Positions 1 through 64,000 of a stretch of DNA of 64,000 bases are shown here, in pieces. Within the stretch, counting starts at the first letter, position 1; every line of letters begins with the position of its first letter. The translations under genes and the position numbers were made by a program. The notes under the pieces are model-generated. The model worked only from the letters and a program-made list of their open reading frames with translations. It was not told where the DNA came from and did not search any database. This stretch comes from Candidatus Omnitrophota bacterium (GTDB lineage Bacteria; Omnitrophota; Gorgyraeia; Tantalellales; Tantalellaceae): contig JADGBR010000002.1 in NCBI GenBank assembly GCA_015231405.1, positions 4,642 to 68,641 of the forward strand. Direction: 5' to 3'.

Positions 1-895
1 TGACAGGCTTATATCTCATTTGTGCTTCGAGGGGCACTATACCGAAATCCTCTTCCCCGGGAAAAATAAGCGCCTTACATCCCGCGTAATAATCTTCAAG
101 CTCAGCGTCATTGACCCACCCCGCGAAATGTATATTCCCCCCGGCCTTTTTTTTCAACTTCTCATACTCAGTGCCGGTCCCAACGATGACTAATTCCTTC
201 TTATTCTTATTGAAAACCTCGACGGCCAGATCCACCCTCTTGTACGGGACTAAGGCGGAAACCACGAGGTAATAAGTCGACCCTTCGGGGACCATAGACC
301 ATGGACCATGGACCATGGTATTTTGGGGATGTGGTTCACTAACGGGCGGATATATCACGGCAGCGTCCCTTCCGTAATACTCTTTTATCCGGTCCTTCAC
401 GGCGTTACTATTGGCTATGAAGTGGTCGACTCCCTCATTCGTTTTCAGGTCCCATTTTTTCATCCAGCTAACTATCCACTTGATCAGCTGCTTCTTCAGA
501 ACGTTCTCACGTGAAAAATACTCGTCAAAAAATTTCCACGCGTACCTGATAGGCGTGTGGCAATAACATATATGCAGCGCCCCTTCCTTCTTTCTCGCTC
601 CCTTAGCCGCGCAGTGGCTCGATGAGATGACCAGATCATACGCCGAAAGGTCGAAGCTTTCTATCGCCCATGGGAAAAATGGCAGAAAACTCCTGTAATT
701 CCTTTCTATGCCTGGTATTCTCATCAGTAAAGACGTTCTTATATCCATTTTTTCCATATCCGCCGCGACACTGCCCTTCTTATGGACCAGGGTGTATATT
801 GTCGATCCCGGGTACAGCTCCAAAAGAGCTTCCAGACATTTCTCCCCACCACGCATGCCGGTCAGCCAGTCATGGACGATCGCTATCTTCCTCAT
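1..895 (-). CDS. Glycosyltransferase family 4 (partial, continues beyond window start)
   Basis: Open reading frame on the minus strand from ATG at 893-895 to the window edge. The N-terminus MRKIAIVHDWLTGMRGGEKCLEAL is a classic GT4 start. The ATGA overlaps the stop of the next gene. It is missing from the ORF track only because no stop codon falls inside the window. Confidence 0.7.
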   Translation of the reverse strand, partial: MRKIAIVHDWLTGMRGGEKCLEALLELYPGSTIYTLVHKKGSVAADMEKMDIRTSLLMRIPGIERNYRSFLPFFPWAIESFDLSAYDLVISSSHCAAKGARKKEGALHICYCHTPIRYAWKFFDEYFSRENVLKKQLIKWIVSWMKKWDLKTNEGVDHFIANSNAVKDRIKEYYGRDAAVIYPPVSEPHPQNTMVHGPWSMVPEGSTYYLVVSALVPYKRVDLAVEVFNKNKKELVIVGTGTEYEKLKKKAGGNIHFAGWVNDAELEDYYAGCKALIFPGEEDFGIVPLEAQMRYKPV

Positions 896-1983
896 AACTT
901 TATCACTTCTTTATAGACGCCGAGCGTTTCAAGCGCGGTCTTTTCCCAGGAGAAACGCTTCACGTTCTCATACCCGGCATCGACCATGCCGGCCCTGAGC
1001 TGCGGGTTAATCAGTATATTATATACCGTGTCCGCTATCTTTTTCGGATCGTTGGGATCAACGTGGAACGCGGCCTTCCCGGCGACCTCCGGCAGGCTTG
1101 AAAGGTCGGAGACCACGACCGGTGTCCCGCATTTCATGGCCTCGAGCACCGTCAGCCCGAACCCCTCGTAAAGCGAAAGATGTACCAGCACCTCCGCAAT
1201 ATTATAAAGCACGACCAGGTCACTGACCGGTATTTCCCCCAGGTACAGGACACTTCTATGGTCGATGTATTTTTTCAGCCTGTCCTCCTTGTTATCCCAC
1301 CGCCCGCAGATAACGAGCTGATGCGGAATGCCCCATGCCTTCAGCTGCTGGAAGACGTCAAGGAGCTTACCCAGGTTCTTGTGAGGCTTCACCGTGCCGA
1401 CATAGAGCAGCACTTTCTCGCCGATCCTGTAACGGCACCTGACGTCGGCAAGCCTAGCCTTATCGGTAACCTTCTTAAAAACATCGTCGACAGCCTCATG
1501 TATGACGGTTATCTTGTCCGCATAGGCAGCCCCGAAGTGTTTAAGTATATCTCTCTTCGTGTAATCGGACACAGCTATTATCCTGTCGGCTCTCTTAAGC
1601 GTCGTCTCGATCATGAACCGCGCGTAATGCCTGGCAAAAGGCGACGGAAGAGACCTCGGGAAAAGAAGATAAATAAGGTCATGAATGGTAACGACCATCT
1701 TACCGCCGTAAAAAAGCGGTATGTTAAAATGTGGTACGTGCAAAAAATCTATCTTTATTTTAGGCAGGCCCATCCACAGATATTCCCACAGAGGATAGAC
1801 CGGCAGTTCCCACGGAACTATATCGACCTTTCCGGCTGCCGCGTATCTGGCAAGTTTTTCAGGATCGCCGAAAAGGGACAGTTTATGATCCTCCGGATAT
1901 TTACAAAACACACCCAGAAGCGCACTGATATAGCGCCCTATTCCCGGGTGATCTATCATTCTCGCGTCAAAGCCTATGCGCAC
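892..1983 (-). CDS. Glycosyltransferase family 4
   Basis: 363 aa. C-terminal GT4 signature LYEGFGLTVLEAMKCGTPVVVSD (EX7E-type) and a GT-B fold pattern. Confidence 0.85.
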   Translation of the reverse strand: MRIGFDARMIDHPGIGRYISALLGVFCKYPEDHKLSLFGDPEKLARYAAAGKVDIVPWELPVYPLWEYLWMGLPKIKIDFLHVPHFNIPLFYGGKMVVTIHDLIYLLFPRSLPSPFARHYARFMIETTLKRADRIIAVSDYTKRDILKHFGAAYADKITVIHEAVDDVFKKVTDKARLADVRCRYRIGEKVLLYVGTVKPHKNLGKLLDVFQQLKAWGIPHQLVICGRWDNKEDRLKKYIDHRSVLYLGEIPVSDLVVLYNIAEVLVHLSLYEGFGLTVLEAMKCGTPVVVSDLSSLPEVAGKAAFHVDPNDPKKIADTVYNILINPQLRAGMVDAGYENVKRFSWEKTALETLGVYKEVIKL

Positions 1984-2011
1984 TCTTTCTCCTCACCGTT
2001 AGGAGCTGATC

Positions 2012-2092
2012 GTAATTCGTGGTTCGTGGATCGTGATTCGCAGTTTGGTAATTAATAGATCCAACCTACAACCCCGAACCACGAATCACGAA
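2012..2092. repeat. Heptamer-periodic intergenic palindrome. Left arm ATTCGTGG TTCGTGG ATCGTGA TTCG, a loop of about 35 nt, right arm CGAACCACGAATCACGAAC.
   Basis: Read directly from the sequence. It fills the 112-bp gap between two minus-strand genes. Confidence 0.8.
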
Positions 2093-2095
2093 CTG

Positions 2096-3313
2096 TCATT
2101 CCTTCGTCAACATCGCCCTGATCCCCTCGTATATCGACGCCGCGGCGACATCGTGTCCTTTTTCCGTAAAATGGCCGTCGAAATCGTAGTAAAGGGACTT
2201 ATCTTCCGATCCGGCGAAGGACGGCCTGCCCTCCGTAGCCTCGGCGAAGGAGGGATATGTATCGATCCTCATTATCCCGTTCTCCGCTGAAAAATCGTTC
2301 AATAGCCCCAGGACGGACGGCCGGGGATATACCGTTCTTTTGAACCCGTATTCGGCGCGACCTTCTTTCCATTCATCCGCGCTGATCTCCAAAGCGTAGG
2401 GATATGTCACTATCACGAACGGTATCCCTTTCTTACGGAGCTCACGGGCCATGAGGGCTATATGTTCCCTGTTCTTCTGCCATAGCCCGGGAATAAGGTC
2501 CGCTTTCTCGGGCCTAAAAGCGACGAACTTGTCTATATCGAGACGCCTGTCATCCTTGTAAAGGTCATGCGACTTTCCGGTAATATTGTCGAGGACATAT
2601 TTTTTGAACCCGATGCCTCTTATCTTGAAAAGGAATTTATTGATGTCTTCCTCCAGATAAAGATAATAGCGCGAATGCCTGACCAGAAATTTTTCTATGG
2701 GATTATCGCTGAACGCCCTTACCCTTTTTTCGGGCGGGCAGCTTAAAGGAACGCCTGCGCCGTCGACAGTGACGGTCTTACCGTAATCGTGATCGTCATA
2801 AAGGTCCCCCGGGTCATAGGCCAGGATGACCATGTCCGGATCCATCCCCAGCCCTTTGTCCTTGAGGAACAGGTACTCGAGAAGAGGGGAATTGCTGGCT
2901 ATACCGCAATTTATCACCTCGAATGTACGTGGGCTCCGGCTTTCACCGTTCAATTTGCTTTCAAGCAGCTTTACGAAACATTTTTCGGCTTCCACCCCGT
3001 ATCCTTCAGTGAAGGAATCGCCTATGAAAAGTATCCTGTATACGCCTTCGCCCTTTTCTACCGGATATTCCCTGTCCCGAAGCCCCCCGGAGTTGATATC
3101 ATAGGAGACGTTCCACTCCCGCATCACTGACCGGCCCTTTCCGCCCGGGATGAACGAATGGTTGAGCTTCATATCGGCCCTCCGGTACGACATCTCCCTG
3201 GACTTGGCTCCAAGAAGCGCGCCGTGTTTCACCCGGGCGTATATCTCCCCGCCTGCCATAGCCAATAGGATCATATCGACGAATATCATCGAATAAAGTA
3301 TTCTCTTTTTCAT
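2096..3313 (-). CDS. Membrane-anchored SGNH/GDSL hydrolase-family protein (probable polysaccharide O-acyl esterase or transferase)
   Basis: N-terminal TM helix. Block I FIGDSFTEGYG. C-terminal DGHFTEKGH (a DGxH-type block V). Confidence 0.5.
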   Translation of the reverse strand: MKKRILYSMIFVDMILLAMAGGEIYARVKHGALLGAKSREMSYRRADMKLNHSFIPGGKGRSVMREWNVSYDINSGGLRDREYPVEKGEGVYRILFIGDSFTEGYGVEAEKCFVKLLESKLNGESRSPRTFEVINCGIASNSPLLEYLFLKDKGLGMDPDMVILAYDPGDLYDDHDYGKTVTVDGAGVPLSCPPEKRVRAFSDNPIEKFLVRHSRYYLYLEEDINKFLFKIRGIGFKKYVLDNITGKSHDLYKDDRRLDIDKFVAFRPEKADLIPGLWQKNREHIALMARELRKKGIPFVIVTYPYALEISADEWKEGRAEYGFKRTVYPRPSVLGLLNDFSAENGIMRIDTYPSFAEATEGRPSFAGSEDKSLYYDFDGHFTEKGHDVAAASIYEGIRAMLTKE

Positions 3314-4404
3314 TTTTGCCCCATAAGTTCGTCCAGGGCGGCTTCTACTTCCCCAGCGTCCAGCCCGGAAACGACCTTACCTTTTGCCGGGATAACGGCT
3401 CTTACTTTATCGCCCTTTGGAAGCCACTGCGCGGGCATGTGTGTCCCGTTCATGAGGACCACCGAAGCCGTCCCGGCGGCCCCGGCCAGATGAGCGGGAG
3501 CCGAATCTACGCCTATAAATATCCTGGCCCTCTTTAAAAGGAAATACAGGGATCCCAGCGTGGTCTTTCCTGAAATATCCATAAAAAAACCGTCAGCCGA
3601 GGTTGGCCGGAATTTCCCGGCGTCAACCTTTCCTCCTGCTATAACGGTCGGGAGGGAATAACGTTCCCACAAATACCCGATGATCCGCATGAACCCTTTA
3701 TCTTCCCACTCTTTCGACATATCACCGGGGAAAGGGTGCATGACCGCGTAATCTCCCGGCAACCCTATCTCCTTCAAGAGAAGGCCGGCCGACACCTTAT
3801 CTCCGTCAGGAAAAGACAGGTCTATTTTTGCTTCTTTAATGTCTATCCCAATTGCTTTTAACAACTCCAAATTCCTCCGTGTCTCATGCATTATCCCTTT
3901 GTATCTCACTTCAAGGTTAAGCAAAAAACCGCATCCTGTTATCCCGTAGCCAACCCGGTACTTCACTCCGCCAAGGAACATCGCTAGAATGTGCCTCGAA
4001 TCCCCCCTTAGGTCTATACAAAGATCATAACCCTCTTTCGATATAAGTTTAACGAGAGGGAGTAGACTCCTCACGTTCTTAAAGAACTTTGAACCGTTCC
4101 GGTCGAACCATGACGGCCGGAACTCGATGACCCGTGAGATATCCCGGTTGCTATTAACGACAGACGCCGCCCATACCGGAGCGAGAAAATGTATCTTCGC
4201 TTCCGGAAAATTTTTTCTCAAGGGGCCTATAACTACGGTCGAGTTCACGACGTCTCCTATATGATCAAGCCTGATGACCAGTATCTTTTTAACTCTTACG
4301 GGCTCGAACCTCGAGACTAACCGTACAGGAAAAAATATGGCTCTCCCGATAGCGTCGAATATTGTAAAGAACAAAACTAAGAAACGCTTCTTGTATACGT
4401 ACAT
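3310..4404 (-). CDS. Glycosyltransferase family 9 (ADP-heptose:LPS heptosyltransferase family)
   Basis: KKILVIRLDHIGDVV near the N-terminus and GVDSAPAHLAGAAGTASVVL near the C-terminus, both typical of RfaF/RfaC-type GT9. Confidence 0.8.
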   Translation of the reverse strand: MYVYKKRFLVLFFTIFDAIGRAIFFPVRLVSRFEPVRVKKILVIRLDHIGDVVNSTVVIGPLRKNFPEAKIHFLAPVWAASVVNSNRDISRVIEFRPSWFDRNGSKFFKNVRSLLPLVKLISKEGYDLCIDLRGDSRHILAMFLGGVKYRVGYGITGCGFLLNLEVRYKGIMHETRRNLELLKAIGIDIKEAKIDLSFPDGDKVSAGLLLKEIGLPGDYAVMHPFPGDMSKEWEDKGFMRIIGYLWERYSLPTVIAGGKVDAGKFRPTSADGFFMDISGKTTLGSLYFLLKRARIFIGVDSAPAHLAGAAGTASVVLMNGTHMPAQWLPKGDKVRAVIPAKGKVVSGLDAGEVEAALDELMGQK

Positions 4405-4423
4405 GAGAACTCCGGTGACTATT

Positions 4424-4470
4424 GGACCATAGACTATGGACCATGGTCTATGGTCTATGGTCTATGGTCC
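4424..4470. repeat. Heptamer palindrome, family A: GGACCAT AGACTAT GGACCAT | GGTCTAT GGTCTAT GGTCTAT GGTCC
   Basis: Read directly from the sequence. It covers the whole 43-bp intergenic gap and extends into the last 7 codons (TIDHRP) of the upstream GT2 gene. Confidence 0.8.
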
Positions 4471-5164
4471 TCTTACTACCCCCCGCTATCCTATATTTAA
4501 ACAGCGCCAACACCGTCGACACCCCGTCCCTCCATGTTATCTTCTTCCCTTCATCATACCCGCGACCGCGGTACGAGATAGGCACTTCACGTATCTTCAC
4601 ACCCCGGAGGAGCAGTTTCGCCGTGACCTCAGGTTCGAATTCGAACCCGTTAGACCTTATATCCATGTCCTTAAGTATATCCGTTCTCACCATTTTATAG
4701 CACGTTTCCATGTCTGTCAGGGACGCTCCAAACATGACATTCGTGAGAAAGGTCAGAAACCAGTTGACCATATAATGCGGAAGCGACGTAGCTTTCCAAG
4801 TCGAAAGGAACCGCGACCCGAATACGGCACTCGCGCCAGTCTTTACGGCGACCGAGACCAGTTTGGTTATTTCCGCGGGAGAATATTCCATATCCGCGTC
4901 CTGGACTATCACATATTCTCCCGTAGCGCGGGAAAGAGCCGTACGTATCGCCCCCCCCTTCCCCTTGTTCACCTCGTGGTAATAGACCGAAATTCCGTTC
5001 TTCCCTCCAGGGAACTTTTTGCCGAGTATTTCCCTGGTTCCGTCCGTGGATCTATCGTCGACGACTATTATCTCTTTTTCGCACGGGAGGTCGACTAGGA
5101 GCTGAAGGACGTCCCCTATTGTTTTTTCCTCGTTATATACGGGAACCAATATCGATATTTTCAT
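4448..5164 (-). CDS. Glycosyltransferase family 2
   Basis: MKISILVPVYNEEKTIGDVL...IIVVDDRSTDGT (GT2 DXD region). The start is placed at the ATG that overlaps the stop of the upstream gene (ATGA at 5161-5164). Confidence 0.8.
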   Translation of the reverse strand: MKISILVPVYNEEKTIGDVLQLLVDLPCEKEIIVVDDRSTDGTREILGKKFPGGKNGISVYYHEVNKGKGGAIRTALSRATGEYVIVQDADMEYSPAEITKLVSVAVKTGASAVFGSRFLSTWKATSLPHYMVNWFLTFLTNVMFGASLTDMETCYKMVRTDILKDMDIRSNGFEFEPEVTAKLLLRGVKIREVPISYRGRGYDEGKKITWRDGVSTVLALFKYRIAGGSKRTIDHRP

Positions 5165-6216
5165 GCAACCGCCAGTGTTTTGTAGACGTGAGCCGTTTTG
5201 AGGGCTATTTTTTCCCACGTAAGATCGCTCATGATATATTGCCGCAACAGATCTGTTTTAGGGGATCGGAACGCCGTTTCTATCTTGTCTCTGATATCGT
5301 CCGGACTATCGGGCCTTAAATATAACGCCATATCCTTAAAATATTCCCTGGTGCTTCCACCGTCCGTGACCGCCAATTTTGCCCCGGCGAGACCGGCCTC
5401 AAGAGCGGCAAGGCCAGGGGTCTCGAACCAGGCGGGAAGGACGAAAACCCCGCATGCGGCGTAAGCCGACCTTAACATACCCGACCCGTGGTCCAGACGC
5501 CCGAGGAACCGGACATTCTCCCCGGCTTCTTTCCTACACGCTTCCATGTACCACTCGTATCCGGAAACCGCCTCGCCTATGAGTACGAGCTCCCGTCCAG
5601 AACCTTTAACCGCCCTTATGAGATTCAGCTGGTTTTTCCTCGGCTCTATGCGCCCTACGGAAAGGATAAAATCACTGATACCGTAACTTTTGATGAATAT
5701 TTCCGGTTCAGCCGCGAAAAAAACTTTATCCACGCCGTTGGCGACTACCCTCATCTTATCCCTGGGTATCCCGAACAACCTGGATATCTGCGCGGCCTCG
5801 CCTTCGGAGTTCGGGATGATGACATCAGCCGTGTCGAACATTTTCTTCCGGCCGGACGGGAATACCGGACAAAGAACCTTGAGCGTATGCCGGATAACCT
5901 CTTCGGCTTTTTTAATGAACGTCCCTTCCTCGCAAAAAGCCCGCCTGTAATCGGACCAGAAAATAGACTCGAGCACGACTTTTACGCCTCTGGAACGCCC
6001 TACCCTCATTAGAGGAAGACACTCCTTGACCGCCCCGAACACATGTAGTATCGAGTAATCCTCGATCTTATCGTTCCAGGTATCGAACCGCCTCACATCG
6101 ACTCCGGCTAATTTGAGATACTTTTCGAGATTCTCCAAGAGTATCTCACCGCCGCCTTTGTTCTGGAAGGCGGAAGGGTATACGAAGAATGCGACCTTTA
6201 GCTCACCTGTAAACAT
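5161..6216 (-). CDS. Glycosyltransferase family 4
   Basis: 351 aa with a GT-B/GT4-like C-terminal domain (RFLGRLDH...GVFVLPAWFETPGLAALEAGLAGAKLAVTDGGSTREY). Confidence 0.75.
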   Translation of the reverse strand: MFTGELKVAFFVYPSAFQNKGGGEILLENLEKYLKLAGVDVRRFDTWNDKIEDYSILHVFGAVKECLPLMRVGRSRGVKVVLESIFWSDYRRAFCEEGTFIKKAEEVIRHTLKVLCPVFPSGRKKMFDTADVIIPNSEGEAAQISRLFGIPRDKMRVVANGVDKVFFAAEPEIFIKSYGISDFILSVGRIEPRKNQLNLIRAVKGSGRELVLIGEAVSGYEWYMEACRKEAGENVRFLGRLDHGSGMLRSAYAACGVFVLPAWFETPGLAALEAGLAGAKLAVTDGGSTREYFKDMALYLRPDSPDDIRDKIETAFRSPKTDLLRQYIMSDLTWEKIALKTAHVYKTLAVA

Positions 6217-6224
6217 ACGTTTCC

Positions 6225-6310
6225 GTGGGACGTGGGACGTGGGACGTGGGACATAAAACGTTAACTATGCTATAACTCGCACGTCCAACGTCCCACGTCC
6301 TACATCCTAC
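6225..6310. repeat. Heptamer palindrome: (GTGGGAC)x4, 30-nt loop, then GTCCAAC GTCCCAC GTCCTAC ATCCTAC
   Basis: Perfect 4x tandem heptamer at 6225-6252. Degenerate reverse-complement copies at 6283-6310. Confidence 0.85.
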
Positions 6311-6342
6311 GGTATAATCCACCAGTTCAATATTGCTCATTG

Positions 6343-7461
6343 CTATTTTTTCCTGCCAAACTGCCTAACAAGCACATCCAAAATCCGTTCCGCCGCGCGG
6401 CCGTCGCCGAAAGGATTTTTCCAATCCCGCTTACGGCTCAGCATCACGCGCGCGCTTTTTACTATGTTGACGGGATCTATTCCGGCTATTATGTTCGCGC
6501 CCACATCGACCGTTTCAGGCCTTTCGGTGGAATCACGGAGCGTTACGCACGGCACTAAGAGAACGCACGCCTCCTCCTGCACTCCTCCGGAATCCGTAAG
6601 TATAAGCGCCGCGTTAGCCTCGAGCGCGATGAATTCGGTGAAGGCGCATGGCTCCATAAGTTCCATCCATCCGGAAACGGATATGCCGAATTCTTCCATC
6701 TTCTTCACGGTACGCGGGTGGGCTGGGAATATGATCGGAAGCTTGTGGTCCACTCCGATCTTCTTGATCGCTTTCAATATCCCGACGAACCTTTTTTTAT
6801 CGTCGACGTTCTCCTGTCTGTGGATAGTGAGAAGAATATATCCGCCCTTATCAGGAGAGCCCGGCAAATTCCCGGACCATTCCGGCCTTTTGAAGTAAAG
6901 CGTGTCGACGAAAGTATTCCCCGTCACAAAAACCTTTTTCCTTTTCACTCCCTCCGATAAGACTATATCCCTCGATTTTACCGTCGGGACAAAAAGCAGG
7001 TCTGACAGATGATCCGCCATTATCCTGTTTATCTCTTCCGGCATGCTCCTGTCGTAGCTCCTGAGCCCGGCCTCTACGTGAGCGAGCTTGATATCGAACC
7101 CGGTGAACGCCTTTGTGGTCGATATTTTTGACGCGGTGAGAGCGCCGGCTAAAGTGGAATTCGTATCCCCGTGGACCACAACAACGCCCGGCAGCTCCTT
7201 AAGAAGTATCTGCTCGAGCCTCATCATCATCCTGCCCGTGTGATCTCCCTGCCTCCATGGGGCCTTGGACCGTATGTTCAGGTTATAGTCCGGCATCGGC
7301 AGGTCAAGCTCCCGAAAAAACCGTCTCGACATCACGGTCGAATAATGCTGGCCGGTATGGATCGTTACGAACGGTATTTTTTCCCTTACGCTCAACCTGA
7401 TGACCGAACTCAATTTAATGATCTCGGGCCTGGTCCCGAATATGAAAGCTATCTTCATCAT
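6343..7461 (-). CDS. wecB: UDP-N-acetylglucosamine 2-epimerase (non-hydrolysing)
   Basis: MKIAFIFGTRPEIIKLSSVI...HTGQHY is the canonical WecB/MnaA N-terminus. Length 372 aa. Confidence 0.85.
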   Translation of the reverse strand: MMKIAFIFGTRPEIIKLSSVIRLSVREKIPFVTIHTGQHYSTVMSRRFFRELDLPMPDYNLNIRSKAPWRQGDHTGRMMMRLEQILLKELPGVVVVHGDTNSTLAGALTASKISTTKAFTGFDIKLAHVEAGLRSYDRSMPEEINRIMADHLSDLLFVPTVKSRDIVLSEGVKRKKVFVTGNTFVDTLYFKRPEWSGNLPGSPDKGGYILLTIHRQENVDDKKRFVGILKAIKKIGVDHKLPIIFPAHPRTVKKMEEFGISVSGWMELMEPCAFTEFIALEANAALILTDSGGVQEEACVLLVPCVTLRDSTERPETVDVGANIIAGIDPVNIVKSARVMLSRKRDWKNPFGDGRAAERILDVLVRQFGRKK

Positions 7462-7464
7462 GCT

Positions 7465-8628
7465 CTAAATGAAAAACTCAAGTATATTCTCTTCCCCCGC
7501 CTTTTTGCCGATCCTTTCAAGCGATATCAACGCCTGCAGCGCGAACATCGTGCACCATGAATTAATATGATCCGTCTTTTTTCCGTCGAGCGTGTATCCG
7601 TAATAGAACCCGCCCTTTTGGTATTCGTCATCGAGGAGCTGGAACGATAGAAGACATTTTTTCGCTTTACCGAGTTTCTCCACATCGCTCTCAGCGAGAT
7701 ATCCCAGCTCACGCTGTAAAGAGCCGAGCCTGATGACCTGGGCAAGCGCGTCCGACCTGTAATAGTTGACGAATTTGTTATCAACGTATTTCTTGGGTAT
7801 CCCTCCGTCCCCGGCCTGGTTATCAAGCGCCCACCGCACCGCTTTTACCGAAGACTCTATGAGATCTTTCCTGTTGAAGCGGACCCCGGCGTAAAAAAGC
7901 CCTTCCCCCGAATACATATGAGGGTGCAAATGCGTACTCCTGTCGGTCCTCGCGGTTATGAACCTGCCGGACGGGTCCTGGAATTTCATGGCGGCCTCGG
8001 ACAATTCGATCACCGTGTCCTTATACTCCCTCGTCTTGGTCGCCTCGTATAGGTCCGTGAACCCGAGCGCCAGCTTCGCGAGATAACTGCCGCTTTGCGT
8101 TGACCATTTCCAGTTGTCGTCAATTTTCTGGTTGGTGCGGGCATTGTAGACGGCGTAAAAAAGGCCGTCGGGACGTTTCATTTTTCGGAGCAGGAACCCG
8201 GCTATTCTTTCCGAAAGCTCGAGGTATTTTTCGTCCCTGAATATCTTATAGAGATTTATGAGCCCGTAAAGCACCATGCCGTTGTCGAAAGCGTAGATGT
8301 TCTCGCTCTCGAAAGAATAATTCTCGGATTCCTTAAGCGCCTTCAGATAATATCTTGTTTTGACGCCGCCGCACGGGTGGAGAGCCTTTCTCTCCAGCCA
8401 CTGGGCCGCTTCGCGCGCCTTGTCCAGATAGTTCCCGTCGAAGAACTTATTGATGAACAAAAGGGTCGTTATCCCGTAGCCCGTGATCTCGGAATAAACG
8501 AACGAGTAATTATCGTCTTTGATATCGTACCAGGCGTTGAACCCTCCTTTTTCGGTCCCACCGGTATTCTGTATCCCCGAGGTCAATATCCAGTCCCGGG
8601 CCATCATCACTTCTTTACTGTATTCCAT
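7465..8628 (-). CDS. Hypothetical protein, likely (alpha/alpha)6-toroid fold (AGE or C5-epimerase-like superfamily)
   Basis: 387 aa, soluble, aromatic-rich repeats; C-terminal NSWCTMFALQAL. Fold assignment is only an impression. Confidence 0.3.
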   Translation of the reverse strand: MEYSKEVMMARDWILTSGIQNTGGTEKGGFNAWYDIKDDNYSFVYSEITGYGITTLLFINKFFDGNYLDKAREAAQWLERKALHPCGGVKTRYYLKALKESENYSFESENIYAFDNGMVLYGLINLYKIFRDEKYLELSERIAGFLLRKMKRPDGLFYAVYNARTNQKIDDNWKWSTQSGSYLAKLALGFTDLYEATKTREYKDTVIELSEAAMKFQDPSGRFITARTDRSTHLHPHMYSGEGLFYAGVRFNRKDLIESSVKAVRWALDNQAGDGGIPKKYVDNKFVNYYRSDALAQVIRLGSLQRELGYLAESDVEKLGKAKKCLLSFQLLDDEYQKGGFYYGYTLDGKKTDHINSWCTMFALQALISLERIGKKAGEENILEFFI

Positions 8629-9173
8629 TATCCCTCCGTGTTCTGTTTCTTTCTCCTAGCTTTCGCCGGGTTCCCATAACACACGGCGCCGGCAGGAACG
8701 TCCCTGGTCACGACCGAACCGGCTCCGATAACGGCGCCGGCCCCTATATTTACATCGGGAAGTATCGTCGAGTTGGCCCCGATGGACGCTCCCTTCCCCA
8801 CTTTCCATGATATCCCCGAAAGGTCCCGCGTCTTCCCGCTTTCGGGATATTTATCGTTCGTAAAAACGACATGCGGTCCTATGAAGACCCCGTCCTCCAC
8901 GATAAGCCCGTCGTATAAACAGCTTTTATTGTGCACGCGGACGTTATCCCCGATACGGACGTTCCTGTCCACATAGACCCCGTTCCCGATGACGCAGCCT
9001 TTCCCGATAACGGCCTTATCCATGATCTGCACGAAAGCCCAAATTACGGTACCTTCTCCTATAACAGCGCTTTCCGAGACAATAGCCGTCGGGTGCGTTC
9101 TCACTAAAGCCGTTCTTTTACCCATTCGATATTTCTCCTCAACCCTTCGTCTATGAACACTTTCGGCTCCCAT
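8628..9173 (-). CDS. Hexapeptide-repeat (left-handed beta-helix) sugar N- or O-acetyltransferase, PglD/WbbJ-like
   Basis: Repeated [LIV]G-x-x-x-x-I hexapeptides (VIGEGTVI, VIGKGCVIGNGVYV, IGANSTILPDVNIGAGAVIGAGSVV). The true start may be the internal Met at 9125. Confidence 0.8.
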   Translation of the reverse strand: MGAESVHRRRVEEKYRMGKRTALVRTHPTAIVSESAVIGEGTVIWAFVQIMDKAVIGKGCVIGNGVYVDRNVRIGDNVRVHNKSCLYDGLIVEDGVFIGPHVVFTNDKYPESGKTRDLSGISWKVGKGASIGANSTILPDVNIGAGAVIGAGSVVTRDVPAGAVCYGNPAKARRKKQNTEG

Positions 9174-10069
9174 CCGAACAGCTTTTTAGCCAGCGAATAA
9201 TCGCATAAAAGTTTCGGCACCTGCGCCAGCCGGTCCTTTGTGTGCACTATCTTGGACTTCGACCGGCAGAGCTCTTTTATTTTTTCGGCAATATAGTTGA
9301 TCGTAATGGCCTCTCCCGTACCGAAATTCACCGATCTCCCGACGGCATCTTTGTGTATCCCCATTAACAGGAAAGCGTCCACCATGTCGTCGACATAGGT
9401 AAAATCCCTCGACTGGTTCCCGTTCCCGTGTACGGTGATGGGCTTATTCCCGAGAGCTAGCTCGATGAATTTTGGTATGACGTCGTATGTGTGTCGCGGC
9501 CCGTAGGTGTTAAATGGCCTTATCACGGCAACGGGAAGCCCGTAGGTATTCCAGTAAGCATAGCAGTATTTATCCGCGGCGACCTTGCTGGCGGCGTAAG
9601 GAGAGGACGGAAAGAACAGGTGGTCCTCATTGATCGAGCCGCCTATCGTCATGCCGTATATTTCGCTCGAGGAAGTGCAGATGATACGTTTTATGCCGGA
9701 CCCTTCCTTCACCGCGTGAAGCATGTTAAGGGTCCCTATGACGTTCGTTTCCATGACCTCCATCGGATGGTCAAAAGAGTTAGGCACATAAGCGTCGGCG
9801 GCCAGGTGGAAAATTATATCGGGTCTAGCCTTTATCGCCAGGTCTTTGGCGTCGGGCGAAGCGATATTGCCGGTAATTATCTCGTCCAAGTCCTTTTCCG
9901 CATGCGATAAATTCTTTAAAGTGTATTTGGTGGTGCCGGTAGTCGAATTCCCTCTTACAAATATCGATACTTTGGCTCCCTCGCCGAGAAGTTTTTCGGT
10001 AAGGTGAGACCCCATGAACCCGTCCGCCCCCGTAACCAGGACTCTTTTTCCTCTGTATTTACCGAACAT
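9104..10069 (-). CDS. NAD-dependent epimerase/dehydratase (extended SDR)
   Basis: VLVTGADGFMGSHL Rossmann motif and a YxxxK region. 321 aa. Confidence 0.8.
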   Translation of the reverse strand: MFGKYRGKRVLVTGADGFMGSHLTEKLLGEGAKVSIFVRGNSTTGTTKYTLKNLSHAEKDLDEIITGNIASPDAKDLAIKARPDIIFHLAADAYVPNSFDHPMEVMETNVIGTLNMLHAVKEGSGIKRIICTSSSEIYGMTIGGSINEDHLFFPSSPYAASKVAADKYCYAYWNTYGLPVAVIRPFNTYGPRHTYDVIPKFIELALGNKPITVHGNGNQSRDFTYVDDMVDAFLLMGIHKDAVGRSVNFGTGEAITINYIAEKIKELCRSKSKIVHTKDRLAQVPKLLCDYSLAKKLFGWEPKVFIDEGLRRNIEWVKERL

Positions 10070-10347
10070 TGTTCCCTCCGGAATATTCGTTGTGATCTTT
10101 TCGGAATAAATGAGATTTGACTGTATGTATAATAATAATGATTTATCAGTATATCATCCTAAATGGGGGGGAACAACTAGAAAAGACGCGTAAACTTGAG
10201 GTTAGGTTAAGATAAAAGGCATCATCCCCGCGAACAGATTTAAAAACGGGGATCAAATGAAAATATTTCACTTTTATGGGGTTCCCGCTTTCGCGGGAAT
10301 GACATTTTTAACTTTCGCTGATATACGGTTACAAGAGAACCCAGACC

Positions 10348-10737
10348 CTAAGCGATTTGAGCCTGCTCTCTCAAAGTCTCGAACTGGTCCTTGATCCTGT
10401 CATAGACGAATTCCGCGATCTGGGTCTTGTTCTCTTTTGACATCTCCAGGAACTTGCCGCCGACCAGAAATTGCTCATCGGTAGGCGATTTATGGATCCA
10501 CATTATTTTGAATATCGTCCTGACATTGTGAGCCACGAGCGGCAGATCGAATTCCAGGATCAATTTGTGGGACATGGCCGTAAAATGGTCCAGATAGAAA
10601 GACATCCCTCCCAAGCTTAAATTCTTGGCCAATACCTCCATGGGTGTTTCTTTCGCCAACAAAAAATCCTTACATTTCAATGCAAGATCAACGCTTATTC
10701 TCGGGTGTTTCCTATTATTGTGTACTAGTCCACTCAT
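10348..10737 (-). CDS. PilZ-domain (c-di-GMP-binding) protein
   Basis: RKHPR (RxxxR) and NLSLGGMSF (D/NxSxGG) motifs at the correct spacing. 129 aa. Confidence 0.7.
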   Translation of the reverse strand: MSGLVHNNRKHPRISVDLALKCKDFLLAKETPMEVLAKNLSLGGMSFYLDHFTAMSHKLILEFDLPLVAHNVRTIFKIMWIHKSPTDEQFLVGGKFLEMSKENKTQIAEFVYDRIKDQFETLREQAQIA

Positions 10738-10969
10738 AATACACCTCCTCTCCTACAATTGCTGTTTCAATTTTTTCCCTTTTTCCATTGTATTATCATA
10801 TCTATTATATCACTTCAGGTGATAGATTCAAGTGTTTTGTTCTAACTATTTCATAGATAACAAAGGCGGGGCATTACCGCAAAAGTGAAGATCAAATAAA
10901 ATATCGTTGTTTTTGTGAAGTCCAAGTTTTTCGGAATGACAATTTTAATTATAAACTTGAACATTCATT

Positions 10970-12697
10970 TCAGATCACTTTCCGACGGGAAATGAATTTT
11001 CTCGCGATCATTTTCAATGTTTTTTTAATGGAACCGCATTTAAGGTCTTCCGAGGGAGTTTCGGGCTCGTAATCCAACGCTAACTTCACCGATATTTTAA
11101 TTTTTTCGGATGCGGACAAACGCGATATTTCACCGTCAAATCCTGGGTCCGGCGGGGGATAATCACCGGACCCGTGGTCATTTGAGCCTTTCCTTTTCAT
11201 CACTCTGTATTTTCCTATTGTCCAGAACTCATGGATATCATTCATAGAGACTTGTTTAAGAGCCCGCCTATTGACGGCGTGGTCAAGTATGGCCGATAGT
11301 ATCGCGGGTACTTCCGGATATTTCGGGCTTGTATGCGCGTAAACTATGACCGGTATGGAATTGGATATCATGTAGTCTATAGCATTTTCATAATACATTA
11401 TGATCGCCTCTATGTTCCCGTACCTCTTATCGAGAAAGAGTTCCGGGGCCACCGGAAATACGGGGATCTGGAGAACACGCGACCAACCGTCCCTAAGACA
11501 TGGATACGACGGATATCCGGAATAATCGTATGCGAAATCGGACGAATATAAATAACCTTCATCCTCCAGCGCCTTCATAAGTGAGGGGACATAGCGCCCT
11601 GTAGGGGCAGCGAACCCGGTCGTCACGATACCGATATTCCTGAAAAACTCTCCGGCTTTTCTTATATTATGCCTGTTGGTGGCGTAATCCCCGTAGGCGG
11701 CGTGATAATATCCGTGCGAACCCACGTCTATCCCGAGACCACGGCATTTTATTATCTCGTCAGGAGCTTTCTCGAACGATCTTACGTTAAAAAATATCGT
11801 TATCGCGCGGCTGTACTTCGAGAAAACCGGATAATACGCGTTGAACGTCCCCTTCTCATACTCGTCAGCGTCTATCCTGAGACAAAAGCTGTCGGAGGGG
11901 AACGTCTGTTCATTTTTTGAACGCCCGAAAGACCTTTCGGAAGCGACCCTTTCCCTGACCCTCATCCCCCGGGGTCCGAAATCCTTGTAAACCGACCGGC
12001 GGGCTTTTTTAAAAAAACCTGTCCCGGCATCCTCCAGGCCCATCCTGTCGGAAGCTTTATAGGACAGGCTGAGTGACCCGTCCTGTGCTATACCGGCGCA
12101 TGCCCCGCCCTCTATCATCCTCGCGGTTTTATCCAGAAGCTCCGCCCCGAGCGAGAGGTTCTTCATCCTTAACGACCGAAGATCATCATGGGGACGCACC
12201 TTAAGGGTTTTCCGCATCAGGATATCGCCCGCGTCCAGATCTTCGCTTATAAAATGAACTGTTACGCCTATCTTATCGATATCGTTATTGCGAAGAGCCC
12301 AGAATTCAGAATCGGCGCCCCTGTAATACGGCAGTATGCCGGAATGGAGATTTATGGCCCCTCGGGAAGCCTTACCGAAAATGTCGGCCGAAAGTTTACG
12401 CGTCCCGACGACAATGATAAGTTCCGGGGATATTTCCCCGAGCGCTTTCCCGGATTCCGGGGAGTTTATGTCTAGGACCCTGACAACTTTCAGGGCGGGG
12501 TATCTTCGCGCGAGCGCCTCATAATTCATTGCAAGTATCGCTCCATTAAGGAGATAAAGGGCTCTCTTGACCCTCGCCTTTAAGGTCACGGGCTTGACCT
12601 CGTAAACGATGGCCCTAATGTCATGACCCCGGGAAAGAAGCTTCCCCGAAACCATAAGGCCGTCAAGAATATCGCTGGTAAGTAACGCTATCCTCAT
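10970..12697 (-). CDS. Fusion protein: N-terminal formyltransferase domain (Fmt/ArnA-N-like) plus C-terminal NodB-type polysaccharide deacetylase/deformylase (ArnD-like)
   Basis: INLHSGILPYYRGADSEFWALRNND matches the formyl_transf core. The C-terminal half has NodB homology (RIDADEYE...GSHGYYH...). Confidence 0.6.
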   Translation of the reverse strand: MRIALLTSDILDGLMVSGKLLSRGHDIRAIVYEVKPVTLKARVKRALYLLNGAILAMNYEALARRYPALKVVRVLDINSPESGKALGEISPELIIVVGTRKLSADIFGKASRGAINLHSGILPYYRGADSEFWALRNNDIDKIGVTVHFISEDLDAGDILMRKTLKVRPHDDLRSLRMKNLSLGAELLDKTARMIEGGACAGIAQDGSLSLSYKASDRMGLEDAGTGFFKKARRSVYKDFGPRGMRVRERVASERSFGRSKNEQTFPSDSFCLRIDADEYEKGTFNAYYPVFSKYSRAITIFFNVRSFEKAPDEIIKCRGLGIDVGSHGYYHAAYGDYATNRHNIRKAGEFFRNIGIVTTGFAAPTGRYVPSLMKALEDEGYLYSSDFAYDYSGYPSYPCLRDGWSRVLQIPVFPVAPELFLDKRYGNIEAIIMYYENAIDYMISNSIPVIVYAHTSPKYPEVPAILSAILDHAVNRRALKQVSMNDIHEFWTIGKYRVMKRKGSNDHGSGDYPPPDPGFDGEISRLSASEKIKISVKLALDYEPETPSEDLKCGSIKKTLKMIARKFISRRKVI

Positions 12698-13605
12698 CCG
12701 ATAAAGTCCTTCAGGTCGTATTTACGTTCAAGGAACTCTGTTTTCATTAGAGCCCTCTTCTTAAGAGCAAGCGGCAGACGTTTCAACGCTCCGATGAACC
12801 CGATAAGCACCGTGTCCTGTCCCTTGAGAAGGAGAACTAATATCCTTGGCAAGGTGAGAAGAATATGCGCGAACAGTATGTCCTTCTCCCTCACGTTCTT
12901 CCAGATAAAGAGGAACATGTTCCTGTGGGCTATCGTCATCTTCCTCTTTTTCCCGTACTCCCTGTGAAAAGTGGTCGACTCGTCATGGAATACCACCGAC
13001 CGCGGCTCGTAAACCCCTTCCCACCCCAGACACATCGCCCTGAAACAAAGGTCGACCTCCTCCCATATGCCGGGAAGGTATAAGTCGTCGAACCCGCCCA
13101 TCGAAACAAAAGCGTCCCTCCGGAAGGCTCCGGTAGCGATCGAATGGGTCTTGCCTCCGGACATGAAATTATCATAATCCACCCTCATTTTTACCGCCCC
13201 CAGAGAGAATCCCAGGAAAGACTTTCCCCCATTGAAAGTGCCGTCGAAGTTCATGAGCCTGGGAGCGGCGAACATTATCTTTTCGTTCGAGAAATGCGCG
13301 ACGAGCGGGTCAATAAAATCCGGCTCCGCCTTCATATCGGTATTGAGTAGTATGACCACGTCGCTGTCGAGGCCCGCGACGAAAGCGTTGTAAGAAAATA
13401 GGACCAGGTTCCGTGGAGCGGGTATGAATCCCACTCCCGGGAAAGACCCTGCGACCAGCTCACGGCTCGAGTCGCTCGAACAATTATCGAGAACGTATAC
13501 CGCTGAATCGTGTACGGATCTTATGGCTGCCGCGCATACGGAGGGAAGGTACTTTTCCAAAAGGTCTCTGCCGTTATAGTTCAGTATGATTATGTCTATT
13601 TTCAC
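12694..13605 (-). CDS. Glycosyltransferase family 2
   Basis: MKIDIIILNYNGRDLL...YVLDNCSSDSS. Confidence 0.8.
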   Translation of the reverse strand: MKIDIIILNYNGRDLLEKYLPSVCAAAIRSVHDSAVYVLDNCSSDSSRELVAGSFPGVGFIPAPRNLVLFSYNAFVAGLDSDVVILLNTDMKAEPDFIDPLVAHFSNEKIMFAAPRLMNFDGTFNGGKSFLGFSLGAVKMRVDYDNFMSGGKTHSIATGAFRRDAFVSMGGFDDLYLPGIWEEVDLCFRAMCLGWEGVYEPRSVVFHDESTTFHREYGKKRKMTIAHRNMFLFIWKNVREKDILFAHILLTLPRILVLLLKGQDTVLIGFIGALKRLPLALKKRALMKTEFLERKYDLKDFIG

Positions 13606-13628
13606 GGAAAATACCTTTCACTTCTTCT

Positions 13629-15197
13629 TTATCGTTCCAACGTCTTTCCGGCGTTTCGGTCAGTCAAACAGAAAATCACGACGAAAAAAGCCGAAACCAG
13701 AAAAATAGCCGCGAGCGCTCCTGTAATGACGTAAACCAGATAAGAGTATTCAGGCGCGAAATGGAGTACTTTTATGGACCAGGCGTCAAACGCGTTATAA
13801 TCTTTCATACTGGCAATGATGGGCTTCGCGAACCAGTAATCGGGATCGTACATGAAAGGCACGTCTCTTCCGGATAACAGATAACTTACCCTGGCCATGA
13901 ACATCTTCCAGGCACCCGATATCGGAGAGAGGTCCGGCACAAAGTTTATTAGGTATTCTTCCTGGCCCAGGCGCTCTTTCACGAAAAAATAGAATTTGGA
14001 CTGATTGATCAGCATGCACGGCGCCATGGCGAGGAATCCGGCCATTGAAAAGAGCGTAATAAGTATCCTGGCGGCTAAACCTTTTGAGCGCGAAAGGTAT
14101 CCCCCGAGTACTAAAGCCATAAAAGGGACCGCGATAAGCAGGTATCTGGGTCCCCACGAGAAAAGCGATCCCCTTCTGAAATGGTTGGAATAAAAGAACA
14201 ATACCCCAAGGAAAAACATGAGGTAAAATATCATTTCCTTATCCTTCTTTCTGAATATATCCCTCACGGCGAAGATCGACAGCGCAAGCGGGATGTTATA
14301 ATAAAGGAACCCTTTGCCCGGGCTGACAAGGTAATAAAAGAGCCCTTTGACGAGATGCTGTCCCCTGAGAAGATGCCCCTTCATGTCCGTAACGCTGTAC
14401 GCCGTTCCCCCCGGAAAAAGATCGGAGTAGCCTTTGTAATAAGCGAACGCGAGAGTTGAGGAGACCGCCAATGACAAAAAGAAAGAGACCGCCGCGATAT
14501 ACTTACTTTTTCGGTCCAGCGGGCTGTCACATATCACCCAAAGGCCGTACAGAGTGAAGAAAGGTATATAAATAAAACTTTGCTGCCTCGCGAACATAGC
14601 GCACGCGCCGGCCAATGCCGCGAGGAACAGGAACCGCAACTTTTGTCCATCCTTATACATCAGGATACAGAGCGCCGACGTCAACAGGAACAGAATTAAC
14701 GTCGGCTCCGAAAAACCCGTGCGCGAGTAGACCGGAGCCATGGTACAGAGGCCATACACGAGCGATATCGCAACCGCGCCGGACCGTCCATGTCCCAGCC
14801 TGAGAGATATCAGGAAAATAAGCAACGCGTTGAAAGTCGATACGGTCGGGTTGAAGAAAGACACCGCCATCATCGTTATAAAATCGTGAGGGATATTCAC
14901 CAAAAAACGCGCCGCGAAATGTCCAAAGGCGTAAAAAGGGGTTATAAGGGCCGGAACTCCTATCCCCGCTCTTGAAGAATATCTTTTCCCGTCATTACCC
15001 ACAATGCCAGCATTCACCTTGTAACCAAGTGCGTTCTTTCCGTCCGGCTTCTCTATAAAAGCCGTTCCTTGCCCCAGCACGATACTTTCGGCGGTAAGGT
15101 AATCCTCGTAACCGTCGCCCCCGAAATGCCCTATCGAGAAAAATACGTAGAAAGATAAAAACAAAAAGAAGACCGCAAATCCTGTTTTATAGTTCAT
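13629..15197 (-). CDS. Polytopic membrane glycosyltransferase, GT-C fold (ArnT/PMT-like, GT39/GT83-like)
   Basis: 522 aa, more than 10 predicted TM helices, with an ArnT/PMT-like N-terminal loop region. Confidence 0.45.
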   Translation of the reverse strand: MNYKTGFAVFFLFLSFYVFFSIGHFGGDGYEDYLTAESIVLGQGTAFIEKPDGKNALGYKVNAGIVGNDGKRYSSRAGIGVPALITPFYAFGHFAARFLVNIPHDFITMMAVSFFNPTVSTFNALLIFLISLRLGHGRSGAVAISLVYGLCTMAPVYSRTGFSEPTLILFLLTSALCILMYKDGQKLRFLFLAALAGACAMFARQQSFIYIPFFTLYGLWVICDSPLDRKSKYIAAVSFFLSLAVSSTLAFAYYKGYSDLFPGGTAYSVTDMKGHLLRGQHLVKGLFYYLVSPGKGFLYYNIPLALSIFAVRDIFRKKDKEMIFYLMFFLGVLFFYSNHFRRGSLFSWGPRYLLIAVPFMALVLGGYLSRSKGLAARILITLFSMAGFLAMAPCMLINQSKFYFFVKERLGQEEYLINFVPDLSPISGAWKMFMARVSYLLSGRDVPFMYDPDYWFAKPIIASMKDYNAFDAWSIKVLHFAPEYSYLVYVITGALAAIFLVSAFFVVIFCLTDRNAGKTLER

Positions 15198-15200
15198 TTC

Positions 15201-16649
15201 TCATCCTTTTAGCACCGCCAGGGGCTTTAGCTTCGCTACCTTCCGGGCAAGCCCGATAGTCGAAAGATAGTCCGCCGCCAGACCGACGTTCTTGAAACAG
15301 CGAGGGTCCTGTCTTACTATTTTTTTGGAATTACCTTTGTAAAGGGTTATTCCCCTCCCCTTGAGAAGATCGACAAGCTCTTCCCTGGTTGACGACACCT
15401 CACCTATCTTATCTTTCCTGATACGGCCTGAACCGTGCCCGGCGGAATTGTAAGTACGGCTATTCCCTTCCATAGCCAGCGAGATATAGGTCGGGTCCCC
15501 CATGGATCCCGGAAGAAAGACAGGAGTTCCGGTATCTTCGAAAGGCGTCCCGGTGGCTTTCCCCGGGGGAAGAGCTCTTACACCACCTGTCCGATGCACC
15601 CACATATCCGACCCGGAATGACGCTCGAGATTGATCGACATATGCGAAAGATCATACAGAGTTCTCACCTCTTTGGTCTCCGGCCCGAATATTCCGCTCA
15701 CAGCCTTTTTAATTTTGTACGATATCAAAGCCCTGTTCGCGTAAGCGAAGTTGGCTCCGCCCATAAGAGCCGAAAGATAGAGCCCGGCGCTCGACGACCC
15801 TGCCTCAAGACCGAAAAGCGGGCATTCGCCGTCACGCGTCCGGAACATCATTTCTCGGAACAGCCCAAGCCTGGACCGGTTAAACGAGGACAACATCCGT
15901 TCGACGGCCACAAAACCCAGCATTAACGGCTCTCTGGCGCCGAGTGTCCTGGGTGAATACAAGTTCGTGAGCATGGCTCCGAAGCCTCCCGAGCCGGAAT
16001 GCGCCAAAATGTAACAACCGTTCTTCTTTATGCCCAATACTCCGGCGTTCTTTTCGTCGAATACTTCCTCCACCGTCTGCAATTCTATGAAATGGTTCCC
16101 GCCCCCCAGGATACCCAGCCTCCGCCTGGACAGCTCCATAACATGTTTCGGTACAGCGTCTTCTAGAAGCGAGTCTGCCCCCGGAACTCCGTTAAAAGCA
16201 TTGCCCCGGAGTTCGACATTATCGAGGTCGTCGGGACAATCCTTATACCTCGCCAGCACCCATCCCGCGCCCTCCCTCATTATGCCCTTTACATCCGAAA
16301 GAGCCAACTTCTCTTCAGTTAGCGAACCAAGACATATGGAATCCGCTAATTTAGAAAACAATTCGTTCATTCTCACGGGAGTGACGCGATCGTTCGTGAA
16401 AGGGAGCTCGAGCATCCTCATGCCGCAGTTCGGACCTGAGACCATAAGCTGCGGGAATATGTGCCCCGGGGAAACAGCCACGGCTCCGGTAGGAAAATCG
16501 TTGTCGAATTTGTCGTGGATATCTATTAGCCCGACAACGGGACTCGCGATCCTTTTGTCGGAAGCTATCAGGGCCAACTGCACTAGCGCCCTCTCAGAAG
16601 GCATAAGCTCATCGGGGGTATAAATGGCCACTTTATCCCGTTTATACAT
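15201..16649 (-). CDS. rtcB: RtcB-family RNA ligase-like protein
   Basis: GGGNHFIELQ, HSGSGGFG, WVHRTGGVRA and YNSAGHGSGR correspond to RtcB metal-ligand and His-GMP motifs. The start is placed at the internal Met that overlaps the upstream stop (ATGTATAA). Confidence 0.65.
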   Translation of the reverse strand: MYKRDKVAIYTPDELMPSERALVQLALIASDKRIASPVVGLIDIHDKFDNDFPTGAVAVSPGHIFPQLMVSGPNCGMRMLELPFTNDRVTPVRMNELFSKLADSICLGSLTEEKLALSDVKGIMREGAGWVLARYKDCPDDLDNVELRGNAFNGVPGADSLLEDAVPKHVMELSRRRLGILGGGNHFIELQTVEEVFDEKNAGVLGIKKNGCYILAHSGSGGFGAMLTNLYSPRTLGAREPLMLGFVAVERMLSSFNRSRLGLFREMMFRTRDGECPLFGLEAGSSSAGLYLSALMGGANFAYANRALISYKIKKAVSGIFGPETKEVRTLYDLSHMSINLERHSGSDMWVHRTGGVRALPPGKATGTPFEDTGTPVFLPGSMGDPTYISLAMEGNSRTYNSAGHGSGRIRKDKIGEVSSTREELVDLLKGRGITLYKGNSKKIVRQDPRCFKNVGLAADYLSTIGLARKVAKLKPLAVLKG

Positions 16650-17607
16650 CTTCACTCTCCGCGCAAACCTCAACGACCTCTTTTTCGGCGAACAGATTGT
16701 GCGAATACCTGAGCCGCACGAAAAAGAACATCCCGGATACGAGTGCCGTAGAGACCACCACAGCCCTGTCGATCGCGGCGACCATAAAGCCTTCCGCAAC
16801 AGAGAACCCTATTAAAAGAGAACTGACAGAGACGACCGTTTCCCTTATGCCCATATTGGAAGGTATCAGATTCACCATGTTCGACAGCTCCGTTATAGGT
16901 ATTATCGCCGCGACATTAAGGAATGAAACCTCGTACGAAAGAGCCGTGAAAACGACATAGTACCGCAAAATGAAAGCAAGATTTATTCCCATCTGGATCG
17001 CCGCCAGGCTATATATGAGCCTTCTGTCCACTTTAACGCTTTTGATGTCTTTTATGGCTTCCGATATCCTGGTGAATACGCCGTATCTATTGAGAAAGCC
17101 GGGTATAGGCACAAAAAAAACGGCCACGGAGACGGCCATGGCGCATACGTAAATGACCACAGGAACCAACAGGACCGGGGTTCCATGCTCGGCCATATAG
17201 ACCAGGCTCCCGGCGAGACCTACCAGACCGCATGTAAAAACGGCGGCGACGCTTCGTATGAGCCCGGTCGACAGGAATTTTGTATAACCGAAACCGTACT
17301 TTGACCTCAGATAAACGGCGTTCGTGACGATACCGGCGTTAGGCAGAAAAAGGTTATAGAACGCCATCATTACGCTCAGCCCGAAACACTCGTTCCTTTT
17401 AATTTTCACATCGTGCCTCCTAAGCAGCACGTGGAGCTTCATCCCGTCAAGATATCTCCCGGCCAGATATATAAACGCGATGAGCAAGAACTCGAGCTTA
17501 TGTTCCAAGAAACTCGCTTTTATGACTTCAAATTTCTTCCCGAGTATAAGAATTATGAATATCAACGTGGCGATAAGGACAATACTGTTAAACTTTTTTT
17601 TCAGCAT
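16642..17607 (-). CDS. Integral membrane protein, LPG-synthase-TM / flippase-like domain family
   Basis: 321 aa with about 8 TM helices. The N-terminus MLKKKFNSIVLIATLIFIILIL...RRH is typical of the UPF0104 family. Confidence 0.45.
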   Translation of the reverse strand: MLKKKFNSIVLIATLIFIILILGKKFEVIKASFLEHKLEFLLIAFIYLAGRYLDGMKLHVLLRRHDVKIKRNECFGLSVMMAFYNLFLPNAGIVTNAVYLRSKYGFGYTKFLSTGLIRSVAAVFTCGLVGLAGSLVYMAEHGTPVLLVPVVIYVCAMAVSVAVFFVPIPGFLNRYGVFTRISEAIKDIKSVKVDRRLIYSLAAIQMGINLAFILRYYVVFTALSYEVSFLNVAAIIPITELSNMVNLIPSNMGIRETVVSVSSLLIGFSVAEGFMVAAIDRAVVVSTALVSGMFFFVRLRYSHNLFAEKEVVEVCAESEDV

Positions 17608-19844
17608 ATCCCCTCAACCATCTTTTTTATGCGGGGAATATCCTTTTGGATATCCGTAACGGCAAGCTCCCGAAATTTGAAAGTGCCCGACAAGTAACCC
17701 GCGAACGCCGTCTCACGCTCCTCGATACCTGCCAGGAGATCTTTCCTTTCACCGACGATGTTATCCATAAGGCTTTGCCTCGTGTCGCAAGTCTCCATCA
17801 TTCTCCTGTACGGATCACGAGACCCTCCGGTGCCAAGGCCGAAAATCCCCGCTATATCCGCGTAGGCGCGTATAACTGCCCCGGGGATGATCTCTTTAAT
17901 GCCGACCCGTGTGCTCAGGTAGAACTTCATTCCTGTGGTCAATTCAAGCGCCGTCCTCGCAATATGCCGGATCTTAGCCCTTAGCATCATCCAGGGAGGC
18001 ACAGTAAGAAAAGGGTTCTTTCCCTTCAGATAGCTGAAAAAATGGACCCGTTTAGGATATGAATACACTTTCCTGTCCTCACCGAGGAATACCAGATCGT
18101 CTCCCAGGAAGGAATAACCGTCACGGACAAGGTTGAACGCTAAAGTCGTTTTTCCGGCGCCCGAAACAGCGGTGAATATATATCCGCCCCCGGCGCCGGC
18201 GACAGCCGACGCGTGTATCATAAGAAGACCCGTTCTTAGAGCGGCGTAATATACCAGCGGCTCGACTATCTCCGTCTGAAGAAAAACGGCCGACATCGAC
18301 GGAAAAAAGACCCTCGCGCATAGGGGAGTATTGAAGTACACATCGATATCGCGGCAGTCTATGCCCCGGATGAGAAATTTGTAGGGATAGATCTTTTTGA
18401 ACACCCCTTCCCTCAAAATATCTTTTTCACGCTTCTCGGGGAATCCGGCGTCGACAATGACGTTTATCCTCAATGATCCGGGAGCTCCCTTGCCGCGCAT
18501 CGCCGGGTCGAATTCTTTCCTGAAATGTTCCGCGTAATGAGCGTCCCTGGATCGGACATTCACCTCTATCCGGGAATGGATGTTCATGGTGAACACATGC
18601 CGCGCGCCGCCGGAAGCTATAGAGCCCACCTCTTCGAAACGGTCGCGGTATCTCCTGGCGACCTCCTCGGTGGAACACATCCTGGACGTTTCAACCGCCA
18701 TTTTACCGAATACTTCGAGCCCCGGCATTGAAAGAGCCTCTTCCATTTTTCCCGCCAGCGCCTTAAAATCACCCGGGTCGAACAACCATCCGTTAACGCC
18801 GTCCTTCACGATATCCGGGATACCGCTGATATCGCTGCCGATAACAGGCACGCCTCCTGCCATGGCCTCGGCTACAACGACCGGCATCCCCTCGGTCTCT
18901 CCTTTTCTATCAAAGACCGAAGGGACCAAAAGCGCGTCGCTCGCCGCGTAGTACCTCGGAAGGTCCGCCTGGGCCACCCATCCCGCGAATTTAAAATATT
19001 CCTCCAGGCGCTTATCTTTTACGGCCTTCTTTATTATGTCCTCAAGCGGGCCTCCGCCTGCCAATACCACGCGAAAATCTTTTTTCCGTCCGGTGAGTAC
19101 CTCCACGGCGCTGACTATATCTTTTATCCCTTTCTTCTCAACGAATTTACCGACAAAAAGGAAAGTAAATCTTTCTTCAAGCCCTAACTTCGCGCGGGCC
19201 CCCGGCCTGTCATTCCCCGGCCTGAACCTTGAGGTGTCGACTCCCATGGGGATAACTTCCGGCGCTTTCTCGTCGAATGATCCGGAAAGATTGACGAGCT
19301 CAGACCTCAAATAATTACTTACTGCCAGGACCATATCCGTATGGGCCGCTATGAATTTCGCCAGGATCCTTCCCGCCGAGCCTAGCCTTTTGAGAAAAAA
19401 GATATCAGCAGCGTGCGTTGTCGAAACGTGTTTTATCCCGGTGGTCATGCTCACAAAAGCCGAGATAAGCCCCTGCGGGACAAGCCAGTGTGAGTTAATA
19501 AGCCGGATGTTCTCCCTCCGGGCGAGGCTGATGACCGCCAGGAATTCCGAAATAAAATAGAACGGGAGCAAAAGCACGGACCACGGGTATTTCCTTATAT
19601 CGTTAAGCATCCCTACGCCGCTGGAGATGACTTCCAGTGATTCAGGAAAAAAATACCTGAATCTCCTTACGGTTACGCCCTCCAGATCCTCTTTCACCCT
19701 CGCTCCGGGCGAATGAGGCGCTACTATATAAACCTTATAGTAAGTTTTCAGCCGGAGGGCAAGATCAAGGACGAACCTGGCGGTCATGATGTCGCTTTTA
19801 TCCCTGGGAAAAGTGCTTGTAACGATAAGTATGCTCTTATTCAT
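17601..19844 (-). CDS. Two-domain protein: N-terminal GT4 glycosyltransferase fused to a C-terminal HPr-kinase-C-like P-loop domain
   Basis: GT4 motifs (GETEGMPVVVAEAMAGGVPVIGSD) in residues 1 to about 400. The C-terminal domain has HASAVAGAGGGYIFTAVSGAGKTTLAFNLVRDGYSFLGDDLVFL, which resembles the HprK/P C-terminal Walker-A region. Confidence 0.55.
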   Translation of the reverse strand: MNKSILIVTSTFPRDKSDIMTARFVLDLALRLKTYYKVYIVAPHSPGARVKEDLEGVTVRRFRYFFPESLEVISSGVGMLNDIRKYPWSVLLLPFYFISEFLAVISLARRENIRLINSHWLVPQGLISAFVSMTTGIKHVSTTHAADIFFLKRLGSAGRILAKFIAAHTDMVLAVSNYLRSELVNLSGSFDEKAPEVIPMGVDTSRFRPGNDRPGARAKLGLEERFTFLFVGKFVEKKGIKDIVSAVEVLTGRKKDFRVVLAGGGPLEDIIKKAVKDKRLEEYFKFAGWVAQADLPRYYAASDALLVPSVFDRKGETEGMPVVVAEAMAGGVPVIGSDISGIPDIVKDGVNGWLFDPGDFKALAGKMEEALSMPGLEVFGKMAVETSRMCSTEEVARRYRDRFEEVGSIASGGARHVFTMNIHSRIEVNVRSRDAHYAEHFRKEFDPAMRGKGAPGSLRINVIVDAGFPEKREKDILREGVFKKIYPYKFLIRGIDCRDIDVYFNTPLCARVFFPSMSAVFLQTEIVEPLVYYAALRTGLLMIHASAVAGAGGGYIFTAVSGAGKTTLAFNLVRDGYSFLGDDLVFLGEDRKVYSYPKRVHFFSYLKGKNPFLTVPPWMMLRAKIRHIARTALELTTGMKFYLSTRVGIKEIIPGAVIRAYADIAGIFGLGTGGSRDPYRRMMETCDTRQSLMDNIVGERKDLLAGIEERETAFAGYLSGTFKFRELAVTDIQKDIPRIKKMVEGIC

Positions 19845-20662
19845 GCTACGCGGCGTTCCACGCCCCCTGAGCCTTTTTTAACCGCTACGACGAGAACGGA
19901 TCCCGCCCCGGCCCATGGCATATATCTCTCCAGAAATCCACCCACCCGAACAGCGGCGGAATTTTCCCTGTCGTAGACTTTTTTATCTCTGAAAAATCCG
20001 GAGAATTCCACAAGGCTGAAAATATGGTCGACAGGCATGGTCCTTTCGATATGGAAACCGCCGTTCGTTATCGCTCTTTCCAGCTCCCCAACATTGAAAT
20101 ATCTCTGGTAGTAATAGTTCTTTTCGGGTTTACCCATAAGACGCCTGAGTGAACGGCTGCGTTTCATAAGGTTGAGCGGAGCCTTGACACCAAGGAACAC
20201 GTTAAAGTACGGCACTGATAAAATAAGCCTCCCGCCGTCCTTTAGGACGCGGTACGCTTCCCGTAACGCCTTATCCGGACCTTCGGCGAAATGTTCGATG
20301 ACCCCGAAGGAAAGGTAGGCGTCGAAAGATCCTGACCCGAAAGGGAGATCCCTTATATCGGCCGTGGACACTTTCTGTGACGGGTCATATTCCCTTATCT
20401 TCCTCATACATTCATCGTCATAGTCGACGCCTGAGATATCATATCCCATTCCCCTCAACTTTATGACCCACGGGCCAAGCCCGCACCCCGCTTCCAGAAC
20501 ACTTCCTCCACGGGGAAGATAGGAAATAACCGTATCCTTGATCTTAATGACCCTGGGATAAGTGAAAATACCCATGATAGTCGCGATGTCTATCTCTTCC
20601 CAGTTTTCCCTCCAGGCTTTTCGTGTGGCTTCATCGGTCCTTACGGCTTTCCCTTGTCTCAT
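19841..20662 (-). CDS. Class I SAM-dependent methyltransferase
   Basis: VLEAGCGLGPWVIKL motif I. 273 aa. Confidence 0.8.
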   Translation of the reverse strand: MRQGKAVRTDEATRKAWRENWEEIDIATIMGIFTYPRVIKIKDTVISYLPRGGSVLEAGCGLGPWVIKLRGMGYDISGVDYDDECMRKIREYDPSQKVSTADIRDLPFGSGSFDAYLSFGVIEHFAEGPDKALREAYRVLKDGGRLILSVPYFNVFLGVKAPLNLMKRSRSLRRLMGKPEKNYYYQRYFNVGELERAITNGGFHIERTMPVDHIFSLVEFSGFFRDKKVYDRENSAAVRVGGFLERYMPWAGAGSVLVVAVKKGSGGVERRVA

Positions 20663-20689
20663 TTTGGGTATATCCTTTTAGCGCGGCGC

Positions 20690-21643
20690 TCAACCTTTCT
20701 TTTTCTTGTCGTAAAAATTTTTCTTTAGCCTGTACAGTATCTCCTCATTGAGCTTCCTGTTGGCGGACATGATATCCCCCAAGAGTCCTATCATGATTAT
20801 CATGAAGCCGGTTATAAGACACGCCGACGCTATTATCAAAGATTGTACATGCCCTCCCTGATGGCGGGTGAAGTGTGCCGCAAGGAAACGCGCGACAAGA
20901 AAAAGGCCGGCGAATATGGGGATAAGGCTTAGTTTGACGAAACTTTTCAAAGGCTCGTACATCATATAGATGCGCAGCATCGTTACAACGCTTCTCTTTA
21001 TGTACGAAGGGACGCTTTTTATCAGCCTGGATTCCCTGAGCTTGGCATTTGTGGAGATGTTCACATAGGTTATCGGAAGCTCTTTCAACCCAGCCTGAAT
21101 TATGCTTTCTATCGTATACGTATAATTCGAAAATATATTAAGCCGCATAGCTGCGTCCCTGGAATACGCCCTGAACCCGCTGGTAGTATCCGGAATGTCC
21201 GTTTTCGAGAACTTTCTCACGACTGAGCTGCCTATTCCCTGGAGCCATTTCTTGACCGGCGAAAAGTGGCTGATAGAAGCGATATCACGGCACCCGATCA
21301 CCATTTCAGCCTTACCTTCAAGGATCGGCTCTATCAGTTTGGGGATATCCGCGCCGCTATACTGGTTATCGCCGTCGATATTCACTATTATGTCCGCTCC
21401 AGCTTCCACGGAGCTATCCAGGCCCCGCCTGAAAGCCTCAGCCAGACCCCTATTAACCGGGAGATCGACGATATGCCTGACGCCCAGCCCCCTCGCTATC
21501 TCGACTGTAGCGTCGGTCGAGCCGTCGTTGACCACCAGAACCTCGATCTCGTCGATGCCCGCGATCTTTTTCGGAAGGTCTCTAAAAGCCTCCGGCAAAG
21601 TTTTTTCCTCGTTGAAACAGGGTATCTGAATGATGAGCTTCAT
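20690..21643 (-). CDS. Polyprenol-phosphate glycosyltransferase (GT2, ArnC/GtrB/DPM1-like with C-terminal TM helices)
   Basis: MKLIIQIPCFNEEKTL...VVNDGSTDAT...NIDGDNQY, plus two C-terminal TM helices. Confidence 0.75.
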   Translation of the reverse strand: MKLIIQIPCFNEEKTLPEAFRDLPKKIAGIDEIEVLVVNDGSTDATVEIARGLGVRHIVDLPVNRGLAEAFRRGLDSSVEAGADIIVNIDGDNQYSGADIPKLIEPILEGKAEMVIGCRDIASISHFSPVKKWLQGIGSSVVRKFSKTDIPDTTSGFRAYSRDAAMRLNIFSNYTYTIESIIQAGLKELPITYVNISTNAKLRESRLIKSVPSYIKRSVVTMLRIYMMYEPLKSFVKLSLIPIFAGLFLVARFLAAHFTRHQGGHVQSLIIASACLITGFMIIMIGLLGDIMSANRKLNEEILYRLKKNFYDKKKKG

Positions 21644-21676
21644 AGGCCACCTCTTTTTAGTCAGACTGTGTTCGTG

Positions 21677-22438
21677 TTATTTCCGTATTGCAACACAGTC
21701 TGACTCTTTACGCAATATCCATATATACGTCGGCACCAGCCAATACAGATGCTCCGAGACGAACACGGCCGCCCTCTGGCCCAATGAGCCTGGGCTGACC
21801 ATATCCGTAGCCCGGAATGTCACAGGATCGTTTATAACTTTAACGGTATAATCTGACACTTTAAAATCCGATACCATCTTTTTCAATCCCGGGAGGCAGA
21901 AAGACCTCACGTCATAAGCCCCGCCCCCGGCCAAACCCAGATATGCGTCGGCGAGAGGCTTGGGAAAATATGAAAGGAACGGAAGTTTGTAATGCGGTTC
22001 TATCGGGATAAGCCGGTTCATAGCCGTGAAATAACACACCCCGCCGGGTTTGAGGACACGCCATATTTCTTTCACAAGCTTTCCCGGGTCATCGACATGT
22101 TCATATATCCCGGCGCATACCGCGGCGTCAAAAGATCCGTCCGGGAAATCCATACGCTCGCCGCTCTGGACCGAGAAACGGATCCCCGGCCATTTAGCGC
22201 GCGCGTAATTGACCGCCTCCTCGTCAGGGTCAATGCCGGTCACATCAAAACCGTCCTTTAGCGACGCCGAGATGATCCCAAGCGAACAGCCTATGTCAAG
22301 AAGCGACCCGGAGCGTTTCCCGGAGTCATGTAACACGGCCTTGATCTTTTCGGCCTTCCTCGTCCTGTCGGCTATGTACGCCTCTTCCGCTTTCTTGTTA
22401 TGTTCCTGAAATAGTTTTTTCCTGAATTCCTTTTTCAT
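21677..22438 (-). CDS. Class I SAM-dependent methyltransferase
   Basis: LLDIGCSLGIISASL motif I, FDAAVCAGIYEHV and VLKPGGVCYF motifs. Confidence 0.8.
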   Translation of the reverse strand: MKKEFRKKLFQEHNKKAEEAYIADRTRKAEKIKAVLHDSGKRSGSLLDIGCSLGIISASLKDGFDVTGIDPDEEAVNYARAKWPGIRFSVQSGERMDFPDGSFDAAVCAGIYEHVDDPGKLVKEIWRVLKPGGVCYFTAMNRLIPIEPHYKLPFLSYFPKPLADAYLGLAGGGAYDVRSFCLPGLKKMVSDFKVSDYTVKVINDPVTFRATDMVSPGSLGQRAAVFVSEHLYWLVPTYIWILRKESDCVAIRK

Positions 22439-22451
22439 ATTATTCCGGGCC

Positions 22452-23267
22452 TCACCCGGAAAAAGAGTTCAACGCCTCGTCCAATTTGGAATACTCGGCG
22501 TCTATTTTGTTTTTTTTGATATATACGGTCACCCTGGACATCCACACAAGTGTCGCGGCGAAAGAGTAAAACACGATCCAAGGAATGAATATCTCGGATC
22601 TGACGAAAAAATTAAGTATCGAGACCGGCAGCATAAAATAAATGATCGCAGGGAAAGTGCATACATAGTGAAGACCGCTGAAACATTTTTTCAGCGGGGA
22701 AGCCGCGTTCTTTTCGTCCCTTGAGCTTTCCATCTTTTTAAAGACCACCGGCTTAGCAGGTTCAAGCAGTCTTCCCCTGAGCCTCTTATACAGGACGCTG
22801 TAGTGGACATCCAGAAAAGCGTCGATCAAATGCGCCGAATACCCGGCGGCTATAGACAATAAAAAGACCCAGAAAATACCGTACCGGAGATATAGCCCAA
22901 AGCCTATCGACATAAAGAACCACGGATGCACGATATAATGGGCCATGTAATCGAAAAATCTTCCGGTCGCGCCCATCTGATCCCTGTATCTGGCTATCTC
23001 ACCGTCGACCATGTCCAGAGTATACCAGAATTGCAGACCTATCGCTCCTATCAGGAAAGCGGGTTTGGTGGCGAAAAGAAATACCCCGCATATGACGAAA
23101 CCCGTGACGATGAACGTTAAAGTAACGCCGTTAGCGCTTATAGGCGTATGGAGAAGAAGCCATGTGATCCTGACGGATACCTTCCTCAGGATATTCATCA
23201 TGTACCAGTCATCGGTATTACGCCGCGGATGCTGGCATCTTATCTCTAATTCCCTTATTGTTTCCAT
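22452..23267 (-). CDS. CDP-alcohol phosphatidyltransferase-family membrane protein
   Basis: DMVDGEIARYRDQMGATGRFFDYMAH fits the DG-x2-AR-x8-G-x3-D signature (last Asp replaced by His). Multi-TM. Confidence 0.6.
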   Translation of the reverse strand: METIRELEIRCQHPRRNTDDWYMMNILRKVSVRITWLLLHTPISANGVTLTFIVTGFVICGVFLFATKPAFLIGAIGLQFWYTLDMVDGEIARYRDQMGATGRFFDYMAHYIVHPWFFMSIGFGLYLRYGIFWVFLLSIAAGYSAHLIDAFLDVHYSVLYKRLRGRLLEPAKPVVFKKMESSRDEKNAASPLKKCFSGLHYVCTFPAIIYFMLPVSILNFFVRSEIFIPWIVFYSFAATLVWMSRVTVYIKKNKIDAEYSKLDEALNSFSG

Positions 23268-23268
23268 C

Positions 23269-24066
23269 CTATCCTTCCAAGGACCGGTCTTTGAAATACC
23301 TGTCCAGAACGCCCTTCTCTTTCCAGTCCATGTACCTGGAATAATCCCTTTCCGAATCGAACTCGAGCCACCCTCCGTTCACCGGGACGGCCTTGACCCT
23401 GTGCCCGAGGTCTATTGCTCTCTGCAGCATATCCGTCATATATCCGTTCTGAAAGTTCTTGGACCTCAGCCATTTTTTATCCCAATATTCCTTTTTATCG
23501 GTGTCGTATATGTTCGAGATAATGTCTATCCCCTTTTTGGAAAATTTTAAAAGCCCTATATACTGGCCTTTCACCCTGGATATATCCGGCCTGGGCTCGC
23601 CTATATCCACGATCTCATTTTTTCCGTTAAAGACCATCGACTCCGTCTCAGAGAGAAAATCCTCACCGAACCGGTCCCTGAAATACCCCGCGCCGTTCAA
23701 GTCGACGACGACGCTTATGTCGTCCTTTGACTCCAAAAGAGCCCTGAGCACTTTGCGTTCATAGACAATATCCCCGTAAGATACCATCACGGCGCCGTCC
23801 CATAAAGGCCTGGTGCAAAAGAACGATTCCACCATGTTCGTCGCGGCAAAACGCTCGTTAATAACCTTTTTGGCCCCGGGGCAATCGAGATTATCGGCCA
23901 TATGCCCGGCGACAACTATTATGTCTTCGATCCCCTCGGCACGCATCGCGCCAAGCTGCCTGTCTATGATCCTTTTTCCAAGGAACTCAAGCATGCACTT
24001 ATGCTTATCACGAGTGAGAGATCCCATCCTGGACCCTGTTCCCGCCGCCAAAATCACCGCTTTCAT
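23269..24066 (-). CDS. Sugar-phosphate or phospho-amide nucleotidyltransferase (Cj1416/LicC-like cytidylyltransferase)
   Basis: MKAVILAAGTGSRMG is the NTP_transferase N-terminal motif. 265 aa. Confidence 0.7.
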   Translation of the reverse strand: MKAVILAAGTGSRMGSLTRDKHKCMLEFLGKRIIDRQLGAMRAEGIEDIIVVAGHMADNLDCPGAKKVINERFAATNMVESFFCTRPLWDGAVMVSYGDIVYERKVLRALLESKDDISVVVDLNGAGYFRDRFGEDFLSETESMVFNGKNEIVDIGEPRPDISRVKGQYIGLLKFSKKGIDIISNIYDTDKKEYWDKKWLRSKNFQNGYMTDMLQRAIDLGHRVKAVPVNGGWLEFDSERDYSRYMDWKEKGVLDRYFKDRSLEG

Positions 24067-24719
24067 ATTTTCCTCCAGAATCCTGTCCTGTTCCTGAACG
24101 CCGTGACCAAGGCGTCGTTCACATAACTGTCAGGGCTTTTCCTCTCAGGGTGCCACTGCACCCCCAGTATCGGATACTTCGTATGACAGAGAGCTTCCAC
24201 GCCGGACGTGATCGAAACAGCGAGAACCTTGAGTTCGGGTGACACCTTCCCGAAAAATACGCCCTGCCTGTGGAATGAATTGACGTTGATCCTTGATCTC
24301 CCCAGGAGCGACTTGAACTCGACATCCGTCACATTGACCTCGTGGCTATCCGTAACATGGGTCTTCAAGTCCAGCCCTTTAAGAGTGAGAGTTTCGGGCA
24401 AGCCTCCCTTAAAGTAGTAATTGATGAACTGCATCCCCCGGCATATCCCCAGGACGGGAAGTGAGCGTTTTACCGCAAGGTCCAGCAGCTTTTTCTCCTG
24501 CTGGTCCCTCACCGGTTCGGACCCTATATCGTTCCCGCCGGAAAGGATCATCCCTCTTATGTCAAAATAGCGCAAATACGACTCTACATCCGCTACCGCG
24601 TTCGATACGGGCAATAACGTTATACCCTTACCCCCGAAGTAGCTGACATAGTCGTTATAAAGAAAATCCGCCGGACTGTCGTATTTCCGCTCTATGCCGC
24701 AAGAAATGGCCAAAAGCAT
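24063..24719 (-). CDS. Class I glutamine-amidotransferase-like hydrolase (PuuD/Cj1417-like)
   Basis: GICRGMQ (nucleophile Cys) and GVQWHPE (His/Glu) motifs. 218 aa. Confidence 0.7.
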   Translation of the reverse strand: MLLAISCGIERKYDSPADFLYNDYVSYFGGKGITLLPVSNAVADVESYLRYFDIRGMILSGGNDIGSEPVRDQQEKKLLDLAVKRSLPVLGICRGMQFINYYFKGGLPETLTLKGLDLKTHVTDSHEVNVTDVEFKSLLGRSRINVNSFHRQGVFFGKVSPELKVLAVSITSGVEALCHTKYPILGVQWHPERKSPDSYVNDALVTAFRNRTGFWRKI

Positions 24720-24722
24720 GTT

Positions 24723-27128
24723 TTATCCCTCCAGGGGTTCCAGCACCTGTTTCGCCCCGTCTATGACCACGAATCTGGAACTCACCAGCCTGTCAAATAT
24801 TGTCGGACCGCATCCGATAGCGGCCGGTATCCCGAACTCAGCGCACCTTATAGCCATATGCGAGGCCACGCCCCCGTATTTCGTCACTATCCCCATGGGT
24901 TTCCTCGAAAATATCCAGTCATAACCGGGATCGGCGTTCTCAAGGAAAATGATGTATTCTCTCATATCCTCTATTTTCATGAACCCAGCTACATCATACA
25001 CAAGAACCGGCCCCTTAGCAATTTTTTCCGTGATAAAATTAGGCCTTGCCTTATAGAAACGCACGATATCGATATCCTTCTCGCTTATTATGACCGGCGG
25101 AAGAATAAGATGATCCGACCACACCTTCTCTTTTTTGTGCCTTTCAAGCGACTGCCTTATTACCCTCCCGGCGTGATCCGAGTCCGAATACTCAGGGTTC
25201 CTGAATTTGAGCAGAGTATTAAGGTCCACCTGGCTGAGATCTTCCCTCGTAAACCCCAGTTTGCCGCCTGCGAGAGCCAGAAACTCTATGGCTTCGCTCA
25301 GCGTTCGCGTGAACTCGAGTTTCGCGTCTTCCCTGAGCTTGATAGCCTTCTCTATGAAAGTCAGGAGCGTCTTCGCGCTGCCGTTGATCTTATCGCGTTC
25401 CATAACGCGGTTAATTGCCGATATCTCCGCGGCGGGAAACGCGAATTTTTCACGGCTGGCCACGCCCTCCTGCCGCGCGTCGCCCTTTTTACTGAAAAAA
25501 CCTTTTTTCATATCGCGATACCTGAGTGCCGTTATGTCGTACGTACCCGGCCTTAAGTGCCCGTAAGAGGAGAAAAAGTCACAAAGGCTCAGTTTACCGC
25601 TCTGCATCCGGGCGAGATCGGCGCTGAAATCCGACGCCACGGTTTGAATGGAATTCAGAAAACCGTGATAGGAATCGCCCGATATTACCCCTTCGTCCCT
25701 CAAACTCATCAATATGCTTTTTCCGATGAACGCCAGTCTGGCCAGGCGCGCGAATGGAAGTATCCCGAATTTTTTACAGTTCTGGAGCAGGTTGTACGCT
25801 ATGTAGAACAATGTCCACGGCGAATCGTCATCGCGGTTCCGAAATGATAATAACCTGGCCTTTCGCTGTGTGAGATGCCGGACAAGCTCCATATCCCTGG
25901 CAAAAAGATATTCCGCGTCGTCCAGGATACCGTTCGTGAGTTTCCGGAGGGCCCTAGTAAAGATCTCTATCTCCCCTCGTTTGAATCCTGATTTTTTCAG
26001 TTCCAGAAGCTGCCGTTCAAGGGAAAAGTTATAACATGACCAGACTATCTCGAACTCTATCTTGTCCTGCCTTTCGGGGTAGCGCTCAAGCTTATCCAAG
26101 TAATGGTCGACTATCTTTCCGGCAAGTTCGTCCGGGACATCTACAGGCAGCAAAGAATTAAAACTCAGCCGTGTATCAATATAAGGCCGTTTGCCGAAGG
26201 ATATCATGAGATCGCCCGGATAAACGTCCCGGTATCCAAGGGAAGACCTTGCCTCGTGCCAGACAGAATCCGTTATTAGAAAACTGTACAGGGAGTAATC
26301 CAGAGTATTCGGCCTGTTACCTATCATCTCAGCCGGGTTCCAGTCCGGCATATCGCCAAAAATAGTGCGGCTTCCCCCCAGGTGCGGTATCGGCCTCGAG
26401 AACCGCGAGTATTTTGCCTTCATGCTCCCTATGAGTTCCCCGATGTGGCCTTCGTCGGGGAAAGCCAGCCCCCTGTTCGCGGCAAGAGGCCTCACCTGGA
26501 AAATGACCACCTTCCCGGCGGAAGTGATAGCGAACTCTATATCTAGCGAGCGTTTGGGAAAATGGCCCTCTATCTCCCTGACCGAGTCCAATAAAGCCGC
26601 CCATTCACCCGCTTCACGGCTTTTAGCTCCGCGGAATATGCACACCAGATCCCCCGATATCCCTCCGGTAACGGTATCCGTCTTACCCGTGATACCATCG
26701 TAATTAATGATGTAATACGGGGCGTTCGTCCCAAGGCCCCTGGTAAAAACGACTCCGCTTATACGCACCGAACGCGTCTGGGTCTGGACAATGACCTGGT
26801 CATCGAAAAGCGGGGCTTTTTTTTCGGCATATGACCCTATAACTCGCTCTATCGAGCTTATCAGGGCTGCGGGGCTAGCGCTATCCACGCCTATCTCGCT
26901 GTGAAAATAACCGGCCTGCGAGGATCTCTCCGTGTCTTCGTTCCGCGATGAGCTTCTGACAGCTACAGGCTTGGGCGAGAATCTGCCCATGATCTTTTTT
27001 ATTACGTCGGGTCTGGCGGACTCCCATTCTTTAACCGTGAATACATAGATATCCTCGACATACCCTTTCTTGATTGTTTCCTTAAGATACGAGAGAACAT
27101 CCGCTTTTGACCTCAGCCTATTTTTCAT
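24723..27128 (-). CDS. PEP-utilising / PEP-synthase-like phosphotransferase (candidate amide kinase, Cj1418-like)
   Basis: N-terminal VAVRSSSRNEDTERSSQAGYFHS matches the PPDK/PpsA ATP-grasp motif. C-terminal GGVASHMAIRCAEFGIPAAIGCG is the phosphohistidine mobile domain. 801 aa. Confidence 0.65.
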   Translation of the reverse strand: MKNRLRSKADVLSYLKETIKKGYVEDIYVFTVKEWESARPDVIKKIMGRFSPKPVAVRSSSRNEDTERSSQAGYFHSEIGVDSASPAALISSIERVIGSYAEKKAPLFDDQVIVQTQTRSVRISGVVFTRGLGTNAPYYIINYDGITGKTDTVTGGISGDLVCIFRGAKSREAGEWAALLDSVREIEGHFPKRSLDIEFAITSAGKVVIFQVRPLAANRGLAFPDEGHIGELIGSMKAKYSRFSRPIPHLGGSRTIFGDMPDWNPAEMIGNRPNTLDYSLYSFLITDSVWHEARSSLGYRDVYPGDLMISFGKRPYIDTRLSFNSLLPVDVPDELAGKIVDHYLDKLERYPERQDKIEFEIVWSCYNFSLERQLLELKKSGFKRGEIEIFTRALRKLTNGILDDAEYLFARDMELVRHLTQRKARLLSFRNRDDDSPWTLFYIAYNLLQNCKKFGILPFARLARLAFIGKSILMSLRDEGVISGDSYHGFLNSIQTVASDFSADLARMQSGKLSLCDFFSSYGHLRPGTYDITALRYRDMKKGFFSKKGDARQEGVASREKFAFPAAEISAINRVMERDKINGSAKTLLTFIEKAIKLREDAKLEFTRTLSEAIEFLALAGGKLGFTREDLSQVDLNTLLKFRNPEYSDSDHAGRVIRQSLERHKKEKVWSDHLILPPVIISEKDIDIVRFYKARPNFITEKIAKGPVLVYDVAGFMKIEDMREYIIFLENADPGYDWIFSRKPMGIVTKYGGVASHMAIRCAEFGIPAAIGCGPTIFDRLVSSRFVVIDGAKQVLEPLEG

Positions 27129-28395
27129 GTTTCCCCGATTGCGGCGTCATTTTTTCACCCTCCGCCGCCATGCTCAGATATCCTTTTTCCCGAAGCGCGT
27201 TCAATACCGTCCTGGCGACAAGTTCATTCCCGAGCTTACTATAATGCCCGCCGTAGACATTGTCATCTGAGTACAACTCGTCCAGGTCTCCCCTTCCCAA
27301 AAGTATTTCCGTCATGTCCACGGTCAGGACCTTATTCGATATATCCCCGATAACCTTCTCGTAATAGTTCCCTCTCTCCCTTATAAAAAGCACGTCATCT
27401 TTTTGCGGCATAAAAAGAAACACAGGCTGTATTCCTTTCTCCTCCGCCGTTCGAGAGAACTTTGATACGAGCGCAGAAAAGATCCCTCTAGAGTATCTTT
27501 CGCCGAATAACCTGACCCTGAGGTCCCTGTTTATTTCCATTATCTTCATCATGGGATATTCATCTATACGGGAGTTCGTTACGCCAAAAGCCCGGTAAAG
27601 TTTGGACATGAGAAGCGCCGTGATTATCGGGATATTACGCCCGGGCTTACGCAGCACGGAATAAAGGTACGGGAACCTCAGCATTTCGTCCCTGAACTTT
27701 GTCCGATAAAAGAAATCATTGCTCCTTATCCCGTCCAGGAATTCTTCGTACCTCCCTAGTTTCGAGGCATCGTCGATGATGTTATCGATCCTTACCAGAA
27801 GGCCATCCCTGAGGTCAAATCTGGGTTTAAACCCGAAGGTATTACCGAATTCGTTATAATGTTTCCAAACGCATAATATCCTCACGATAGTGGACGGGAC
27901 TACCCCCATAATGACTATCTCGGGATCAATGCGCCCAAGCTCCCTCTCCATGCGGATATAAGCTTGATCAAGTCCGTAGTTCCCAACCCCGAAATTAACG
28001 ACCCCCGCCCCTGAGAAGGACGCGAGGAACCACGGCCAGGTCTCGTCATCGTTCGTCTGGCGGCAAAATGTAAAAGAATCCCCGAAACAGGCTATCTTCA
28101 AGGGAAGGGATCCAAGCCCCGGATGGCGGCGCGCCCCGCGATCGTCCATATGGTAACTGGTAGAACCGTGTTTCCCCTTTTCCGGGTGAGACGTGTTAGG
28201 CTTTCTTATCCACCCCAGTTCGGGGTCGTAACCGTGTTCCAGGAACTTCTTTAACCCTTCCGGGTCTAAAACCGGACGCTCATCGCGCGGGGTGATGAGC
28301 CACTGAAAATCCCGCCTTAAACGCCCGACTGTAAAGGCTACCGCCAGCTCGAAAAGGAAAAGTACTGCCAGGATAACTATCGCCGCGATCGGCAT
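27118..28395 (-). CDS. Membrane-anchored SGNH/GDSL hydrolase-family protein
   Basis: N-terminal TM helix and block I CFGDSFTF. 425 aa. Confidence 0.45.
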   Translation of the reverse strand: MPIAAIVILAVLFLFELAVAFTVGRLRRDFQWLITPRDERPVLDPEGLKKFLEHGYDPELGWIRKPNTSHPEKGKHGSTSYHMDDRGARRHPGLGSLPLKIACFGDSFTFCRQTNDDETWPWFLASFSGAGVVNFGVGNYGLDQAYIRMERELGRIDPEIVIMGVVPSTIVRILCVWKHYNEFGNTFGFKPRFDLRDGLLVRIDNIIDDASKLGRYEEFLDGIRSNDFFYRTKFRDEMLRFPYLYSVLRKPGRNIPIITALLMSKLYRAFGVTNSRIDEYPMMKIMEINRDLRVRLFGERYSRGIFSALVSKFSRTAEEKGIQPVFLFMPQKDDVLFIRERGNYYEKVIGDISNKVLTVDMTEILLGRGDLDELYSDDNVYGGHYSKLGNELVARTVLNALREKGYLSMAAEGEKMTPQSGKHEK

Positions 28396-28396
28396 A

Positions 28397-28918
28397 TCAG
28401 CGCCTCAATAAGGGTTTGATGCTCTTTATTATTTTTCCGCCTTCCCTGTACAGGTCATCCAATCCGCGGTCATTCTTTATGGTGAGATCCGGACCTAAGG
28501 GAGGCGGGAACGCTATATCCACTCCGACAACGTTCTTTATTTCGCCGTTAATAGCCTTTTTGTATATGCCTTTAGAGTCCCTCTGCACCAGGACGCCAAG
28601 ATCGGACTCGATATATACCTCGTAATAATCCCTGATGTTCTCCCTCATCCATCTCTGGCTTTCGTGGAACAGGGACAATACGGCGAAGATCACGTTTATT
28701 CCAGACGAATCAAGGTATTTACAGAGCCTTGTTATGCGGCCGGCGTTCTTCTTCCTGTCCTCGATCGTATGGCCGAGATCGTCGCCCATTATCTCCCTGA
28801 GTATATCCCCGTCCAAAAAAACCAGATTAGGGTATCCCGGTTTAAGTTCCTCATATACGCGTTTACCAAGCGCCGTCTTCCCGGAACCCGACATCCCGAT
28901 TATCCATAAGACCATCAA
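28397..28918 (-). CDS. Adenylylsulfate-kinase-fold kinase (CysC paralog; candidate Cj1415-like cytidine diphosphoramidate kinase)
   Basis: P-loop GMSGSGKT, LDGDILRE and RDSKGIYKKAINGEI are APS kinase motifs. 173 aa. Confidence 0.75.
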   Translation of the reverse strand: MMVLWIIGMSGSGKTALGKRVYEELKPGYPNLVFLDGDILREIMGDDLGHTIEDRKKNAGRITRLCKYLDSSGINVIFAVLSLFHESQRWMRENIRDYYEVYIESDLGVLVQRDSKGIYKKAINGEIKNVVGVDIAFPPPLGPDLTIKNDRGLDDLYREGGKIIKSIKPLLRR

Positions 28919-28928
28919 TCACTCCCCT

Positions 28929-29729
28929 TTATTCCATACCCGGTTTATGCGCTATCAATACATAAATATTGCAAAATTGTTCCGGAAATAACCTGATAAG
29001 CGACCTCTGGATCAGGGAGGCGAAAGGCGAAAGCTTGTAGCCTTCCTTTCTCCCAAGATTCTCGTTAAACTCCTTATGCGCTTTATCCCTAAAGAACCTG
29101 AACTTGTAAAACAAAGGCATATTCTCGACCGGATATACTTCTTCGACCCAAAAACCGGCCTTAGTGAACAGTTCGACGAACTCCGCTCGTTTTAAATTTC
29201 GTTTGTGAAATTTATCCGGCGCGGCTTTAACCCCTTTTTTCCTGGCCGATCGCTCGTAAAGCCGGTCAGTTAGCCATGTCTCGACGTTATCCGCGCGAAA
29301 AGACGCGCATACTTTCCCTCCCGGTGATACGATGCGAAAGGTCTCACGTATGGCCACATCCAGGCCATTCTCGAGATTATGATACAAACCGAACGCCAAG
29401 ACATAGCCGAAATACCCGTCGGGGTACCTGAGGCCGGTGATATCCCCAACCTCTGCTTTGAGCTTAGGATCATGCTCTTTAAGCTTTCTGATCACTCCCT
29501 CGATAAAATCTATACCCGTTATATCGTACCCTTTATCGGCAAAATACCTGAGAACCCTTCCCGCGCCGCATCCCGCCTCCAATATCCTTTGGCCCGGGGA
29601 CCCGACCGTCATTTTAGCGTATTTCAGGGGGTATACATCAGGGTTATCCATAGGCTGGTCCACGGGTATATCATCCCATCTTTTAAACCAGTATTCGTTA
29701 TTGTCCTTCCAACGGTAAGTTATTCTCAT
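28929..29729 (-). CDS. Class I SAM-dependent methyltransferase
   Basis: ILEAGCGAGRVLRYF motif I. 266 aa. Confidence 0.75.
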   Translation of the reverse strand: MRITYRWKDNNEYWFKRWDDIPVDQPMDNPDVYPLKYAKMTVGSPGQRILEAGCGAGRVLRYFADKGYDITGIDFIEGVIRKLKEHDPKLKAEVGDITGLRYPDGYFGYVLAFGLYHNLENGLDVAIRETFRIVSPGGKVCASFRADNVETWLTDRLYERSARKKGVKAAPDKFHKRNLKRAEFVELFTKAGFWVEEVYPVENMPLFYKFRFFRDKAHKEFNENLGRKEGYKLSPFASLIQRSLIRLFPEQFCNIYVLIAHKPGME

Positions 29730-29813
29730 ATTATCCTTTCCGGTTCCTCCCTCGTTATGACCGATTATATCAAATACCGGCTCATCGTTCCATACCGCTT
29801 TGGCGGCGGTCCA

Positions 29814-32003
29814 TTATAACGCTATCACTACCCGTTTACCCGCCTTGAGGTATTCCAGTGCGCTGTTTACGTGTAGGTTCAAAGCTTCAACGAATTCATT
29901 TTTCACCGCCAGAGGGACCTCGGCGACGATATTACTCTTTTCTCCCCTGTCCTTTTTGAGATCGTACATCTCAAAGACCTCATTTCTCCGCTCGAAGTTC
30001 GCGAAAGAAGAGCAGTCGAATTCCGTCCTGTAGATGAAAGAATAATTCCTGTCGCGAAGAGATATCGAGCACCTTTTGACGTAGATATCCTCGCTTATCG
30101 CGAATCGCCTTCCGGCTAAGGCCGCCTCATCCAAAAGGCTTTTACCCGAAAAACGCTGGCCTTTCGGGTCTATTCCGGCAAGGTCCAGGACAGTCGGGGC
30201 GATATCGATATTTGCCTCAACGGGTGAATCTTCGAGCCTCGGAACGAGCCCTAAACCCGCCGGGAATTTGACCGACATCCCCACGTTAACGAACTCGCCG
30301 TACAGGTCGAACTTCCCTATCACGCCGTGTTCAGCGAAATTCGTGCCGTGATCACCCATGATGATCACCAGAGAATCGTCATATTTATCCATATCCTTGA
30401 GGTAAGCGACGAATCTGTCGATGTGATGCATGCATAGGTCCAGTTCGGCTTTGTACAGATCGTTAAAATACAGCAATTGTTCATTTGTAAAGTCCAGCGC
30501 TCCCGGGACCTTCCTGTTCGCCTTCACGTCGCGAACTACGTCTTCAGTGGAGATCCTGTTAAGGACCCATTCCCGGTCCCGCGGAGGATAATAAGGCCAA
30601 TGAGCGTCCAGAATATGCAGGTAATAGAACTGGCGGCCTCTCGCCCCTGATTTTCTGTCCGCTTCCATTGCCCACGAGAAGGCCCTCTCCACGGTAGACT
30701 CGTTAAGTTCCTTATCGGTGATCCTGTAGTGATACCTGTCAAAGCCCCGGGAATAACCGTAATTCGGGACAGTCCTCGGCCCGGTCGCGTAGCCGTTAGT
30801 GATATATCCGTTCTCTTTCAGGATCTCCGGCAACAGCCTTATCTCTGAGCCTATCCCTTTCTGCGTCCTCGGATGGTTCACCCCGTGGTAAGATGGAAAA
30901 AGACCGGAGAGGAACGCGCCATAAGTGGGTAATGTCCATGGGCCCTGAGTCCAGGCGTTAGAAAATACGACGCTGTCCTTTATCATGCCGGAAAGGGCAC
31001 CGAACCCGCGCTCTTTCATCCCCTCGGCCGAAAGGAAATGGTCGCTCCTCAAACTGTCAACGACCAGAACGTAAATATTCATGTCTTTTCCGGGAGCACA
31101 CCGGGCACCGCCGAAAAGAGGTAAACTCACATAACACTTCGCGCCTTGGGCCCCTTCCGCCGAAAATCTTATCGATTTGAATTTGTCGTGTTCATGTCCG
31201 TTCCCGAGCGGCACAAGGCAGTCATTCCATACCCTGTCCCTGAAATACCGGTTGGGGTTGATGTCCTTGATGAAAAGATCTTCCTCGCCGCCGGATCCGC
31301 GCACCCCTTTTACCGTGAGCCTCGGAGCCTTAGGGGAAATCTCTTTTACCCCTACTCCCAAAGGCAGGACTTCATTATCGCCGACCGCCACATCGTGGCT
31401 CTGGCCGTTCCTGACCGCGAAACAGTTCCTCAGTTCATCACCTATCTGTACCTTCCCCGTCCCGCTCCTCGGCACTCCGGACGGAAGAGCGTCGTGTACC
31501 GACCTGTCCAGGCCTATGGCTCTGGCCACCGTCATGTCAAAATGCTTTCTTTTAGACAAATAGGCTTTATAAGCGAATAACATGACGGCATTGGCCGCGA
31601 TAAAAGCGGCCAACGCAGGGGCGGTTCCCACTCCCAAAAGACATAAACCCGATACCACGGCGACACAGAGCTGAAAACAGGCATCCCTCACGCAAACTCC
31701 GTAATTCGTCCTATAGATCATGAACCAATATCCCGAAAGAAAGTAGGCCAGATAAAAGAACGAAGCCACGCCAAGAGCGAAAGAAAGGATGACCCGGATA
31801 TCGGCAAGGAACACCGCTCCGCCGCCCAACAAATCCCGAAAGAATATATAATTCCCGGCCACACCAACTGAACATATGATTCCCAGACGCATATCCTTCC
31901 CCGCCATGCGTATAAGCTCAAGCCAGAAAATGAGGAAGCGGCCCGCTCGCGTCCATTCCGAGATCTTCAGCTTAAAAATACTGAAATGGTTATCCACTGG
32001 CAC
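29814..32003 (-). CDS. Membrane-anchored sulfatase / alkaline-phosphatase-superfamily protein (LtaS/EptA-like architecture)
   Basis: N-terminal multi-TM region followed by a sulfatase-type domain (NIYVLVVDSLRSDHF...GPWTLPTYGAFLSG). The canonical C/S-x-P-x-R motif is not intact. Confidence 0.55.
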   Translation of the reverse strand: MPVDNHFSIFKLKISEWTRAGRFLIFWLELIRMAGKDMRLGIICSVGVAGNYIFFRDLLGGGAVFLADIRVILSFALGVASFFYLAYFLSGYWFMIYRTNYGVCVRDACFQLCVAVVSGLCLLGVGTAPALAAFIAANAVMLFAYKAYLSKRKHFDMTVARAIGLDRSVHDALPSGVPRSGTGKVQIGDELRNCFAVRNGQSHDVAVGDNEVLPLGVGVKEISPKAPRLTVKGVRGSGGEEDLFIKDINPNRYFRDRVWNDCLVPLGNGHEHDKFKSIRFSAEGAQGAKCYVSLPLFGGARCAPGKDMNIYVLVVDSLRSDHFLSAEGMKERGFGALSGMIKDSVVFSNAWTQGPWTLPTYGAFLSGLFPSYHGVNHPRTQKGIGSEIRLLPEILKENGYITNGYATGPRTVPNYGYSRGFDRYHYRITDKELNESTVERAFSWAMEADRKSGARGRQFYYLHILDAHWPYYPPRDREWVLNRISTEDVVRDVKANRKVPGALDFTNEQLLYFNDLYKAELDLCMHHIDRFVAYLKDMDKYDDSLVIIMGDHGTNFAEHGVIGKFDLYGEFVNVGMSVKFPAGLGLVPRLEDSPVEANIDIAPTVLDLAGIDPKGQRFSGKSLLDEAALAGRRFAISEDIYVKRCSISLRDRNYSFIYRTEFDCSSFANFERRNEVFEMYDLKKDRGEKSNIVAEVPLAVKNEFVEALNLHVNSALEYLKAGKRVVIAL

Positions 32004-33489
32004 CTCCGGTATCGGATGTTTTTTTCCTTTTGATCTTATCGGAGACCAGCTCCAATAAGATCTTCCCTATGCCCGTATTTTTGTCGATATAGGCGAGTCC
32101 GGCCAGTGTAAAAAGGCCGTACAGGACAGTTTTAACGGCAAGCTCAAGAGCTTCATTCCCGAATTTCACATAGGACCCAATCGCGAATACCACGAGAAAT
32201 ACCAGGATGAACGGCAGGAATGTCCGGGCGAGATATCCGGTAAAAGAGACGCCCTTGACAAGGCCGAAGATATCGACCGATATCACCAGGAACATGAGCA
32301 TCGCCGCGATCGAGCTCGAGACTGCCACTCCCGTGATACCGAACCCGTTCCTGATGGCGAAATAATTGAGGCCCGCGTTCACGGCGATGGCGCCTAAGGT
32401 CGTAAAAAGAAGGAACATTACCCTGTTATTCACTATGAGGTAGTTCTTTATATGCCCGGAGAGAACTATGAAGAAAGTGCATACAAGCATCATTTTCATC
32501 GCACCTATCCCGGGTCCGAAATCGGGCATCGTGTATTTGAAGAACACCGGAAGAAAAATGAAGCCCGCGCCGAGGATAAGCGACATTATGCCTGAAGTTA
32601 TCTCAGTATACCTTATGACATACCTCCCCGTCGCGGAAACATCCTTCGATCTTCCCAGATCCTCGATAAAATACGGGGACAACACCGAAGCGAAGTTCTG
32701 CGAAAGCTCGGTCGTATACGATCTCGCCATAGTGGCGATCGAATAGTACCCAAGAGGGATAAGACCCAGCATCTTAGCTATCATCATGCTGTCGACGCTG
32801 TAAAAAAGAACTATACACGACGCCGAAATGGATATCGGGAACCCGAACTTCACGTATTCCGTTATCTTTTTCCAGTCCAGGACGGGGACCACTTCATACC
32901 TGACGTGGCAGAACACGTAAGCAATATTCAAAACCGGCAGGATGACGCTCAAGGCGTACATCCCGTATATCTTGAACCTCGCGACTAACAGGACTATAAG
33001 CAGGAGATTCATCGCGCTGTCGAATATGTACGAACCGCCAAGGATCTTGAAATCTTTGTGGGCCCTCAGCAGCATGGTATAAAAAGCCATAACTCTTTGA
33101 ATGATAAAAAAGACCGGCAGGACAAGAAAACCTATGAAAAGCTCATGCGCGATCCTGCCTTTCAGAAAGAACGCCGCGATAAGGAACACCAGCGCGACGA
33201 GGGCGTTCATGAGGAACATGAAAGCGAAAACCGTGCCCTGTATCTCGTTCACCTTTCGGATATCCCCGCCGCCTTTAAAATACGGCACCTTAAAATACAG
33301 GAACTGAAGCGCACCGAGGTCGTTATACGACGCGTATCCCATAAATACCCTAATAAGACCCCACATTCCCGTGTAAAGCGGCCCGAGAAAATTTCTCATG
33401 AGAACTGATATGAAAAACCCTATGAACTGGCTGATATATCGGCCGGCGCTGTATGACACTATGTTACCGATTATGTCTTTTTTTCGCAT
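31990..33489 (-). CDS. wzx: Oligosaccharide flippase (Wzx/MOP superfamily)
   Basis: 499 aa with 12-14 TM helices and a polysaccharide-biosynthesis-protein-type N-terminus. Confidence 0.65.
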   Translation of the reverse strand: MRKKDIIGNIVSYSAGRYISQFIGFFISVLMRNFLGPLYTGMWGLIRVFMGYASYNDLGALQFLYFKVPYFKGGGDIRKVNEIQGTVFAFMFLMNALVALVFLIAAFFLKGRIAHELFIGFLVLPVFFIIQRVMAFYTMLLRAHKDFKILGGSYIFDSAMNLLLIVLLVARFKIYGMYALSVILPVLNIAYVFCHVRYEVVPVLDWKKITEYVKFGFPISISASCIVLFYSVDSMMIAKMLGLIPLGYYSIATMARSYTTELSQNFASVLSPYFIEDLGRSKDVSATGRYVIRYTEITSGIMSLILGAGFIFLPVFFKYTMPDFGPGIGAMKMMLVCTFFIVLSGHIKNYLIVNNRVMFLLFTTLGAIAVNAGLNYFAIRNGFGITGVAVSSSIAAMLMFLVISVDIFGLVKGVSFTGYLARTFLPFILVFLVVFAIGSYVKFGNEALELAVKTVLYGLFTLAGLAYIDKNTGIGKILLELVSDKIKRKKTSDTGGASG

Positions 33490-33505
33490 TATCCCCTTGA
33501 TCCCT

Positions 33506-34519
33506 TCAGGTTTTTTCTATCACAAAATGCGGCTTCACGAAGAAATTATCATTGCAATTCGCGCATAACGGGATCATCCCGTATCCGCCGTCGACATGGA
33601 TCTTTCTTACCTCGCGCATCCTTTGGCCGTTCCAGAGCCCTTTAAGGCTGCCTTCCCTGAAAACGTTACCCACATTGTTATCGACGTCGTAATCCCAGCA
33701 GCATATAGGTATATCCCCGTTGACCGCTACGGTTATCATATGGTTCCAGAGCCTGCCGCAAGGCACCTTCACCTGCCTTCCCGCCGAATCGCCCGAATAC
33801 TCTATCCCTGTTAAACCGGCGTAATTTGTGGCGTACAGAAGGGCTATCTCGTCCAGTCCCGATACCAGCCTCTCTTTCCATTTCACGCGGTACTCATCGA
33901 CCTCGTGTTTATTCTTGCCGTAAACAGCCATTTGCATGCGCACCCTTAGATCGGTCCTGCCGAGCTCTTTCCTTACCTTGAGAAATGATACAATGTTATT
34001 CTCCACGGTCTCGAATTCAAGCCCCTTCCTTATCTCCTCATATGTTCCCCTTGTCGCGCCGTCCACGGAGAAGCTGATCGCTTTCCAGGGATACCCCAGC
34101 AAACGGCGCGACGCGGCCTCATCCAGAAGACTCGCGTTGGTCGTTATCGAGACGAGCTCCATGCCCTTGGCTATAGCGTAATCCATTTTGTCGAATATCC
34201 CTTTATCCGTAAAGGGCTCGCCAAGCTGGCCGAGGTATAGCCTCTTTATGTTCTCCGCCGCGGCGATATCTATTATCCGCGCGTAATCCTGAAGGGGCAT
34301 TATCTTTTTATTCCGCTTCATGTCTTTATACGCGCACATCTCGCATCGGGCGTTGCATACGTTCGTGTTCTCGACGGCGATATCCGTCAGAACGACGTTC
34401 CCGGACCTTTCGGACCACAACCGCTTGTAATAAGCGAGGATCAACGCCTTTACGATGTTGTTCGATATCAATCCCGGATTATTGAACAATAGCCTTTTCA
34501 CATTTTCTTTGATGCTCAT
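33506..34519 (-). CDS. Radical SAM protein with C-terminal SPASM/twitch domain
   Basis: CNARCEMCAY (CxxxCxxC). C-terminal Cys cluster CCWDYD...CANCN. Confidence 0.8.
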   Translation of the reverse strand: MSIKENVKRLLFNNPGLISNNIVKALILAYYKRLWSERSGNVVLTDIAVENTNVCNARCEMCAYKDMKRNKKIMPLQDYARIIDIAAAENIKRLYLGQLGEPFTDKGIFDKMDYAIAKGMELVSITTNASLLDEAASRRLLGYPWKAISFSVDGATRGTYEEIRKGLEFETVENNIVSFLKVRKELGRTDLRVRMQMAVYGKNKHEVDEYRVKWKERLVSGLDEIALLYATNYAGLTGIEYSGDSAGRQVKVPCGRLWNHMITVAVNGDIPICCWDYDVDNNVGNVFREGSLKGLWNGQRMREVRKIHVDGGYGMIPLCANCNDNFFVKPHFVIEKT

Positions 34520-34525
34520 GCTACC

Positions 34526-36394
34526 TCACTTACCCAACAGTTCAAATATTTTAGCGACGGTCCTTTCGGTGTTACACCCGTCATTTTTTCCAAGATACCG
34601 TTCAATTTTCTCCCGGCTCATACTTTTCCCGTGAAAGGCGCTATTATCCGGGTGGCACTTCATCACTTTCCCGATAAACCGTCTCAACGCTTCCCTATCC
34701 CCGGCTATCTCGCACAACCCTTCCTTAGCGAACGGGAAACCGTCTTCGATCCCGAAAAAACTGAGGACGAGAGTAGGAATATCCAAAAGCAGCGCCTCAA
34801 CTATCGAAGGGGTCCAGTACCCGATGAACATGGCGTCACATTGTGGCAGGATATCGAAAAAATCGCAGTTTTCAAGACATAATTCGATGCCGCATCGATG
34901 TCCCTTAAAGGGAGCGGTAGCCTCCGTCCAGAGCTGCTTCTCGTTCTTGAACCTGGCCATGTCGGACGGATGGGGGCGCACTATAAGCCTGGCGTCATAG
35001 TCCTTTATCTCAAGAAGAACGGCCCTCAGGTACGCTTTCATATGATCGCCTCTTTCAAATTGCGTCAAACCCATATAAGCCGGATGAGTCAGCTGAAAAT
35101 CGTTCAGAGATGTACCGCAAAATAAAAAAACGGGACGCTCTCCGTTTCTATTTCCGTTACGCTTCTTTTTCCCGAAAAACGCGTCGTTCTTCGGTATCCC
35201 GGTCGGGTGGATATGTTCCCCGTCCCACCCCCTCGCCATGTATAGTTCCTTTTCAAAATCAGAATTGACAAATGTTTCCGTCAGGAAAAATCTCATTTTA
35301 TCACCTGGGACCGAGAATCTCTGCGCACCGTACCCGTGCGAAACACAGAACCTCGGTATGCCCCTCTCCTTGAAAAATGCAGCCATAAAACCGCGTTTCG
35401 GCCCCCAATCCTCGTCGACGAGAAGCGCCTTCACTTTCAGCTTCGCGAGCAGCCTGTCATATATGGCGTAGTCTCTAGCATATGTCCTGATATGCTCCCG
35501 GCATGTCGCCCTTATAGCGCCGGATATTGAGCGCCCGAGGTCTTTTCCCCTGAAATTGAACCATCCCCGCGACTCTAAAGTTCCTAAAACACCCGTGAAA
35601 TATTCGTTGTAAGCCGCTGAAGCCGCCTTCTCCAGCCGGGAAGAACGAAAAGTATCCGGCACTAAATAACCGAACCCGTTCGCTTCCGAGAACCTGTACT
35701 GTTCAAGATGAAAATCAAAATCGTACAAAGACACGTCGTGCCCCGTTTTTTTTATCCCGGCTAGCACCGGACCCAGGTGCCTTAAAGACCCGCATGAGAG
35801 AAAGATCTCCCGTCTACGCCCCACGGGCGGAAGTGCTGAATAACATTTCTGTATGACCTTCCGGAGGGTCTCTTTTACCAGGACAGCCCCGGAGGATACC
35901 CTCCCACGAAAAACATGGATATTGTTCACCTCGTACCCGTATTTAGCGCTCATTTCCCTTAAGGCTGAGCTTAAAAGAACGTTACCGTTAAATCCCGGAA
36001 AGGTTGAGGTATCCGCCTGGTCGAACAGGATCACTTCCTCCGGCCTGAATTTTTCCGACAGGTATTCGGCGTAAAGATAGTTCTTAAGAAAAGCCACAAG
36101 ATAGCACGTTAAAAAAACATAGAGCGCGTTATTGATCTCTATGCCGCGAAAATGACCCGATCGGCCTGTGGCTTCCGTCCAGTTCAGGGCTTTATCGAAC
36201 GCCCAGAGATTTATCTCATTCCATAGGGCCTTCAAAGCGCCTTCTTCGACAACGACATACTCCTGATCATTCGCGTCGAGAAAAGTCCTGAACGGCAGGC
36301 TGTCGCATACCACGACGATATCGCCGGCGTCCGGAACGCTCTCCTTAAAGGCCTTATACTGTTCCTCATTGGATAATACGGCCAACCGCTTCAT
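34526..36394 (-). CDS. TagB/TagF-like CDP-alcohol:glycan phosphotransferase family protein (tentative)
   Basis: 622 aa. IHPTGIPKND resembles the TagF GYPRxD motif and PVFLFCGTS resembles ILYAPTWR. There are conserved His residues. Confidence 0.4.
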   Translation of the reverse strand: MKRLAVLSNEEQYKAFKESVPDAGDIVVVCDSLPFRTFLDANDQEYVVVEEGALKALWNEINLWAFDKALNWTEATGRSGHFRGIEINNALYVFLTCYLVAFLKNYLYAEYLSEKFRPEEVILFDQADTSTFPGFNGNVLLSSALREMSAKYGYEVNNIHVFRGRVSSGAVLVKETLRKVIQKCYSALPPVGRRREIFLSCGSLRHLGPVLAGIKKTGHDVSLYDFDFHLEQYRFSEANGFGYLVPDTFRSSRLEKAASAAYNEYFTGVLGTLESRGWFNFRGKDLGRSISGAIRATCREHIRTYARDYAIYDRLLAKLKVKALLVDEDWGPKRGFMAAFFKERGIPRFCVSHGYGAQRFSVPGDKMRFFLTETFVNSDFEKELYMARGWDGEHIHPTGIPKNDAFFGKKKRNGNRNGERPVFLFCGTSLNDFQLTHPAYMGLTQFERGDHMKAYLRAVLLEIKDYDARLIVRPHPSDMARFKNEKQLWTEATAPFKGHRCGIELCLENCDFFDILPQCDAMFIGYWTPSIVEALLLDIPTLVLSFFGIEDGFPFAKEGLCEIAGDREALRRFIGKVMKCHPDNSAFHGKSMSREKIERYLGKNDGCNTERTVAKIFELLGK

Positions 36395-36410
36395 TCTTCT
36401 CCTCGTTTGA

Positions 36411-37049
36411 TCATAATTTTAAGAATTCTTCCAGTATTTTCAACCCTTCCATCCCGCTTTTTTCCGGATGGAACTGGAAACCGTAAATATTGCCTTTCAT
36501 GACTCCCGAACAGAAAATATTTTCCCCGAATAAAGTCCCCGCTATCCAGCTCTCATCTTCTTCCGGACAAGCGGCATAAGAATGGACAAAATACATGTCT
36601 TTACCTTTTCTCACTTTCTTAAGTATCGATCCATCCCACACCTCTTCTCCTTTATCTCCATAAGGAACGATACTTCCCCATCCTATATGGGGTATCTTTA
36701 CGCCTGGCTGTTCCGGCAATCTTTTAACCCCTCCGGGTATGATCCCAAGGCCCTCATGCCTGCCGAACTCCTCGCTGAAAGAAAATAAAAGCTGCATCCC
36801 GAGACATATCCCCATTAACGGTTTTCCACTCGCCGCGACGTCCCTTATCGGCCCCGACATTCCCCGCTCGTTCAGCCTTCTCATCCCCTCGCCAAAAGCC
36901 CCAACGCCCGGCAGGACTATATGATCCGCGTCCTCCAGTCCCTCCGGGGTATTTACGGTCTTTACGTCACAGCCGAAACTTTCAAAAGCCCTGGCCACGC
37001 TGAAGATGTTACCCAGGTAATAATCTATTATCCTCACCTTTTTCATCAA
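36411..37049 (-). CDS. Imidazole-glycerol-phosphate-synthase HisH-like glutaminase subunit (WbuY/PseA-partner type)
   Basis: GICLGMQLL and FQFHPEKS class-I GATase motifs. 212 aa. Confidence 0.85.
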   Translation of the reverse strand: MMKKVRIIDYYLGNIFSVARAFESFGCDVKTVNTPEGLEDADHIVLPGVGAFGEGMRRLNERGMSGPIRDVAASGKPLMGICLGMQLLFSFSEEFGRHEGLGIIPGGVKRLPEQPGVKIPHIGWGSIVPYGDKGEEVWDGSILKKVRKGKDMYFVHSYAACPEEDESWIAGTLFGENIFCSGVMKGNIYGFQFHPEKSGMEGLKILEEFLKL

Positions 37050-37807
37050 TGCTCAACCACCGGGACGCCTTTTGCCTTAAGAACGTTCTTGATATCCCCT
37101 ACTCTGTACCGTTTGTAATGGATCATGGAAGCCACGGTCACCGCGTCAACACCGGTCTCGAGGACAAGATCGGATATATCTTCCGGGGTCTTGGCCCCTC
37201 CGCCGGCGATAACCGGAATATTTACCGCTTGCACGACAGCCTTGACCAGCTCCGTCTCGAACCCCATCGCCGTGCCGTCGCGGTCGACGGACGTGACCAG
37301 TATCTCACCCGCGCCCAGCGAGGCGGCCCTCTTAGCCCAACCGATAGCGTCGATCCCGGTTGTTTCCCTGCCGTTGTCTATGTAGATCTCCCAGCTTTCC
37401 GGCCCTTTCTTCTTTACCTGAAGCGACGCGACCACTGCCTGCGACCCCAGGGCTTCGGCTATTTCAGTTATCAGCTCCGGCCTTTTTACGGCCGCGGTAT
37501 TCACTGCGACCTTATCGGCTCCGCTTTGTAAAAGGGCCCTGGCGTCCTCCACGCTCCTTATTCCACCGCCTACGGTCATAGGTATAAAAATATGTCCGGC
37601 CGCTTCCCTCACGACCTGTGCGATATTGTCCCTACCGTACAAACTGGCGACAGTATCGATATATAAAAGCTCATCAGCGCCCTGCTCGTAATATCTCATG
37701 GCCAACTCGTCCGGCCGTCCCATGATCCTTAATCCGTCAAACCTTATCCCTTTGATGACATTCGGACCTTTTATATCCAATCTGGCTATGATCCTTATTT
37801 TACTCAT
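37046..37807 (-). CDS. HisF-like cyclase subunit (WbuZ type)
   Basis: IIARLDIKG...GADELLYIDT...MTVGGGIRS TIM-barrel HisF motifs. 253 aa. Confidence 0.85.
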   Translation of the reverse strand: MSKIRIIARLDIKGPNVIKGIRFDGLRIMGRPDELAMRYYEQGADELLYIDTVASLYGRDNIAQVVREAAGHIFIPMTVGGGIRSVEDARALLQSGADKVAVNTAAVKRPELITEIAEALGSQAVVASLQVKKKGPESWEIYIDNGRETTGIDAIGWAKRAASLGAGEILVTSVDRDGTAMGFETELVKAVVQAVNIPVIAGGGAKTPEDISDLVLETGVDAVTVASMIHYKRYRVGDIKNVLKAKGVPVVEH

Positions 37808-37820
37808 TTTCCGGACCTTT

Positions 37821-39581
37821 TCATTTTATAACTTTCCCGTCAAGAAAGAACGAAAGGTTCACCAGCTGCCATATATAAAAAGAATTGTCCTCCCGGGCGC
37901 GCGAGTAAAATTCGTCGCACCGTTGAAAATAGCGGTCCGGAAGGACCTTCTTTTCCTTAAGGAGCGCGACCCTGTCGAATACCCACTTTTTAAGTTTACC
38001 CCTGAACCACAGGGTCTGAGGCGTTACTACGGAACGTTTCGGGACGGAATATACGTCCTTGAGGTATCTTTTAATTATCATCCGGAGCGGGTATTTATTG
38101 AGCCCCAGCTTGAACTTCTCTTCATGCCCGAGCGCGAGCCCGTAGGAAAGCACGTTGTGGTCGAGTAGCGGGAACCTTATTTCCCGGCCGCATGCCATGG
38201 ACGCCCTGTCGTGGAACCTCAGCGTCCGGGGTATCTTGTTCACCATTATGTCGTGGACCTGTATGGTCCGTAACCAGTCCATGAACATCACCGCCGGTTC
38301 GCCGCTCCTTTCCCTGAAATCCGTTAGGTCCATATGCGCGGTGAACCCCGAAGCTATGAGCCGAGTCGCTATATCCTTCACTTTTACAATATCCGTATTA
38401 TTCGCTTTTAAAAGGGCGTCCAGAAGCTCTTTGTTCTCCCCCGACAGGACAAGATCATACATCGCCATATACGCGTGATATAGGTACCCCCCGAAAGTCT
38501 CGTCGCCTCCCTGTCCCTCGATCGAAACTATAAAGCCCGATTCTCTCTCTTGCCTGTTAAGTTTAAGATACGCTATCACCGGTACCCCCGCGTAAGGCTC
38601 GTCCTCATAATACGCGAGTTCGCCCGCGAGAGCGGGCACCTCTTCGGGGCTTAGGATAACACGCCTTGTTTCAACACCTATGCTATCGCAGTATTTCGCA
38701 GCCAGGGATGACTCGTCGACCTCTTCCTCGGAGAACGCCATGGTATAAGCTACTATGGGGTAATCCCATCCCCATACCTCTTTAGTCTTTAGTAGCAGCG
38801 CCGTACTGTCCGTCCCGCCGCTGTAATGGAGGGAAATTGGGACGTCGCTCCTGAGCCTTAACCGGATAGAGTCTGACAGGAGCTCCTCATATCTCTCAGG
38901 GTAAAGAGAGGTACCCGACAACTTCCTGGTTTCTTCGCATATATCGAAGTATCTAGACTCCGTTATGTCCCCGTCTGAGAAGCGGACCATAGTAGAAGCC
39001 TGTACCTGCCTGATATTATCGAAAAACGTCTCTCTCCCCGAGGGGTAGATACCAAGGTCCAGATAATCCGTGACCTTTTCGCTCTTTACAGACAGGCCGG
39101 CTATCCCTTTAAAACTTTTGATTTCGGAAGAAAAGAAAAATGAACCTCCGTCGTGGAAATAATAGAGCGGTTTAACGCCGAACCTGTCCCTTACAAGGGT
39201 CAGCGTCTTATAACGGATATCGTACATAGCGATGGCGAACATGCCGTTAAGCATCTCCAGCCTCTCAAGGCCATATCTGGAGAGGAATTCCGCCAGGACC
39301 CGGGTATCGCCGTGCGCGGACAGCTCCGGATCACCCATATATTCCGCTATTTCCTTGTAGTTGTAGATCTCGCCGTTATAAGCCAAAATGATCCTATTAT
39401 CAAGTGATACCATGGGCTGATGAGCGAACTTCTCCTCGCCGAGTATGGCCAGCCTAAAGTGTTTGATATATATGTTACCGGAGGAATATTCCCCTTCCGA
39501 ATCCGGCCCCCTGTGCGAGAGCCCGCCAGGCCACTTCACCTCACGGGGATCCCTTCCTATAACACCGTAAAATCCGCACAT
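37821..39581 (-). CDS. Asparagine synthase (glutamine-hydrolysing) family amidotransferase
   Basis: N-terminal MCGF Ntn nucleophile. SGGTDS PP-loop at about residue 240. 586 aa. Confidence 0.85.
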   Translation of the reverse strand: MCGFYGVIGRDPREVKWPGGLSHRGPDSEGEYSSGNIYIKHFRLAILGEEKFAHQPMVSLDNRIILAYNGEIYNYKEIAEYMGDPELSAHGDTRVLAEFLSRYGLERLEMLNGMFAIAMYDIRYKTLTLVRDRFGVKPLYYFHDGGSFFFSSEIKSFKGIAGLSVKSEKVTDYLDLGIYPSGRETFFDNIRQVQASTMVRFSDGDITESRYFDICEETRKLSGTSLYPERYEELLSDSIRLRLRSDVPISLHYSGGTDSTALLLKTKEVWGWDYPIVAYTMAFSEEEVDESSLAAKYCDSIGVETRRVILSPEEVPALAGELAYYEDEPYAGVPVIAYLKLNRQERESGFIVSIEGQGGDETFGGYLYHAYMAMYDLVLSGENKELLDALLKANNTDIVKVKDIATRLIASGFTAHMDLTDFRERSGEPAVMFMDWLRTIQVHDIMVNKIPRTLRFHDRASMACGREIRFPLLDHNVLSYGLALGHEEKFKLGLNKYPLRMIIKRYLKDVYSVPKRSVVTPQTLWFRGKLKKWVFDRVALLKEKKVLPDRYFQRCDEFYSRAREDNSFYIWQLVNLSFFLDGKVIK

Positions 39582-39586
39582 ATGTC

Positions 39587-41440
39587 CTATTTTCCTTTAA
39601 AAATATCGTACCATCGCAGGAACACGAATACCCTGAACCAGGACTCTGCCCTTTCGGCGTTCCGGCCGGCCAGGTCGCTCCTAAAAAGCTCACGGGCTCC
39701 TTTCACTAAAAAACCCGGCCCGACCGGCGAGGTAGGATCAAGAATATCCAGAAGCTCGTCTTTCAATACCGTGTACATGAAATGGGAGTTGTTCCCGGGC
39801 CTCGGACTTTTGCTTTTCCTTCCGGTAACGCCCTCAGGCAGATGCCCTGTCATGGCTCTTCTTAGCATTGATTTATTCATCCCGCCGGCCATGAACTCCG
39901 AGTAATCGTATTTGAATACCTCTTCGAGAAGTATATGGTCGAGCATAGGGACCCTCGCCTCTATACCGAAAGCCATAGAGTTCCTGTCTTCCATCCGTAA
40001 CACATACGGGAGGTCCCTGACGAAGAGGTGCTGCCTGAGGTGCTCAACGAAACAATTGCCGCTGTCGCCGGTCCCGGGATAATGGGATATCTTTGCGACT
40101 AGAGAATGCTCAGCCTTGAAATCGGCGTCAAGGATATCATAGGCGGTGGTATTTTCCTGCGCCGTCTGTTTGCTTCTTATCGCCCCTTTGTACTTCAGCA
40201 GATTATCTTCGATAATGTCACGTGGTATACCCATGAACGACACGGCCCCACTCAAAGCAGCGTCGTACTCCGATCTCCGGCCATCCTTCAAAAGGCTGTA
40301 CAAAAAAGGATACAATAACCTCCTGTAGCCTCCAAATACTTCGTCCCCTCCTTCTCCCACTAGTAGGACCTTTATCCCCTTTTCCGACACTTTTTTCCTG
40401 AGCAGATACTGATAGATACAGCTGGAGGACTGGAATGGCTCATCGTGCGTACTAAGCACGTCGCCGAAAACTCCGGAAAGACATTTCAGATCCATATCGA
40501 GATAGCTATGGGTTATCCCCGTATATCGCGCGGTCTCATCGATCCAGAACGACTCATCGATCGTCTCGGGAGGGATCACGCTGAAAGCCCTTATTTGTTC
40601 CGGACTCGCGGCCGATTTCGCGGCTAAAGCTACTATCGAGCTTGAATCCATTCCCCCGCTCAAGGTAGCGGCCAGAGGCACATCCGACCTGAGATGGAGC
40701 GAAACCGCACGCGAAAATATATCAAGAAAACCTTCTCGCTCGAACTTCCTCGCCCCCTCATATTTTAAGGACCAATATTTGACCACGGACCTGGCGTCGA
40801 CGTTTATCTTGACATAGGAAGCGGGTGGCACCTGGACAATATCTTTGAAGAACGTGCGACTGGTATCATCCGCCCACCCTTTGGCTAAATACCGGAAGAC
40901 GGTCTCCTCATCTATCCCCGGGCCGTCTCCCAGATATTCCAGCAGGCATTTAATTTCGGACGCGAAGAGCGTCGTCCCGCCGCCGGAATACAAAAAGAGC
41001 GGTTTTATCCCGACCCTGTCCCGAAAAAGATGCAGTTCTTTTGACGCCCGGTCCCATACCGCGAAAGCGAACATGCCCCTTAATCCCAGAACACCTTCCG
41101 GCCCGTATTCCTGGAAATGTCTCAAAAGAACTTCCGTGTCGGAAGAAGTCCTGAACACGTGGCCCGAAAGAGCCAATCTTTCCCTGAGTTCCGGATGGTT
41201 GTATATCTCGCCGTTGAACACCAGAACATATCTTCCGTCGTCCGAAAGCATTGGCTGATGGCCGTTATAGCTGGTATCGATTATGCTGAGCCTGCGAAAA
41301 TACACAGAGTAGAAACTGTCCGACCAGCATCCCTCGTCGTCAGGACCGCGGTGAATTATTTTTCGACCCGATCTCACGACATCAACCTTTCGGGCTTCCA
41401 TGCCGCCGTCGCGACACATTACGCCGAAAAAACCGCACAT
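39587..41440 (-). CDS. Asparagine synthase (glutamine-hydrolysing) family amidotransferase, second paralog
   Basis: N-terminal MCGFFG and SGGMDSS PP-loop. 617 aa. Confidence 0.85.
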   Translation of the reverse strand: MCGFFGVMCRDGGMEARKVDVVRSGRKIIHRGPDDEGCWSDSFYSVYFRRLSIIDTSYNGHQPMLSDDGRYVLVFNGEIYNHPELRERLALSGHVFRTSSDTEVLLRHFQEYGPEGVLGLRGMFAFAVWDRASKELHLFRDRVGIKPLFLYSGGGTTLFASEIKCLLEYLGDGPGIDEETVFRYLAKGWADDTSRTFFKDIVQVPPASYVKINVDARSVVKYWSLKYEGARKFEREGFLDIFSRAVSLHLRSDVPLAATLSGGMDSSSIVALAAKSAASPEQIRAFSVIPPETIDESFWIDETARYTGITHSYLDMDLKCLSGVFGDVLSTHDEPFQSSSCIYQYLLRKKVSEKGIKVLLVGEGGDEVFGGYRRLLYPFLYSLLKDGRRSEYDAALSGAVSFMGIPRDIIEDNLLKYKGAIRSKQTAQENTTAYDILDADFKAEHSLVAKISHYPGTGDSGNCFVEHLRQHLFVRDLPYVLRMEDRNSMAFGIEARVPMLDHILLEEVFKYDYSEFMAGGMNKSMLRRAMTGHLPEGVTGRKSKSPRPGNNSHFMYTVLKDELLDILDPTSPVGPGFLVKGARELFRSDLAGRNAERAESWFRVFVFLRWYDIFKGK

Positions 41441-42370
41441 TTATTTGGCCCCATGGACCCTGTCCAATTCGTCGTATTTTGCGATAATAACCTGGGGGTC
41501 CTCGCGTTTACCGGACTCTATAATGTCAAGAAATTCACTCCCGGAAGGGATATCCGAGACTTTCCCGATGGAGTATATGCCGCCGGGCCTGGTCGGTCCA
41601 CAAATAGGCTCATCGGTAGTCATAAAAGGCTTCCAACCGTGTTTCATCATGATAAGCTCTATTGAATTAAAGGTGAAATACCTGTGGTGGTTATGGTTAA
41701 AATACACCCGTGAAGCGCTCTGGGGATGACCCCTGCCTTCCAGCAAAAGAAGCCCCTCTCCGGATGAGGCCTTCCGGCATAGTCGAAGCGTCAAGTTGGG
41801 GTCAAAAACATGCTCCAACGACCCGAGTATCATTATAAAATCGTACCTGCCTTCGGAGAGGACCATCTCCTCCGCCCCGACCGCTTCTACCGGCAGACCC
41901 ATTTTTTCCCTTCCGTACCTGACAAAACCGATATCGGGATCCGTACCGTATGCGTCCCATCCGCGTTCAATAAAAGGAATAAGCATCGTCCCTACCGAGC
42001 ACCCCACATCCAGCACCGCCCCGCGCTCGGGAAAATACCTCTCGAGCCTTTTAAAGAGAAGCCGGCCTCTTTCCTTCTGGTCCTCTATAAAGGCCTGGTC
42101 CGGATCGGGGGCTCCTTTCACGACGTTCCGGTAGAACAGAGAGTAATAATCGTCATAGAATTTTTTATTGAACCGCGGACCTTGAAAAAGGTATCCGCAT
42201 CTTTTGCAGCTTACTACCGGCAGTTTACCGAAAGCGTCCTTTCCTATCGATATGATCTCGCGTACCGTAACGAGATCCTTCGATCCGCAGATCTCGCAGG
42301 GAATATTCTCGGCCGTGTATTTCCCCTTCATGCCGAGATGCTCCAGATATTCCGAGAGATATTTCTCCAT
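41441..42370 (-). CDS. SAM-dependent methyltransferase with N-terminal Cys4 zinc ribbon (sugar C- or O-methyltransferase type)
   Basis: CEICGS...CKRCG zinc ribbon followed by VLDVGCSVGTML motif I. Confidence 0.7.
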   Translation of the reverse strand: MEKYLSEYLEHLGMKGKYTAENIPCEICGSKDLVTVREIISIGKDAFGKLPVVSCKRCGYLFQGPRFNKKFYDDYYSLFYRNVVKGAPDPDQAFIEDQKERGRLLFKRLERYFPERGAVLDVGCSVGTMLIPFIERGWDAYGTDPDIGFVRYGREKMGLPVEAVGAEEMVLSEGRYDFIMILGSLEHVFDPNLTLRLCRKASSGEGLLLLEGRGHPQSASRVYFNHNHHRYFTFNSIELIMMKHGWKPFMTTDEPICGPTRPGGIYSIGKVSDIPSGSEFLDIIESGKREDPQVIIAKYDELDRVHGAK

Positions 42371-42379
42371 AACACCCCT

Positions 42380-43108
42380 TTATTTAACGCACAAAAAACC
42401 CTCAAAACTGACATATTTGAACACGGTCATTACGTCGACGAAACCCGCTCTTTTATAGAGATCTAGGTTCCCCTGCGTCGAGAACGGCTCGAGGACCCCC
42501 TTAAGGCTCCTGGATTTGGCTATTATCTCTTCGGGCGAATATTTCTGCTCGAGCTTGAAATCGGTGTAAATGGCGGTCATCATATCCTGGAACCTGGCGT
42601 CCGGGGCCCGGACCTTTTCGAATATAAGAAAAGCGCCTCCCCAGTTAAGCGCTTTATAAATTTTGTCGATCAGGGCCTGGCGCAGCCTGGGAGGTATGAA
42701 CTGTATAGTGTAATAGGATATGATAAGGTCCGCCGGCTGAAATTCGTAAAGGTTCACATCCTCTACAGCCAGCTCGACGTTCTTCATCTTGTTCCCGTTC
42801 GCTCTCATTTCCTCTTTCGCCCGGGAGACCATTTCCCCTTCAGAGTCCAGCCCCACCCATTTGACCGAGGGTTTATGCCTCCTGGAAAGTTTATCTATCA
42901 GGGTTCCAGTGGATACTCCGAGCTCATAGCACACTGATCCGGGCTTGACAAAAAAATCGCTTATTTTGGCCACAAGATCATGTCCCTCGTCGTAAAAAGG
43001 AACCGACCTCCTGACGTGGCCGCTGAACGTTTTTGCCGTATCGCTCCCGAAAGTCCATGAAGCGTTATCGGCTATTATCCCTTCCCCCACGTCCATTTTC
43101 TTTTTCAT
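42380..43108 (-). CDS. CmoA-like SAM-dependent methyltransferase / carboxy-SAM synthase family
   Basis: SWTFGSDTAKTFSGHVRRSVPFYDE and ISYYTIQFIPP align with E. coli CmoA ([33 protein letters not shown]). The start is chosen at the internal Met. Confidence 0.6.
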   Translation of the reverse strand: MKKKMDVGEGIIADNASWTFGSDTAKTFSGHVRRSVPFYDEGHDLVAKISDFFVKPGSVCYELGVSTGTLIDKLSRRHKPSVKWVGLDSEGEMVSRAKEEMRANGNKMKNVELAVEDVNLYEFQPADLIISYYTIQFIPPRLRQALIDKIYKALNWGGAFLIFEKVRAPDARFQDMMTAIYTDFKLEQKYSPEEIIAKSRSLKGVLEPFSTQGNLDLYKRAGFVDVMTVFKYVSFEGFLCVK

Positions 43109-43122
43109 ATTCTCACCCCTCT

Positions 43123-44358
43123 TTAATAGAACACCGCGTGCCTGAGCTTCCACGTCCCCCGGTCCTCAACCCAGAGGTGCGGGGACCGCGCGGAATCTAT
43201 ACGTTCCAGGAACATCTCCTCGCTTATGCCCATGTAATGCAGGAATTCCCCATAGAATTTTGAAGGGAATTCGTGATCGTATTTTCTCACAAGAGCCACG
43301 CCTTCTTCCCTGTTTATCTTGTGGTTCCGTATTTCCTGGGCGGCGTCCATTGTGGCCCTACCCAGTCCGAACTTAATATAGCTTGTGTAATAATGGAACG
43401 GATCGGTCTTGTCGTCTATACTCGCGTATTTGGAATACGTCCCCTCCGTTCTTTCGACGTTCCCCTCGAAACCCGTATTCTCGACGGCATAATAATACGC
43501 CTCCTGCGGGTCCCACTTGATGTAATAACCCAGGAACTTGTATTCCATGGGAAATGAGCCCAGCTCCTTATCCGTTAGAGGCATATACATAGCCAGGTCG
43601 TTCATGTCAAGGCCGTGCTCCTTTACTAGATCTTTTACGCTGACACCGCCTAAATAAATGGAAGCCGGATCGGAACTTTCAGAACAAAAATATTTTTTCC
43701 TGAACCCGCTTTCCTCGGTCTCCTTGAGGCTCGAGCATCCATACTCAAAAGGGCTCTCCCCGTGAAAAATAAGAGGTATATTGAACTTCATAGCTATCCG
43801 AAGGCCGGCGAACCTCTGCCCGAAAACAAAAGGCTGGAACGGATGGAGCAGATTAACAAAGGCCAGCTTCGTGAGAAGACTATGGACCTTTCCGTTAGGC
43901 GTTATGAGTATATTGTCGAACCCGGAATGTATCCAGCTCTGGAAATTCTTCCACCCGATATCGCTGTAGATATGGGGAGCCCAGGTGACCGTAAGAGGAT
44001 GCATTCCGTATTTGTTCTTGAGTATATGGGAAGCGAACCCGCTGTCCTTGCCGCCGCTTCCGGGCACTACGCAATCGTATCTCCCGTCACCGGACCTGTA
44101 CCTGTCGAGAAGATCGATAAGCCCTTTCTCGCGTTTTCCCCAATCTATCGAGCTGTCTTTCATCTCCGCGTACCGGCACGCGGAACAGACCCCTTCCTCG
44201 TCAAAGAAAGTCGTTTCCTGTGGCGTGTTCGGAGTATATTTTATCTCGGGTTTAGGCTGCGGCCTCTGGTTTGACAGCACGCATTTTTTGCAGAATTTCA
44301 CCTCGGCCGGCAGGCCGTACTTGACCAATAATCCATCCTTCGTCATGGTATCGCTCAT
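43123..44358 (-). CDS. N-acetyl-sugar amidotransferase (WbpG/WbuX/PseA family, PP-loop ATPase)
   Basis: CVVPGSGGKDSGFASH (SGGxDS PP-loop). Family-typical length. Adjacent HisH/HisF genes. The start is taken at the Met that gives a 4-nt overlap with the upstream gene. Confidence 0.8.
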   Translation of the reverse strand: MSDTMTKDGLLVKYGLPAEVKFCKKCVLSNQRPQPKPEIKYTPNTPQETTFFDEEGVCSACRYAEMKDSSIDWGKREKGLIDLLDRYRSGDGRYDCVVPGSGGKDSGFASHILKNKYGMHPLTVTWAPHIYSDIGWKNFQSWIHSGFDNILITPNGKVHSLLTKLAFVNLLHPFQPFVFGQRFAGLRIAMKFNIPLIFHGESPFEYGCSSLKETEESGFRKKYFCSESSDPASIYLGGVSVKDLVKEHGLDMNDLAMYMPLTDKELGSFPMEYKFLGYYIKWDPQEAYYYAVENTGFEGNVERTEGTYSKYASIDDKTDPFHYYTSYIKFGLGRATMDAAQEIRNHKINREEGVALVRKYDHEFPSKFYGEFLHYMGISEEMFLERIDSARSPHLWVEDRGTWKLRHAVFY

Positions 44359-45086
44359 ATCGCCCTTTTTCCTTTTTTCCGTATCATGTATTCGGCCTTC
44401 CGCCAATCGTCCATATCGTCTATATTCACGGACCTCTCTTCGGGCATTATATACGCCAGGGTCCTTTTCCCGAATATCGAACCCGTCTTAACGAAAACTT
44501 CCGTCCGGAACGCGTAGACGGCGCCGTTCCTGACATATGTGATCCCAAGGTCCTGCCTTGCCTTGGCGACCTTATCCCACGGGATACCGGTAAAGGGAAC
44601 AATGGATCCGTCTTTATTGACTACCATCTGCCAGGCAGGATTGTATTGCCGCGGTATCGCGGCGACGCTCACGACTGAATCGACAGGAGAGCAAAGAAGC
44701 ATATCGACGCATTTATCTATATCACGGTTTGTTCTGAACGGCGCGGTAGGCTGAAGGATAACGGTTATACCCGGCCGGTATGACCCTCCATCTTCCAGGA
44801 ACTTAAGACAATGAGCTATATATTCCCTTGCGGGAGAGCGGTCACGCGCGAACCTTTTTGGCCTCATAAAAGGCACCTCGACACCAGAACGGCGTCCGAT
44901 ATCGGCTATCTCCATATCATCCGTGCTCAGTATGATCCTGTCCAGCCTGCCGCTTTTTTTAGCTTCGTTAAAAGTGTATCCGATAAGCGGCTTACCGCCC
45001 AAAAGCCGTATGTTCTTCTTCCTGATACCCTTCGACCCTCCCCGGGCCGGAACGATACCAAGCACTTTAACATCCTTTTTTGACAT
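44355..45086 (-). CDS. CMP-nonulosonic acid synthetase (acylneuraminate cytidylyltransferase family)
   Basis: LGIVPARGGSKGIRKKNIRLLGGKPLI is the NeuA/LegF/PseF N-terminal signature. Confidence 0.85.
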   Translation of the reverse strand: MSKKDVKVLGIVPARGGSKGIRKKNIRLLGGKPLIGYTFNEAKKSGRLDRIILSTDDMEIADIGRRSGVEVPFMRPKRFARDRSPAREYIAHCLKFLEDGGSYRPGITVILQPTAPFRTNRDIDKCVDMLLCSPVDSVVSVAAIPRQYNPAWQMVVNKDGSIVPFTGIPWDKVAKARQDLGITYVRNGAVYAFRTEVFVKTGSIFGKRTLAYIMPEERSVNIDDMDDWRKAEYMIRKKGKRAI

Positions 45087-45109
45087 CCCGCACCTTTATT
45101 CTGAATGGT

Positions 45110-46267
45110 TCAATACGTATATTTCTTTTTCAGGTAAAGATCCACTTTTTCAAGATGCCCGGCTATCCTTTTGCCAGCCTGGCCGTCACCGAATATAGTC
45201 TCGGACTCGTAAGGGCCGTGTTTTATCTGGGCTTTGACCTTTGCCCTTATTTCGTGGGCGTCATATCCGGATAAGACTACGTTACGGCCGTGCTCCCTTC
45301 CTTCCTGCCTGTCGCCGACGATCACCGCCGGAGTGCCGAGGAACGAGCCTTCCCTGATAAATGAGCTGCTGTTACCGACGAGACACTCCGCTCCGGCGAG
45401 AAGTTTAGCGTATATTTCAGGTGAAAAATTTATGTGATACGAAAAATCCCCGTTCCGGTGCCGCTCGTGGAACTCCCTGATCATTTTTGAGACGTCGTCG
45501 CTCCCGGCGTCCGCGTTCGGCCAGAGGAGGATCTTCTGCATAGGGATAGACTCAAGAGCCTTCAATGTTTCAGAAACCTGTTCAGCCCCGGCCCCGAATG
45601 ATGTGGTTACGGGATGCTGCACCATCATAATATATTTTTTACGCGGCAGAAAAGGCCTGCCGGTGCCTCTTTCCCTGAAATATTCGTTTGTAAGCGGGTC
45701 ACGGCCCATGTTAGCGAGGATATCTATCGAAGGACATCCCGTCATAAAGACCCTGGACGGGTCTTCGCCCATTTTCATTATCCGCTCGGCGCTTTGTTGA
45801 GTGGACGGAAAATGGTAATGGGCGAGTTTGGTGATAGCGTGCCTCACGGAATCATCTATATTTCCGGATACCTCCCCGCCCTGTACATGCGCGAGGGGAA
45901 TATTAAGATAGCTTGACGCTATCGCCGTTGCCATGGTCTCATACCTGTCGGCGACAGTCAGCACCACGTCCGGCGCCAGCTCCCCAAAGGCGGTCGAAAG
46001 CTCGATTATCCCCATCCCGGTGGACTTCGCCTGCGTCGTCAGGTTCTCTCCCTCGACAAGATAATGTATCCGCCAATCGGGCTTAAACCCGTCGGCCATC
46101 ATTACGTCCACGGCCCTTCCGAACTTGTATAAAAGCGCCGAAGCACCGACTATGAGTTGGAGTTCGAGCCTATCGCTCTCCTTCACGGCCTTAAGAAAAT
46201 ATTTTATCCTGGCGTAATTAGCCCTGGAGGCGACAACTACGCAGATCTTTCTTCGCTTATTTTTCAT
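45110..46267 (-). CDS. UDP-GlcNAc 2-epimerase (hydrolysing), NeuC/LegG family
   Basis: KICVVVASRANYARIK...ADRYETMATAIASSYLNIPLAHVQGGEVSGNIDDSVRHAITKLAHYHF matches the NeuC-type epimerase core. Confidence 0.85.
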   Translation of the reverse strand: MKNKRRKICVVVASRANYARIKYFLKAVKESDRLELQLIVGASALLYKFGRAVDVMMADGFKPDWRIHYLVEGENLTTQAKSTGMGIIELSTAFGELAPDVVLTVADRYETMATAIASSYLNIPLAHVQGGEVSGNIDDSVRHAITKLAHYHFPSTQQSAERIMKMGEDPSRVFMTGCPSIDILANMGRDPLTNEYFRERGTGRPFLPRKKYIMMVQHPVTTSFGAGAEQVSETLKALESIPMQKILLWPNADAGSDDVSKMIREFHERHRNGDFSYHINFSPEIYAKLLAGAECLVGNSSSFIREGSFLGTPAVIVGDRQEGREHGRNVVLSGYDAHEIRAKVKAQIKHGPYESETIFGDGQAGKRIAGHLEKVDLYLKKKYTY

Positions 46268-47336
46268 ACAGCCACTCTTCTTTCAAAAAACTATCCTTTT
46301 TGATATCCTTAGACACGGTCCTTCCTATGACCTTCATCGTATCCCCTGACGGTATCCCTCTACCCCCGGGTTTCCTGTCATCGAGGTCCGCTAACCGGAC
46401 CCTTTCACCTTTTTTCATGTCCCTGTTCACCGAAAGGGACTTGCCGAACATGCTCTTAAGCTCTGAATATACTGAACTATCGTCCTTATCCACGGGATTG
46501 GCCATCATCCTCTCAATGAACCGGATCCCTTTCACAAGTTCCCTGAATTGACCTATGGTAAGAGAAGCCTTCGAATCCGGGCCGAACATGTCCTTGTCGA
46601 ACACGGCGTGGCATTCGATAAGGTCCGCGCCCAGGCTGACCGCCGCAAGGGACGGGTAAACCTCGCCTGAATGGTCCGACAAACCCGTTCTTAAGCCGAA
46701 CCTTTTTTTCATTTCGGGGATGACGTTCAACCCTACCATCTCCGCTTTCACCGGATAAGCGGTAGAACACTGGAACAGCGCCAGTTTCTCGGGCGGATAT
46801 CCTATGAATTCGACGGTTCGGCTAATATCGCCGAAAGAGCTCATTCCCGTCGACAACCATATCTCCTTCCCCGTCCTTTTCACGTAGTCTAGCATTAAAA
46901 AATTCCCGGTTTCGCCCGAAGCTATCTTGTAACGTTTAACGCCAAGCCCTTCCAGCATTTTGACGGCAGATACGGAGAACGGGGATGACAGGAACTCCAT
47001 ACCTTTCTCTTCACAATGCTTCTTGATACCGGCCCACTGGTCCGGCGAAAAGGACATTCTTTTCCAGTAATCATACCTGGTCTTATCGGCATAGCTGAAA
47101 GGCACCCTGAAGACCTCGTATTCCGAACTTTCCTTTTCGGCTATATGCGTCTGGAACTTAACCATATCCACACCCGTCCCGGCGAGAGCGTCTATGTAAG
47201 AATGGAGTATACCCAGGCTCCCGTCATGCGCCTGGGCTATTTCGGCGATTATCAGGATTTTTCCATTTTTATTCGTCAACGCCGTCATGCACCCACCTTC
47301 TAGCCTTATTATAGGCTTTACCGACCGTATCCTCAA
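46257..47336 (-). CDS. Nonulosonic acid synthase (NeuB/LegI/PseI family)
   Basis: KILIIAEIAQAHDGSLG...VDMVKFQTH TIM-barrel signature plus a C-terminal SAF domain. The true start may be the internal Met at 47288. Confidence 0.85.
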   Translation of the reverse strand: MRIRSVKPIIRLEGGCMTALTNKNGKILIIAEIAQAHDGSLGILHSYIDALAGTGVDMVKFQTHIAEKESSEYEVFRVPFSYADKTRYDYWKRMSFSPDQWAGIKKHCEEKGMEFLSSPFSVSAVKMLEGLGVKRYKIASGETGNFLMLDYVKRTGKEIWLSTGMSSFGDISRTVEFIGYPPEKLALFQCSTAYPVKAEMVGLNVIPEMKKRFGLRTGLSDHSGEVYPSLAAVSLGADLIECHAVFDKDMFGPDSKASLTIGQFRELVKGIRFIERMMANPVDKDDSSVYSELKSMFGKSLSVNRDMKKGERVRLADLDDRKPGGRGIPSGDTMKVIGRTVSKDIKKDSFLKEEWLYEK

Positions 47337-47508
47337 GTACCGGAGAAACGACCCTGAGCAATTCCTTCCCCATTATCCTGTACTGCTTGCCGACTTTAGC
47401 GGCCCTTATTATGCCCTTTTTTATGAGACGCATTGTAGTGCTGGGACTGACTTTAAGCAACTTCTGGACTTCCTGCGTCGTATAGACTTCATTTGACTTT
47501 ATTTCCAT
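47269..47508 (-). CDS. Excisionase/MerR-family helix-turn-helix DNA-binding protein
   Basis: YTTQEVQKLLKVSPSTTMRLIKKGIIRAAKVGKQYRI is an HTH_17/excisionase-type motif. 79 aa. Confidence 0.55.
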   Translation of the reverse strand: MEIKSNEVYTTQEVQKLLKVSPSTTMRLIKKGIIRAAKVGKQYRIMGKELLRVVSPVLEDTVGKAYNKARRWVHDGVDE

Positions 47509-47744
47509 ATCGCATACCCCTCTGGATTAAGATACATTATCTTCATACAGCCATTGCCCGTCAATTACGTAAAATAAATTACCGGTCAACACGTAAAAAG
47601 TCTACCCCAAAGGCTAACATATGTCAATACTATTCTTATTCACTCTCTACATATCTATATTAGTCAGTATTAGTCATTGTATGTCATAATTAGTCTTTAG
47701 GGTCTGTTTTAGGGGCTGCCGGGTTTTCCTGTAATTCGCGAACG

Positions 47745-47760
47745 GCATATGCTATAATCT
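47745..47760 (+). promoter_or_regulatory. Extended -10 promoter element TGCTATAAT upstream of the only plus-strand gene
   Basis: TGnTATAAT at 47751-47759, 38 bp upstream of the ATG at 47798. It lies in a 290-bp AT-rich divergent intergenic region. Confidence 0.35.
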
Positions 47761-47797
47761 TGCCGTCATCACCGCTCCTTCACGGCAACGGGATTGT

Positions 47798-49828
47798 ATG
47801 AAATTAAAAATAACTCTGTGCGATCTTTCTCACACGGGCTTCAGAAAAAGCTCCGAAGCTATCCCCCTGGGAATAGGCTACATAGCTTCATATCTGAAAG
47901 AACAGCTGAAAACTTCCCATGACCTGGAAATAAAATTGATCTCTCGGCCTGATGACCTGGAAGATCATTTGGCGACCACTTCTCCCGATATCGTCGGTTT
48001 CAGCAATTTTTTATGGAACACCCGCCTTTCCAGGTATTACGCCGAAAAGGTCAAAGAAATATATCCTTCTTCGCTCATCATTTTCGGAGGGCCCGATTTT
48101 CCTTCCGGCATGGAATTTCGGAAAGAATATTTGCTCGGGGCCAGGGCCGTCGATTTTTATGTTCTAGGCGAAGGCGAATGCGGGACCCTGAACATAGTTT
48201 CGAGATACACCGCTAATAACGGAGATCGTTCCGGGATCATGAGCGCCCCGATAGACGGAGCCGTATTCATTGATAATTGCGGACACCTGGTTGAACCACG
48301 GGAAGAATACCTTTTTGCCGACCTTGGCTCTTTCCCTTCACCGATCTTATCAGGGCTTATGGATAAATTTATCATTGAAGGCTACACCCCGATGATCCAG
48401 TCCGTCAGAGGCTGCCCGTATAAGTGCACATACTGCAATGAAGGCCTCACGGTGCAGGGAAACGTTAGGAGCTATCCCGCGGACAGAGTTCTTGAAGAGC
48501 TGTCATATTTAAAAGATAAAGCAGCCTCCCTCAAAGACCGCGGAAGCAGACATATCATAATCGCCGACGCGAATTTTGGGGTCAATAAAGCGGATACCGG
48601 GATTTGCGAACTGATAAGAAAGGCTAAGGATGAGGATAGCTGGCCGGAGAGCATAGAGTTAACTACCGGCAAAAGCAATAAGGAACTCCTCATTAACAAC
48701 CTTTCCATAATAAGCGACGGACTCCAGCTCACTCTGGCCCTGCAGTCCATGAACGGGCCGACATTAAAAGCGATAGAACGGAAGAACTTTACAGTTGAAG
48801 AGCTCCTCGAAATAATAAAACGCTCTACAGGGAAAGACTTGAGAATAGGTTGTGAGCTTATAGTACCCATGCCGGAGGAGACGTTCAACACCTATCTAAG
48901 CGCTTTGAAATACTGTGTTGATCTCGGCATGAGAGTGTCGACGCATACCCTGGTCATGCTCATGGAGACCGAAATGGCCCAGCCGGAAACGGTCTCAAAA
49001 TATTCCATGACCACAAAATACAGGGTGCTATACCGCGCGATAGGAAGATACGGCGGAAGAACCGTGATCGAGACGGAAAAGATCTGCGTCTCTACGAAAG
49101 ACTACAGTTTTGACGAATATATCGAGACCCGCGTCATAGGATGCGTTAACGGGATCTTCCTGCTCAACGAGATGTTCGCGGAAATACGCGCTTTTCTCGG
49201 CGCTCATGGATTCAGCCTGTACGATTGGCTAATAAATTGTTACAACCACACGAGAAAAAGCGCCGGCGCCCTTCAGTCGGTATTGGAAGATTTCCGGAAT
49301 GAAAGCCGTGATGAGCTCTGGGATAACGAAAACGCTCTTTTCAGACATTTCAGCGATATTGACAACTATAACAGGCTTTTATCGGGCGAGATCGGAAGGA
49401 ACCTGATAACCACGTATCAGGGGATAGTGATATCCATGCACTACCGGGAATCTTTGGAGATCGCTAAACAAAGCATGCTCGACGTCGTGAGCGGGAAAGC
49501 CGAAAAGAATGCCGATCACGCGCTCCAGATAGAAGATCTGGCCAGATATCTCTTCATGCAGAATTCGGGCTGCTTCGAGAAGGACCCCGACGGCAAAAGG
49601 TCCGGCGACTTCTCGTATGACATCGACTGCTGGATAAAAGACAGATTTAAAATGCCGTTATCCTACTACAAAAGCCCGGCAAGATTTACTTTTTCTCATG
49701 ACGAGTACTCCCTCAGGCAGATCAGGTCCTATATACATGAGTACGGCGATAACCCCGAAGGGTACGGGCGTATTCTAGTCCGAATAAATCCCAAGTTCCT
49801 GAAAAGACAAGTGACTAGATCAGTATAG
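47798..49828 (+). CDS. Cobalamin-binding (class B) radical SAM enzyme, probable methyltransferase
   Basis: N-terminal B12-binding-like Rossmann segment (DIVGFSNFLWN). Radical SAM cluster RGCPYKCTYC. 676 aa. Confidence 0.75.
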   Translation: MKLKITLCDLSHTGFRKSSEAIPLGIGYIASYLKEQLKTSHDLEIKLISRPDDLEDHLATTSPDIVGFSNFLWNTRLSRYYAEKVKEIYPSSLIIFGGPDFPSGMEFRKEYLLGARAVDFYVLGEGECGTLNIVSRYTANNGDRSGIMSAPIDGAVFIDNCGHLVEPREEYLFADLGSFPSPILSGLMDKFIIEGYTPMIQSVRGCPYKCTYCNEGLTVQGNVRSYPADRVLEELSYLKDKAASLKDRGSRHIIIADANFGVNKADTGICELIRKAKDEDSWPESIELTTGKSNKELLINNLSIISDGLQLTLALQSMNGPTLKAIERKNFTVEELLEIIKRSTGKDLRIGCELIVPMPEETFNTYLSALKYCVDLGMRVSTHTLVMLMETEMAQPETVSKYSMTTKYRVLYRAIGRYGGRTVIETEKICVSTKDYSFDEYIETRVIGCVNGIFLLNEMFAEIRAFLGAHGFSLYDWLINCYNHTRKSAGALQSVLEDFRNESRDELWDNENALFRHFSDIDNYNRLLSGEIGRNLITTYQGIVISMHYRESLEIAKQSMLDVVSGKAEKNADHALQIEDLARYLFMQNSGCFEKDPDGKRSGDFSYDIDCWIKDRFKMPLSYYKSPARFTFSHDEYSLRQIRSYIHEYGDNPEGYGRILVRINPKFLKRQVTRSV

Positions 49829-51514
49829 GGCTTGGGCCATGTCTTTTCCTGGTTGGCTCCTGAGATCATAGATAAAAATGGAGTATCCGGCCATCGCCGT
49901 CGGATGGTATGAGCGAACCCACCCGGGCTGATCGTAATAATTAACGCTGATCGCGTATACATATTTTCCGGGAGCGATAAATTCACCGGCGCCCATCTTC
50001 AAAGCCTTTATCCCGTAATATGCCGGGTCGGCCATGCCGAAATAATCTAGCTTAACTTCATCGATCCCGTTTTTTTTGAGATATCGCGCCAACTCCGGCA
50101 GGTCCTGCCCCCAGTCGATGTTGGAATCCCTTAGGTATATATATCCTTTCCCGGGCCCGCCTATAAGTTCGTTAAAATAACTGAGATAATGGGGCCATAT
50201 CCATAAGGCGGCTCCTATGTACCATGCCGCCAGTGAATATGTAATATATCTCGCGGCCCTCGGCCTTAAAAGCTCTTCTACTCGCCCGGCGGCAATAAAA
50301 AGTATGGGATAAACCGGCAGTATATATCTTATCCCCAGCTGTAAACTGCTGAGTGAAGCAGCCGCGAAAAGAACGAACCCGGAAACACTAAGGACGGCGT
50401 ACGACGACCTGTTATCTTTCCTCAAACATAGCGCGATACCGGCAATAATAAATATGATAGAGGCGATCGGCGTCTTTATCAGGAATGCCGTAACGAAATA
50501 TAAAATATTCCCGTGAGGACGATACGTTCCTAGAAGATAAGTCCCGTGGCCTAATTGGCCATGTCTCATGACACCCAGTATACCGAGTATGTGCTCACCG
50601 AACGGCAACGGCACCTTGACGAACAGGTCTAAGAGGAGCCCGCCTGTCCTCTGACCCGTCAAATGATCAAGCTTTGCGGATATATCGCCGATGATCTCCA
50701 GTTTTTCCTGGACACGCATCGCGTCTTCCAGTATCGGCCTCGAGCTAAAACCGTATCCCGCCCAAATAACGATCAAAGAGATCAAAATAATTAGCAATAA
50801 ATGCCCCGCCAGTTTTCTTTTCCCGACAGCCTGACCGGAAGGACGCGGGTAAATAAAAACAAAAAAGAGATAAAGCGGGTAAAGAACAACAGCTGTATAT
50901 TTTGAGAGCTGGGCCAATCCCAGCGTAAACCCGGCGAGCATGGCGCTTTCAAGCGAGATATTCCCCAGATATTTCCACAAGGTGTAAAGGGCCAGCAGGA
51001 TAAAACAGGCGGCGGTCATGTCTGTAGTGGCCAGCGATGAATGAGCGATCACTTCGGGCGAAAAACAATACAGAAAAAGCGAAAAGAGCGCCGCCTTGTC
51101 CCCCGCCAGTTCTCTTGCCCACGTAAAAAGTATCACTCCCGAGAAAAGCCCGACGAAAACAACGGCAAGTCTGCTTAAGAACAGGATCCTGTCCGGGCCT
51201 GTTTTGATATTGTATTTGTAAAAGAATTCCCTGCCGAATTCTCCCCTGTCCTCCCTGCGCCATTCAGCTTTATCGGCGGGAAGAACAGGGTTTAGAAAGA
51301 TGTTCGGCAGCAGCGCGGCTATGTACCTTGAAAGAGGCGGGTGTGAAGTGTCCATTTTGAGGTCGAATTTATCTAACAGCACCGTCCCCACGGGTATATG
51401 GTGGGCTATCTCGTCGCATGTCCCGGATTGGCGCCCGGGGAGTATACTTGTCAGCGCCAATAGAAAAAAAACCGAGAGCATGATAGCGGCCGATATGCGT
51501 GTTCTTCTTTTCAT
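49820..51514 (-). CDS. GT-C fold membrane glycosyltransferase (GT39/GT83, ArnT/PMT-like)
   Basis: 564 aa with more than 10 TM helices and an ArnT-like first periplasmic loop. Confidence 0.55.
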   Translation of the reverse strand: MKRRTRISAAIMLSVFFLLALTSILPGRQSGTCDEIAHHIPVGTVLLDKFDLKMDTSHPPLSRYIAALLPNIFLNPVLPADKAEWRREDRGEFGREFFYKYNIKTGPDRILFLSRLAVVFVGLFSGVILFTWARELAGDKAALFSLFLYCFSPEVIAHSSLATTDMTAACFILLALYTLWKYLGNISLESAMLAGFTLGLAQLSKYTAVVLYPLYLFFVFIYPRPSGQAVGKRKLAGHLLLIILISLIVIWAGYGFSSRPILEDAMRVQEKLEIIGDISAKLDHLTGQRTGGLLLDLFVKVPLPFGEHILGILGVMRHGQLGHGTYLLGTYRPHGNILYFVTAFLIKTPIASIIFIIAGIALCLRKDNRSSYAVLSVSGFVLFAAASLSSLQLGIRYILPVYPILFIAAGRVEELLRPRAARYITYSLAAWYIGAALWIWPHYLSYFNELIGGPGKGYIYLRDSNIDWGQDLPELARYLKKNGIDEVKLDYFGMADPAYYGIKALKMGAGEFIAPGKYVYAISVNYYDQPGWVRSYHPTAMAGYSIFIYDLRSQPGKDMAQALY

Positions 51515-51530
51515 GATATATTCGGCACCG

Positions 51531-53237
51531 TTAGAGTTCCAGTTTATATATCGTAATGCACGGGCCTGTCATTTTTCTCGAAAAGAGCTCGCGGGCGCTC
51601 ACCGCCATAAAAGTCGCGTCGGCCATGTCATATGGCGCCCTGTTGCGGCCGTCGTTATATGGGCTGAACGTCTTGACCGGAACCGCCTTTCCACTGAGAG
51701 AGGCCATGAGATTATCCTTCGAAACGCCCACTGTCTGGAGATTTATCACGACGTATTCTATACCGGACCGTTTCAATTCACTGACGTCATAAGCTATCGT
51801 AGGCATGGTAGATAGGAACTGTCCTCCGGTCTTCCCTTCGGGGATGAAGAAATACACATTGTAAGTTCGTTTATTCTCCGCGCTTTTCAGCATATACCCG
51901 AGTTTTTTCTTTTTGGCGGCCCCAAGGCCGAACTGCCTGTCTGTTATAGCGGATTTATCTTCGAGCTGTTCTTTTGTCTGGTATATTTGCGGCCGAAAAG
52001 ATGTATTATCCACCGCTATCCGTGTCCCTTCCGGAATATTTTCCTCGATCCATTTGGCGGATACCACCCTTGTATCAGGCCCGGAAAATAAAATATCGGC
52101 TTTTACGGACATGACGGCGGTGGGAACCAGCGCGGCCAAAGCGAGCGCTATAACTAAAAACCGTCCGGGCCCATTCTCTCCTCTCCTTCCGGGAAAAACA
52201 AAAAGCAAATACGCCGCCGCCATAGCGAAAAAGGGCAAAAGCGGCAATCCATAACGAGCATACCTCTGGCTCGCGAAGACCAGATGTACATAGAACATGA
52301 CCGGGAACGAAAGGAACAGAAGGGAGGTCCTGAAATTCGTCCTGAACAATATAGCGGCAAACCCGGTCAGTCCCAAAACCACCGGCAGTATCCCTATCCC
52401 TTCAACCATGGAATACCTAAGGTGATAATCCCACCCCATGCGGCCATGCCTTATTCCTCCGAAAACCGTACGCAGAAAATGCTCGCGATCTAACACCGAA
52501 AAAGGGTTAACGCCTATGAACACGACAGTAAATACCGCGGCCGCGGCCAGGAACATTAACCACAAATGTCCGTTTTTTCGGCCTCTTCGCCCCAGTAACA
52601 CGGCGCAATGAGCCCAAGCTAATGACACCGCTAAAACAGCCGCATTATATTTCGTTCCGACAGCTAATCCGATAAATACCCCGGAAAGAACGTAATTTAC
52701 GGGACAAGGGCTCTTTACCAGGCGATACAGGTACAAAACGGCTAGGAGAACGAACATTACCATCAGATTATCCGTATACCCGTAATGCGCGTTAACAACC
52801 CCGATGAAAGAGACAGACGTAAAAAAGGAAGCGAATATGGCCCCTATTTCTGACCCGAAAAAGTCCTTAAAGAGCCTATAGACAAGGAATATCCCCATTA
52901 CCGCGGGAAGAATTCCAAGAAAGACCCTGGCTATGATAAAGAACGCCGTCGGATCGTTCACATAGAGATACGCGAAATCGTCGATTCCATGAAAAAGTCC
53001 GGTAACCATGCCGACCACATAAAAAAAACCATACAGGATAAAAAGGATATACGAACACAACGGCGGAATTATGAAAAAATGCGGGTTCAGGTCGCCGGTG
53101 CCATAAGCCAGCGCGTGATTTATGACTATCGGCTCATCCTGGTGCAGGATATGCGGAAGGCCGAAATCCAAACCGATCGCCCGAAACATCGCTCCGGACA
53201 AAAGGATAAGGAACAGCGGCAAAAAACTTCTTGGCAT
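51531..53237 (-). CDS. GT-C fold membrane glycosyltransferase (GT39/GT83-like), second copy
   Basis: Multi-TM protein. The start is chosen at the internal Met (MPRSFLPLFLILL) to avoid a 95-nt overlap. Confidence 0.5.
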   Translation of the reverse strand: MPRSFLPLFLILLSGAMFRAIGLDFGLPHILHQDEPIVINHALAYGTGDLNPHFFIIPPLCSYILFILYGFFYVVGMVTGLFHGIDDFAYLYVNDPTAFFIIARVFLGILPAVMGIFLVYRLFKDFFGSEIGAIFASFFTSVSFIGVVNAHYGYTDNLMVMFVLLAVLYLYRLVKSPCPVNYVLSGVFIGLAVGTKYNAAVLAVSLAWAHCAVLLGRRGRKNGHLWLMFLAAAAVFTVVFIGVNPFSVLDREHFLRTVFGGIRHGRMGWDYHLRYSMVEGIGILPVVLGLTGFAAILFRTNFRTSLLFLSFPVMFYVHLVFASQRYARYGLPLLPFFAMAAAYLLFVFPGRRGENGPGRFLVIALALAALVPTAVMSVKADILFSGPDTRVVSAKWIEENIPEGTRIAVDNTSFRPQIYQTKEQLEDKSAITDRQFGLGAAKKKKLGYMLKSAENKRTYNVYFFIPEGKTGGQFLSTMPTIAYDVSELKRSGIEYVVINLQTVGVSKDNLMASLSGKAVPVKTFSPYNDGRNRAPYDMADATFMAVSARELFSRKMTGPCITIYKLEL

Positions 53238-53244
53238 AGATCTC

Positions 53245-54000
53245 TCATTCCTTTTTAAGAATGAACGCGGCGGCGGGGACGAGTATTTCCCGCAAAACTG
53301 GTATCTTTGTGAGGAAATGCAACCTGAAATGCGTATCAAGAGTATCCTTTATCTCGAACCCGCTCTTTTTAAGCATATTCCTGGCCCTCCGGAAAGTTAT
53401 CGGGAACAATCTTTTCTCGGCAAATGAGTTACCTTTCACCTTCTTCCTGAAAAAGAATTCCCTTAGCCTCTTGGCTACAGGGAACGGAAGAGTATGAAAA
53501 GGTTTCAAGCCATGTCCGGCAAAAGGGTTATACCATGGAGGTATCATTATATAAGCGTACCCGCCCTTCCTCAGAACGCGGTATATCTCATCGATCGTAA
53601 GCTGCTGCCTGTCACGCGGAATATGCTCAAGAACACCTCTGGACATTGCCAGATCGAACTGCCCGTCACGGAAAGGGATCCTGTCCCCTACCGCCGTGAC
53701 CGTATCGGGCCATACGGATTCGCCGGGAACAGGATCGAGGTTGACCACCTTACATCCCCTTTTTTCATTGATCATCCTGGAAAACTCACCTCGCGCTCCG
53801 CCTACATCCAGCACCGTCATTTTATCGGTAAGCTTCAGGAAACCTTCGACCTCGGAAATGAATATCCCCGCGAAATACTCCCTCATCAACCTGTAATTGT
53901 CTCCCCTGAACCGGTTGAAAGCGAAATGAACAAGATTGTAATAGTGGCTAAGTATGTTCACTGAGGTTATTTCGCTATTTTTTCGAGGCCGCGGCCTCAT
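53245..54000 (-). CDS. Class I SAM-dependent methyltransferase
   Basis: VLDVGGARGEFS motif I and LRKGGYAYIM motifs. 251 aa. Confidence 0.75.
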   Translation of the reverse strand: MRPRPRKNSEITSVNILSHYYNLVHFAFNRFRGDNYRLMREYFAGIFISEVEGFLKLTDKMTVLDVGGARGEFSRMINEKRGCKVVNLDPVPGESVWPDTVTAVGDRIPFRDGQFDLAMSRGVLEHIPRDRQQLTIDEIYRVLRKGGYAYIMIPPWYNPFAGHGLKPFHTLPFPVAKRLREFFFRKKVKGNSFAEKRLFPITFRRARNMLKKSGFEIKDTLDTHFRLHFLTKIPVLREILVPAAAFILKKE

Positions 54001-54271
54001 CCTCGGCTATCTTCGTGTATTTCTCCGGTTCAGCATTGAATTTATTGATACACCCCGGGCAGCAAAGCCCGTAACTCTTCCCGTTATATTCAACTGTCTC
54101 GGGCGTCATCCCCGACGCGATGTCGATCTTTTCACCCGATACCGGACAGACCTTATTCCCGACGGGAACTGATTTTACGACCCCGGCCCCGGTTTTTTCC
54201 GCGGCGCAACCAGTGAGCGGAACACTCGCGAGCACGACCATGATTCCCAGAACAAACGTCGCTAACTTCAT
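53975..54271 (-). CDS. YHS-domain lipoprotein (putative metal-binding)
   Basis: Signal peptide with lipobox LTGC. The CPVSG...YNGKSYGLCCPGC...PEKY pattern matches the YHS/TRASH domain. Confidence 0.6.
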   Translation of the reverse strand: MKLATFVLGIMVVLASVPLTGCAAEKTGAGVVKSVPVGNKVCPVSGEKIDIASGMTPETVEYNGKSYGLCCPGCINKFNAEPEKYTKIAEDEAAASKK

Positions 54272-54412
54272 AAGCCCTCCTTTTCGCCGGCAATGTGCTA
54301 TTCTTTATTTACAATACTTTTCCGTACCATTATACCACATCCAGCGGCTAAATCTATTGCCAGCGAGTGATGTTTGTCTCTCCGGTAGATGGCACCCGAA
54401 AGCATAGCGGTT

Positions 54413-54591
54413 TCATTTTTTGAATATCCCGAAAACGGTCATCAGTAACCCTGCTATCACCGTAAGCCTGGCAAGCTCGCGTATAAGCCCGCCAAAATGC
54501 AAAGAGACAAGAACAGCGTTAACGATGAACCCGCCGGCAAAGAGAATAAGCCCGGTCCTTAACAATTTCTTCCTACCTAGTATATTCGTCA
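54413..54591 (-). CDS. Small hydrophobic membrane peptide (about 59 aa), not in the ORF track. Coordinates approximate (plus or minus 3 nt).
   Basis: ATG at 54589-54591 through TGA near 54413. The predicted product has two TM segments (LILFAGGFIVNAVLVSL...LTVIAGLLMTVFGIF). Confidence 0.25.
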
Positions 54592-54646
54592 TTCAACTCC
54601 TTAGTACTTTACCGCAACCGGTCTTTATTAAGTGCAACCCATTGCC

Positions 54647-56941
54647 CTATCGTCTGATCAGGAACACGATACAAGCGAAGAAGATCAAAACGGAAATGAT
54701 CATGAGGATTTTGATAAGAACCGGGTCGAACTTGAATATCACCCTGTGTTCGCCAGGGGATAGCCTGATGGACTGCAGGATATCCTGGTCCTTCTCGATC
54801 TTCACTTTTTTGCCGTCGACAAAAGCGACCCAGCCAGGATAACATTTCTCGGCGAAGATCAATTTACCCTCTACCCCTGATGAGACCGTGGCTTCAACAC
54901 GACCGGAATCGTATCCGGTAATAACCGAGCGATCGTTGCCTTTAATACCCTGCAGGTCCAAAGGCTCGAACCTGATACGCGGAAGGAACGTATCCAAGAT
55001 ATAAAGGTGCAGTCCGTTCTCATTGGCAACCTCTTTCAGGAATGCTTCGTCAAGGTTTACGGAAGATAACACATATTTGACGTTCAATTCGCCGAGTAAC
55101 TCCCTATAAATTTCAAGCGCCTTAACAATAGGTGGTACGGTTCCTATAGAATCGTCGACTATCCCAAGGTCTCGCATTTTGAGATAATAGTCGCGGTTCA
55201 TTAAAGGCGTGTATATGCCTATGCTATCTATCCCCCAAGCCGTGTTAGTATTGAAATATATCCATTCGGGAAGTTCCTTCTGAGGACCGAAAGTCGCGAT
55301 ACGGTACAGCGACTGGTCGGCTTTAAGTAGATCGTATATCTTCTCTTCGCGCGGAGCGAGAGAGTCATACGGAGCGAGGTTTTTGAAAGGACCCTGGAAA
55401 GAGGACCAGGCGGCCACGAGGTCGATGATGACAAGGGTCGCAAAACAATTCACGAGGAACTTCTTCCGGGAGGACTCCCTTTGAAGAACATATACAAGGA
55501 TAGACGCCGTCGCCACACTAATAAGCGAGTACAAGATATCCGGCGAAGCGAGGGATAGCGCCCGTACCGTTTCGTTCATCAAGAGGTCAAGCTTGGCCAT
55601 GTAGTGGTCAAGGCTATACCGGTGGAACTCTTTCCCGTATATCCCGGTCTCTACATATTTTTGCAGCGTCTCTCTTATCTCAGGCATAAAGAATTTAAAA
55701 GCCACCTTCAACGAGGCAAAAACGGACAGACTTATCCCGGTGATCAGAAAGAATGCCATACTCGCCTTTTTTATACCGTCGTTCCGGCGCTCCTCGAAAA
55801 GATACCCGAACCCTTTACCCGCCGCCGCGGCCAGAAAGAAAGAGACGAAATACATCAACCTGGCCGGTGCCCTGAAAGAATAGAGCTCAACCGCTTTGAG
55901 CAGAAACACATACAGCGGATTGTATTTCCCCAGAGCGAAAAACAGGGCCGCTATAACGGTACCAAGAAAAACTCTTTTCCGGACATCGTTTTCACGCGAA
56001 AAAAAATAAACCAGGGCTAAAAAAAGTCCCGACATTCCCATGTAAACCGAATTACTCTTTACGAAGATCCCCCCCAGCGAAGGGAGAACGAGAGCTATTG
56101 CGGCGAGCGGAGAGAATGAGTTCCAGAGGGCGAAATCTAAAGTTCGGGAAGCCCTCATCGAAAGCCCTGCAAGTTCAGCTGTAGCTGCAAGCTGGGGGGC
56201 CGATATCGATACGGCGACCGCCGCGCTTATAATTATCCCGCCGGCCGTCCTTATCGCGTTCCCCGGTCCAAAAGGATACCTTCTGGCGAAGAAATAAAGC
56301 ATCCCGAAGAGGACGCTGTATGCCGTCATCTGAAAAGATCCGGCTAGAAGCTGGATCCCCCAGACAAACCCAAGAGCGGCGTAAATCTTCGTGCCGGGCT
56401 TTTCCCGACCGGCGCATCTCTCGGCGATCATAAGGGTCAAAGGAAAATACGCCAATGACTGGAGATTGGCGATATTGATGAACGCGCCGGCGTATGTACT
56501 CCCGAGACAGAGGATGAGTGCCGCAATGGCCGAGCCGTACCTGGCCGCGCCTATCGTCCTCATGTAGAAGAACATGGCCGCACCGGCGCCGAGCAAATGA
56601 AAGAGAAATGAATAGTTATACGCCGCTTTGAAAGGCAAAAGAAAATATAAAACAAGATTCAGAGGGTACAACGGCCCTATCTGCCCTTCGGCGAAAAGCG
56701 GGAACCCGCATTGAACGTACCTGGTCCAGAACGGGAGCGTGAAATGTTTTACGCTCTCCGAATAGACCATGAGCCACGGATAGAACTGAGAAAGATAATC
56801 GCCTTTAAGTAGCGCGGACTTGAGCGTAACTACGGGCCAGAAAAGAACAAGGATCATGACCGAAACCGCCGATAACGCAATTAGATCCCTTATTTCTATC
56901 CGTGGAGGTCTCATCTTAATTCCCGGTATCAACCGTACCAC
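54647..56941 (-). CDS. yfhO: YfhO-family polytopic membrane protein (GT-C-like glycan transferase)
   Basis: 764 aa, about 13 TM helices plus a C-terminal extracytoplasmic domain. It sits immediately upstream of a CsbB-like GT2, as in the B. subtilis csbB-yfhO arrangement. Confidence 0.5.
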   Translation of the reverse strand: MVRLIPGIKMRPPRIEIRDLIALSAVSVMILVLFWPVVTLKSALLKGDYLSQFYPWLMVYSESVKHFTLPFWTRYVQCGFPLFAEGQIGPLYPLNLVLYFLLPFKAAYNYSFLFHLLGAGAAMFFYMRTIGAARYGSAIAALILCLGSTYAGAFINIANLQSLAYFPLTLMIAERCAGREKPGTKIYAALGFVWGIQLLAGSFQMTAYSVLFGMLYFFARRYPFGPGNAIRTAGGIIISAAVAVSISAPQLAATAELAGLSMRASRTLDFALWNSFSPLAAIALVLPSLGGIFVKSNSVYMGMSGLFLALVYFFSRENDVRKRVFLGTVIAALFFALGKYNPLYVFLLKAVELYSFRAPARLMYFVSFFLAAAAGKGFGYLFEERRNDGIKKASMAFFLITGISLSVFASLKVAFKFFMPEIRETLQKYVETGIYGKEFHRYSLDHYMAKLDLLMNETVRALSLASPDILYSLISVATASILVYVLQRESSRKKFLVNCFATLVIIDLVAAWSSFQGPFKNLAPYDSLAPREEKIYDLLKADQSLYRIATFGPQKELPEWIYFNTNTAWGIDSIGIYTPLMNRDYYLKMRDLGIVDDSIGTVPPIVKALEIYRELLGELNVKYVLSSVNLDEAFLKEVANENGLHLYILDTFLPRIRFEPLDLQGIKGNDRSVITGYDSGRVEATVSSGVEGKLIFAEKCYPGWVAFVDGKKVKIEKDQDILQSIRLSPGEHRVIFKFDPVLIKILMIISVLIFFACIVFLIRR

Positions 56942-57633
56942 ATCTTTATCCTAAAAAGGTCCATGAACATGCTGAAGGAACTGTTAAAGACCTTGACCTT
57001 GGTGTGAGGGTCATTTTCCCATACAACGCCGGCTTCTTTTATCTTGTACCCTTTTCGCCTGAGCAGGTACAGCATCTCAACGTCGTAACAAAACCCGTCA
57101 ATTTTCATTATTTTTGCGGTTTCCCTGGCGGAAGCGCCCTTAAAAAGCTTGAAACCGCATTGGGTGTCGTTGAAATCCCCGATCAGCAGGGCTTTTACGA
57201 AGAGATTGAAGGTCTTACCCATCGTTTCCCTCAGCAATGGCTGGTGTTTAACCACTTTGGAATCACTGACATCGCGCGAACCTATTACGACGTCAAACCC
57301 CTTATCCATGAACGCTATTAACTTGTCGACCTCAGATATCGGCGTCGAAAGGTCAGCGTCGGTAACAAGCACCAGATCCCCTTTCGCGGCGAGGACACCT
57401 CTCCTCACCGAAAAACCCTTGCCCATATTCTTCTCGTTACTGATAACGATAAGTTTCCCTGGAGCGAACGGGCTTTTCTTCGCTATATCCGCCGTAGCGT
57501 CCTTACTTCCGTCGTCGACGACAATGACCTCATGGTCATATTTTTTCGAGGAAAGGAACTTATGAACAGCCGAAAGCGTCCCCCCCAGGCTCCGCTCCTC
57601 GTTATACGCAGGTATCACTACAGACAACAACAT
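56929..57633 (-). CDS. csbB: Polyprenol-phosphate sugar synthase (GT2, DPM1/CsbB-like, soluble)
   Basis: LSVVIPAYNEERSL...VIVVDDGSKDAT...TDADLSTP. Confidence 0.75.
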   Translation of the reverse strand: MLLSVVIPAYNEERSLGGTLSAVHKFLSSKKYDHEVIVVDDGSKDATADIAKKSPFAPGKLIVISNEKNMGKGFSVRRGVLAAKGDLVLVTDADLSTPISEVDKLIAFMDKGFDVVIGSRDVSDSKVVKHQPLLRETMGKTFNLFVKALLIGDFNDTQCGFKLFKGASARETAKIMKIDGFCYDVEMLYLLRRKGYKIKEAGVVWENDPHTKVKVFNSSFSMFMDLFRIKMWYG

Positions 57634-57654
57634 GAGATCTCCCTATTCAGCTAT

Positions 57655-57757
57655 CCGCATAGCGCATAGAGCAAAGCGCATAGCGTATTTGTATTCTATA
57701 TGTGGCTGGTCCCTCTTGCAATTCGTGCGCCATGCGCTCTGCGCTTTGCGCTATGCC
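57655..57757. repeat. Heptamer palindrome: CGCATAG CGCATAG AGCAAAG CGCATAG, 42-nt loop, then reverse-complement copies
   Basis: Left arm 57655-57685 and right arm 57728-57757 are reverse complements. The element fills the gap between two CsbB-like genes and supplies the last 2 codons of the upstream gene. Confidence 0.8.
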
Positions 57758-58476
57758 GAATACTCCCCCCGCAAATCCGCCATCTTGATCATTACAAGGC
57801 TCTTGAACGATCTTATCCCATCCCTAAGGGGCTTAACCTTCGACGTCAGTTTATGTTCCCACTTGACCGGAACTTCCGTCACCCTCAGCTTGAATTTTTC
57901 AGCCAGGAAAAGGACTTCCGTATCGAAAGACCAATCGTCCATTTTCTGCGCCGAAAAGAGTTTTTTCGCCGCTTCGCTCCTAAAGAGCTTGAAGCCGCAA
58001 TTAAGGTCCCGAACGGAACAGCCGAATATTATCCTCGAAAGCAATATATATACCTGCCCCATCATCACCCTCGATAACGGTTCCGGAACAATGATCTGCG
58101 AACCCCTCTCGCGCCTTGTCCCGATGGCTATGTCGGAATGTTTAATGACCCCGAGAAATTTGTCTATTTCCGATATCGACGTCGAATTGTCGGCGTCCAT
58201 GAAAAGGACGACATCGCCCCTCGACGCCATGATACCCTTACGGACGGTATACCCCTTGCCTTTATTGACCTCGTTCCTGAGGACCTTGAACTCCTTGAAA
58301 AGACGGCGGCCCGAACATGCTTCACCAAAAGTCCCGTCGCCCGAACCGTCATCGACGACTATCACTTCGCTTGAATAGTCTTTTTTTGAAAGAAAGCCCG
58401 ATATCTCCCGAAGAGTATCCCCGATATTTTTTTCCTCGTTATACGCAGGTATGACCACTGAGAGATAAATATCCAC
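57751..58476 (-). CDS. Polyprenol-phosphate sugar synthase (GT2, DPM1/CsbB-like), second copy
   Basis: LSVVIPAYNEEKNI...VIVVDDGSGDGT...MDADNST. Confidence 0.75.
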   Translation of the reverse strand: MDIYLSVVIPAYNEEKNIGDTLREISGFLSKKDYSSEVIVVDDGSGDGTFGEACSGRRLFKEFKVLRNEVNKGKGYTVRKGIMASRGDVVLFMDADNSTSISEIDKFLGVIKHSDIAIGTRRERGSQIIVPEPLSRVMMGQVYILLSRIIFGCSVRDLNCGFKLFRSEAAKKLFSAQKMDDWSFDTEVLFLAEKFKLRVTEVPVKWEHKLTSKVKPLRDGIRSFKSLVMIKMADLRGEYSA

Positions 58477-59636
58477 TATGCCCCTTTTTTAATGAATTCC
58501 GTGACCTTCTCTATGACATACGCTATTGCTTCTCCGGAAAGCTCAGGATAGACCGGCAGGGATATTATCTCATCCGATAATTTCTCCGATACCGGATAAT
58601 CTTTTTTATCGTAACCGCATGAAGCGTAACATTTCTGGCTGTATAACGGTACCGGATAATACACCCTGGCCCCTATCCCGTTCGCTTCCAGAAAATCCTT
58701 AAGTCCTTCCCGGTCCTTGACCGCTATGGTGTATTGGTGATAAGTGTGTACGTTCCCCGGCGCCACTTTAGGCGTCCTTATCGGCAGACCTTTAAATGCG
58801 GAGTCGTATTTAGCGGCTACACTTCGCCTCGCTTCGAGCCATTTGTCAAGATATCTGAGTTTCACTCTGAGAACAGCCGCCTGCAGGCTGTCCAGTCTTG
58901 AGTTATACCCCAATTCTTCATGTATGTATTGCGTCTTGCTCCCGTGAACTCTTAACGACTTTACATGGTCGATGAGATCCTTATTATCGGATATCACCAT
59001 ACCCCCGTCGCCGAAACCGCCGAGATTTTTACTCGGGAAAAAACTTAAACAGCCCGAATCACCCAAAGATCCGGCCTTTTTACCCCTATAGGTAGCCCCT
59101 ATAGCCTGGGCCGTATCCTCTATTACCTTAAGCCCGTATTCCCCGGCGATATCGAGTATCCGCGTCATATCCGCGCATTGCCCGTACAGGTGCACCGGAA
59201 TTATGGCCTTGACTTTGCCCTGCTGACCATGGCCCATGGACGATGGACCATGGACCTTGGCGTTGTGGTTCTTCAAATACTCTTCCACCTTATTTACGTC
59301 GATGTTATACGTTTCCGGATCTACGTCCACGAATACCGGCCGGGCTCCGACGATAGATATAGCTTCGGCCGTAGCCATAAAAGTGAACGGCGTAGTTATC
59401 ACCTCGTCTGCCCGGCCTATTCCGAGCGCGACGAGCGACAATATCAAAGCGTCTGTCCCCGAAGCGACTCCGGAAGCGTATTTCGTCCCGGAATAAGCGG
59501 CCACCTCATCCTCGAGCGCTTTGACCTCTTCAGATAAGATGAACTTCTGGCTGCCGATGACCCGGAGAACCGTCTCATCTATTTCTTTCTTAATGCTTTT
59601 ATACTGCGCTTCGAGATCTAGTAATGGTACTTTCAT
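58476..59636 (-). CDS. DegT/DnrJ/EryC1/StrS-family PLP-dependent sugar aminotransferase
   Basis: 386 aa. GSQKFILSEEVKALEDEVAAY, GTDAL, AIIPVHLYG and SFFPSKNLGGFGDGG motifs. It contains an in-frame heptamer-repeat insertion (HGPSSMGHGQQ). Confidence 0.85.
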   Translation of the reverse strand: MKVPLLDLEAQYKSIKKEIDETVLRVIGSQKFILSEEVKALEDEVAAYSGTKYASGVASGTDALILSLVALGIGRADEVITTPFTFMATAEAISIVGARPVFVDVDPETYNIDVNKVEEYLKNHNAKVHGPSSMGHGQQGKVKAIIPVHLYGQCADMTRILDIAGEYGLKVIEDTAQAIGATYRGKKAGSLGDSGCLSFFPSKNLGGFGDGGMVISDNKDLIDHVKSLRVHGSKTQYIHEELGYNSRLDSLQAAVLRVKLRYLDKWLEARRSVAAKYDSAFKGLPIRTPKVAPGNVHTYHQYTIAVKDREGLKDFLEANGIGARVYYPVPLYSQKCYASCGYDKKDYPVSEKLSDEIISLPVYPELSGEAIAYVIEKVTEFIKKGA

Positions 59637-59749
59637 TATTTTCCTCTCTGTTCTTTGGTTGGTTTTTATTCACCATTTTCGGGCGCGATAAATCGCGCCC
59701 CTACATCACCCTAAACTCGCTAACGAGCTCGGGCCGGGGGACCCCGCCC

Positions 59750-61561
59750 CTACTCTTCATCATACTCAAGGGCGTTCTTCTCCGCAAGATGCCGCCTGAT
59801 CTTGCCGACTGAATTCTCGACATCCTCTGGCCGTTCTATTACCAGATCCGGCTCGATATCGGTCGTGACCTTATTACCTACCCAGATAACCGTAATATTA
59901 TCGGACTCGACCGACGTCCGTATCAGATCTATGTCTTCCCGCGAGAATTCTATGGCCGTCACGATGAGTATCATCCCAGCGTCTATCATTATATGCGAAA
60001 CTTCGGCCAGACGCCTTATATGTTCTTCTTTATCGTTCCCTGCCCCCTTTATATCGGCGTCCACGCCGTAAAGCACGTTGACCATACCCAGAAAATAAAC
60101 GATCTTCCCTTCGCTGAATAGGTCTTCCTCAAGCTTCTTAGCTATCGTTTTTCTCGCCGCGTCCTTTTCTCCGGTAACGACAATGAGCCAGGGCTTCTGG
60201 CCATATCGCCTGTGCCTTAGGCGATATGGTATCGCGCTTTTCTCCCATTTAATGTCCCTCTGTATGACCTTGTCCCTTGACCATGATTGCTTATCTTTCA
60301 GCGGTTCAAGAATTATCCCCCCGCCGGCTATGTTGTTGTCCGACACCAGAACGAACCTGGATGTTTCCCGGATATCGGAGACAATGTCAAAGGACATCGG
60401 TCTCTTAAGTTTGATCACACATTCCCCTACTTTGTTCCTTAAAAGAGAATTTTCGCCTGTATCCTTATCCAAGTCTTCCGGGTCAAAGATCTTATCGATA
60501 CTCTCAAGGACCGCGCTTCCCCTGGCCGTTCCAAGCTTGAGCGTGTATTCCTTATCCTTTACCATTGGCGACTCTGACAACCAGAAAACGCTGGCCCGGA
60601 GTCGCGAAGTTACATTCGGTCTAGGGCCTTCTTTCTTAACGGCTATCTCACCCCTTTTGACGTATATTTCCTCCGCTAACGTAAACCCCGGAGAATCTCC
60701 TGCCGAAGCTTCCAGCTTCGGCGCTGAATTGAACGTCTCTATGGACTTTAGCCTGGCACATTTTCCTGAAGGCAAAAAAACGATCTCATCGCCCGCCTTT
60801 ACGCTTCCAGAAACGACCCTGCCCGCGACTATCCTTCTGGAATCACCGAATTTTGTGAATTTATAAACATCCTGCACCGGCATCCTGAAAGGCCCTTCCG
60901 TTAATACGGGGATACCATCGAAACCGTCAAGCGACTCCAAGACCGTCCGCCCGCCATACCAGGGGGTCTTTTCGCTTCTTACCGTAACGTTATCCCCCAT
61001 AAGTCCGCTTGCGGGTATGAAGGAAACCGGAACTAACCCGACTTTGTCGAGAAACCCGGAAAATTCCGATTTCACGGCTTCGAATCTGGAACGGTCGAAA
61101 GATACAAGGTCCATCTTATTTACGATGACAACGATAGTTTTTATCCCGAGAACACCTAGGAGATACCCGTGCCTTTTCGAGTTCTCCCTTACGCCTTCCA
61201 AAGCGTCAATGACAAGGAACGCCGCGTCGGCGCGAGAGGCTCCTGTCACCATATTGCGGATGAACTCCACATGCCCCGGCGCGTCGATCACTATATAATC
61301 CCTTTTTTTTGTCTTGAAGAACACCCTTGCCGAATCAATCGTTATACCCTGAGATTGTTCATCCTTGAGGGCGTCTATCAAAAAAGCGTATTCGAAAGGC
61401 CTGGAATTCAAACGGCACGTCTCCCTGACGCTTTCTAGCTTCCCCTGAGGAAGTGCCCCCGAATCGGCTAGAAGCCTCCCCAGCACGGTACTCTTCCCGT
61501 GATCCACATGCCCTGTGAACACCACGCTGAATGTGTCTCTGTCCTTTACTGCCAACTCCAT
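59750..61561 (-). CDS. cysN: Sulfate adenylyltransferase subunit 1 (CysN GTPase) with a degenerate C-terminal APS-kinase-like domain
   Basis: [14 protein letters not shown] and NKMD GTPase motifs. The C-terminal 170 aa is homologous to APS kinase but the P-loop is replaced ([11 protein letters not shown]). Confidence 0.8.
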
Positions 61562-61573
61562 CGCTCCTCGTTG

Positions 61574-61666
61574 CTTTCAGCTATCGGCTTTCAGCTATCA
61601 GCTATCAGCTTTTAATGTAGGCTAAACACAATAAAACTGAAGGCTGAAAGCTGGAGGCTGATAGCT
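61574..61666. repeat. Heptamer palindrome, family E copy 1: (CTTTCAG/CTATCAG)x5, loop TAATGTAGGCTAAACACAAT, then CTGAAAG-type copies
   Basis: Read directly from the sequence. It lies in the cysN-cysD gap. Confidence 0.8.
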
Positions 61667-62546
61667 ACATATACCCCTCACGCCTAAGCGTCTCAAGCCC
61701 CCCACCGTCCTCACGATCCTGTGCCCTTCCCGAACGCTCGGCGATATTCGAGAATTTACCGGTCCTAAGCTCTTCGACTATTTCAGCCGGATCTTTTGCG
61801 TCGGACTCCACCGGGAAAGTGCATGGGTAGCAGCCAAGCGACCTGTATCTTTTACCGCCACCTTTACTGTAATACAATGAGACAGTAGGTATCTTTTCCC
61901 TGTCTATGTATTCCCACACATTAAGTTCGGTCCAGTCAAGAAGCGGGTGGATCCGGAGATGCGCTCCCGGGGGGAAATCGGTATTGTAATAGTTCCAGAA
62001 TTCAGGCGGCTGTTCCCCTATATCCCAGGCGTTCTCTTTATCCCTGGAAGAGAAATATCTTTCCTTGGAACGGGACCCCTCCTCGTCAGCTCTTATCCCG
62101 GCTATTATGCCCGTAAAAGGATCGCCGTTCGGATCTTGAACATACTTGCCCTTACCATGGTCAAACCTGTAACGTACACCTTCGGCGCTCAAAACCTCTT
62201 TCAGTGCCTGTGTCTTTAAAAGTCCGCAGCATGTGATACGGTCGGTTTTGCCTGCGGGATAGGAATTTCCTGACCCGATAGCAGTCTCATTCTTGCCATA
62301 GACCATATTAAGATGCCACTCACGCGTAATCTTATCGCGGTATTCGATCATTTCGGGTATTTTGTAAGAAGTGTCTATATGTATGAGCGTAAAGGGGACA
62401 TGCCCGAAAAAAGCCTTTCTCGCGAGCCAGAGAAGCACGGTCGAATCCTTCCCGATTGACCAAAGCATCCCCAAATTCTTAAAATTGGCATAAGCCTCCC
62501 GTAGAATATATACACTCTTATTTTCTAAGATATCTAAATGATTCAT
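61665..62546 (-). CDS. cysD: Sulfate adenylyltransferase subunit 2
   Basis: [40 protein letters not shown] and ETLRREGYM align with E. coli CysD. Confidence 0.85.
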
Positions 62547-62549
62547 TTT

Positions 62550-62641
62550 TTTCAGCTTTCAGCTATCAGCTTTCAGCCTTCAGCTTTATTGGGGTTAGCT
62601 TACATTAAAAGCTGACAGCTGATAGCTGAAAGCTGAAGGCT
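62550..62641. repeat. Heptamer palindrome, family E copy 2 (inverted relative to copy 1, judged from the loop sequence)
   Basis: Arms TTCAGCT TTCAGCT ATCAGCT... The loop ATTGGGGTTAGCTTACATTA is the reverse complement of a near-copy of the copy-1 loop. Confidence 0.8.
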
Positions 62642-62647
62642 AAGAGC

Positions 62648-63160
62648 TTACAAGTATCTCTGAATATACTCTATCACTTTCCGAACCGACTCCTCAACAC
62701 TCTCCACGCCAGTATCAACGACCAGCTCCGGCCGTTCGGGCGCTTCATAAGGATCGCTTATGCCGGTGAACCTGTCTATCTCGCCGCACCGCGCCTTCTT
62801 ATACAACCCCTTGGCATCTCTTTTTTCGCACTCCCCGACAGAGGCCGAGACATAGACCTCAATAAAAGTCGAACATCTTTTCCTCGCGAATTCCCTGGAG
62901 GCTTTATAGGGGCTAATGAACGAAGCCAGGACGATGACGCCGTGTTTCTCCAATAACGATGCTATGAAACCGATCCTTTTTATATGCTCATTACGCTCTT
63001 TTTCCGTGAACCCCGTGCCCGGAAAAATATCTCTGACCGCGTCCCCGTCGAGCGTCTCGACCTCATATCCCTTTCCGGACAAATACTTCGCGATCTCTCG
63101 GGCAAGGGTGCTCTTTCCCGATCCGGAAAGACCGGTAAACCATAAAACGAACGGTGTCAT
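62648..63160 (-). CDS. cysC: Adenylylsulfate kinase
   Basis: WFTGLSGSGKSTLA P-loop, LDGDAVR and RDAKGLYKKARCGEI motifs. 170 aa. Confidence 0.85.
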   Translation of the reverse strand: MTPFVLWFTGLSGSGKSTLAREIAKYLSGKGYEVETLDGDAVRDIFPGTGFTEKERNEHIKRIGFIASLLEKHGVIVLASFISPYKASREFARKRCSTFIEVYVSASVGECEKRDAKGLYKKARCGEIDRFTGISDPYEAPERPELVVDTGVESVEESVRKVIEYIQRYL

Positions 63161-63177
63161 TGCCTTTTGCCACCCCC

Positions 63178-63342
63178 ATTTAGTGATGGGTGATGATATC
63201 TGTGGGATAACTTGCAGTGATGTATGACGGGTGAATGTTCATGCTGAAAACTGTCGAATATTCAGGATGACCATTGACCCCTCACTCATCACCACAGATT
63301 GCCAACTCACAACGTCACCCATCACTACAAATCACCCCTATT
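63178..63342. repeat. Long imperfect intergenic palindrome (GTGATGG-rich arms of about 60 nt)
   Basis: The left arm ...TTAGTGATGGGTGATGATATCTGTGG... matches the reverse complement of the right arm ...CCACAGATTGCC...TCACCCATCACTACAA... Confidence 0.6.
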
Positions 63343-63343
63343 A

Positions 63344-64000
63344 TTACTGACGATTCTCCCTAAACCACTCGATAGTCCGCCCGAGACTCTCCTCGATAGA
63401 CACTTTCGGCTCCCAACCGAGCTTCTCCCTGGCCTTGGTGATATCCGGCCTTCTCACCTTGGGATCGTTCTCGGGGAGAGCTTTGAATACTATCTTGCTC
63501 GATGACCCGGTCATCTTCCTTATAAGCTCCGCCATTTCAATGAGCGTCATTTCCCTGGGGTTACCGATATTGCAGGGTTCGTTAAGGTTTGAGTTCATAA
63601 GCCTTATTATTCCCTCAACAAGGTCCGATATGTAACAAAAACTTCTCGTCTGGTTCCCGTCACCGTAAACTGTCATGGGCTCGCCCTTCAGCGCCTGGTC
63701 TATGAAATTCGGCACGGCGCGTCCGTCATTGTGTCTCATGCGTTCCCCAAATGTATTGAATATCCTTATGATCTTCGTGTCTATCCCATGGGCCCTGTGA
63801 TACGCGAGGGTTAGGGCCTCGCTAAAACGTTTCGCCTCGTCATATACCCCGCGCGGCCCTACCGGGTTAACGTTGCCCCAGTACGTTTCGGGCTGGGGGT
63901 TAACGAGAGGATCGCCGTACACCTCCGAAGTCGATGCCAGGAAGAATTTGGCCTTATATTTTTTCGCTACTCCGAGAGCGTTATGCGTCCCGAGAGACCC
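63344..64000 (-). CDS. UDP-glucuronate decarboxylase / UXS-like SDR (partial; N-terminus beyond window end)
   Basis: [12 protein letters not shown] and [19 protein letters not shown] are typical of UDP-xylose synthase and the ArnA C-terminal domain. The ORF is open to the window edge. Confidence 0.75.

Follow-up and report, generated by a model that had tools for sequence, protein, structure and literature searches.

Heptanucleotide arrays inside and between glycan-cluster genes of an Omnitrophota bacterium are probably products of slippage

The heptamer GACCATG, which we call family A, is arrayed at three sites in a 64,000-nucleotide stretch of a Candidatus Omnitrophota genome (contig JADGBR010000002.1, positions 4,642 to 68,641; hereafter the window). 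Two of these sites lie inside genes, for a GT4 glycosyltransferase and a DegT-type sugar aminotransferase, whose protein homologues bear the names Candidatus Omnitrophota or Omnitrophica. We conclude that the three sites are probably heptanucleotide SSRs that arose through slippage and passed a reading-frame filter, with no special module needed to account for them. The initial annotation of this DNA viewed family A alone; the window contains at least six heptamer unit families, and family A is one of them.

The sequence, TRF (copy numbers of 4.3, 5.1 and 5.1) and shuffle statistics agree on the existence of the three annotated family-A sites (Table 1). A two-unit probe, GACCATGGACCATG, finds 28 matches in the window with up to three mismatches, against 3.6 ± 2.1 in shuffles; none of 100 shuffles reached 28. 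Under one scoring scheme, with periods 4–12 scanned, period 7 is the sole array period of the window. By TRF, shuffles and period scan, the family-A arrays consist of head-to-tail 7-nt copies beyond chance, as in the class of long SSRs (LSSRs).

The middle site had been described as an intergenic palindrome. A palindrome it is: over its 47 nt, an inverted-repeat search finds 21-nt arms that are 90% complementary, and its RNA fold has an energy of -28.3 kcal/mol (z = -6.1). It is not purely intergenic, because the GT2 gene at 4448..5218 terminates within it (..TIDHRP, then the stop), so that the last seven codons and the stop codon are overlapped; the palindrome ends 19 nt upstream of the start of the GT9 gene (4404). 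Since GT2 takes its stop codon from the palindrome, each of the three family-A sites involves coding sequence. We also considered whether GACCATG is special in being free of stops in all six frames and rejected the idea, as this is true of 50% of all heptamers.

Table 1. Family-A sites, the genes that carry them and the other heptamer features of the window
Feature	Position	Strand	Details
Partial GT4 glycosyltransferase gene	1..895	-	start ATG 895-893; runs off window start; frame-2 translation
GT4 array, family A	289..318	-	GGACCAT x4.3; TRF period 7, 91% matches
Heptamer hairpin, intergenic	2010..2093		arms TTCGTGG / CCACGAA; lag-7 self-match 0.52; mfe -46 vs -25 in shuffles
Palindrome, family A	4423..4470		GGACCAT AGACTAT GGACCAT, then GGTCTAT x3 GGTCC; centre CCATGG; TRF period 7/14
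Heptamer hairpin, intergenic	6223..6312		arms CGTGGGA x4.1 perfect / ACGTCCY
Heptamer hairpin, intergenic	57654..57759		arms CGCATAG / CTATGCG; absent from orthologous L001 spacer
DegT/DnrJ/EryC1 sugar aminotransferase gene, intact, 386 aa	58476..59636	-	Pfam PF01041, E = 2.8e-116; end-to-end homologues
DegT array, family A	59225..59260	-	GTCCATG x about 4.7-5.1; TRF 5.1 copies, 82% matches
Hairpin B1, intergenic heptamers	61570..61668		arms GCTWTCA / TGAWAGC
Hairpin B2, intergenic heptamers	62549..62653		B1 element including loop, opposite orientation, far side of cysD-like gene
Weaker heptamer-like inverted repeat, GTGATGG-type	63181..63327		spacer 63161-63343; lag-7 self-match 0.38

Read on the minus strand, the GT4 array gives ..NTMVHGPWSMVPEG.., which includes MVHGPWSMV, and the DegT array gives ..AKVHGPSSMGHGQQGKVKAIIPVH.., its peptide ..KVHGPSSMGHGQ.. 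filling the loop before the strand KAIIPVH. Both genes stay open, so the annotated preservation of their reading frames stands.

The evidence supports both in-gene arrays as lineage-specific, in-frame insertions in length-variable, free segments. The GT4 fragment of the window is 100% identical to P0121, a protein of 389 aa from a 205-kb contig of a Candidatus Omnitrophica MAG, whose Pfam domains span residues 61–185 and 203–347 and in which the array codes for about residues 193–203. The linker between the two Rossmann domains, canonically YPPVD-x10-(F/Y)YL in 120 homologues, is 8–9 aa longer in the window, and several other orthologues have unrelated odd inserts at the same position. The array-coded peptide is absent from every other listed GT4 homologue. 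That of DegT is absent from 119 of 120 homologues, the sole sharer being P0001 (89% identical), and the solved homologue 7b0d has a 17-residue gap at the array position. In the AlphaFold (AF2) model of DegT, with a mean pLDDT of 85, residues 126–138 fall below 50, between helix 114–124 and strand 142–145; the loop is thus modelled as unstructured. Alignment with the GT4 and DegT orthologues and the gap in 7b0d agree with the annotation in making these segments lineage-specific insertions, and the homologues included no orthologue with the same peptide but without nucleotide repeats. Annotators should take the repeat-coded peptides in GT4 and DegT of these MAGs as real insertions, not as assembly errors or frameshifts.

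Heptamers are not confined to family A. Lag 7 is the dominant periodicity in seven of the 11 intergenic gaps of at least 60 nt, together with folding far better than in shuffles. All seven gaps sit in two glycan-biosynthesis clusters at the ends of the window, one comprising GT4, GT9, GT2 and 2-epimerase genes, the other GT2, DegT, CysNC, CysD and CysC. The hairpins share an architecture of two inverted arrays of 4–5 heptamers around a loop of 20–40 nt, fold at -35 to -56 kcal/mol, far under shuffles, and span the whole gap between co-directional genes, from stop codon to next start. The heptamer unit differs at almost every hairpin locus. The exception is the pair B1 and B2, copies of one element with arms and loop in common, at which no target-site duplication is evident; such copies imply some copying process besides local slippage. 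Terminator function was ruled out for the hairpins: U-tails are absent (no T-tail on the minus strand), the loops measure 20–40 nt, and none of them appeared in the terminator scan.

The density of period-7 regions sets this lineage apart. Per 100 kb, the window has 15.6 such regions and ten other Omnitrophota DegT loci have 13.7; the ten were mostly chosen for their DegT arrays and would show about 6 per 100 kb without them. At 80 non-Omnitrophota DegT loci (1.29 Mb), namely the non-Omnitrophota homologues among the matches listed from a DegT-alignment scan of genome contigs, the density is 1.55 per 100 kb, and none of these 80 has an array in DegT. Period 7 is the commonest also within the outgroup loci. 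This agrees with the finding, credited to Mrazek et al. 2007 by passages in PMC4679880 and PMC4692102, that prokaryotes have more heptanucleotide long SSRs than expected. The cause suggested there, again as these passages relate it, is that 7 nt mirrors the contact between polymerase and DNA and so favours slippage.

On the slippage reading that we prefer, the Omnitrophota lineage would make and keep 7-nt tandem arrays about ten times as often as other bacteria do. Replication slippage, or stuttering in a register of 7 nt, would create the arrays, and fold-back or copying would yield the inverted arms of the hairpins; between co-directional genes of the surface-glycan clusters, the arrays stand in inverted pairs that form hairpins of 90–100 nt. 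Inside genes, an array would survive only in a structurally free segment and with a net added length that is a multiple of three, selection removing products that are out of frame or disturb folding. The CCATGG core, which renders a family-A array nearly self-complementary, may favour slipped hairpins. The two in-gene arrays of the window would then be fixed, decaying relics that code for a disordered peptide.

This account leaves no place for the proposed selection of a 7-nt unit for remaining in frame. Single heptamers cannot do so: each one shifts the frame, what survives are net lengths that are multiples of three, in three-unit steps, and ordinary purifying selection suffices for this outcome. 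Local slippage is probably not the whole of the process either. The family-A unit occurs at three of about nine array loci, and pairs of loci within the window at a unit distance of at most 1 number about 4, versus about 0.8 expected; this sharing exceeds what independent slippage would give and, together with the B1 and B2 copies, makes some copying or conversion between loci likely.

A close relative, L001 (JGI 3300042261), gives the arrays a relative age. At 86% nucleotide identity, it is collinear with the window over 57.5–60.0 kb, coding sequence being 82–87% identical. Its DegT array has the same position and the same length, with 33 of 36 bases identical (three point differences); the array is therefore older than the split and by now evolves as ordinary coding sequence does. 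The spacers on its two sides, that of the CGCATAG hairpin among them, are about 42% identical and effectively unalignable, and the orthologous spacers of L001 carry a different, genome-specific repeat of the GTGCACGG type. Spacer repeats turn over quickly, unlike the in-gene DegT array.

Elsewhere in the phylum, the same DegT loop is more eventful. The protein alignment contains repeat-like loop peptides (RDTRYEIRDT, RNTQYAIRNT, RDTRHETRDT, RATSNEQRAT), and the DNA confirms heptamer arrays behind them. The relatives' arrays follow a TT and close with ACGAT (AC in L205) ahead of the IKA codons. Perfect four-unit arrays are found in L002 (GCA_034723315.1), (ACGAGAT)4; L203, (ACGCAAT)4; L204, (ACGAGAC)4; and L205, (ACGAGCA)4. 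A degenerate ACGCAAT array occupies the loop of L206, seven degenerate copies of the L205 unit that of L207, and L208 shows a one-copy state, TT ACGGGAC ACGGTC. Copy number in other Omnitrophota is 1, 4 or 7. Among 120 DegT homologues, the main loop lengths are 13 aa (n = 10), 20 aa (n = 89) and 27 aa (n = 1), the others being scattered; they step by 7 aa, or three heptamers. P0090, with four perfect copies, and P0053, with seven, are 91% identical, and their alignment has one gap, of 7 aa, which coincides with the array; the genes of P0090, P0053 and L210 have 82–86% DNA identity and loops unrelated in detail. Between P0090 and P0064, proteins 85% identical, the unit itself differs.

In the relatives' DegT loop, heptamers are gained and lost in three-unit steps, and units are homogenised within lineages. 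It is here, in perfect arrays and in 4- versus 7-copy alleles at 91% identity, that the slippage-proneness claimed for the heptamers is borne out. Full 7-aa periodicity is seen in five of the 89 loops of the 20-aa state (0.5 expected) and two of three 7-aa matches in 15 (5.5 expected). Most loops are thus non-repetitive, and the arrays form a recurrent or persisting minority. Array-bearing orthologues are scattered in NJ order, but this has little bearing on whether they are monophyletic, the tree being star-like at 60–70% identity. Two 90% clusters contain no copy-number variants, all their members being equal in length.

The insertion in the window's own DegT is 30 nt longer than the 20-aa state and 51 nt longer than the 13-aa state. 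Against no orthologue is the difference a whole number of heptamers, and this observation counts against the slippage reading.

We raise tentatively, and with low confidence, a wider interpretation of the loop: that it is a phylum-wide, actively renewed heptamer tract (four perfect units at one codon-exact site, unit replaced, states 1, 4 and 7), either a conserved contingency switch that varies the surface glycans of this uncultivated, partly host-dependent phylum or a trace of lineage-specific, 7-nt-register DNA synthesis or repair. If so, the same 7-nt-register process would also build the unit-diverse intergenic hairpins. One enzyme loop here records repeated array birth, homogenisation and three-unit changes across many relatives, and the series offers natural material for measuring 7-nt slippage and for testing a role as a surface-glycan switch.

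Could the in-gene tracts of the window be contingency loci, hypermutable switches in which the gain or loss of one unit throws GT4 or DegT out of frame, so that a surface-glycan step goes on or off? We find this unlikely. Both genes lie in glycan/LPS-type clusters, the usual home of phase-variable genes, and the genes present (GT4, GT2, GT9, UDP-GlcNAc 2-epimerase, DegT and sulfate-activation genes) are of the appropriate class; heptanucleotide SSRs within ORFs were proposed as mediators of phase variation in H. influenzae (PMC2651432). Among the relatives, moreover, at least four lineages have a perfect DegT tract, the change of unit between P0090 and P0064 indicates a turnover faster than point mutation, and homogenisation would be easiest via single-unit, out-of-frame steps. 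The tracts of the window, however, are degenerate, where a switch calls for long perfect ones; their 4–5 units are few for high switching rates, and the DegT tract is unchanged in length in L001, at 86% nucleotide identity. Purifying selection alone would produce the three-unit quantisation, and the equal lengths within the two 90% clusters also argue against switching. We found no frameshifted allele among the listed homologues, where broken products would rank low and where the short entries with a source name are annotated as partial. The likeness to phase-variable repeats drawn in the initial annotation is accordingly not upheld for the window; an active switch is somewhat more likely for the relatives' perfect tracts than for the window's arrays.

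The annotation had further suggested a mobile heptamer module. We doubt that family A represents a selfish hairpin element of small size, akin to MITEs, REP or RPE, that transposed into one spacer and, with the frame kept, into two genes. In favour of such an element, the unit recurs at three loci, separated by 4 kb and 55 kb; one hairpin element is present twice, as B1 and, turned round, as B2; and the spacers of L001, with their different repeat beside genes 82–87% identical, look as if repeatedly colonised. In-frame palindromic elements inside genes have a precedent in Rickettsia: there, the palindromic elements (RPE) insert in frame in genes, while REP/BIME are intergenic hairpins. The arrays described here resemble RPE and REP in placing palindromic repeats in operon spacers and in the tolerance of repeat-derived peptides in the surface loops of proteins that are otherwise conserved. 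RPE and REP, however, are families with conserved full-length sequence, and a full-length consensus with defined termini is what family A lacks. Its sites share the 7-nt unit alone, with unrelated flanks, no terminal repeats and no target duplications, and inside the genes it forms direct arrays with a single arm, not palindromes.

The metagenomic distribution of the unit also speaks against one mobile element. A scan with RGWCYATGGWCYATGGWCYATGG (GGWCYAT-array) yielded at least 120 matching stretches; in the 80 loci that we examined (GC 32–69%), homology to the window stops at the array. The occurrence of the family-A unit at such unrelated loci means that it arises widely and is no marker of one element, although the scan pattern preselected this unit and says nothing on its being commoner than others. 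None of the 80 loci comes from the window's organism, and they give no measure of family-A copy number there. Stop-free frames of at least 200 aa enclose 26 of the 80, on contigs that bear other heptamer arrays of unrelated units. Between Omnitrophota genomes, unit similarity is at chance level, orthologous arrays excepted. We considered whether Omnitrophota draw on a common stock of units, as when GCGCTAT occurs both in L209 and in the window, or GTCCAT-like units both in L002 and in L204, and rejected the idea, the distances being equal to random expectation.

That the heptamers are functional motifs, serving as binding sites or RNA structures, for example in post-transcriptional control between operon genes, with the in-gene copies in the same regulon, strikes us as highly improbable. 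The hairpins do occupy the whole stop-to-start gap and fold strongly, and regulatory roles have been proposed for the similarly placed TAACTGA and GGGAATC arrays (PMC4679880, PMC4692102). The unit sequence, however, differs at nearly every locus, which leaves no common recognition sequence; the hairpins have no terminator-like tail and, like the rest of the window, no match to any Rfam family; the in-gene arrays fold just moderately as RNA (z = -1.75 and -3.5); and the spacers are replaced wholesale in L001. Chance or ordinary conserved coding sequence, for which the short length of each array might speak, has a negligible probability in view of the shuffle statistics, the exclusive period 7 and the absence of the peptides from 119 of 120 DegT homologues and from the other listed GT4 homologues.

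The slippage reading places the family-A sites in a known class, the heptanucleotide LSSRs. In the passages of PMC4679880 and PMC4692102 that treat this class, 7-nt units are over-represented, as here, and polymerase slippage is proposed; by comparison with what these passages describe, the Omnitrophota arrays have their own unit at almost every locus, form inverted pairs and, in two cases, lie in frame inside enzymes. Heptamer arrays of GGGAATC in Xanthomonas, of GGGGA(C/T)T (STRR-type) in Nostoc and the STRR heptamers of Calothrix cited there (PMC4692102) are among the nearest parallels. Those of Xanthomonas and Nostoc likewise have about four units, sit between co-directional ORFs near stops and starts, occasionally form inverted pairs, and vary much in length and sequence among close relatives (PMC4692102). 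Unlike them, the Omnitrophota units are diverse, not G4-prone, and in part coding.

In marine Beggiatoaceae, arrays of 2–6 TAACTGA copies closely precede start codons, some of them overlapping stop codons or sitting within ORFs, as in the window, mostly at protein peripheries, and mobility was suspected although its mechanism was not found (PMC4679880). There a single unit is used genome-wide, whereas Omnitrophota have many units, paired as hairpins, and their in-ORF copies form internal loops of conserved enzymes. The tracts of H. influenzae, in ORFs and promoters, are comparable in that 7-nt repeats lie in surface-related ORFs and a change in length frameshifts the gene, but they comprise 8–38 perfect copies, with length differences between strains and frameshifted alleles (PMC2651432); the window's tracts have 4–5 imperfect copies and show no length difference from one close relative.

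That bacterial genomes contain heptamer SSRs has long been noted as an oddity and never explained, and Omnitrophota add a lineage with a conserved 7-nt register but non-conserved unit sequence. Their arrays differ from the known ones in their many units per genome, in hairpin pairing, in internal in-frame arrays within enzymes and in one loop that has been refilled across the phylum.

At the end of the GT2 gene, the palindrome of family-A heptamers (GACCATG type) encodes the last seven codons and the TAG stop (..TIDHRP*; window 4448-4470). The C-terminus of the GT2 protein is therefore set by the array.

In the metagenome locus L147, a long stop-free frame contains four heptamer arrays with four different units, at 3927, 5481, 8543 and 9748; upstream of the frame, at 1392, there is a fifth. 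This frame may be a giant gene with many in-frame heptamer tracts. The length-variable loop of the aminotransferase DegT, as found in homologue P0039 (L209 1253-2407), carries ACGAGGG x2.7 and an additional GC-rich insert (CCCCTCGACTTCGCTCGGGGCAGGCGGGACAGGCG) with short repeats of its own; the latter is a second insertion type at the same hotspot.

Intergenic heptamer arrays also occur in other Omnitrophota loci (L204, L206 and L209), some of them as inverted pairs without a loop, such as CGTTTAT/ATAAACG in L206. Several of these units, like those of the DegT loop, include ACG, in what is a small sample. In a further DegT locus, L210, a G-rich period-7 array of roughly 100 nt (7003-7106; GGGCAAA/GAGCGAA type) sits within a 98-aa ORF that has no Pfam match.

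Coordinates of loci and features, by window or locus numbering
Locus	Feature	Position	Remark
Window	cysD-like gene	61665-62546	hairpin copies on both sides (61570-61668, 62549-62653)
L001	spacer	299-388	orthologous to window 59637-59749
L001	spacer	2278-2375	orthologous to window 57634-57750
L147	stop-free frame	3651-14409	contig Ga0156526_1135; GC 0.50; at least 3586 codons
L204	heptamer array	2396-2477	
L206	heptamer arrays	1685-1724, 5090-5108, 6046-6105	
L209	heptamer arrays	72-113, 179-214	

The hairpins around the cysD-like gene are one heptamer hairpin of ~95 nt, present twice in opposite orientation, and their likeness extends into the loop (20/25 bases identical). Such a pair could have come from local inverted duplication, or it could be arranged in the manner of a cassette. 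In the close relative L001, both spacers share a repeat, GTGCACGGGT..TTGAAAAGTGCACGGGT, that stands in place of the sequences of the window there; it seems that the same gaps are filled by a different dispersed spacer repeat in each genome.

The minus strand carries nearly all genes of the window. Along almost its whole length the window has a negative GC skew, with a cumulative value of -3.9; the sign changes briefly at 48-50 kb, at the position of the only long plus-strand gene (47798-49828). GC content falls to 0.44 at 10001-12000, against about 0.50 elsewhere, and this dip covers two long non-periodic spacers (10070-10347 and 10738-10969) and a 129-aa ORF.

Follow-up and report, generated by a model that had tools for sequence, protein, structure and literature searches.

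The locus studied here raises the question of why spacers between bacterial genes should be filled by long palindromes with arms of tandem 7-nt units, and whether such elements serve the neighboring genes or are repeats in their own right. We analyzed a 64,000-nucleotide stretch of DNA from a Candidatus Omnitrophota bacterium, referred to below as the window. A reading made from the letters of this DNA alone (the sequence-only reading) had described hairpins with heptamer arms at several intergenic gaps, each said to use a different heptamer, and had proposed that they might be mRNA-processing or stability sites, protein-binding modules, or products of heptamer slippage.

The window has a G+C content of 50%, and almost all of it is one minus-strand array of polysaccharide-biosynthesis genes for GT1, GT2, GT4 and GT9 transferases, a DegT aminotransferase, UDP-GlcNAc 2-epimerase, asparagine synthases and others, with the genes cysD, cysN/C and cysC also present. 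Its proteins are closest to those of Candidatus Omnitrophota, and its CysC shares 100% identity with a protein from an NCBI MAG. Gene packing is tight, most genes overlapping or lying less than 30 nt apart, and inspection of the table of open reading frames revealed about thirteen gaps of more than 40 nt, seven of which are the hairpin loci designated E1 to E7 (Table 1). G+C is flat along the window, so that the elements mark no compositional boundaries indicative of horizontal transfer, and no tRNA or tmRNA genes were found in the 64 kb.

Table 1. Intergenic elements and coding arrays of the window. Period-7 arrays are those reported by Tandem Repeats Finder (TRF). Folds refer to minus-strand RNA and are given as minimum free energy (kcal/mol) and z score.
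Feature	Position	Strand	Unit and form	Setting	TRF period-7 arrays	Fold (energy; z)
E1	2008–2094		TTCGTGG / CCACGAA; arms about 2010–2048 and 2062–2092	Spacer from stop of ORF 2096–3313 to start of GT4 gene 892–1983	2016–2040 and 2070–2093, TTCGTGG/AACCACG	−46.2; −6.25
E2	4424–4470		Short hairpin, GGACCAT / ATGGTCY; contains CCATGG palindrome; 5-nt loop	GT2–GT9 junction	4417–4470, GGACCAT/CTATGGT	−30.4; −4.98
E3	6223–6312		GTGGGAC / GTCCCAC; left arm 4 perfect copies	Between UDP-GlcNAc 2-epimerase gene and GT1 gene	6224–6252 and 6281–6311, CGTGGGA; left arm 100% matches	−55.4; −6.71
E4	57654–57759		CGCATAG / CTATGCG; loop 42 nt		57656–57685 and 57726–57756, CGCATAG	−55.1; −4.24
E5	61570–61668	−	CAGCTTT/CAGCTAT units	cysD–cysN/C spacer	61573–61612 and 61633–61666, CAGCTTT/CAGCTAT	
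E6	62549–62653	+	Copy of E5 in opposite orientation	cysC–cysD spacer	62550–62587 and 62608–62641, CAGCTTT/CAGCTAT	−51.6; −7.22
E7	63181–63327		Degenerate 147-nt hairpin; terminal motif TAGTGATGGGTGA / TCACCCATCACTA			−56.5; −4.22
GT4 array	289–318	−	Direct GGACCAT ×4.3	GT4-family glycosyltransferase; encodes TMVHGPWSMVP, inter-domain linker		
DegT array	59225–59260	−	Direct GACCATG ×5.1	Aminotransferase gene 58476–59636		

The palindromes listed by the sequence-only reading all exist as it described them. Seven intergenic gaps are long imperfect palindromes that fill the whole spacer between co-directional genes, and in six of the seven the arms consist of 3–6 tandem heptamers opposite their reverse complement. 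Tandem Repeats Finder gave period 7, with 3.4–5.4 copies, at all loci but E7. In an inverted-repeat search the paired arms measured 20–37 nt, with a complementarity of 75–93% and loops of 5–43 nt, the loop being 95 nt for 63181–63327. A lag-match scan over periods 4–15 detected arrays in the window at 7 and its multiple 14 alone. The facing of heptamer arms by their reverse complement was borne out as real and specific for period 7. The window contains 8 arrays, whereas 100 simulations under a first-order Markov model averaged 0.0. The observation is confirmed as real and far beyond chance. Lag-7 autocorrelation was 0.69 and 0.79 for E1. At 63178–63342, the absence of a strict heptamer was also confirmed, although lag 7 was the top autocorrelation lag in both arms of E7, with values of 0.36 (shuffle p 0.12) and 0.44 (shuffle p 0.005).

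With regard to heptanucleotide SSRs, we found an exact 7-nt unit in at least three copies, an excess of period 7, a mainly intergenic location and variation in unit number. Spacers hold six elements of strict heptamer periodicity, or seven if E7 is counted, and coding sequence holds two direct arrays. The arms of the spacer elements are inverted repeats by construction.

Folding of the minus-strand RNA, a check that had been suggested along with the original description, gave strong structures for all seven elements, with minimum free energies of −30 to −57 kcal/mol and z scores of −3.1 to −7.2 against dinucleotide shuffles. The predicted stems are imperfect and 20–35 bp long, and the start codon of the next gene is located 7–30 nt downstream of the hairpins. 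The hairpins are intercistronic and, to judge from the co-directional position of the genes, would be co-transcribed with them. Strand asymmetry of pairing, examined as a test of RNA-level selection, showed no consistent bias to either strand, and this equality points to symmetry at the DNA level. Rfam 15 yielded no matches at gathering thresholds and, in E-value mode, only sub-threshold matches to models of eukaryotic pre-miRNA hairpins. A promoter consensus scan remained at background level; its sole coincidence with an element, a promoter-like match in the E4 loop, was no better than chance.

The elements adjoin reading frames so closely that some of them contribute to these frames, as the sequence-only reading had stated. 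The right arm of E2 encodes the C-terminal residues and stop of the GT2 ORF 4448–5218, a tail of 6–10 residues (TIDHRP) according to comparison with homologues. The E4 arm contains the stop TAG of ORF 57751–58476, with its first unit overlapping the native gene end GCA-TAG. E5 begins at the stop of cysD, the TAG of which overlaps the first E5 unit, and E6 ends 7 nt ahead of the cysD ATG. The two direct arrays in genes had escaped the sequence-only reading. That in the DegT aminotransferase gene forms a 10-residue insertion, VHGPSSMGHG, in a variable loop, and is missing from 14 other homologues. The units found in the window are without consistent stop triplets on the coding strand.

The proposal that the primary sequence differs from locus to locus held only in part. 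Several different units are indeed present, but E5 and E6, which both flank cysD, are copies of each other in opposite orientations, with a mean column identity of 87% that includes the non-repetitive loop, and the GGACCAT unit occurs at three sites of the window, namely the E2 hairpin and the two coding arrays. In E6, the variant unit TATCAGC is mirrored at equal depth in both arms. E7 is a degenerate member of an ATGGGTG/CACCCAT heptamer family, a strict array of which is present in one contig of the relative described below (L163). Given these shared sequences, and the recurrence of the E7 motif and CAGCTTT in other Omnitrophota, the contrast that had been drawn with REP, BIME and MITE families as sequence-sharing repeats does not stand. 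The appearance of one heptamer per locus most likely reflects the sampling of several multicopy families in 64 kb.

Three short contigs (L161, L162 and L163) from JGI sample 3300042261 represent a close relative with a protein identity of 89–94% and permitted comparisons of orthologous positions for E2, E4, E5 and E6; a more distant Omnitrophota metagenome-assembled genome (MAG), L164, was also examined. In L162, E5 is retained with the same family, orientation and a homologous loop, and its predicted fold is strong (−41.4 kcal/mol, z −5.41). Its 3′ arm is shorter by a net seven bases, or one unit, although the aligner splits this difference into gaps of 4 and 3 nt and several units are altered, and its 5′ arm contains about five units, the window copy having four plus a partial unit. 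Identity over the aligned E5 sequences was 86%, a value inflated by repetitive sequence, whereas synonymous third positions in the neighboring cysD were 70% identical. The net difference of one unit supports the heptamer slippage that the sequence-only reading had offered among its possibilities. That reading had also proposed comparison of copy number between orthologues; a difference was found for the 3′ arm of E5, whereas the DegT array, also present in L161, has an equal number of units.

The other positions differ in content. The E6 position in the relative holds an unrelated GTGCACGG-type repeat with no significant fold (z +0.10), and a repeat of the same type, again with no significant fold (z −1.45), occupies the E4 position in L161, where the adjacent gene ends in GCG TAG and the unrelated repeat follows. 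Three copies of this repeat are present across L161 and L162. At the E2 position, L163 contains a 198-nt family-B element with three TAGTGATGGGTGAAGG repeats facing (CACCCGT)3(CACCCAT)2. This element and E7 belong to one family, the motif TAGTGATGGGTGA of E7 recurring in it, and the two spacers are not orthologous. Only 2 nt separate GT2 from GT9 in L164, representing an empty E2 site from which element boundaries are not definable, and a direct CAGCTTT/CAGCCAT array is located in another spacer of this MAG. That the relative carries non-folding repeats in place of E4 and E6 suggests turnover and no positional requirement. Among E5, E6 and the L162 orthologue, too few sequences for a covariation analysis, one of 32 pairs was compensatory and several variable positions were mismatched.

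Scans of genome and metagenome collections anchored on cysD retrieved no close relative (best matches, 79% and 77%) and yielded instead a set of loci from unrelated taxa, about 1.7–1.9 Mb from many phyla, which we surveyed. Among arrays of about four copies or more, period 7 was the commonest of the periods above 4 nt, ahead of 5, 6 and 8–15; in 1.9 Mb of these other loci there were 35 arrays of period 7, compared with 9 of period 6, 6 of period 8 and 1 of period 9. Arrays with an inverted partner numbered 15 for period 7 in 1.7 Mb of loci plus the window (7 in the window and 8 elsewhere), compared with 0–2 for each of periods 5, 6, 8 and 9. Paired period-7 arrays outside the window were found in the Fibrobacterota MAGs L070, L072 and L148 and in the Ignavibacteriales MAG L079. 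In L070 and L072, a hairpin lies directly 3′ of the cysD stop codon, as it does in the window, and L072 carries two elements with identical arms and different loops. Metagenome contig L145 is dense with mosaics of several heptamers, the CAGCTWT type among them. Real arrays of window heptamers recur across phyla for AACCACG (L014) and CAGCTWT (L014, L145 and L164); heptamer matches in L055 and L146 were discarded as instances of recurrence, being within chance for an 18-mer with two mismatches. A palindromic tetranucleotide core was considered as a requirement for paired families and rejected as a trend only (6/9 versus 20/59, p = 0.076).

The claim to novelty in the sequence-only reading was overstated, given that heptanucleotide excess, paired arrays and heptamer-stem hairpins have all been published (PMC4679880, PMC4692102, PMC2700814, PMC4476775, PMC3488679, PMC12721329). 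The closest description is that of Geobacter metallireducens, in which eight pairs of five tandem heptanucleotide repeats, the two members of a pair lying on opposite strands at a variable distance, were named class 3 global regulator sites (Aklujkar et al. 2009, PMC2700814). These sites are intergenic, as between proB and proA, whereas a GGACCGG ×4 element of the same genome has 49 copies both in and between genes; the heptanucleotide families there are multicopy, missing from the sister species and without known function, and the authors interpreted them as putative IHF/HU or regulatory-RNA sites (PMC2700814). The window elements resemble the paired sites in their opposite-strand heptamer arrays, variable spacers and intergenic location, with arms of 3–6 units and loops of 5–43 nt. 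They differ in that no window unit fits the consensus MTYCTGA (the other Geobacter consensus being GGACCGG), in that the host there is a Desulfuromonadota isolate rather than a member of Omnitrophota, and in that only E5/E6 and GGACCAT are multicopy within 64 kb.

For the excess of heptanucleotide SSRs in bacteria (Mrazek 2007, summarized in PMC4679880 and PMC4692102), polymerase slippage has been proposed and the preference for seven left unexplained. STRR and other heptanucleotide SSRs are described there as strongly enriched over repeats of other unit lengths, mainly intergenic and variable between close relatives, and PMC4692102 mentions that some heptamer repeats occur in inverted pairs capable of forming stem-loops. 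The cyanobacterial STRR and the GGGAATC repeats of Xanthomonas and Nostoc, some of them inverted pairs, are the kind of sequence seen in the window (PMC4692102). Most described STRR-like arrays are direct, however, whereas hairpin pairing is the rule for the intergenic copies of the window. The STRR units reportedly given by Mazel in 1990 are CCCCAGT, TTGGTCA and CAACAGT. Strictly speaking, the window elements do not belong to STRR: their units are TTCGTGG, GGACCAT, GTGGGAC, CGCATAG and CAGCTTT, and their host is a member of Omnitrophota rather than a cyanobacterium.

Two further systems show heptamers within stems. In the P6b stem of the Nostoc tRNA-Leu(UAA) group I intron, degenerate complementary heptanucleotide repeats pair with each other, length varies as 7-nt units are gained or lost in one side of the stem or in both, and two unrelated repeat classes share one architecture (PMC4476775, PMC3488679). 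That stem resides in a self-splicing intron of a tRNA gene and is restricted to Nostocales, whereas the window elements lie between protein genes. In the hmw1A 5′-UTR of Haemophilus influenzae, the transcribed heptamer SSR (ATCTTTC)n supplies one of the two arms in a long RNA hairpin, cleavage of which by RNase III alters expression and the structure of which influences expansion and contraction of the repeat (PMC12721329). The hmw hairpin has a G-rich tract as its other arm, contains more than 10 units, belongs to the 5′-UTR of a phase-variable adhesin and has been characterized experimentally, whereas the window elements are described here from their sequence. Like it, they would be transcribed long hairpins with heptamer arms, on the basis of their predicted folds of 20–35 bp and their position.

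REP, BIME and REPIN repeats, Correia (NEMIS) repeats and MITE-like repeats are imperfect palindromes of about 100 nt that occupy spacers between co-directional genes in either orientation. They are transcribed along with their neighbors and are reported to influence mRNA stability or RNase III processing. These families have a defined consensus, are not known to show internal 7-nt periodicity, and have known or suspected mobilizing enzymes (RAYT, transposases) or target duplications. The window elements resemble REP, Correia and MITE repeats as dispersed palindromes in either orientation and differ from them in their internal 7-nt periodicity. No transposase was detected in a Pfam scan of 20 window ORFs, no direct duplication flanking E5 or E6 was obvious by eye, and no IS or other mobility signature was identified in the 64-kb window, an absence that we count against dispersal.

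We consider it probable, at roughly 0.6, that the elements belong to several families of heptanucleotide-repeat palindromes, dispersed, prone to slippage and probably with incidental effects on mRNA processing. In each element, a tandem array of a 7-nt unit lies opposite its reverse complement, with an AT-rich loop between the two. Members of the families insert or originate in the very short gaps of otherwise tightly packed co-directional genes, direct arrays occur also in at least one tolerant protein loop, and elements have been copied in either orientation. Comparison with relatives and other homologues further shows a net difference of seven bases in one arm of at least one orthologous pair (E5), as whole-unit slippage would produce, rapid replacement of elements between close relatives, and insertion both in DegT and at the junction where E2 lies. 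In terms of mechanism, the repeats would be selfish or nearly neutral at the DNA level, similar to other bacterial heptanucleotide SSRs, and not purpose-built regulators. Arrays would arise and be resized by replication slippage, with the inverted arm originating from fold-back template switching or from copying of a whole element. Co-transcribed in a polycistronic mRNA, they would form imperfect hairpins of 20–35 bp that lack a U-tract and would not terminate transcription, but that RNase III would cut and that would hold up 3′-exonucleases. Probable side effects would concern the stability of individual mRNA segments and how the flanking genes are translated, perhaps including ribosome access to the start codons 7–30 nt downstream. 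Co-option for such effects may have occurred in individual copies such as E5, as suggested by its retention in the relative and by the 86% versus 70% identity, a comparison that repetitive sequence inflates.

The chief competing possibility, which we regard as unlikely, is that the elements are selected intercistronic RNAs, either RNase III sites or 3′-exonuclease barriers that tune the stability or translation of cistrons, such that structure matters and any heptamer serves. The presence of seven of seven elements between co-directional genes with the whole spacer filled, and the very stable predicted folds, are consistent with such selection, for which the RNase III-cleaved hairpin with a heptamer-repeat arm provides an experimental precedent (PMC12721329). 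The E5 hairpin is also kept in the relative despite unit changes and above synonymous-site conservation, and the E2, E4 and E6 junctions hold a repeat in both genomes. In the relative, the repeats found in place of E4 and E6 form no stable hairpin, however, and the E2 junction has no spacer in L164. The transcribed strand pairs no better than the other, compensatory change is limited to 1 of 32 pairs with several variable positions mismatched, and direct arrays of shared units occur inside genes, where a hairpin role is impossible. Two observations nevertheless count against the neutral reading: the retention and identity of E5 hint at constraint on at least this element, and occupation of the E2, E4 and E6 junctions by repeats in both genomes requires either that elements prefer certain sites or that a spacer element is functionally needed. 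That the hairpins are intrinsic (Rho-independent) terminators or attenuators of unusual design is very improbable. Stable stem-loops just past stop codons would be expected of terminators, but none of the elements is followed by a U-tract on the transcribed minus strand, stems of 20–35 bp and loops reaching 95 nt lie well outside terminator geometry, and the elements lie inside apparent long operons with the next start so close. A scan for consensus terminator sites was at background level with no site overlapping an element. The sequence-only reading had likewise judged the design not to be that of a terminator.

A register of 7 nt could also reflect cooperative protein binding, either to DNA by a nucleoid protein or global regulator or to single-stranded RNA by proteins such as those with cold-shock domains, at about 7 nt each. 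The strict 7-nt periodicity, in which cores are conserved (AGC within CAGCTWT, for example), accords with this notion, as do the interpretation of the Geobacter paired arrays as IHF/HU-type regulator sites by their authors (PMC2700814) and the binding of one CspB protein per heptamer, as cited in PMC4679880. We find it improbable given that at least six unrelated heptamers in 64 kb would imply many specific binders or none, that arrays are also present in coding sequence, that unrelated repeats have been swapped in within the close relative, and that no candidate binder was identified. The positional turnover seen in the relative weakens this role as well as that of processing or stability sites. 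Equally doubtful is a purely local origin, in which a locally seeded heptamer would be extended by slippage and an intrastrand template switch would then generate the inverted arm, with no dispersal. The overlap of the first E4 unit with the native GCA-TAG (GCG-TAG in the relative) and the presence of five different units at five sites are compatible with local seeding, and the weak trend toward palindromic cores mentioned above, which could nucleate fold-back, would be too, were it significant. Dispersal is instead indicated by the non-repetitive loop common to E5 and E6 and by recurrence of the E7 motif, GGACCAT and CAGCTTT at non-orthologous sites and in other genomes. Chimeric fold-back joins might be suspected in a metagenome-assembled genome, but such an artefact has next to no likelihood here: E5, the in-frame DegT array and an E7-family element are present in independently assembled JGI contigs from another sample, and the elements fit their spacers exactly with reading frames intact. 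A broader proposal, which we view as rather unlikely, is that heptamer-armed palindromes constitute a cross-phylum class of mobile elements. Dedicated machinery (a nuclease or transposase), or structure-dependent expansion coupled to transcription and RNase III, would then create, copy and resize them and target them to gene junctions and protein loops. This proposal draws on the Omnitrophota window together with the elements from Fibrobacterota (L070, L072 and L148) and Ignavibacteriales (L079).

According to the reading that we favor, that of dispersed heptanucleotide-repeat palindromes, the window elements are best regarded as an extension to Omnitrophota of a known and poorly understood class of bacterial heptanucleotide repeats, and not as a new kind of regulator. 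A little-studied phenomenon is thereby extended to an uncultured phylum. In the genome studied here the paired-array hairpin form is the rule, an architecture that also exists in Fibrobacterota and Ignavibacteriales MAGs. The window and its relatives provide an unusually clean, small data set on why bacterial repeats favor seven bases, one that includes a conserved orthologue with a one-unit change, both orientations, an empty site, replacements and in-frame protein insertions. The elements extend or interrupt reading frames and can confound the annotation and assembly of MAGs. Expression of the operon is likely to be affected by them, and if some copies are RNase III sites, they would offer a simple and evolvable means of decoupling genes in long polysaccharide operons.

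The window carries a sulfate-activation cluster in which CysN is fused to an APS-kinase domain and a separate, stand-alone CysC is also encoded, and all three cys genes are set apart from one another by heptamer elements. The spacer between cysN/C and the DegT gene is among the gaps that hold no such element; the hairpin that lies there, GGGCGCGATTTATCGCGCCC, is short, rich in G+C and lacks a U-tract. Upstream of the sole plus-strand gene block, a B12-binding radical SAM gene, we observed a set of direct repeats (TATTAGTCAG twice, TTTAGGGGCTGT twice and the related ATGTCATAATTAGTC) that look like operator or iteron-type sites. For four of the window hairpins, Rfam in permissive mode gave matches to eukaryotic microRNA-precursor models only, far under their thresholds. 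Such matches show a generic geometry similar to that of pre-miRNAs, or of RNase III substrates, and not homology.

Features of the window and of the compared loci
Feature	Location	Remarks
Sulfate-activation cluster	window 59750-61561, 62648-63160	
Short G+C-rich hairpin GGGCGCGATTTATCGCGCCC	window 59681-59700	cysN/C-DegT spacer
Direct repeats, ~10-12 nt	window 47658-47718	inside divergent intergenic region 47337-47797
Permissive Rfam matches	window 62551-62637, 61579-61666, 4422-4473, 6230-6312	
Dispersed spacer repeat AGTGCACGGGTTTTGAAAAGTGCACGGGTGCACGGGTTG	L161 299-388, L161 2278-2376, L162 447-504	close relative; 3 copies
Period-8 tandem array ACTYTGAC	L164 20586-20632	~6 copies; directly upstream of GT2 gene
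Heptamer-armed hairpins	L072 1675-1756, L072 10885-10971, L070 4332-4470, L148 10846-10890	Fibrobacterota MAGs
Heptamer-array mosaics	L145 4160-4346, 5190-5850, 6362-6409, 8553-8638, 9703-9980, 12713-12759	in spacers
Long direct heptamer arrays	L034 9939-10000, 10888-10949	Gemmatimonadales MAG; one either side of cysD (ACTAACG/ACCAACG upstream, GGGAATC/AGGAATC downstream)
Direct heptamer arrays	L014 13772-13816, 9120-9150	Phycisphaerae MAG; AACCACG x5, GCTGATA/GCTGAAA

Two of the three AGTGCACGGGTTTTGAAAAGTGCACGGGTGCACGGGTTG copies in the close relative occupy the spacers orthologous to those of window elements E4 and E6. This repeat differs from the window heptamer elements in having a unit of about 8 nt, and no significant RNA folding was found for it in L161 or L162. 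The period-8 array of L164, a more distant Omnitrophota MAG, shows that a 7-nt unit is not universal among the spacer arrays of this phylum.

Heptamer-armed hairpins were also detected in Fibrobacterota, where the units are AAGGTTT and CAAAGTG/CAAATTG. The hairpin of L070 follows the cysD stop codon directly, as does one of the pair in L072. The arms of these two L072 elements are identical, down to a variant unit, and their loops are unrelated. A palindromic tetranucleotide (CATG, ACGT, GCGC, AGCT, TTAA or TGCA/AATT) was present in six of nine paired heptamers, those concerned being from window elements E2–E6 and from L070, L072 and L148, compared with 20 of 59 unpaired arrays. This enrichment was not significant (Fisher p = 0.076), and the tetranucleotide may be a clue to a fold-back origin.

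Several heptamer arrays (GGATTCA, GTTTTGA, CTGTTGA, GCCATCA and GCTATCA) are juxtaposed within spacers of L145, metagenome contig WBZR01001557.1, with an identical array order at two sites that resembles the STRR mosaics of cyanobacteria. Its ATCCTGA unit matches MTYCTGA, the consensus of the paired sites of Geobacter, and the downstream unit of L034 is the G-quadruplex-type heptamer known from Xanthomonas. In the Phycisphaerae MAG, AACCACG is the unit of window element E1 and GCTGATA/GCTGAAA that of E5 and E6. These Phycisphaerae arrays hint that a restricted heptamer repertoire recurs across phyla.

Follow-up and report, generated by a model that had tools for sequence, protein, structure and literature searches.

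Compact NDP-sugar N-formyltransferases of the WbkC/WbtJ/Rv3404c/PseJ class formylate 3-/4-amino groups that are made by a DegT aminotransferase of the same gene cluster. To our knowledge, every characterised sugar N-formyltransferase similar to the N-terminal domain described below (ArnA-N, WbkC, WbtJ-type enzymes and Rv3404c) formylates a nucleotide sugar at a 3- or 4-amino group, and we know of none among these enzymes that uses a 2-amine or a lipid-linked sugar. Replacement of the N-acetyl group of a hexosamine by another N-substituent is carried out by LpxC/LpxD and by NDST, the latter within one polypeptide. In the Arn pathway, leading to aminoarabinose (Ara4N), the amino sugar is formylated, transferred to undecaprenyl phosphate and then deformylated (PMC12690121, PMC12650200). 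During the synthesis of Nod factors, NodC and NodB are followed by N-methylation through NodS and by acylation through NodA, the amine being freed in the cytoplasm (PMC11681206). In the WabH/WabN system, GlcNAc is added to the lipid A-core acceptor in the LPS core and then deacetylated, and the GlcN of the Edwardsiella core is re-N-acylated with glycine, giving GlcN-Gly (PMC5485987). Sugars with a 2-formamido group occur naturally, such as GalNFoA in the O6 antigen of P. aeruginosa (PMC11706664); our literature search retrieved no description of their biosynthesis, nor of a fusion between a formyltransferase and a deacetylase.

Such a fusion is encoded in the window analysed here, a stretch of 64,000 nt on contig JADGBR010000002.1 (GCA_015231405.1) of an uncultured Candidatus Omnitrophota bacterium (Table 1). 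The initial annotation had described this gene as a single polypeptide combining a formyltransferase with a NodB-type domain, and both domains had been named correctly, with catalytic residues that appear intact in each; the motif quoted in its support, HSGILPYYRGADSEFWALRNND, is present at aa 118-139. Both domains lie in one ORF and exceed their Pfam cut-offs: PF00551 (Formyl_trans_N) matches aa 80-186 with 65.1 bits (gathering cut-off 26.1) and PF01522 (Polysacc_deac_1) matches aa 282-383 with 31.3 bits (cut-off 23.1). A protein from an Omnitrophica MAG at NCBI is 100% identical to the fusion. The AlphaFold2 model (pLDDT 87, pTM 0.84) consists of two modules, an N-terminal domain at about aa 1-255 and a barrel at about aa 270-495, joined by a low-confidence linker (aa 258-265) and followed by a helical tail (aa 518-574). 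A whole-protein Foldseek query matched the N-terminal domain only, and the C-terminal module was therefore modelled separately. Neither a signal peptide nor a TM segment was found in the fusion protein, and the formyl donor is cytoplasmic, both in keeping with a cytoplasmic location. An assembly or frameshift artefact was ruled out, as the same architecture recurs in many independent genomes, and the possibility that one domain is a dead pseudo-enzyme was rejected on account of the invariant catalytic residues in both. The formyltransferase-deacetylase fusion is genuine but rare.

Table 1. Features of the window referred to in the text; close loci belong to the set of 83 loci compared.
Feature	Coordinates	Strand	Basis and remarks
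Formyltransferase-NodB deacetylase fusion, whole gene	10970..12697	-	575 aa; stop codon 10970-10972; ORF and Pfam domains
N-terminal formyltransferase domain, aa 1-255	11933..12697	-	Catalytic N116/H118/D155; SGILPYYRG folate-loop motif
NodB/CE4-fold de-N-acylase domain, aa 270-495	11213..11890	-	Motifs LRID276AD278, SH328GYYH332, YAH455
Conserved C-terminal helical tail, aa 496-575	10973..11212	-	Secondary structure; charge and hydrophobic moment; invariant G522, D542, E544, T547, P548
GT2 glycosyltransferase, 303 aa, directly upstream of the fusion	12694..13605	-	Pfam; ATGA stop/start overlap
GT4 glycosyltransferase, 351 aa	5161..6216	-	Pfam; conserved downstream partner across phyla
GT9, heptosyltransferase family, RfaQ/HepIII-like	3310..4404	-	Pfam and NCBIfam; conserved partner
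WecB, non-hydrolysing UDP-GlcNAc 2-epimerase	6343..7461	-	NCBIfam TIGR00236, 355 bits (cut-off 210)
Polytopic membrane protein, 522 aa, GT-C candidate	13629..15197	-	No Pfam match of its own; L002 orthologue matches PMT_2
LPG_synthase_TM / flippase-like membrane protein, same operon	16642..17607	-	Present in 13/24 close loci
Polyprenyl-phosphate-type GT2 (AglJ/PpgS/ArnC-like), first gene of the conserved Omnitrophota operon	20690..21643	-	NCBIfam
SDR beside the fusion	9104..10069		Best as Pal/LegB/RmlB-like
DegT aminotransferase	58476..59636		Best as PseC/LegC
UXS-type SDR	63344..64000		Best as UDP-xylose synthase

The catalytic residues of the N-terminal domain correspond by alignment to N102/H104/D140 of E. 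coli ArnA, so that the Asn/His/Asp triad is complete; it is invariant across 32 full-length homologues and is also kept in split and otherwise fused relatives. Foldseek related this domain to Fmt, ArnA-N, FDH-N and WbkC (E 1e-15 to 1e-11, rmsd ~3 Å over ~220 residues). It shares fold, size and triad with the compact NDP-sugar N-formyltransferases, with TM values of 0.68 for WbkC and 0.65 for Rv3404c, and the formyltransferase of the split-gene version described below (234 aa) has the typical size of that class. The ArnA equivalog model NF005998 matched the N-terminal part only (60.5 bits, cut-off 777), and the C-terminal decarboxylase (SDR) fused in ArnA is absent here, the NodB domain being the C-terminal partner. 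Judged from these features, the domain is a member of the N10-formyl-tetrahydrofolate-dependent transformylase superfamily and is predicted to transfer formyl to an amine.

In the C-terminal domain, R274, D276, D278, H328, H332 and H455 are invariant among the same 32 homologues, and conservation of D276/D278, H328/H332 and H455 reaches at least 90% in the wider family; these residues are the predicted metal ligands and catalytic Asp and His; the Asp-His-His set of NodB enzymes is thus present, with a DxD motif (D276/D278) instead of the canonical DD of NodB/CE4. Profile searches with this domain matched 1z7a, 3qbu, 3cl6, 4m1b and 3rxz, and the top Foldseek matches were 3rxz, 1z7a, 3s6o, 3cl6 and 3qbu (E ~1e-10, TM ~0.6-0.68); neither NDST nor LpxC was found among the top structural matches. 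The initial annotation had called it an ArnD/NodB-type domain of the ArnD family, and comparison with ArnD gave a mixed picture. R274/D276/D278 and H328/H332 do align to R7/D9/D11 and H106/H110 of ArnD, hhalign links the two (probability 81%, E 1.3e-5) and the domain sits in the NodB1.2 structural neighbourhood that also contains ArnD (PMC10967932). However, the ArnD structure 8t0j ranks only 11th in Foldseek (E 2.5e-8), the BLASTP match (E 0.029 over 36 aa only) is insignificant, and no ArnD-named family occurs among the NCBIfam matches of the fusion (E up to 1). The insertion specific to ArnD, located between its DxD strand and His motif (EcArnD ~aa 41-95), is unmatched in hhalign, leaving a gap in the query, and ArnD is no closer to the domain than PuuE or HP0310. 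The last helix of the helical tail that follows (aa 556-574) is strongly cationic, with a net charge of +8, and may bind to the surface of the membrane; according to the consensus, this tail is also found in stand-alone and methyltransferase-fused deacetylases.

The neighbourhoods of 83 loci, 24 close and 59 distant, were compared over 10 kb on each side of the deacetylase. The fused architecture is found in about 33 Omnitrophota protein clusters with 38-51% identity (32 full-length proteins besides that of the window) and is carried by 11 species-level genomes. In four further genomes two neighbouring genes with a 16-nt overlap encode the two domains in the same operon slot, for instance genes 9312-10016 and 10001-11011 of L003, and a second, independent fusion, to a distant deacetylase subtype, is seen in P0122/P0124 and in L086, a protein from Brocadiaceae. 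These fused and overlapping pairs, together with the independent fusion, make the functional link between formyltransferase and deacetylase robust. The distant-type deacetylases carry an N-terminal extension of ~160-220 aa in which no Pfam domain was found; a decayed Fmt domain was ruled out as its origin, as L086 has an Fmt domain in addition to this extension.

What stays constant across the 83 loci is the deacetylase module, beside a 303-aa GT2, a GT4 and a GT9, and its synteny with these genes (GT2_303, GT4_351, GT9) spans Omnitrophota to cultured Planctomycetota. A block of methyltransferase, deacetylase, GT4 and GT9 is found in Singulisphaera acidiphila DSM 18658 (NC_019892.1, ~3.70-3.72 Mb; L060), Tundrisphaera (L042, L055) and Tautonia (L054, L078). 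The 303-aa GT2, which is predicted to be translationally coupled to the fusion through the ATGA overlap, is the partner gene with the most consistent linkage (21/24 close, 41/59 distant loci); homologues of the GT4 are found in 18/24 and 46/59 loci, respectively, and of the GT9 in 14/24 and 39/59. The GT9 points to an LPS-core-like, lipid-anchored glycan. WecB lies in the same operon block, is syntenic in 14 of the 24 close loci, and would be a source of UDP-ManNAc as HexNAc donor.

The slot beside or within the deacetylase gene is variable. A formyltransferase occupies it in 15 of the 24 close loci, and the deacetylase lacks any formyltransferase in 57 of the 59 distant and in at least 7 of the 22 assessable close loci. 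Other partners are a class-I methyltransferase (as a fusion in L005, L016 and P0117, as a neighbouring gene in 32/59 distant loci), a NodU/CmcH carbamoyltransferase (L018) and an AMP-binding ligase (L032, L045). Even close relatives of the window's deacetylase module, at ~43-49% identity to it, have a methyltransferase or carbamoyltransferase where Fmt would stand, or no partner; the architecture tree was built by NJ, without support values. A DegT aminotransferase within 10 kb was absent from 82 of the 83 loci (none in the 24 close, one in the 59 distant). As most loci have no formyltransferase, the general substrate of the family cannot be a formamide produced by a partner Fmt, and with DegT missing, the only step encoded locally that would yield a sugar amine is deacetylation. 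A remote aminotransferase beyond the 10 kb flanks is possible, for example the DegT of the window, which belongs to the same island at a distance of 46 kb.

The initial annotation had placed the fusion in an Ara4N-like pathway, in which a transient formyl group is added and then removed, with ArnC-, ArnT-, ArnB- and ArnA-C-like genes nearby. In such a scheme, the N-terminal domain would formylate an NDP-aminosugar, a GT2 would move the sugar to polyprenyl phosphate, the C-terminal domain would deformylate it, and a flippase and GT-C protein would deliver the cationic sugar. The two proteins of the E. coli pathway belong to the same two superfamilies, are encoded by adjacent and overlapping genes, act on the cytoplasmic side and share the identical formyltransferase triad as well as LRIDxD, HxxxH and the NodB1.2 subclass with the fusion. 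A polyprenyl-phosphate-type GT2, a flippase-like protein and a GT-C candidate are indeed present in the Omnitrophota operons, and DegT and UXS genes in the window. The resemblance of this GT2 to ArnC is partial: it is 24% identical to EcArnC over 208 aa (BLASTP, E 1e-13), but its best NCBIfam score is to AglJ (101 bits), ahead of PpgS (63) and ArnC (34). BLASTP detected no similarity between the GT-C candidate and ArnT, although the L002 orthologue of the candidate matches PMT_2; the candidate has a weak NCBIfam match to LA_3751/3752, occurs in 14/24 close and 3/59 distant loci and belongs to an Omnitrophota-specific polyprenyl-phosphate branch of the operon, and it may, but need not, be tied to the fusion. 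Nearly all distant loci lack both the GT-C and the flippase genes, as do the fusion-bearing L013 and L028; neither gene was detected on the short contig of L014, which carries the fusion. The DegT protein scores best as PseC/LegC (249/247 bits; ArnB 177 against a cut-off of 631), and the gene described as UXS/ArnA-C-like is, on its similarity scores, a true UDP-xylose synthase (276 bits to human UXS1, 62 to ArnA-C), 50 kb from the fusion and not syntenic with it.

In contrast to the arn operon, no orthologues of ArnB, ArnA-C, ArnT or ArnE/F were detected in the local context of the fusion, and the partner of the deacetylase is interchangeable with methyl- and carbamoyltransferases. A deformylase would be pointless where related deacetylases are paired with one of these enzymes or with nothing. 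What remains of the pathway claim are the domains themselves, the kinship to ArnD within NodB1.2 and the types of genes present, and we regard the addition and removal of a transient formyl group as distinctly improbable. The comparative context argues for a predicted deacetylase rather than deformylase specificity of the C-terminal domain.

We propose instead, with a probability of about 0.45 and based on sequence and gene context, that the fusion may be a bifunctional cytoplasmic enzyme that swaps N-acetyl for N-formyl on a cell-envelope sugar. The NodB-fold domain would remove N-acetyl by hydrolysis from a HexNAc residue of the GlcNAc or ManNAc type, and the N10-formyl-tetrahydrofolate-dependent domain would then formylate the freed amine. 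The substrate would most likely be held by a lipid anchor on the inner side of the cytoplasmic membrane, possibly the sugar that the coupled 303-aa GT2 has just transferred to a lipid-linked or LPS-core-like oligosaccharide; polyprenyl-phosphate-HexNAc could be an alternative substrate in Omnitrophota. We infer the order of the reactions, the identity of sugar and carrier, and the action of both domains on the same nitrogen. The partners found in the slot (formyl-, methyl- and carbamoyltransferase, AMP-binding ligase) can each decorate a free amine, which is suggestive rather than decisive, since O-modification by the methyl- or carbamoyltransferase is possible. A NodB-type hydrolase beside a formyltransferase would moreover run the risk of a futile cycle, unless acetyl and formyl are discriminated.

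By analogy, the proposed exchange would follow the logic of NodB/NodS/NodA, LpxC/LpxD and NDST, in which a nitrogen is deacetylated and then decorated again. The likeness to the Nod system lies in the de-N-acetylation of a GT2 product by a NodB-fold enzyme, with subsequent re-decoration of the freed amine (PMC11681206), and the GT2, class-I methyltransferase and NodU/CmcH carbamoyltransferase classes are also found around the present deacetylase module. In contrast to that system, re-capping would fall to a physically fused, folate-dependent formyltransferase, the C-terminal domain sits in the divergent NodB1.2 neighbourhood instead of with canonical NodB, the context is that of an envelope or LPS-core-like glycan (GT9, GT4, Wzx) and not of a lipochitooligosaccharide, and the partner methyltransferases were not identified as NodS family by Pfam (a single NodS match, E 0.009). 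NDST and LpxC/LpxD differ in their second activity, a sulfotransferase or an acyl-ACP transferase, as well as in organisms and substrates. WabH/WabN resembles the proposed reaction by its described function, the deacetylation of an added GlcNAc, with re-acylation of the GlcN in related cores, and by its association with heptosyltransferase-family genes; we know of no re-acylating enzyme fused to WabN.

The same deacetylation and formylation could also take place on a nucleotide sugar (UDP-HexNAc to UDP-HexN to UDP-HexNFo) before transfer by the neighbouring GT2. The size and shape of the N-terminal domain, closest to WbkC and Rv3404c, would suit such a route, as would the lack of a TM segment, the translational coupling of the GT2 and the WecB in the operon. 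The cationic C-terminal helix, the NodB1.2 subclass and the synteny with core-type GT4/GT9 transferases and Wzx flippases suit a membrane-anchored substrate better. We know of no NodB-fold enzyme that acts on UDP-HexNAc, and consider this route rather remote.

Alternatively, both domains may be active on one glycan or pathway at different positions, the fusion serving co-localisation and stoichiometry only; the Fmt domain could, for example, act on a 3-/4-amino sugar supplied by a remote aminotransferase and the NodB domain deacetylate another residue. Known sugar N-formyltransferases use NDP-3/4-amino sugars, a PseC/LegC-like aminotransferase is encoded in the window, and the Pal/LegB-like SDR and a NeuD-family N-acetyltransferase adjoin the fusion, all of which would fit this division of labour. 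Glycan enzymes of these lineages are moreover promiscuously fused (the nearest Fmt relatives to a GT4 in P0187 and to a GT-C in P0157, and methyltransferases to GT2), so that consecutive steps are not implied by fusion. Against it, Fmt and deacetylase came together at least twice (in the close type and in the distant L086/P0122), and the pair has been kept in the form of overlapping genes. None of the 15 close loci with an Fmt has an aminotransferase within 10 kb, unlike the clusters of the compact N-formyltransferases, and the partner is a deacetylase instead; the SDR is missing from 4 of the 13 assessable Fmt-positive loci (L001, L010, L017, L025). Separate sites of action are therefore unlikely in our view, if somewhat less so than the nucleotide-sugar route.

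The pairing of an ArnA-N with an ArnD-type domain alone does not indicate an aminoarabinose or polymyxin-resistance pathway, which calls for caution in annotation. Beyond the acetyl-to-formyl exchange itself, we tentatively suggest, as a less likely extension, a modular editing of N-substituents in the envelope glycans of the PVC group and related bacteria, in which a dedicated cytoplasmic NodB1.2-type HexNAc deacetylase is combined with a transferase that can be exchanged (formyl, methyl, carbamoyl or acyl-adenylate), with the present fusion as its founding example. No other enzyme is known to produce 2-formamido hexosamines by exchanging acetyl directly for formyl on a sugar linked to a lipid, and the fusion would in that case be the first to do so, as well as the first folate-dependent formyltransferase with a non-nucleotide sugar as substrate. 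If the proposed chemistry is correct, it would provide a simple enzymatic route to the 2-N-formyl amino sugars found in bacterial antigens, and the reach of sugar N-formyltransferases would extend beyond the 3/4-amines of nucleotide sugars. Uncultured Omnitrophota and cultured Planctomycetota would then have in common a deacetylase-centred module that varies the charge and the N-substituent of their envelope glycans.

The formyltransferase (Fmt) and NodB (CE4) de-N-acylase domains do lie on one polypeptide, as the initial annotation had proposed from the sequence. Fusion is confirmed by the domain matches, by full-length homologues, by invariant residues and by a two-domain AlphaFold2 model. 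The Pfam search suggested at that stage placed both domains above their cut-offs (Formyl_trans_N at aa 80-186, 65.1 bits vs 26.1; Polysacc_deac_1 at aa 282-383, 31.3 bits vs 23.1), and the motif quoted there corresponds to aa 118-139. An NCBI protein of a Candidatus Omnitrophica MAG matches it at 100% identity, and 32 more 90%-identity clusters combine the same two domains (38-51% identity, 88-100% of the fusion covered); clusters covering both halves number only about 6-8 among 1.84 billion representative proteins. Across 32 aligned full-length members, the Asn/His/Asp triad of formyltransferases (N116, H118 and D155, equivalent to N102, H104 and D140 of E. coli ArnA) is invariant, as are the residues of the predicted metal-binding and catalytic site of the NodB domain (D276, D278, H328, H332 and H455) and R274. 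The model (pLDDT 87, pTM 0.84) consists of two compact domains with a low-confidence linker (258-265) between them and a helical tail at the C-terminus.

NCBIfam gave superfamily-level similarity only, far under equivalog cut-offs, for both the N-half (ArnA N-part, Fmt, PurN) and the C-half (PdaB, PuuE, XrtA-system deacetylase). The N-domain is about equally like Fmt, ArnA-N, the hydrolase domain of 10-formyl-THF dehydrogenase and compact NDP-sugar N-formyltransferases (E values of about 1e-11 in a phmmer search of PDB and 1e-15 to 1e-11 in Foldseek), WbkC having the top target-normalised TM score (0.68). Its closest Fmt relatives all retain the triad and likewise carry fusion partners: a PMT_2 GT-C membrane glycosyltransferase in P0157 (708 aa), a GT4 in P0187 (654 aa) and DUF3880+Glyco_trans_1_2 (+deacetylase) in P0122 (951 aa). 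These fusions point to an Fmt subfamily dedicated to glycans, which may work at the membrane.

The C-terminal module, modelled on its own (pLDDT 87), had as best structural matches 3rxz, 1z7a, 3s6o, PuuE 3cl6 and HP0310 3qbu (E about 1e-10), with Salmonella ArnD (8t0j) only 11th (E 2.5e-8); by sequence, the family profile matched 1z7a, 3qbu, 3cl6, 4m1b and 3rxz. A published survey places 3RXZ, 3QBU, 1Z7A and 3S6O closest to ArnD itself, in the 'NodB1.2' subclass (PMC10967932); the modelled module therefore shares ArnD's structural neighbourhood, yet without specific ArnD-likeness. In a direct comparison with the ArnD encoded by a bona fide arn operon of E. coli (L007), the fusion gave no significant BLASTP match (E 0.029 across 36 aa), and the module profile matched ArnD with a probability of 81% (E 1.3e-5). 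In this alignment LRID276AD278 pairs with LRID9VD11 and SH328GYYH332 with H106..H110, and an ArnD insertion of ~45 residues is unmatched.

Eighty-three non-redundant loci carrying the deacetylase module, 24 close (mostly Omnitrophota) and 59 distant, were compared over 10 kb either side by phmmer searches of their ORFs with the window proteins as queries; the architecture tree was built without support values. Among the close loci, Fmt is fused to the deacetylase in eleven and forms a separate 226-240-aa ORF directly upstream in four, including L003, where the Fmt gene (234 aa) overlaps the deacetylase gene by 16 nt. A methyltransferase (MT) is fused in place of Fmt in two (L005, as GT2+MT+deacetylase, and L016), and a GT2+MT gene lies directly upstream in two others (L026, L027). 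Three (L009, L015, L018) have neither partner, and two were left unassessed, the module lying at a contig edge. In L018 a NodU/CmcH-family carbamoyltransferase (8220-9896) occupies the Fmt slot of other genomes, between a GT2 of the 303-aa type and the stand-alone deacetylase. Behind its stand-alone deacetylase, L009 encodes a 631-aa HAD/NIF-phosphatase-like protein (10950-12842) and a 380-aa ORF without Pfam match (13072-14211); a GT2_303+methyltransferase fusion lies further downstream.

The distant loci belong to Planctomycetota (cultured Singulisphaera, Tundrisphaera and Tautonia among them), Bacteroidota, Ignavibacteriales and others, and encode a deacetylase of roughly 500-540 aa whose N-extension carries no annotation. 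Directly upstream lies a methyltransferase (32/59), an AMP-binding, adenylate-forming ligase (2/59; L032 4106-5458 and L045 1094-2446) or elsewhere a GT2 or Wzx flippase, and downstream lie homologues of the window GT4 (46/59) and GT9 (39/59). For N-acylation, the ligases could supply activated acyl or aminoacyl groups. Fmt occurs in only two distant loci, one of which, L086 (Brocadiaceae), holds an independent GT+TPR+Fmt+deacetylase fusion. Cultured Planctomycetota (L050 9461-11044, Singulisphaera sp. PoT; L060, S. acidiphila DSM 18658; L042/L055, Tundrisphaera; L054/L078, Tautonia) share a fixed block, GT2 ... MT - deacetylase - GT4 - GT9, and therefore offer an experimentally tractable entry point; the conserved ~160-220-aa N-extension of their ~500-aa deacetylase had no Pfam match. 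The Fmt-deacetylase pairing is real, recurrent and probably functional, and is fused, split or independently fused by lineage. The deacetylase is the constant element, however, and Fmt belongs to a set of small-group transferases that can replace one another in the slot beside it.

In the Arn pathway, UDP-Ara4N is formylated, ArnC transfers the sugar and ArnD deformylates it (PMC12690121, PMC12650200). A similar cycle, which the initial annotation had favoured for an Ara4N-like aminopentose, is distinctly unlikely here. It would need a linked aminotransferase and decarboxylase, which were not found (a DegT aminotransferase lies within 10 kb in 0/24 close and only 1/59 distant loci), and it leaves unexplained the close deacetylase relatives in which a methyl- or carbamoyltransferase, or nothing, replaces Fmt. 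Of the genes that had been read as Arn-like in the window, the DegT protein scores best as PseC/LegC and lies 46 kb from the fusion, the UXS/ArnA-C-like ORF is the C-terminal part of a true UDP-xylose synthase (human UXS1, 276 bits; ArnA-C, 62 bits), and BLASTP found no resemblance between the GT-C candidate and ArnT.

Features of the glycan island around the fusion gene, in window coordinates
Feature	Position	Strand	Remarks
GT9, heptosyltransferase-family	3310-4404	-	
GT4	5161-6216	-	
WecB, bona fide	6343-7461	-	355 bits vs cut-off 210
(alpha/alpha)-toroid protein		-	
NeuD-family hexapeptide acetyltransferase		-	
Pal/LegB/RmlB-like SDR	9104-10069	-	
PilZ-domain gene	10348-10737	-	intergenic DNA either side: 10070-10347, 10738-10969
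Formyltransferase-deacetylase fusion	10970-12697	-	575-aa ORF
GT2_303	12694-13605	-	303 aa; directly upstream of fusion, ATGA overlap
GT-C candidate	13629-15197	-	522 aa, polytopic
RtcB homologue (RNA ligase family)	15201-16799	-	
LPG_synthase_TM/flippase-like	16642-17607	-	
GT4, BshA/TuaC-like	17601-19844	-	747 aa; aa ~535-598 (C-terminal segment) match HprK-related kinase families
Methyltransferase		-	
AglJ/PpgS/ArnC-like polyprenyl-phosphate GT2	20690-21643	-	
CysN/C-like, CysD sulfate adenylyltransferase, two APS kinases, 729-aa sulfatase-family protein	28397-28918, 29814-32003, 59750-63160	-	
HisH-like glutamine amidotransferase, HisF-like cyclase	36411-37807	-	adjacent
Further GT-C-type candidates	49820-51514, 51531-53339, 54647-56941	-	
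DegT aminotransferase	58476-59636		
UDP-glucuronate decarboxylase (UXS)	63344-64000	-	C-terminal 218 aa, running past window end; listed ORF begins at internal GTG

The window is a single long glycan island on the minus strand. The GT-C/flippase/polyprenyl-phosphate GT2 set is common in Omnitrophota (14/24) and nearly absent elsewhere (3/59), and was undetected in the fusion-bearing loci L013, L014 (contig just 5.4 kb) and L028. With two PMT_2 proteins and one YfhO besides the 522-aa protein, the window holds at least four GT-C-type candidates, each with a small GT2 nearby. The RtcB homologue, an RNA-repair enzyme oddly placed in a glycan operon, is a conserved operon member, flanked by the flippase-like gene and GT-C and present in nine of the close loci (e.g. 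L001 3358-4854, L002 4466-5953, L003 3719-5245) plus L030/L034; in the window, its ORF is listed from a TTG that gives a 158-nt overlap with the upstream gene, which makes a start further downstream probable. The PilZ gene, a possible c-di-GMP receptor, separates fusion and SDR in the window genome only, the SDR directly following the fusion in L002, L020 and L023; GC content reaches its minimum for the window in the 10-12 kb bin (0.442 vs about 0.50 elsewhere). The CysN/C-like, CysD, APS kinase and sulfatase-family genes suggest a putative PAPS supply for a sulfated glycan, and we take the HisH-like/HisF-like pair to resemble the amidotransferase pairs of some O-antigen and nonulosonic-acid clusters.

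The simplest reading would be that the NodB domain strips an N-acetyl group to leave a free sugar amine, on which the partner enzyme would then put a formyl, methyl, carbamoyl or acyl group; the fusion would yield a 2-formamido hexosamine. For deacetylation and then formylation at one nitrogen we estimate a probability of roughly 0.45. Methyl- and carbamoyltransferase partners may instead target hydroxyls. Glycan enzymes are freely fused in these lineages, and the two domains could therefore act at different positions, which we consider unlikely beside the recurrent pairing. For sequential action on one amine, the substrate would probably be lipid-anchored and lie on the inner side of the membrane, because the fusion carries no signal peptide or TM segment, ends in a conserved cationic helix (net charge +8) and has cytoplasmic-face GT neighbours of LPS-core or lipid-linked type. 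To our knowledge, the relatives of the N-domain whose substrates are known act on 3/4-amines of nucleotide sugars. That the same deacetylate-formylate chemistry takes place on a UDP-sugar seems rather improbable.

The logic of deacetylation and re-decoration is already well known, and is followed by LpxC/LpxD and NDST. The same logic as proposed for the fusion is found in the Nod system, where NodB deacetylation precedes NodS and NodA (PMC11681206), and in the LPS core, where WabH/WabN follow it and related cores contain GlcN-Gly (PMC5485987). 2-Formamido sugars are natural, e.g. GalNFoA of P. aeruginosa O6 (PMC11706664); in the literature searched, we found no account of a formyltransferase-deacetylase fusion or of a route to such sugars. 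The finding is moderately interesting to glycobiologists, and an ArnA-N and ArnD domain pair alone is no ground for calling an aminoarabinose pathway.

Follow-up and report, generated by a model that had tools for sequence, protein, structure and literature searches.

An RtcB-fold protein encoded in a glycan gene cluster of an Omnitrophota bacterium: a sugar or lipid phosphate as its probable substrate in place of RNA

The presence of a gene for an RtcB-like protein within a stretch of DNA devoted to glycan synthesis raises the question of whether its product still works on RNA ends. To our knowledge, no other ligase family uses GMP to activate a phosphomonoester, and RtcB has so far been examined with nucleic-acid substrates alone. 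The gene lies on the minus strand of the window (the whole stretch analysed here, 64 kb of a 205-kb contig), where it is the only RtcB-like gene, and its mechanical ORF runs from a TTG start over positions 15201..16799. The 50 extra residues of this longer form run into the upstream gene and are matched by nothing in homologues, and the form was rejected. An ATG at 16649 yields a protein of 482 amino acids (NCBI MBF0215753.1, MAG Candidatus Omnitrophota). Because its N-terminus, MYKRDK..., aligns with those of all homologues of its clade, the start was placed there, which gives the gene the coordinates 15201-16649, stop codon included, as the original prediction had them. All four RtcB motifs claimed at that time (LGGGNHFIELQ, HSGSGGFG, HRTGG and NSAGHGSGR) are present in the translation, and neither a signal peptide nor a transmembrane segment was evident by eye in the N-terminus.

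The window protein is a full-length member of the RtcB family with the RtcB fold, and its match is far beyond chance. It covers the entire Pfam profile PF01139 (1-426/426) with 238.7 bits and E = 1.9e-70 (cut-off 27 bits), its closest PDB sequence matches are TTHA1785 and PhoRtcB, and its AF2 model (pLDDT 92.3) superposes on 4dwq, the RtcB of P. horikoshii, with a TM score of 0.83 and E = 4e-37. Nevertheless, it is only 26-31% identical to canonical RtcB proteins (P. horikoshii PH1602, E. coli RtcB, human RTCB), and it falls under the cut-offs of all NCBIfam RtcB equivalogs, with 118.6 bits vs 407 for NF007153 and 98.1 vs 271.8 for TIGR03073. The best NCBIfam match, to an intein-containing RtcB, was discarded as partial, since it covers the extein part only and reaches 178.6 bits against a cut-off of 1150. 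The members of the clade to which the window protein belongs, referred to below as the tight clade (n=8 loci: the window, L001/2 and L003-L008), are 42-52% identical to one another, and similarity falls from 408-510 bits within the clade to at most 189 bits for canonical RtcBs. Judged by these scores, the window protein is non-canonical and lies outside the canonical RtcB group, so that the placement in the canonical clade that the original prediction had weighed against itself does not hold.

Active-site residues were compared in an alignment of 98 sequences (8 of the tight clade, 59 of a sister subfamily, 13 other non-canonical and 18 canonical), using the numbering of PH1602 (PhoRtcB). The nucleotidyl-accepting His, which is His404 in PhoRtcB and His337 in the E. 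coli enzyme, corresponds to His405 of the window protein (codon 15435..15437, minus strand), within NSAGHGSGR, and is invariant in 98/98 sequences; the catalytic His on which the original prediction depended is thus kept. Moreover, C98, N202, H203, H234, H329 and H404 are invariant in 80/80 non-canonical sequences. The ligands of the first metal site, M1, which are Cys98, His234 and His329 (PMC9745838), are invariant in the alignment and correspond to Cys75, His217 and His336 in the window protein. At the M2 site, Cys75 (Cys98) and His186 (His203) are present, two of the three ligands, and Asp95, which coordinates the second Mn ion (PMC9745838), is replaced by Gly72 in 8/8 clade members. The alternative Asp at C-5 that is used by sister groups is also absent from the tight clade, which has Val or Leu there. 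Since both acidic residues are missing, guanylylation in the tight clade might be impaired or might require another ligand, and D46, or perhaps Asp51, is a candidate substitute at M2. In mutational work on E. coli RtcB, the counterpart of Asp95 is reportedly essential. The residues with guanine-specific contact roles, Glu206, Ser385 and Lys480 (PMC9745838, PMC8668186), are represented by Glu189, Thr387 and Lys481 and kept in 8/8 clade members, and R408 and the C-terminal ...VLKG are kept as well. The sister group carries changes at the guanine contacts (E206D, S385A, K480M), and some other non-canonical subfamilies show further losses (H67 to C, HGAGE, K480 lost).

The 5'-OH polynucleotide is engaged in RtcB by Asn202, Arg238, Arg190 and Gln194, of which R238 binds the first two phosphodiesters of the 5'-OH strand, and the R189A change in the E. 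coli enzyme slows sealing 200-fold (PMC8051266). Scored for this strand only, the 3'-phosphate-strand contacts of RtcB being without structural definition, Asn202 (Asn185) is the sole structurally defined contact kept in the tight clade; unlike in canonical RtcB, R238 is replaced by Gly (Gly221 in the window protein) in every member, R190 by Leu, Ile or Val in all of them, and Q194 throughout by Arg (Arg177), an Arg that is invariant in 67 sequences. Other departures from canonical RtcB are the replacement of the gamma-phosphate contact N330 by Met, Ile or Val in every tight-clade member, that of R412 by D, S, Q or E across the clade, the motif HR(T/S/C)G instead of HRKG, and a 2-residue insertion in the DIHDKxxND loop. 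A clade-specific insertion (residues ~235-275; 15825..15947, minus strand) adds a further ~27 residues to the canonical length directly after HSGSGGFG, at the canonical position of Arg238, and is modelled by AF2 as a helical hairpin (helices 241-256 and 258-273) whose net charge in the different clade members lies between +2 and +10. The proteins themselves are basic too (pI 8.7-9.6), and these properties of protein and insert would also be compatible with nucleic-acid binding. Because the GTP-using core is kept and the residues that hold RNA are lost, the probable target of the RtcB-like enzyme is the phosphate of a sugar or lipid and not RNA.

The surroundings of the gene were then considered. 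Glycan-synthesis genes make up the 64-kb window from end to end, which bears out the polysaccharide operon originally proposed, and every spacing between the minus-strand genes from 47336 down to 10970 is ≤84 nt; the RtcB-like gene is inside a tightly packed glycan super-operon of ~36 kb. A promoter and terminator scan stayed at chance level (15 terminator-like sites found vs 14.2 expected) and gave no information beyond the tiny intergenic gaps. The gene had been said to overlap its neighbours, and this is true upstream, where 8 nt (ATGTATAA) are shared with the gene at 16642-17607, but not downstream, where the next gene starts at 15197, after a gap of 3 nt, and has a Shine-Dalgarno-like AAGGA inside the 3' end of the RtcB-like gene. 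The upstream neighbour (16642..17607, minus strand) encodes a flippase-like polytopic membrane protein of 321 amino acids from the LPG_synthase_TM family (PF03706, 88.6 bits; TIGR00374 flippase-like domain) that had no match in a PDB sequence search. The downstream one (13629..15197, minus strand) encodes a polytopic membrane protein of 522 amino acids, probably a GT-C-type (PMT_2/ArnT-like) glycosyltransferase, which matches the NCBIfam putative glycosyltransferase LA_3751/LA_3752 with 35.8 bits and had neither a Pfam nor a PDB sequence match. A PADLOC search for anti-phage defence gave no match for the RtcB-like protein or three neighbours.

Gene order is conserved in all 8 tight-clade loci, with the flippase-like membrane protein, the RtcB-like protein and the putative GT-C encoded in succession by mostly overlapping or near-abutting genes. 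The flippase-like orthologue is immediately upstream of the RtcB-like gene in 7/8 of these loci, a methyltransferase gene lying between the two in L004; it also occurs in L009, and the nearest outgroup, P0121, has the same pair. Orthologues of the putative GT-C (34-46% identity), with PMT/PMT_2 matches seen in those of 39-46% identity, are directly downstream in all clade loci, to which GT2, GT4 and deacetylase genes are also common. Further upstream in the window, all on the minus strand, there follow a gene (17601..19844) for a GT4 glycosyltransferase (residues ~1-410) with a C-terminal HprK/PEPCK-like P-loop kinase-type domain (residues ~411-747; Pfam/NCBIfam matches, SGAGKTT and GDD motifs), a SAM-dependent methyltransferase gene (19841..20662) with orthologues in L004, L007 and L008, a GT2 gene (20690..21643) and, where the conserved block ends upstream, a gene for a CDP-alcohol phosphotransferase-family membrane protein (22452..23267) with orthologues in L003, L004, L005 and L008. 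The kinase-type domain is fused to GT4 in the window, L003 and L007 and forms a separate ORF in L004 and L008, and no kinase-like gene was visible in L001/L002, L010 and L012. The GT2 at 20690-21643 is of the polyprenyl-phosphate glycosyltransferase type (DPM synthase/ArnC/AglJ-like; PF00535, 93 bits), matches DPM synthase 5mlz (3e-12) and ArnC (1.7e-08) in the PDB, and has orthologues 58-76% identical in L003, L004, L005, L007 and L008. On the downstream side, also on the minus strand, are a GT2 glycosyltransferase gene (12694..13605) with orthologues in all long clade loci, a fusion of an ArnA-N-like formyltransferase with an ArnD-like polysaccharide deacetylase (10970..12697; Formyl_trans_N 65 bits, Polysacc_deac_1 31 bits), and an SDR sugar-nucleotide enzyme resembling UDP-GlcA decarboxylase/Pal (9104..10069), 73-83% identical across clade loci. 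The fusion is complete in L004 and L008 and reduced to its deacetylase part in L001 and L007; against the NCBIfam Arn models, the window version scores far under all cut-offs. An O-methyl-phosphoramidate-type pathway, which makes a 3'-phospho-nucleotide donor, is encoded just upstream; it is missing from the cassettes of the sister subfamily and therefore cannot be a general partner of RtcB-like proteins, although it may have a link to those of the tight clade.

This block resembles the Arn (4-amino-4-deoxy-L-arabinose) system and three-component periplasmic glycosylation, in which a GT2 polyprenyl-P-sugar synthase, a flippase and a GT-C cooperate: it has a UXS/ArnA-C-like SDR, the putative ArnA-N-like formyltransferase-ArnD-like deacetylase fusion, an ArnC/DPM-synthase-like GT2, a small flippase-type membrane protein and a putative ArnT/PMT_2-like GT-C. 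The flippase differs, however, belonging to the LPG_synthase_TM family instead of being ArnE/F or GtrA, and we know of no Arn or Gtr system with an RtcB-fold protein or a GT4-kinase fusion. No description of RtcB or its paralogues in glycan gene clusters was found in the literature searched.

A similar environment was observed beyond the tight clade. A metagenome scan gave 80 loci, 79 with non-canonical RtcB-likes and only 1 with a canonical one, so that the neighbourhood counts below refer to non-canonical loci; gene calls were crude (longest ORF), and neighbour families were named by one representative per BLAST cluster. On this basis, the neighbours are GT4 glycosyltransferases, Wzx flippases and kinases of P-loop, HprK-like or APH type. 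The cassette of the sister subfamily (59 members) comprises GT4, a DUF1616/DUF6541 membrane protein, a 122-aa protein, GT4, the RtcB-like protein, a dTMP-kinase-like P-loop protein and Wzx; GT4 is encoded ≤2 genes upstream of the RtcB-like gene in 38/43 sister loci, the small P-loop kinase-like protein ≤4 genes downstream in 37/44, and Wzx ≤4 genes downstream in 31/44. In other subfamilies, HprK/PEPCK-like or APH-family kinases (the latter in L083 and L077), Wzx, PMT_2 or Bac_transf adjoin the RtcB-like gene.

From these observations we infer that the enzyme depends on a nucleotide and that, in the course of lipid-linked glycan assembly, it activates a phosphomonoester other than RNA, made by a kinase. 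The RtcB-like protein would be a cytoplasmic, catalytically competent RtcB-fold enzyme diverted from RNA ends to the cytoplasmic phase of this assembly. His405 would take GMP from GTP, as in RtcB, assisted by the M1 site (Cys75/His217/His336), with Glu189, Thr387 and Lys481 reading the guanine. The GMP would then be passed to a phosphomonoester other than an RNA 3'-phosphate, most likely one that a partner kinase has made by phosphorylating a sugar or a lipid-linked glycan intermediate; in the window, this kinase would be the HprK-like domain that the adjacent GT4 carries at its C-terminus. Attack on the resulting X-O-P-P-G by a hydroxyl group, contributed by a second partner that is not a nucleotide, would give a phosphodiester and release GMP. 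The upstream-encoded flippase-like protein would then carry this product to the other side of the membrane, and the putative GT-C encoded downstream would use it. We favour this full ligation sequence tentatively, at less than even chances, and consider it fairly probable, more broadly, that the protein is a non-RNA enzyme of a glycan pathway with His-GMP chemistry, whether it ligates or only transfers the nucleotide. The paralog recruited for non-RNA phosphoester ligation that the original prediction proposed is thereby favoured on indirect evidence, namely the position outside the canonical group, the synteny in 8/8 loci, the retained His and the replaced 5'-OH contacts, and the joining of a sugar phosphate becomes one of several outcomes.

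One of these outcomes is that the reaction stops once GMP has been transferred, so that the protein would be a sugar-phosphate nucleotidylyltransferase that converts a kinase-made sugar phosphate into a GDP-sugar (sugar-P-P-G), the donor for the adjacent GT4. Kinase and RtcB-like protein would form a kinase and nucleotidyltransferase salvage pair on an RtcB scaffold, and the product would be the analogue of RNA3'pp5'G or of the stable DNA3'pp5'G cap; stable ppG-capped ends are indeed left by RtcB (PMC10630183). The loss of R238 and R190 would be expected of an enzyme that has no acceptor strand, and the variation of the guanine contacts in the sister subfamily would be expected if different NDP-sugars were made. 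The GT4-kinase fusions of the window, L003 and L007, the GT4 and P-loop kinase genes of the sister loci, and the APH-family kinases beside the gene in L083 and L077 point the same way, the APH family including the anomeric sugar kinases NahK and AmgK. GalT uses a covalent His-UMP in a ping-pong reaction on sugar phosphates, and GalK/GalT and AmgK/MurU are pairs of a kinase and a nucleotidyltransferase; the proposed chemistry, from a His-NMP to a kinase-made sugar phosphate, is alike, but the folds (HIT and nucleotidyltransferase) are unrelated to RtcB, and the analogy is one of mechanism only. However, ordinary nucleotidyltransferases are already encoded in the window (23269-24066 and 44355-45086), the Arg at Q194 that is invariant in 67 sequences and the new hairpin where the acceptor used to sit speak for continued binding of an anionic acceptor, and the tightest coupling is with the flippase and the GT-C, which handle lipid-linked and not soluble substrates. 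We regard a nucleotidylyltransferase as a rather unlikely, though by no means negligible, alternative to the ligation sequence.

That the protein still joins or caps RNA or DNA ends, its place in a glycan cluster reflecting co-regulation (RNA repair under envelope stress, or transcript or tRNA processing linked to the MprF-like flippase family), appears improbable. It has the full RtcB fold, a complete His-GMP core and the guanine contacts, in a basic protein with a basic insert. MprF-type proteins, moreover, use aminoacyl-tRNA. RtcB paralogues of varied nucleic-acid activity exist, such as RtcB1-3 of M. xanthus (cited in PMC10630183); these and the RtcB2-PrfH ribosome-repair module demonstrate the diversification of the family and the possibility of a reaction that ends with the guanylylated (capped) phosphate. 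Unlike what is proposed for the clade, however, they act on nucleic-acid ends, and they sit beside RNA-related partners. The partners of canonical RtcB are rtcA, rtcR, archease and prfH, none of which was found anywhere in the window (64 kb) or among the 13 related loci that were annotated, and those of the clade are the flippase, the GT-C, GT2/GT4 and the kinase domain; the RNA repair wired to envelope stress that had been suggested for this locus is accordingly left without support. Every structurally defined 5'-OH-strand contact but Asn202 is replaced, and the tight junctions with membrane glycan genes persist among proteins only 42-52% identical, a theme that recurs in several other subfamilies with Wzx replacing the MprF-like protein. 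Still more improbable is a catalytically dead or regulatory RtcB-fold protein, for example a scaffold or sensor that would bind GTP/GMP and control the flippase or the GT-C after loss of the second metal site. The tight clade lacks both Asp95 at M2 and Asn330, the contact to the gamma-phosphate, as would be expected of such a protein, and the additional losses in some other subfamilies are of the same kind; yet the invariance of six active-site residues in 80 sequences otherwise ~30% identical is hard to explain without catalysis, and the tight clade keeps R408 and all guanine contacts.

If the preferred reading of a glycan-pathway enzyme applies to the non-canonical proteins in general, these would constitute an unrecognised class of cell-envelope enzymes in which a covalent His-NMP activates kinase-made phosphomonoesters on sugars or lipid-linked glycans, with either a bridging phosphodiester or a nucleotide-activated sugar as the result. 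Many uncultured lineages would then have put the chemistry by which RtcB ligates RNA 3'-phosphates to use in assembling glycans, and the Omnitrophota/Planctomycetota clade would be a rare branch wired into an Arn-like flippase/GT-C module. We hold this wider proposal, taken as a whole, to be nearly as plausible as its negation. If true, it would mean that phosphodiester-linked or nucleotide-activated building blocks of glycans can be made by an enzymatic route not known before, it would supply a missing step for ~90 gene clusters of uncultured bacteria, and the automatic annotation "tRNA-splicing ligase RtcB" would be misleading for these proteins. It also predicts that, where the His-GMP core is kept and Arg238, Arg190, Gln194 and the insertion are exchanged, the acceptor should switch from RNA to something else. 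The tight clade itself, found in Omnitrophota and Planctomycetota, is present in 2/185,579 species genomes and comprises ~8 lineages in all.

The RtcB-like gene runs from an ATG at 16649 to 15201 on the minus strand (482 codons); a TTG start at 16799 from a mechanical ORF call was rejected, as the added stretch runs into the upstream gene and is missing from the homologues. The product (NCBI MBF0215753.1, Candidatus Omnitrophota MAG) matched the Pfam RtcB family over its full length (E 1.9e-70, 238.7 bits) and solved RtcB structures at the sequence level, and its AlphaFold2 model (84-sequence input; pLDDT 92.3, pTM 0.93) superimposed on P. horikoshii RtcB-GMP with a TM score of 0.83, which bears out the family identity proposed in the original prediction from four motifs, all found in the translation. 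Fold and catalytic core place the protein in the RtcB superfamily; its polynucleotide contacts, its genomic partners and its scores against equivalog models set it apart from the RNA ligases.

The polysaccharide operon proposed around the gene was confirmed, the whole window being a glycan-biosynthesis island in which neighbouring minus-strand genes between 47336 and 10970 are never more than 84 nt apart. Upstream of the RtcB-like gene lie, all on the minus strand, a CDP-alcohol phosphotransferase-family protein (22452-23267), a DPM-synthase/ArnC-like GT2 (20690-21643) between two methyltransferases (21677-22438 and 19841-20662), a GT4 fused to an HprK/PEPCK-like P-loop domain (17601-19844) and an LPG_synthase_TM/flippase-like membrane protein (16642-17607). 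It is followed on the same strand by a 522-aa polytopic membrane protein (13629-15197), a second GT2 (12694-13605), a formyltransferase-deacetylase fusion (10970-12697), a PilZ protein (10348-10737) and a UXS/Pal-like SDR (9104-10069). The expected overlap with both neighbours held only upstream, where the stop of the preceding gene overlaps the RtcB-like start by 8 nt; the downstream gene begins 3 nt past the stop, with a ribosome-binding-like AAGGA inside the 3' coding end of the RtcB-like gene. The 64-kb window contains no rtcA, rtcR, archease or prfH, and a single RtcB-like gene by tblastn. The block resembles Arn and three-component glycosylation systems in its SDR, putative formyltransferase-deformylase, polyprenyl-phosphate GT2, flippase-like protein and probable GT-C; no Arn-like or three-component glycosylation system is known to contain an RtcB-fold protein.

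The gene for the 129-aa PilZ-domain protein lies between the operon's only large gaps, of 232 and 278 nt, with a sigma-70-like site (10/12, extended -10 TG) nearby at 10831-10804; c-di-GMP may act here to control the genes of the island that lie further downstream. The HprK/PEPCK-like domain occupies residues ~411-747 of the GT4 fusion, carries SGAGKTT and GDD motifs and weakly matches HprK-related kinases A/B.

The original prediction had raised a paralogue recruited for a non-RNA phosphoester ligation. The protein scored far under every NCBIfam RtcB equivalog cut-off. Among 5.8 billion proteins, seven others stood alone at 298-510 bits and 42-48% identity, and were followed by canonical RtcBs at no more than 189 bits and 31% identity. 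When 185,579 species, each represented by one genome, were scanned with a sequence pattern, two carried this tight clade (the window protein and its closest relatives, eight loci): one Omnitrophota MAG and one labelled Planctomycetia. When 1.84 billion representatives were searched exhaustively with HMMER, many and varied non-canonical RtcB-like proteins outscored the canonical ones, and the tight clade is one branch of this set, monophyletic in a neighbour-joining tree beside the nearest outgroup protein, P0121, and a 'DTAPNCGMR/HGTGK' group.

The order flippase-like gene, RtcB-like gene, ~510-520-aa membrane protein is the same at the homologue loci L001/L002, L003, L004, L005, L006, L007 and L008, and the membrane protein matches PMT/PMT_2 (GT-C) in L003-L005. 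Most tight-clade loci also share an ArnC-like GT2, a GT4, a second GT2, a deacetylase and an SDR. In the window, L003 and L007 the GT4 carries the HprK-like domain as a fusion; L004 and L008 encode this domain as a free-standing ORF (as do the more distant L013, Pfam ScmC, and L014), and L005 has a dTMP-kinase-like protein in its place. P0121 likewise comes after a flippase-like gene and has a dTMP-kinase-like gene close by.

In crystal structures of P. horikoshii RtcB, whose numbering is used here except for Asp46, His45 and the insert, Cys98, His234 and His329 bind metal M1, and Asp95, Cys98 and His203 bind M2, which holds the GTP beta/gamma phosphates; Asn330 forms a bond with the gamma phosphate, while Asn202 touches both the alpha-beta bridge and the 5'-OH; guanine is read by Glu206, Ser385 and Lys480, and Arg238, Arg190 and Gln194 hold the 5'-OH-strand phosphates, the E. 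coli counterpart mutation R189A slowing sealing 200-fold (PMC9745838, PMC8051266, PMC8668186). Across 8 tight-clade, 59 sister-subfamily, 13 other non-canonical and 18 canonical sequences, the GMP-accepting His404 and Asn202 were retained in all groups, so the catalytic His is not lost. The tight clade further keeps Glu206, Ser385 (as Thr), Lys480 and Arg408. The Cys/His metal ligands Cys98, His203, His234 and His329 are likewise kept in all groups, but Asp95 of M2 is Gly in every tight-clade member. Equally uniform are the changes of Arg238 to Gly, Arg190 to Leu/Ile/Val, Gln194 to Arg, Asn330 to Met/Ile/Val, the Lys of HRKG to Thr/Ser/Cys and Arg412 to Asp/Ser/Gln/Glu. Sister groups have an Asp two residues before the Asp95 position that is absent from the tight clade. 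Asp46 of the window protein (codon 16512-16514, minus strand), directly after the conserved His45 (DIHDK), is invariant in and unique to the tight clade, the position being variable in canonical and sister sequences; it may be a compensating metal ligand for the absent Asp95 or the displaced Asp. After the former Arg238 position the tight clade has ~27 extra residues, modelled as two helices (241-256 and 258-273) that form a basic hairpin with a net charge of +2 to +10. In the sister subfamily all guanine contacts are replaced (E206D, S385A, K480M), which hints at the use of another nucleotide, and RtcB-like proteins of the sister cassette end in ...LMY/LMA.

A glycan context was found for five of the six sister or outgroup proteins examined, L010 being the exception: GT4, RtcB-like, dTMP-kinase-like and Wzx in L011; RtcB-like and Wzx, then a PMT_2 gene on the opposite strand, in L012; Bac_transf, RtcB-like, Wzx, GT4 and ScmC/HprK-like in L013; and PMT_2, RtcB-like, Wzx and HprK-like in L014. 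A metagenome scan added 80 loci, of which HMM scores marked 79 as non-canonical; at 90% identity, 88 sequences fell into 83 clusters. BLAST neighbour clustering within the 59-member sister subfamily revealed a cassette of GT4, a ~650-aa DUF1616/DUF6541 membrane protein, a ~122-aa protein matching no family, GT4, RtcB-like, a ~200-aa dTMP-kinase-like protein and Wzx. A kinase-like gene lies within four genes downstream in 37 of 44 loci, Wzx within the same downstream distance in 31 of 44, and GT4 within two genes upstream in 38 of 43; in 47 of 50 loci one or more of these three occur no further than four genes away on either side. These counts rest on crude gene calls, with each cluster named by one representative, and cover non-canonical loci only. 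In other subfamilies HprK/PEPCK-like proteins are directly upstream (L057, L070, L092) or APH-family kinases are present (L077, L083). The sister cassette was seen at L011, L016, L019, L024, L025, L032, L043, L052, L084, L089 and ~30 others.

The catalytic core is invariant across ~30%-identical sequences, which argues for an active enzyme that would still form a covalent His-nucleotide. It also speaks against a non-catalytic role, which we consider very unlikely, even though the missing M2 aspartate favours it and is, among the protein's own features, the hardest for a catalytic model of the tight clade to explain. Several observations argue that the substrate is not RNA, and a change of substrate class is likely: the 5'-OH-strand contacts are uniformly lost, the acceptor face is remodelled, RNA-repair partners are absent, and close coupling to flippases, GT-C/GT4 and kinases persists. 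Retention of a nucleic-acid function, as in the RNA-repair role raised in the original prediction, would be in keeping with the preserved core, but the lost strand contacts and missing repair partners render it improbable.

The simplest mechanism would apply RtcB chemistry to a phosphomonoester that the partner kinase would place, on the cytoplasmic side, on a sugar or a lipid-linked glycan: GMP would be passed onto this phosphate, and attack by a hydroxyl on the activated phosphate would yield a phosphodiester. We tentatively prefer this reading with its phosphodiester outcome; that a GDP-linked activated product is instead used directly by the adjacent GT4 is a somewhat weaker possibility.

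The protein is a real, conserved variant of a known enzyme family, and apparently an undescribed one. No description of an RtcB-glycan cluster association was found in the literature searched, PADLOC or NCBIfam, a scope that leaves the comparative work of Burroughs & Aravind 2016 outside, where an earlier mention is possible. If biochemistry bears it out, the variant could become a new functional class.

Elsewhere in the window, a minus-strand gene set at 21677-29729 (24723-27128, 24063-24719, 23269-24066, 22452-23267, 28397-28918, 21677-22438 and 28929-29729) resembles the O-methyl-phosphoramidate (MeOPN) pathway, described as Campylobacter-specific (PMC6429109). It includes an 801-aa PPDK-like protein of L-glutamine-kinase-type architecture that reaches the NF004508/PRK05849 equivalog (791.7 bits), a class-I amidotransferase best matching gamma-glutamyl-CDP-amidate hydrolase (81 bits, under the cut-off), an APS-kinase-subfamily protein (164.5 bits, over the cut-off), a MobA-like NTP transferase and methyltransferases; the CDP-alcohol phosphotransferase-family protein could be its transferase. 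L003 shares this gene set with the window at 38-61% identity. On the minus strand, at 59750-62546 and 29814-32003, sulfate-activation genes for a CysN-type GTPase-APS kinase fusion and a PAPS_reduct/CysD-like protein are accompanied by a 729-aa membrane-anchored sulfatase-superfamily protein with weak LtaS/arylsulfatase matches; the glycan may be sulfated, or phospho-substituents attached outside the membrane. A nonulosonic-acid block (36411-47336, minus strand) comprises NeuB, a hydrolysing 2-epimerase and a CMP-sugar synthetase-type CTP_transf_3; it is joined by a HisH/HisF-like pair, by two amidotransferases of AsnB type and by two proteins that match no family (34526-36394 and 43123-44406). 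The minus strand at 49820-56941 encodes two more PMT_2-type GT-C proteins and a membrane protein of the YfhO family. The sole long plus-strand gene of the window (47798-49828) encodes a 676-aa B12-binding radical-SAM protein, and L001/L002 and L009 also have genes of this type close to their RtcB-like gene.
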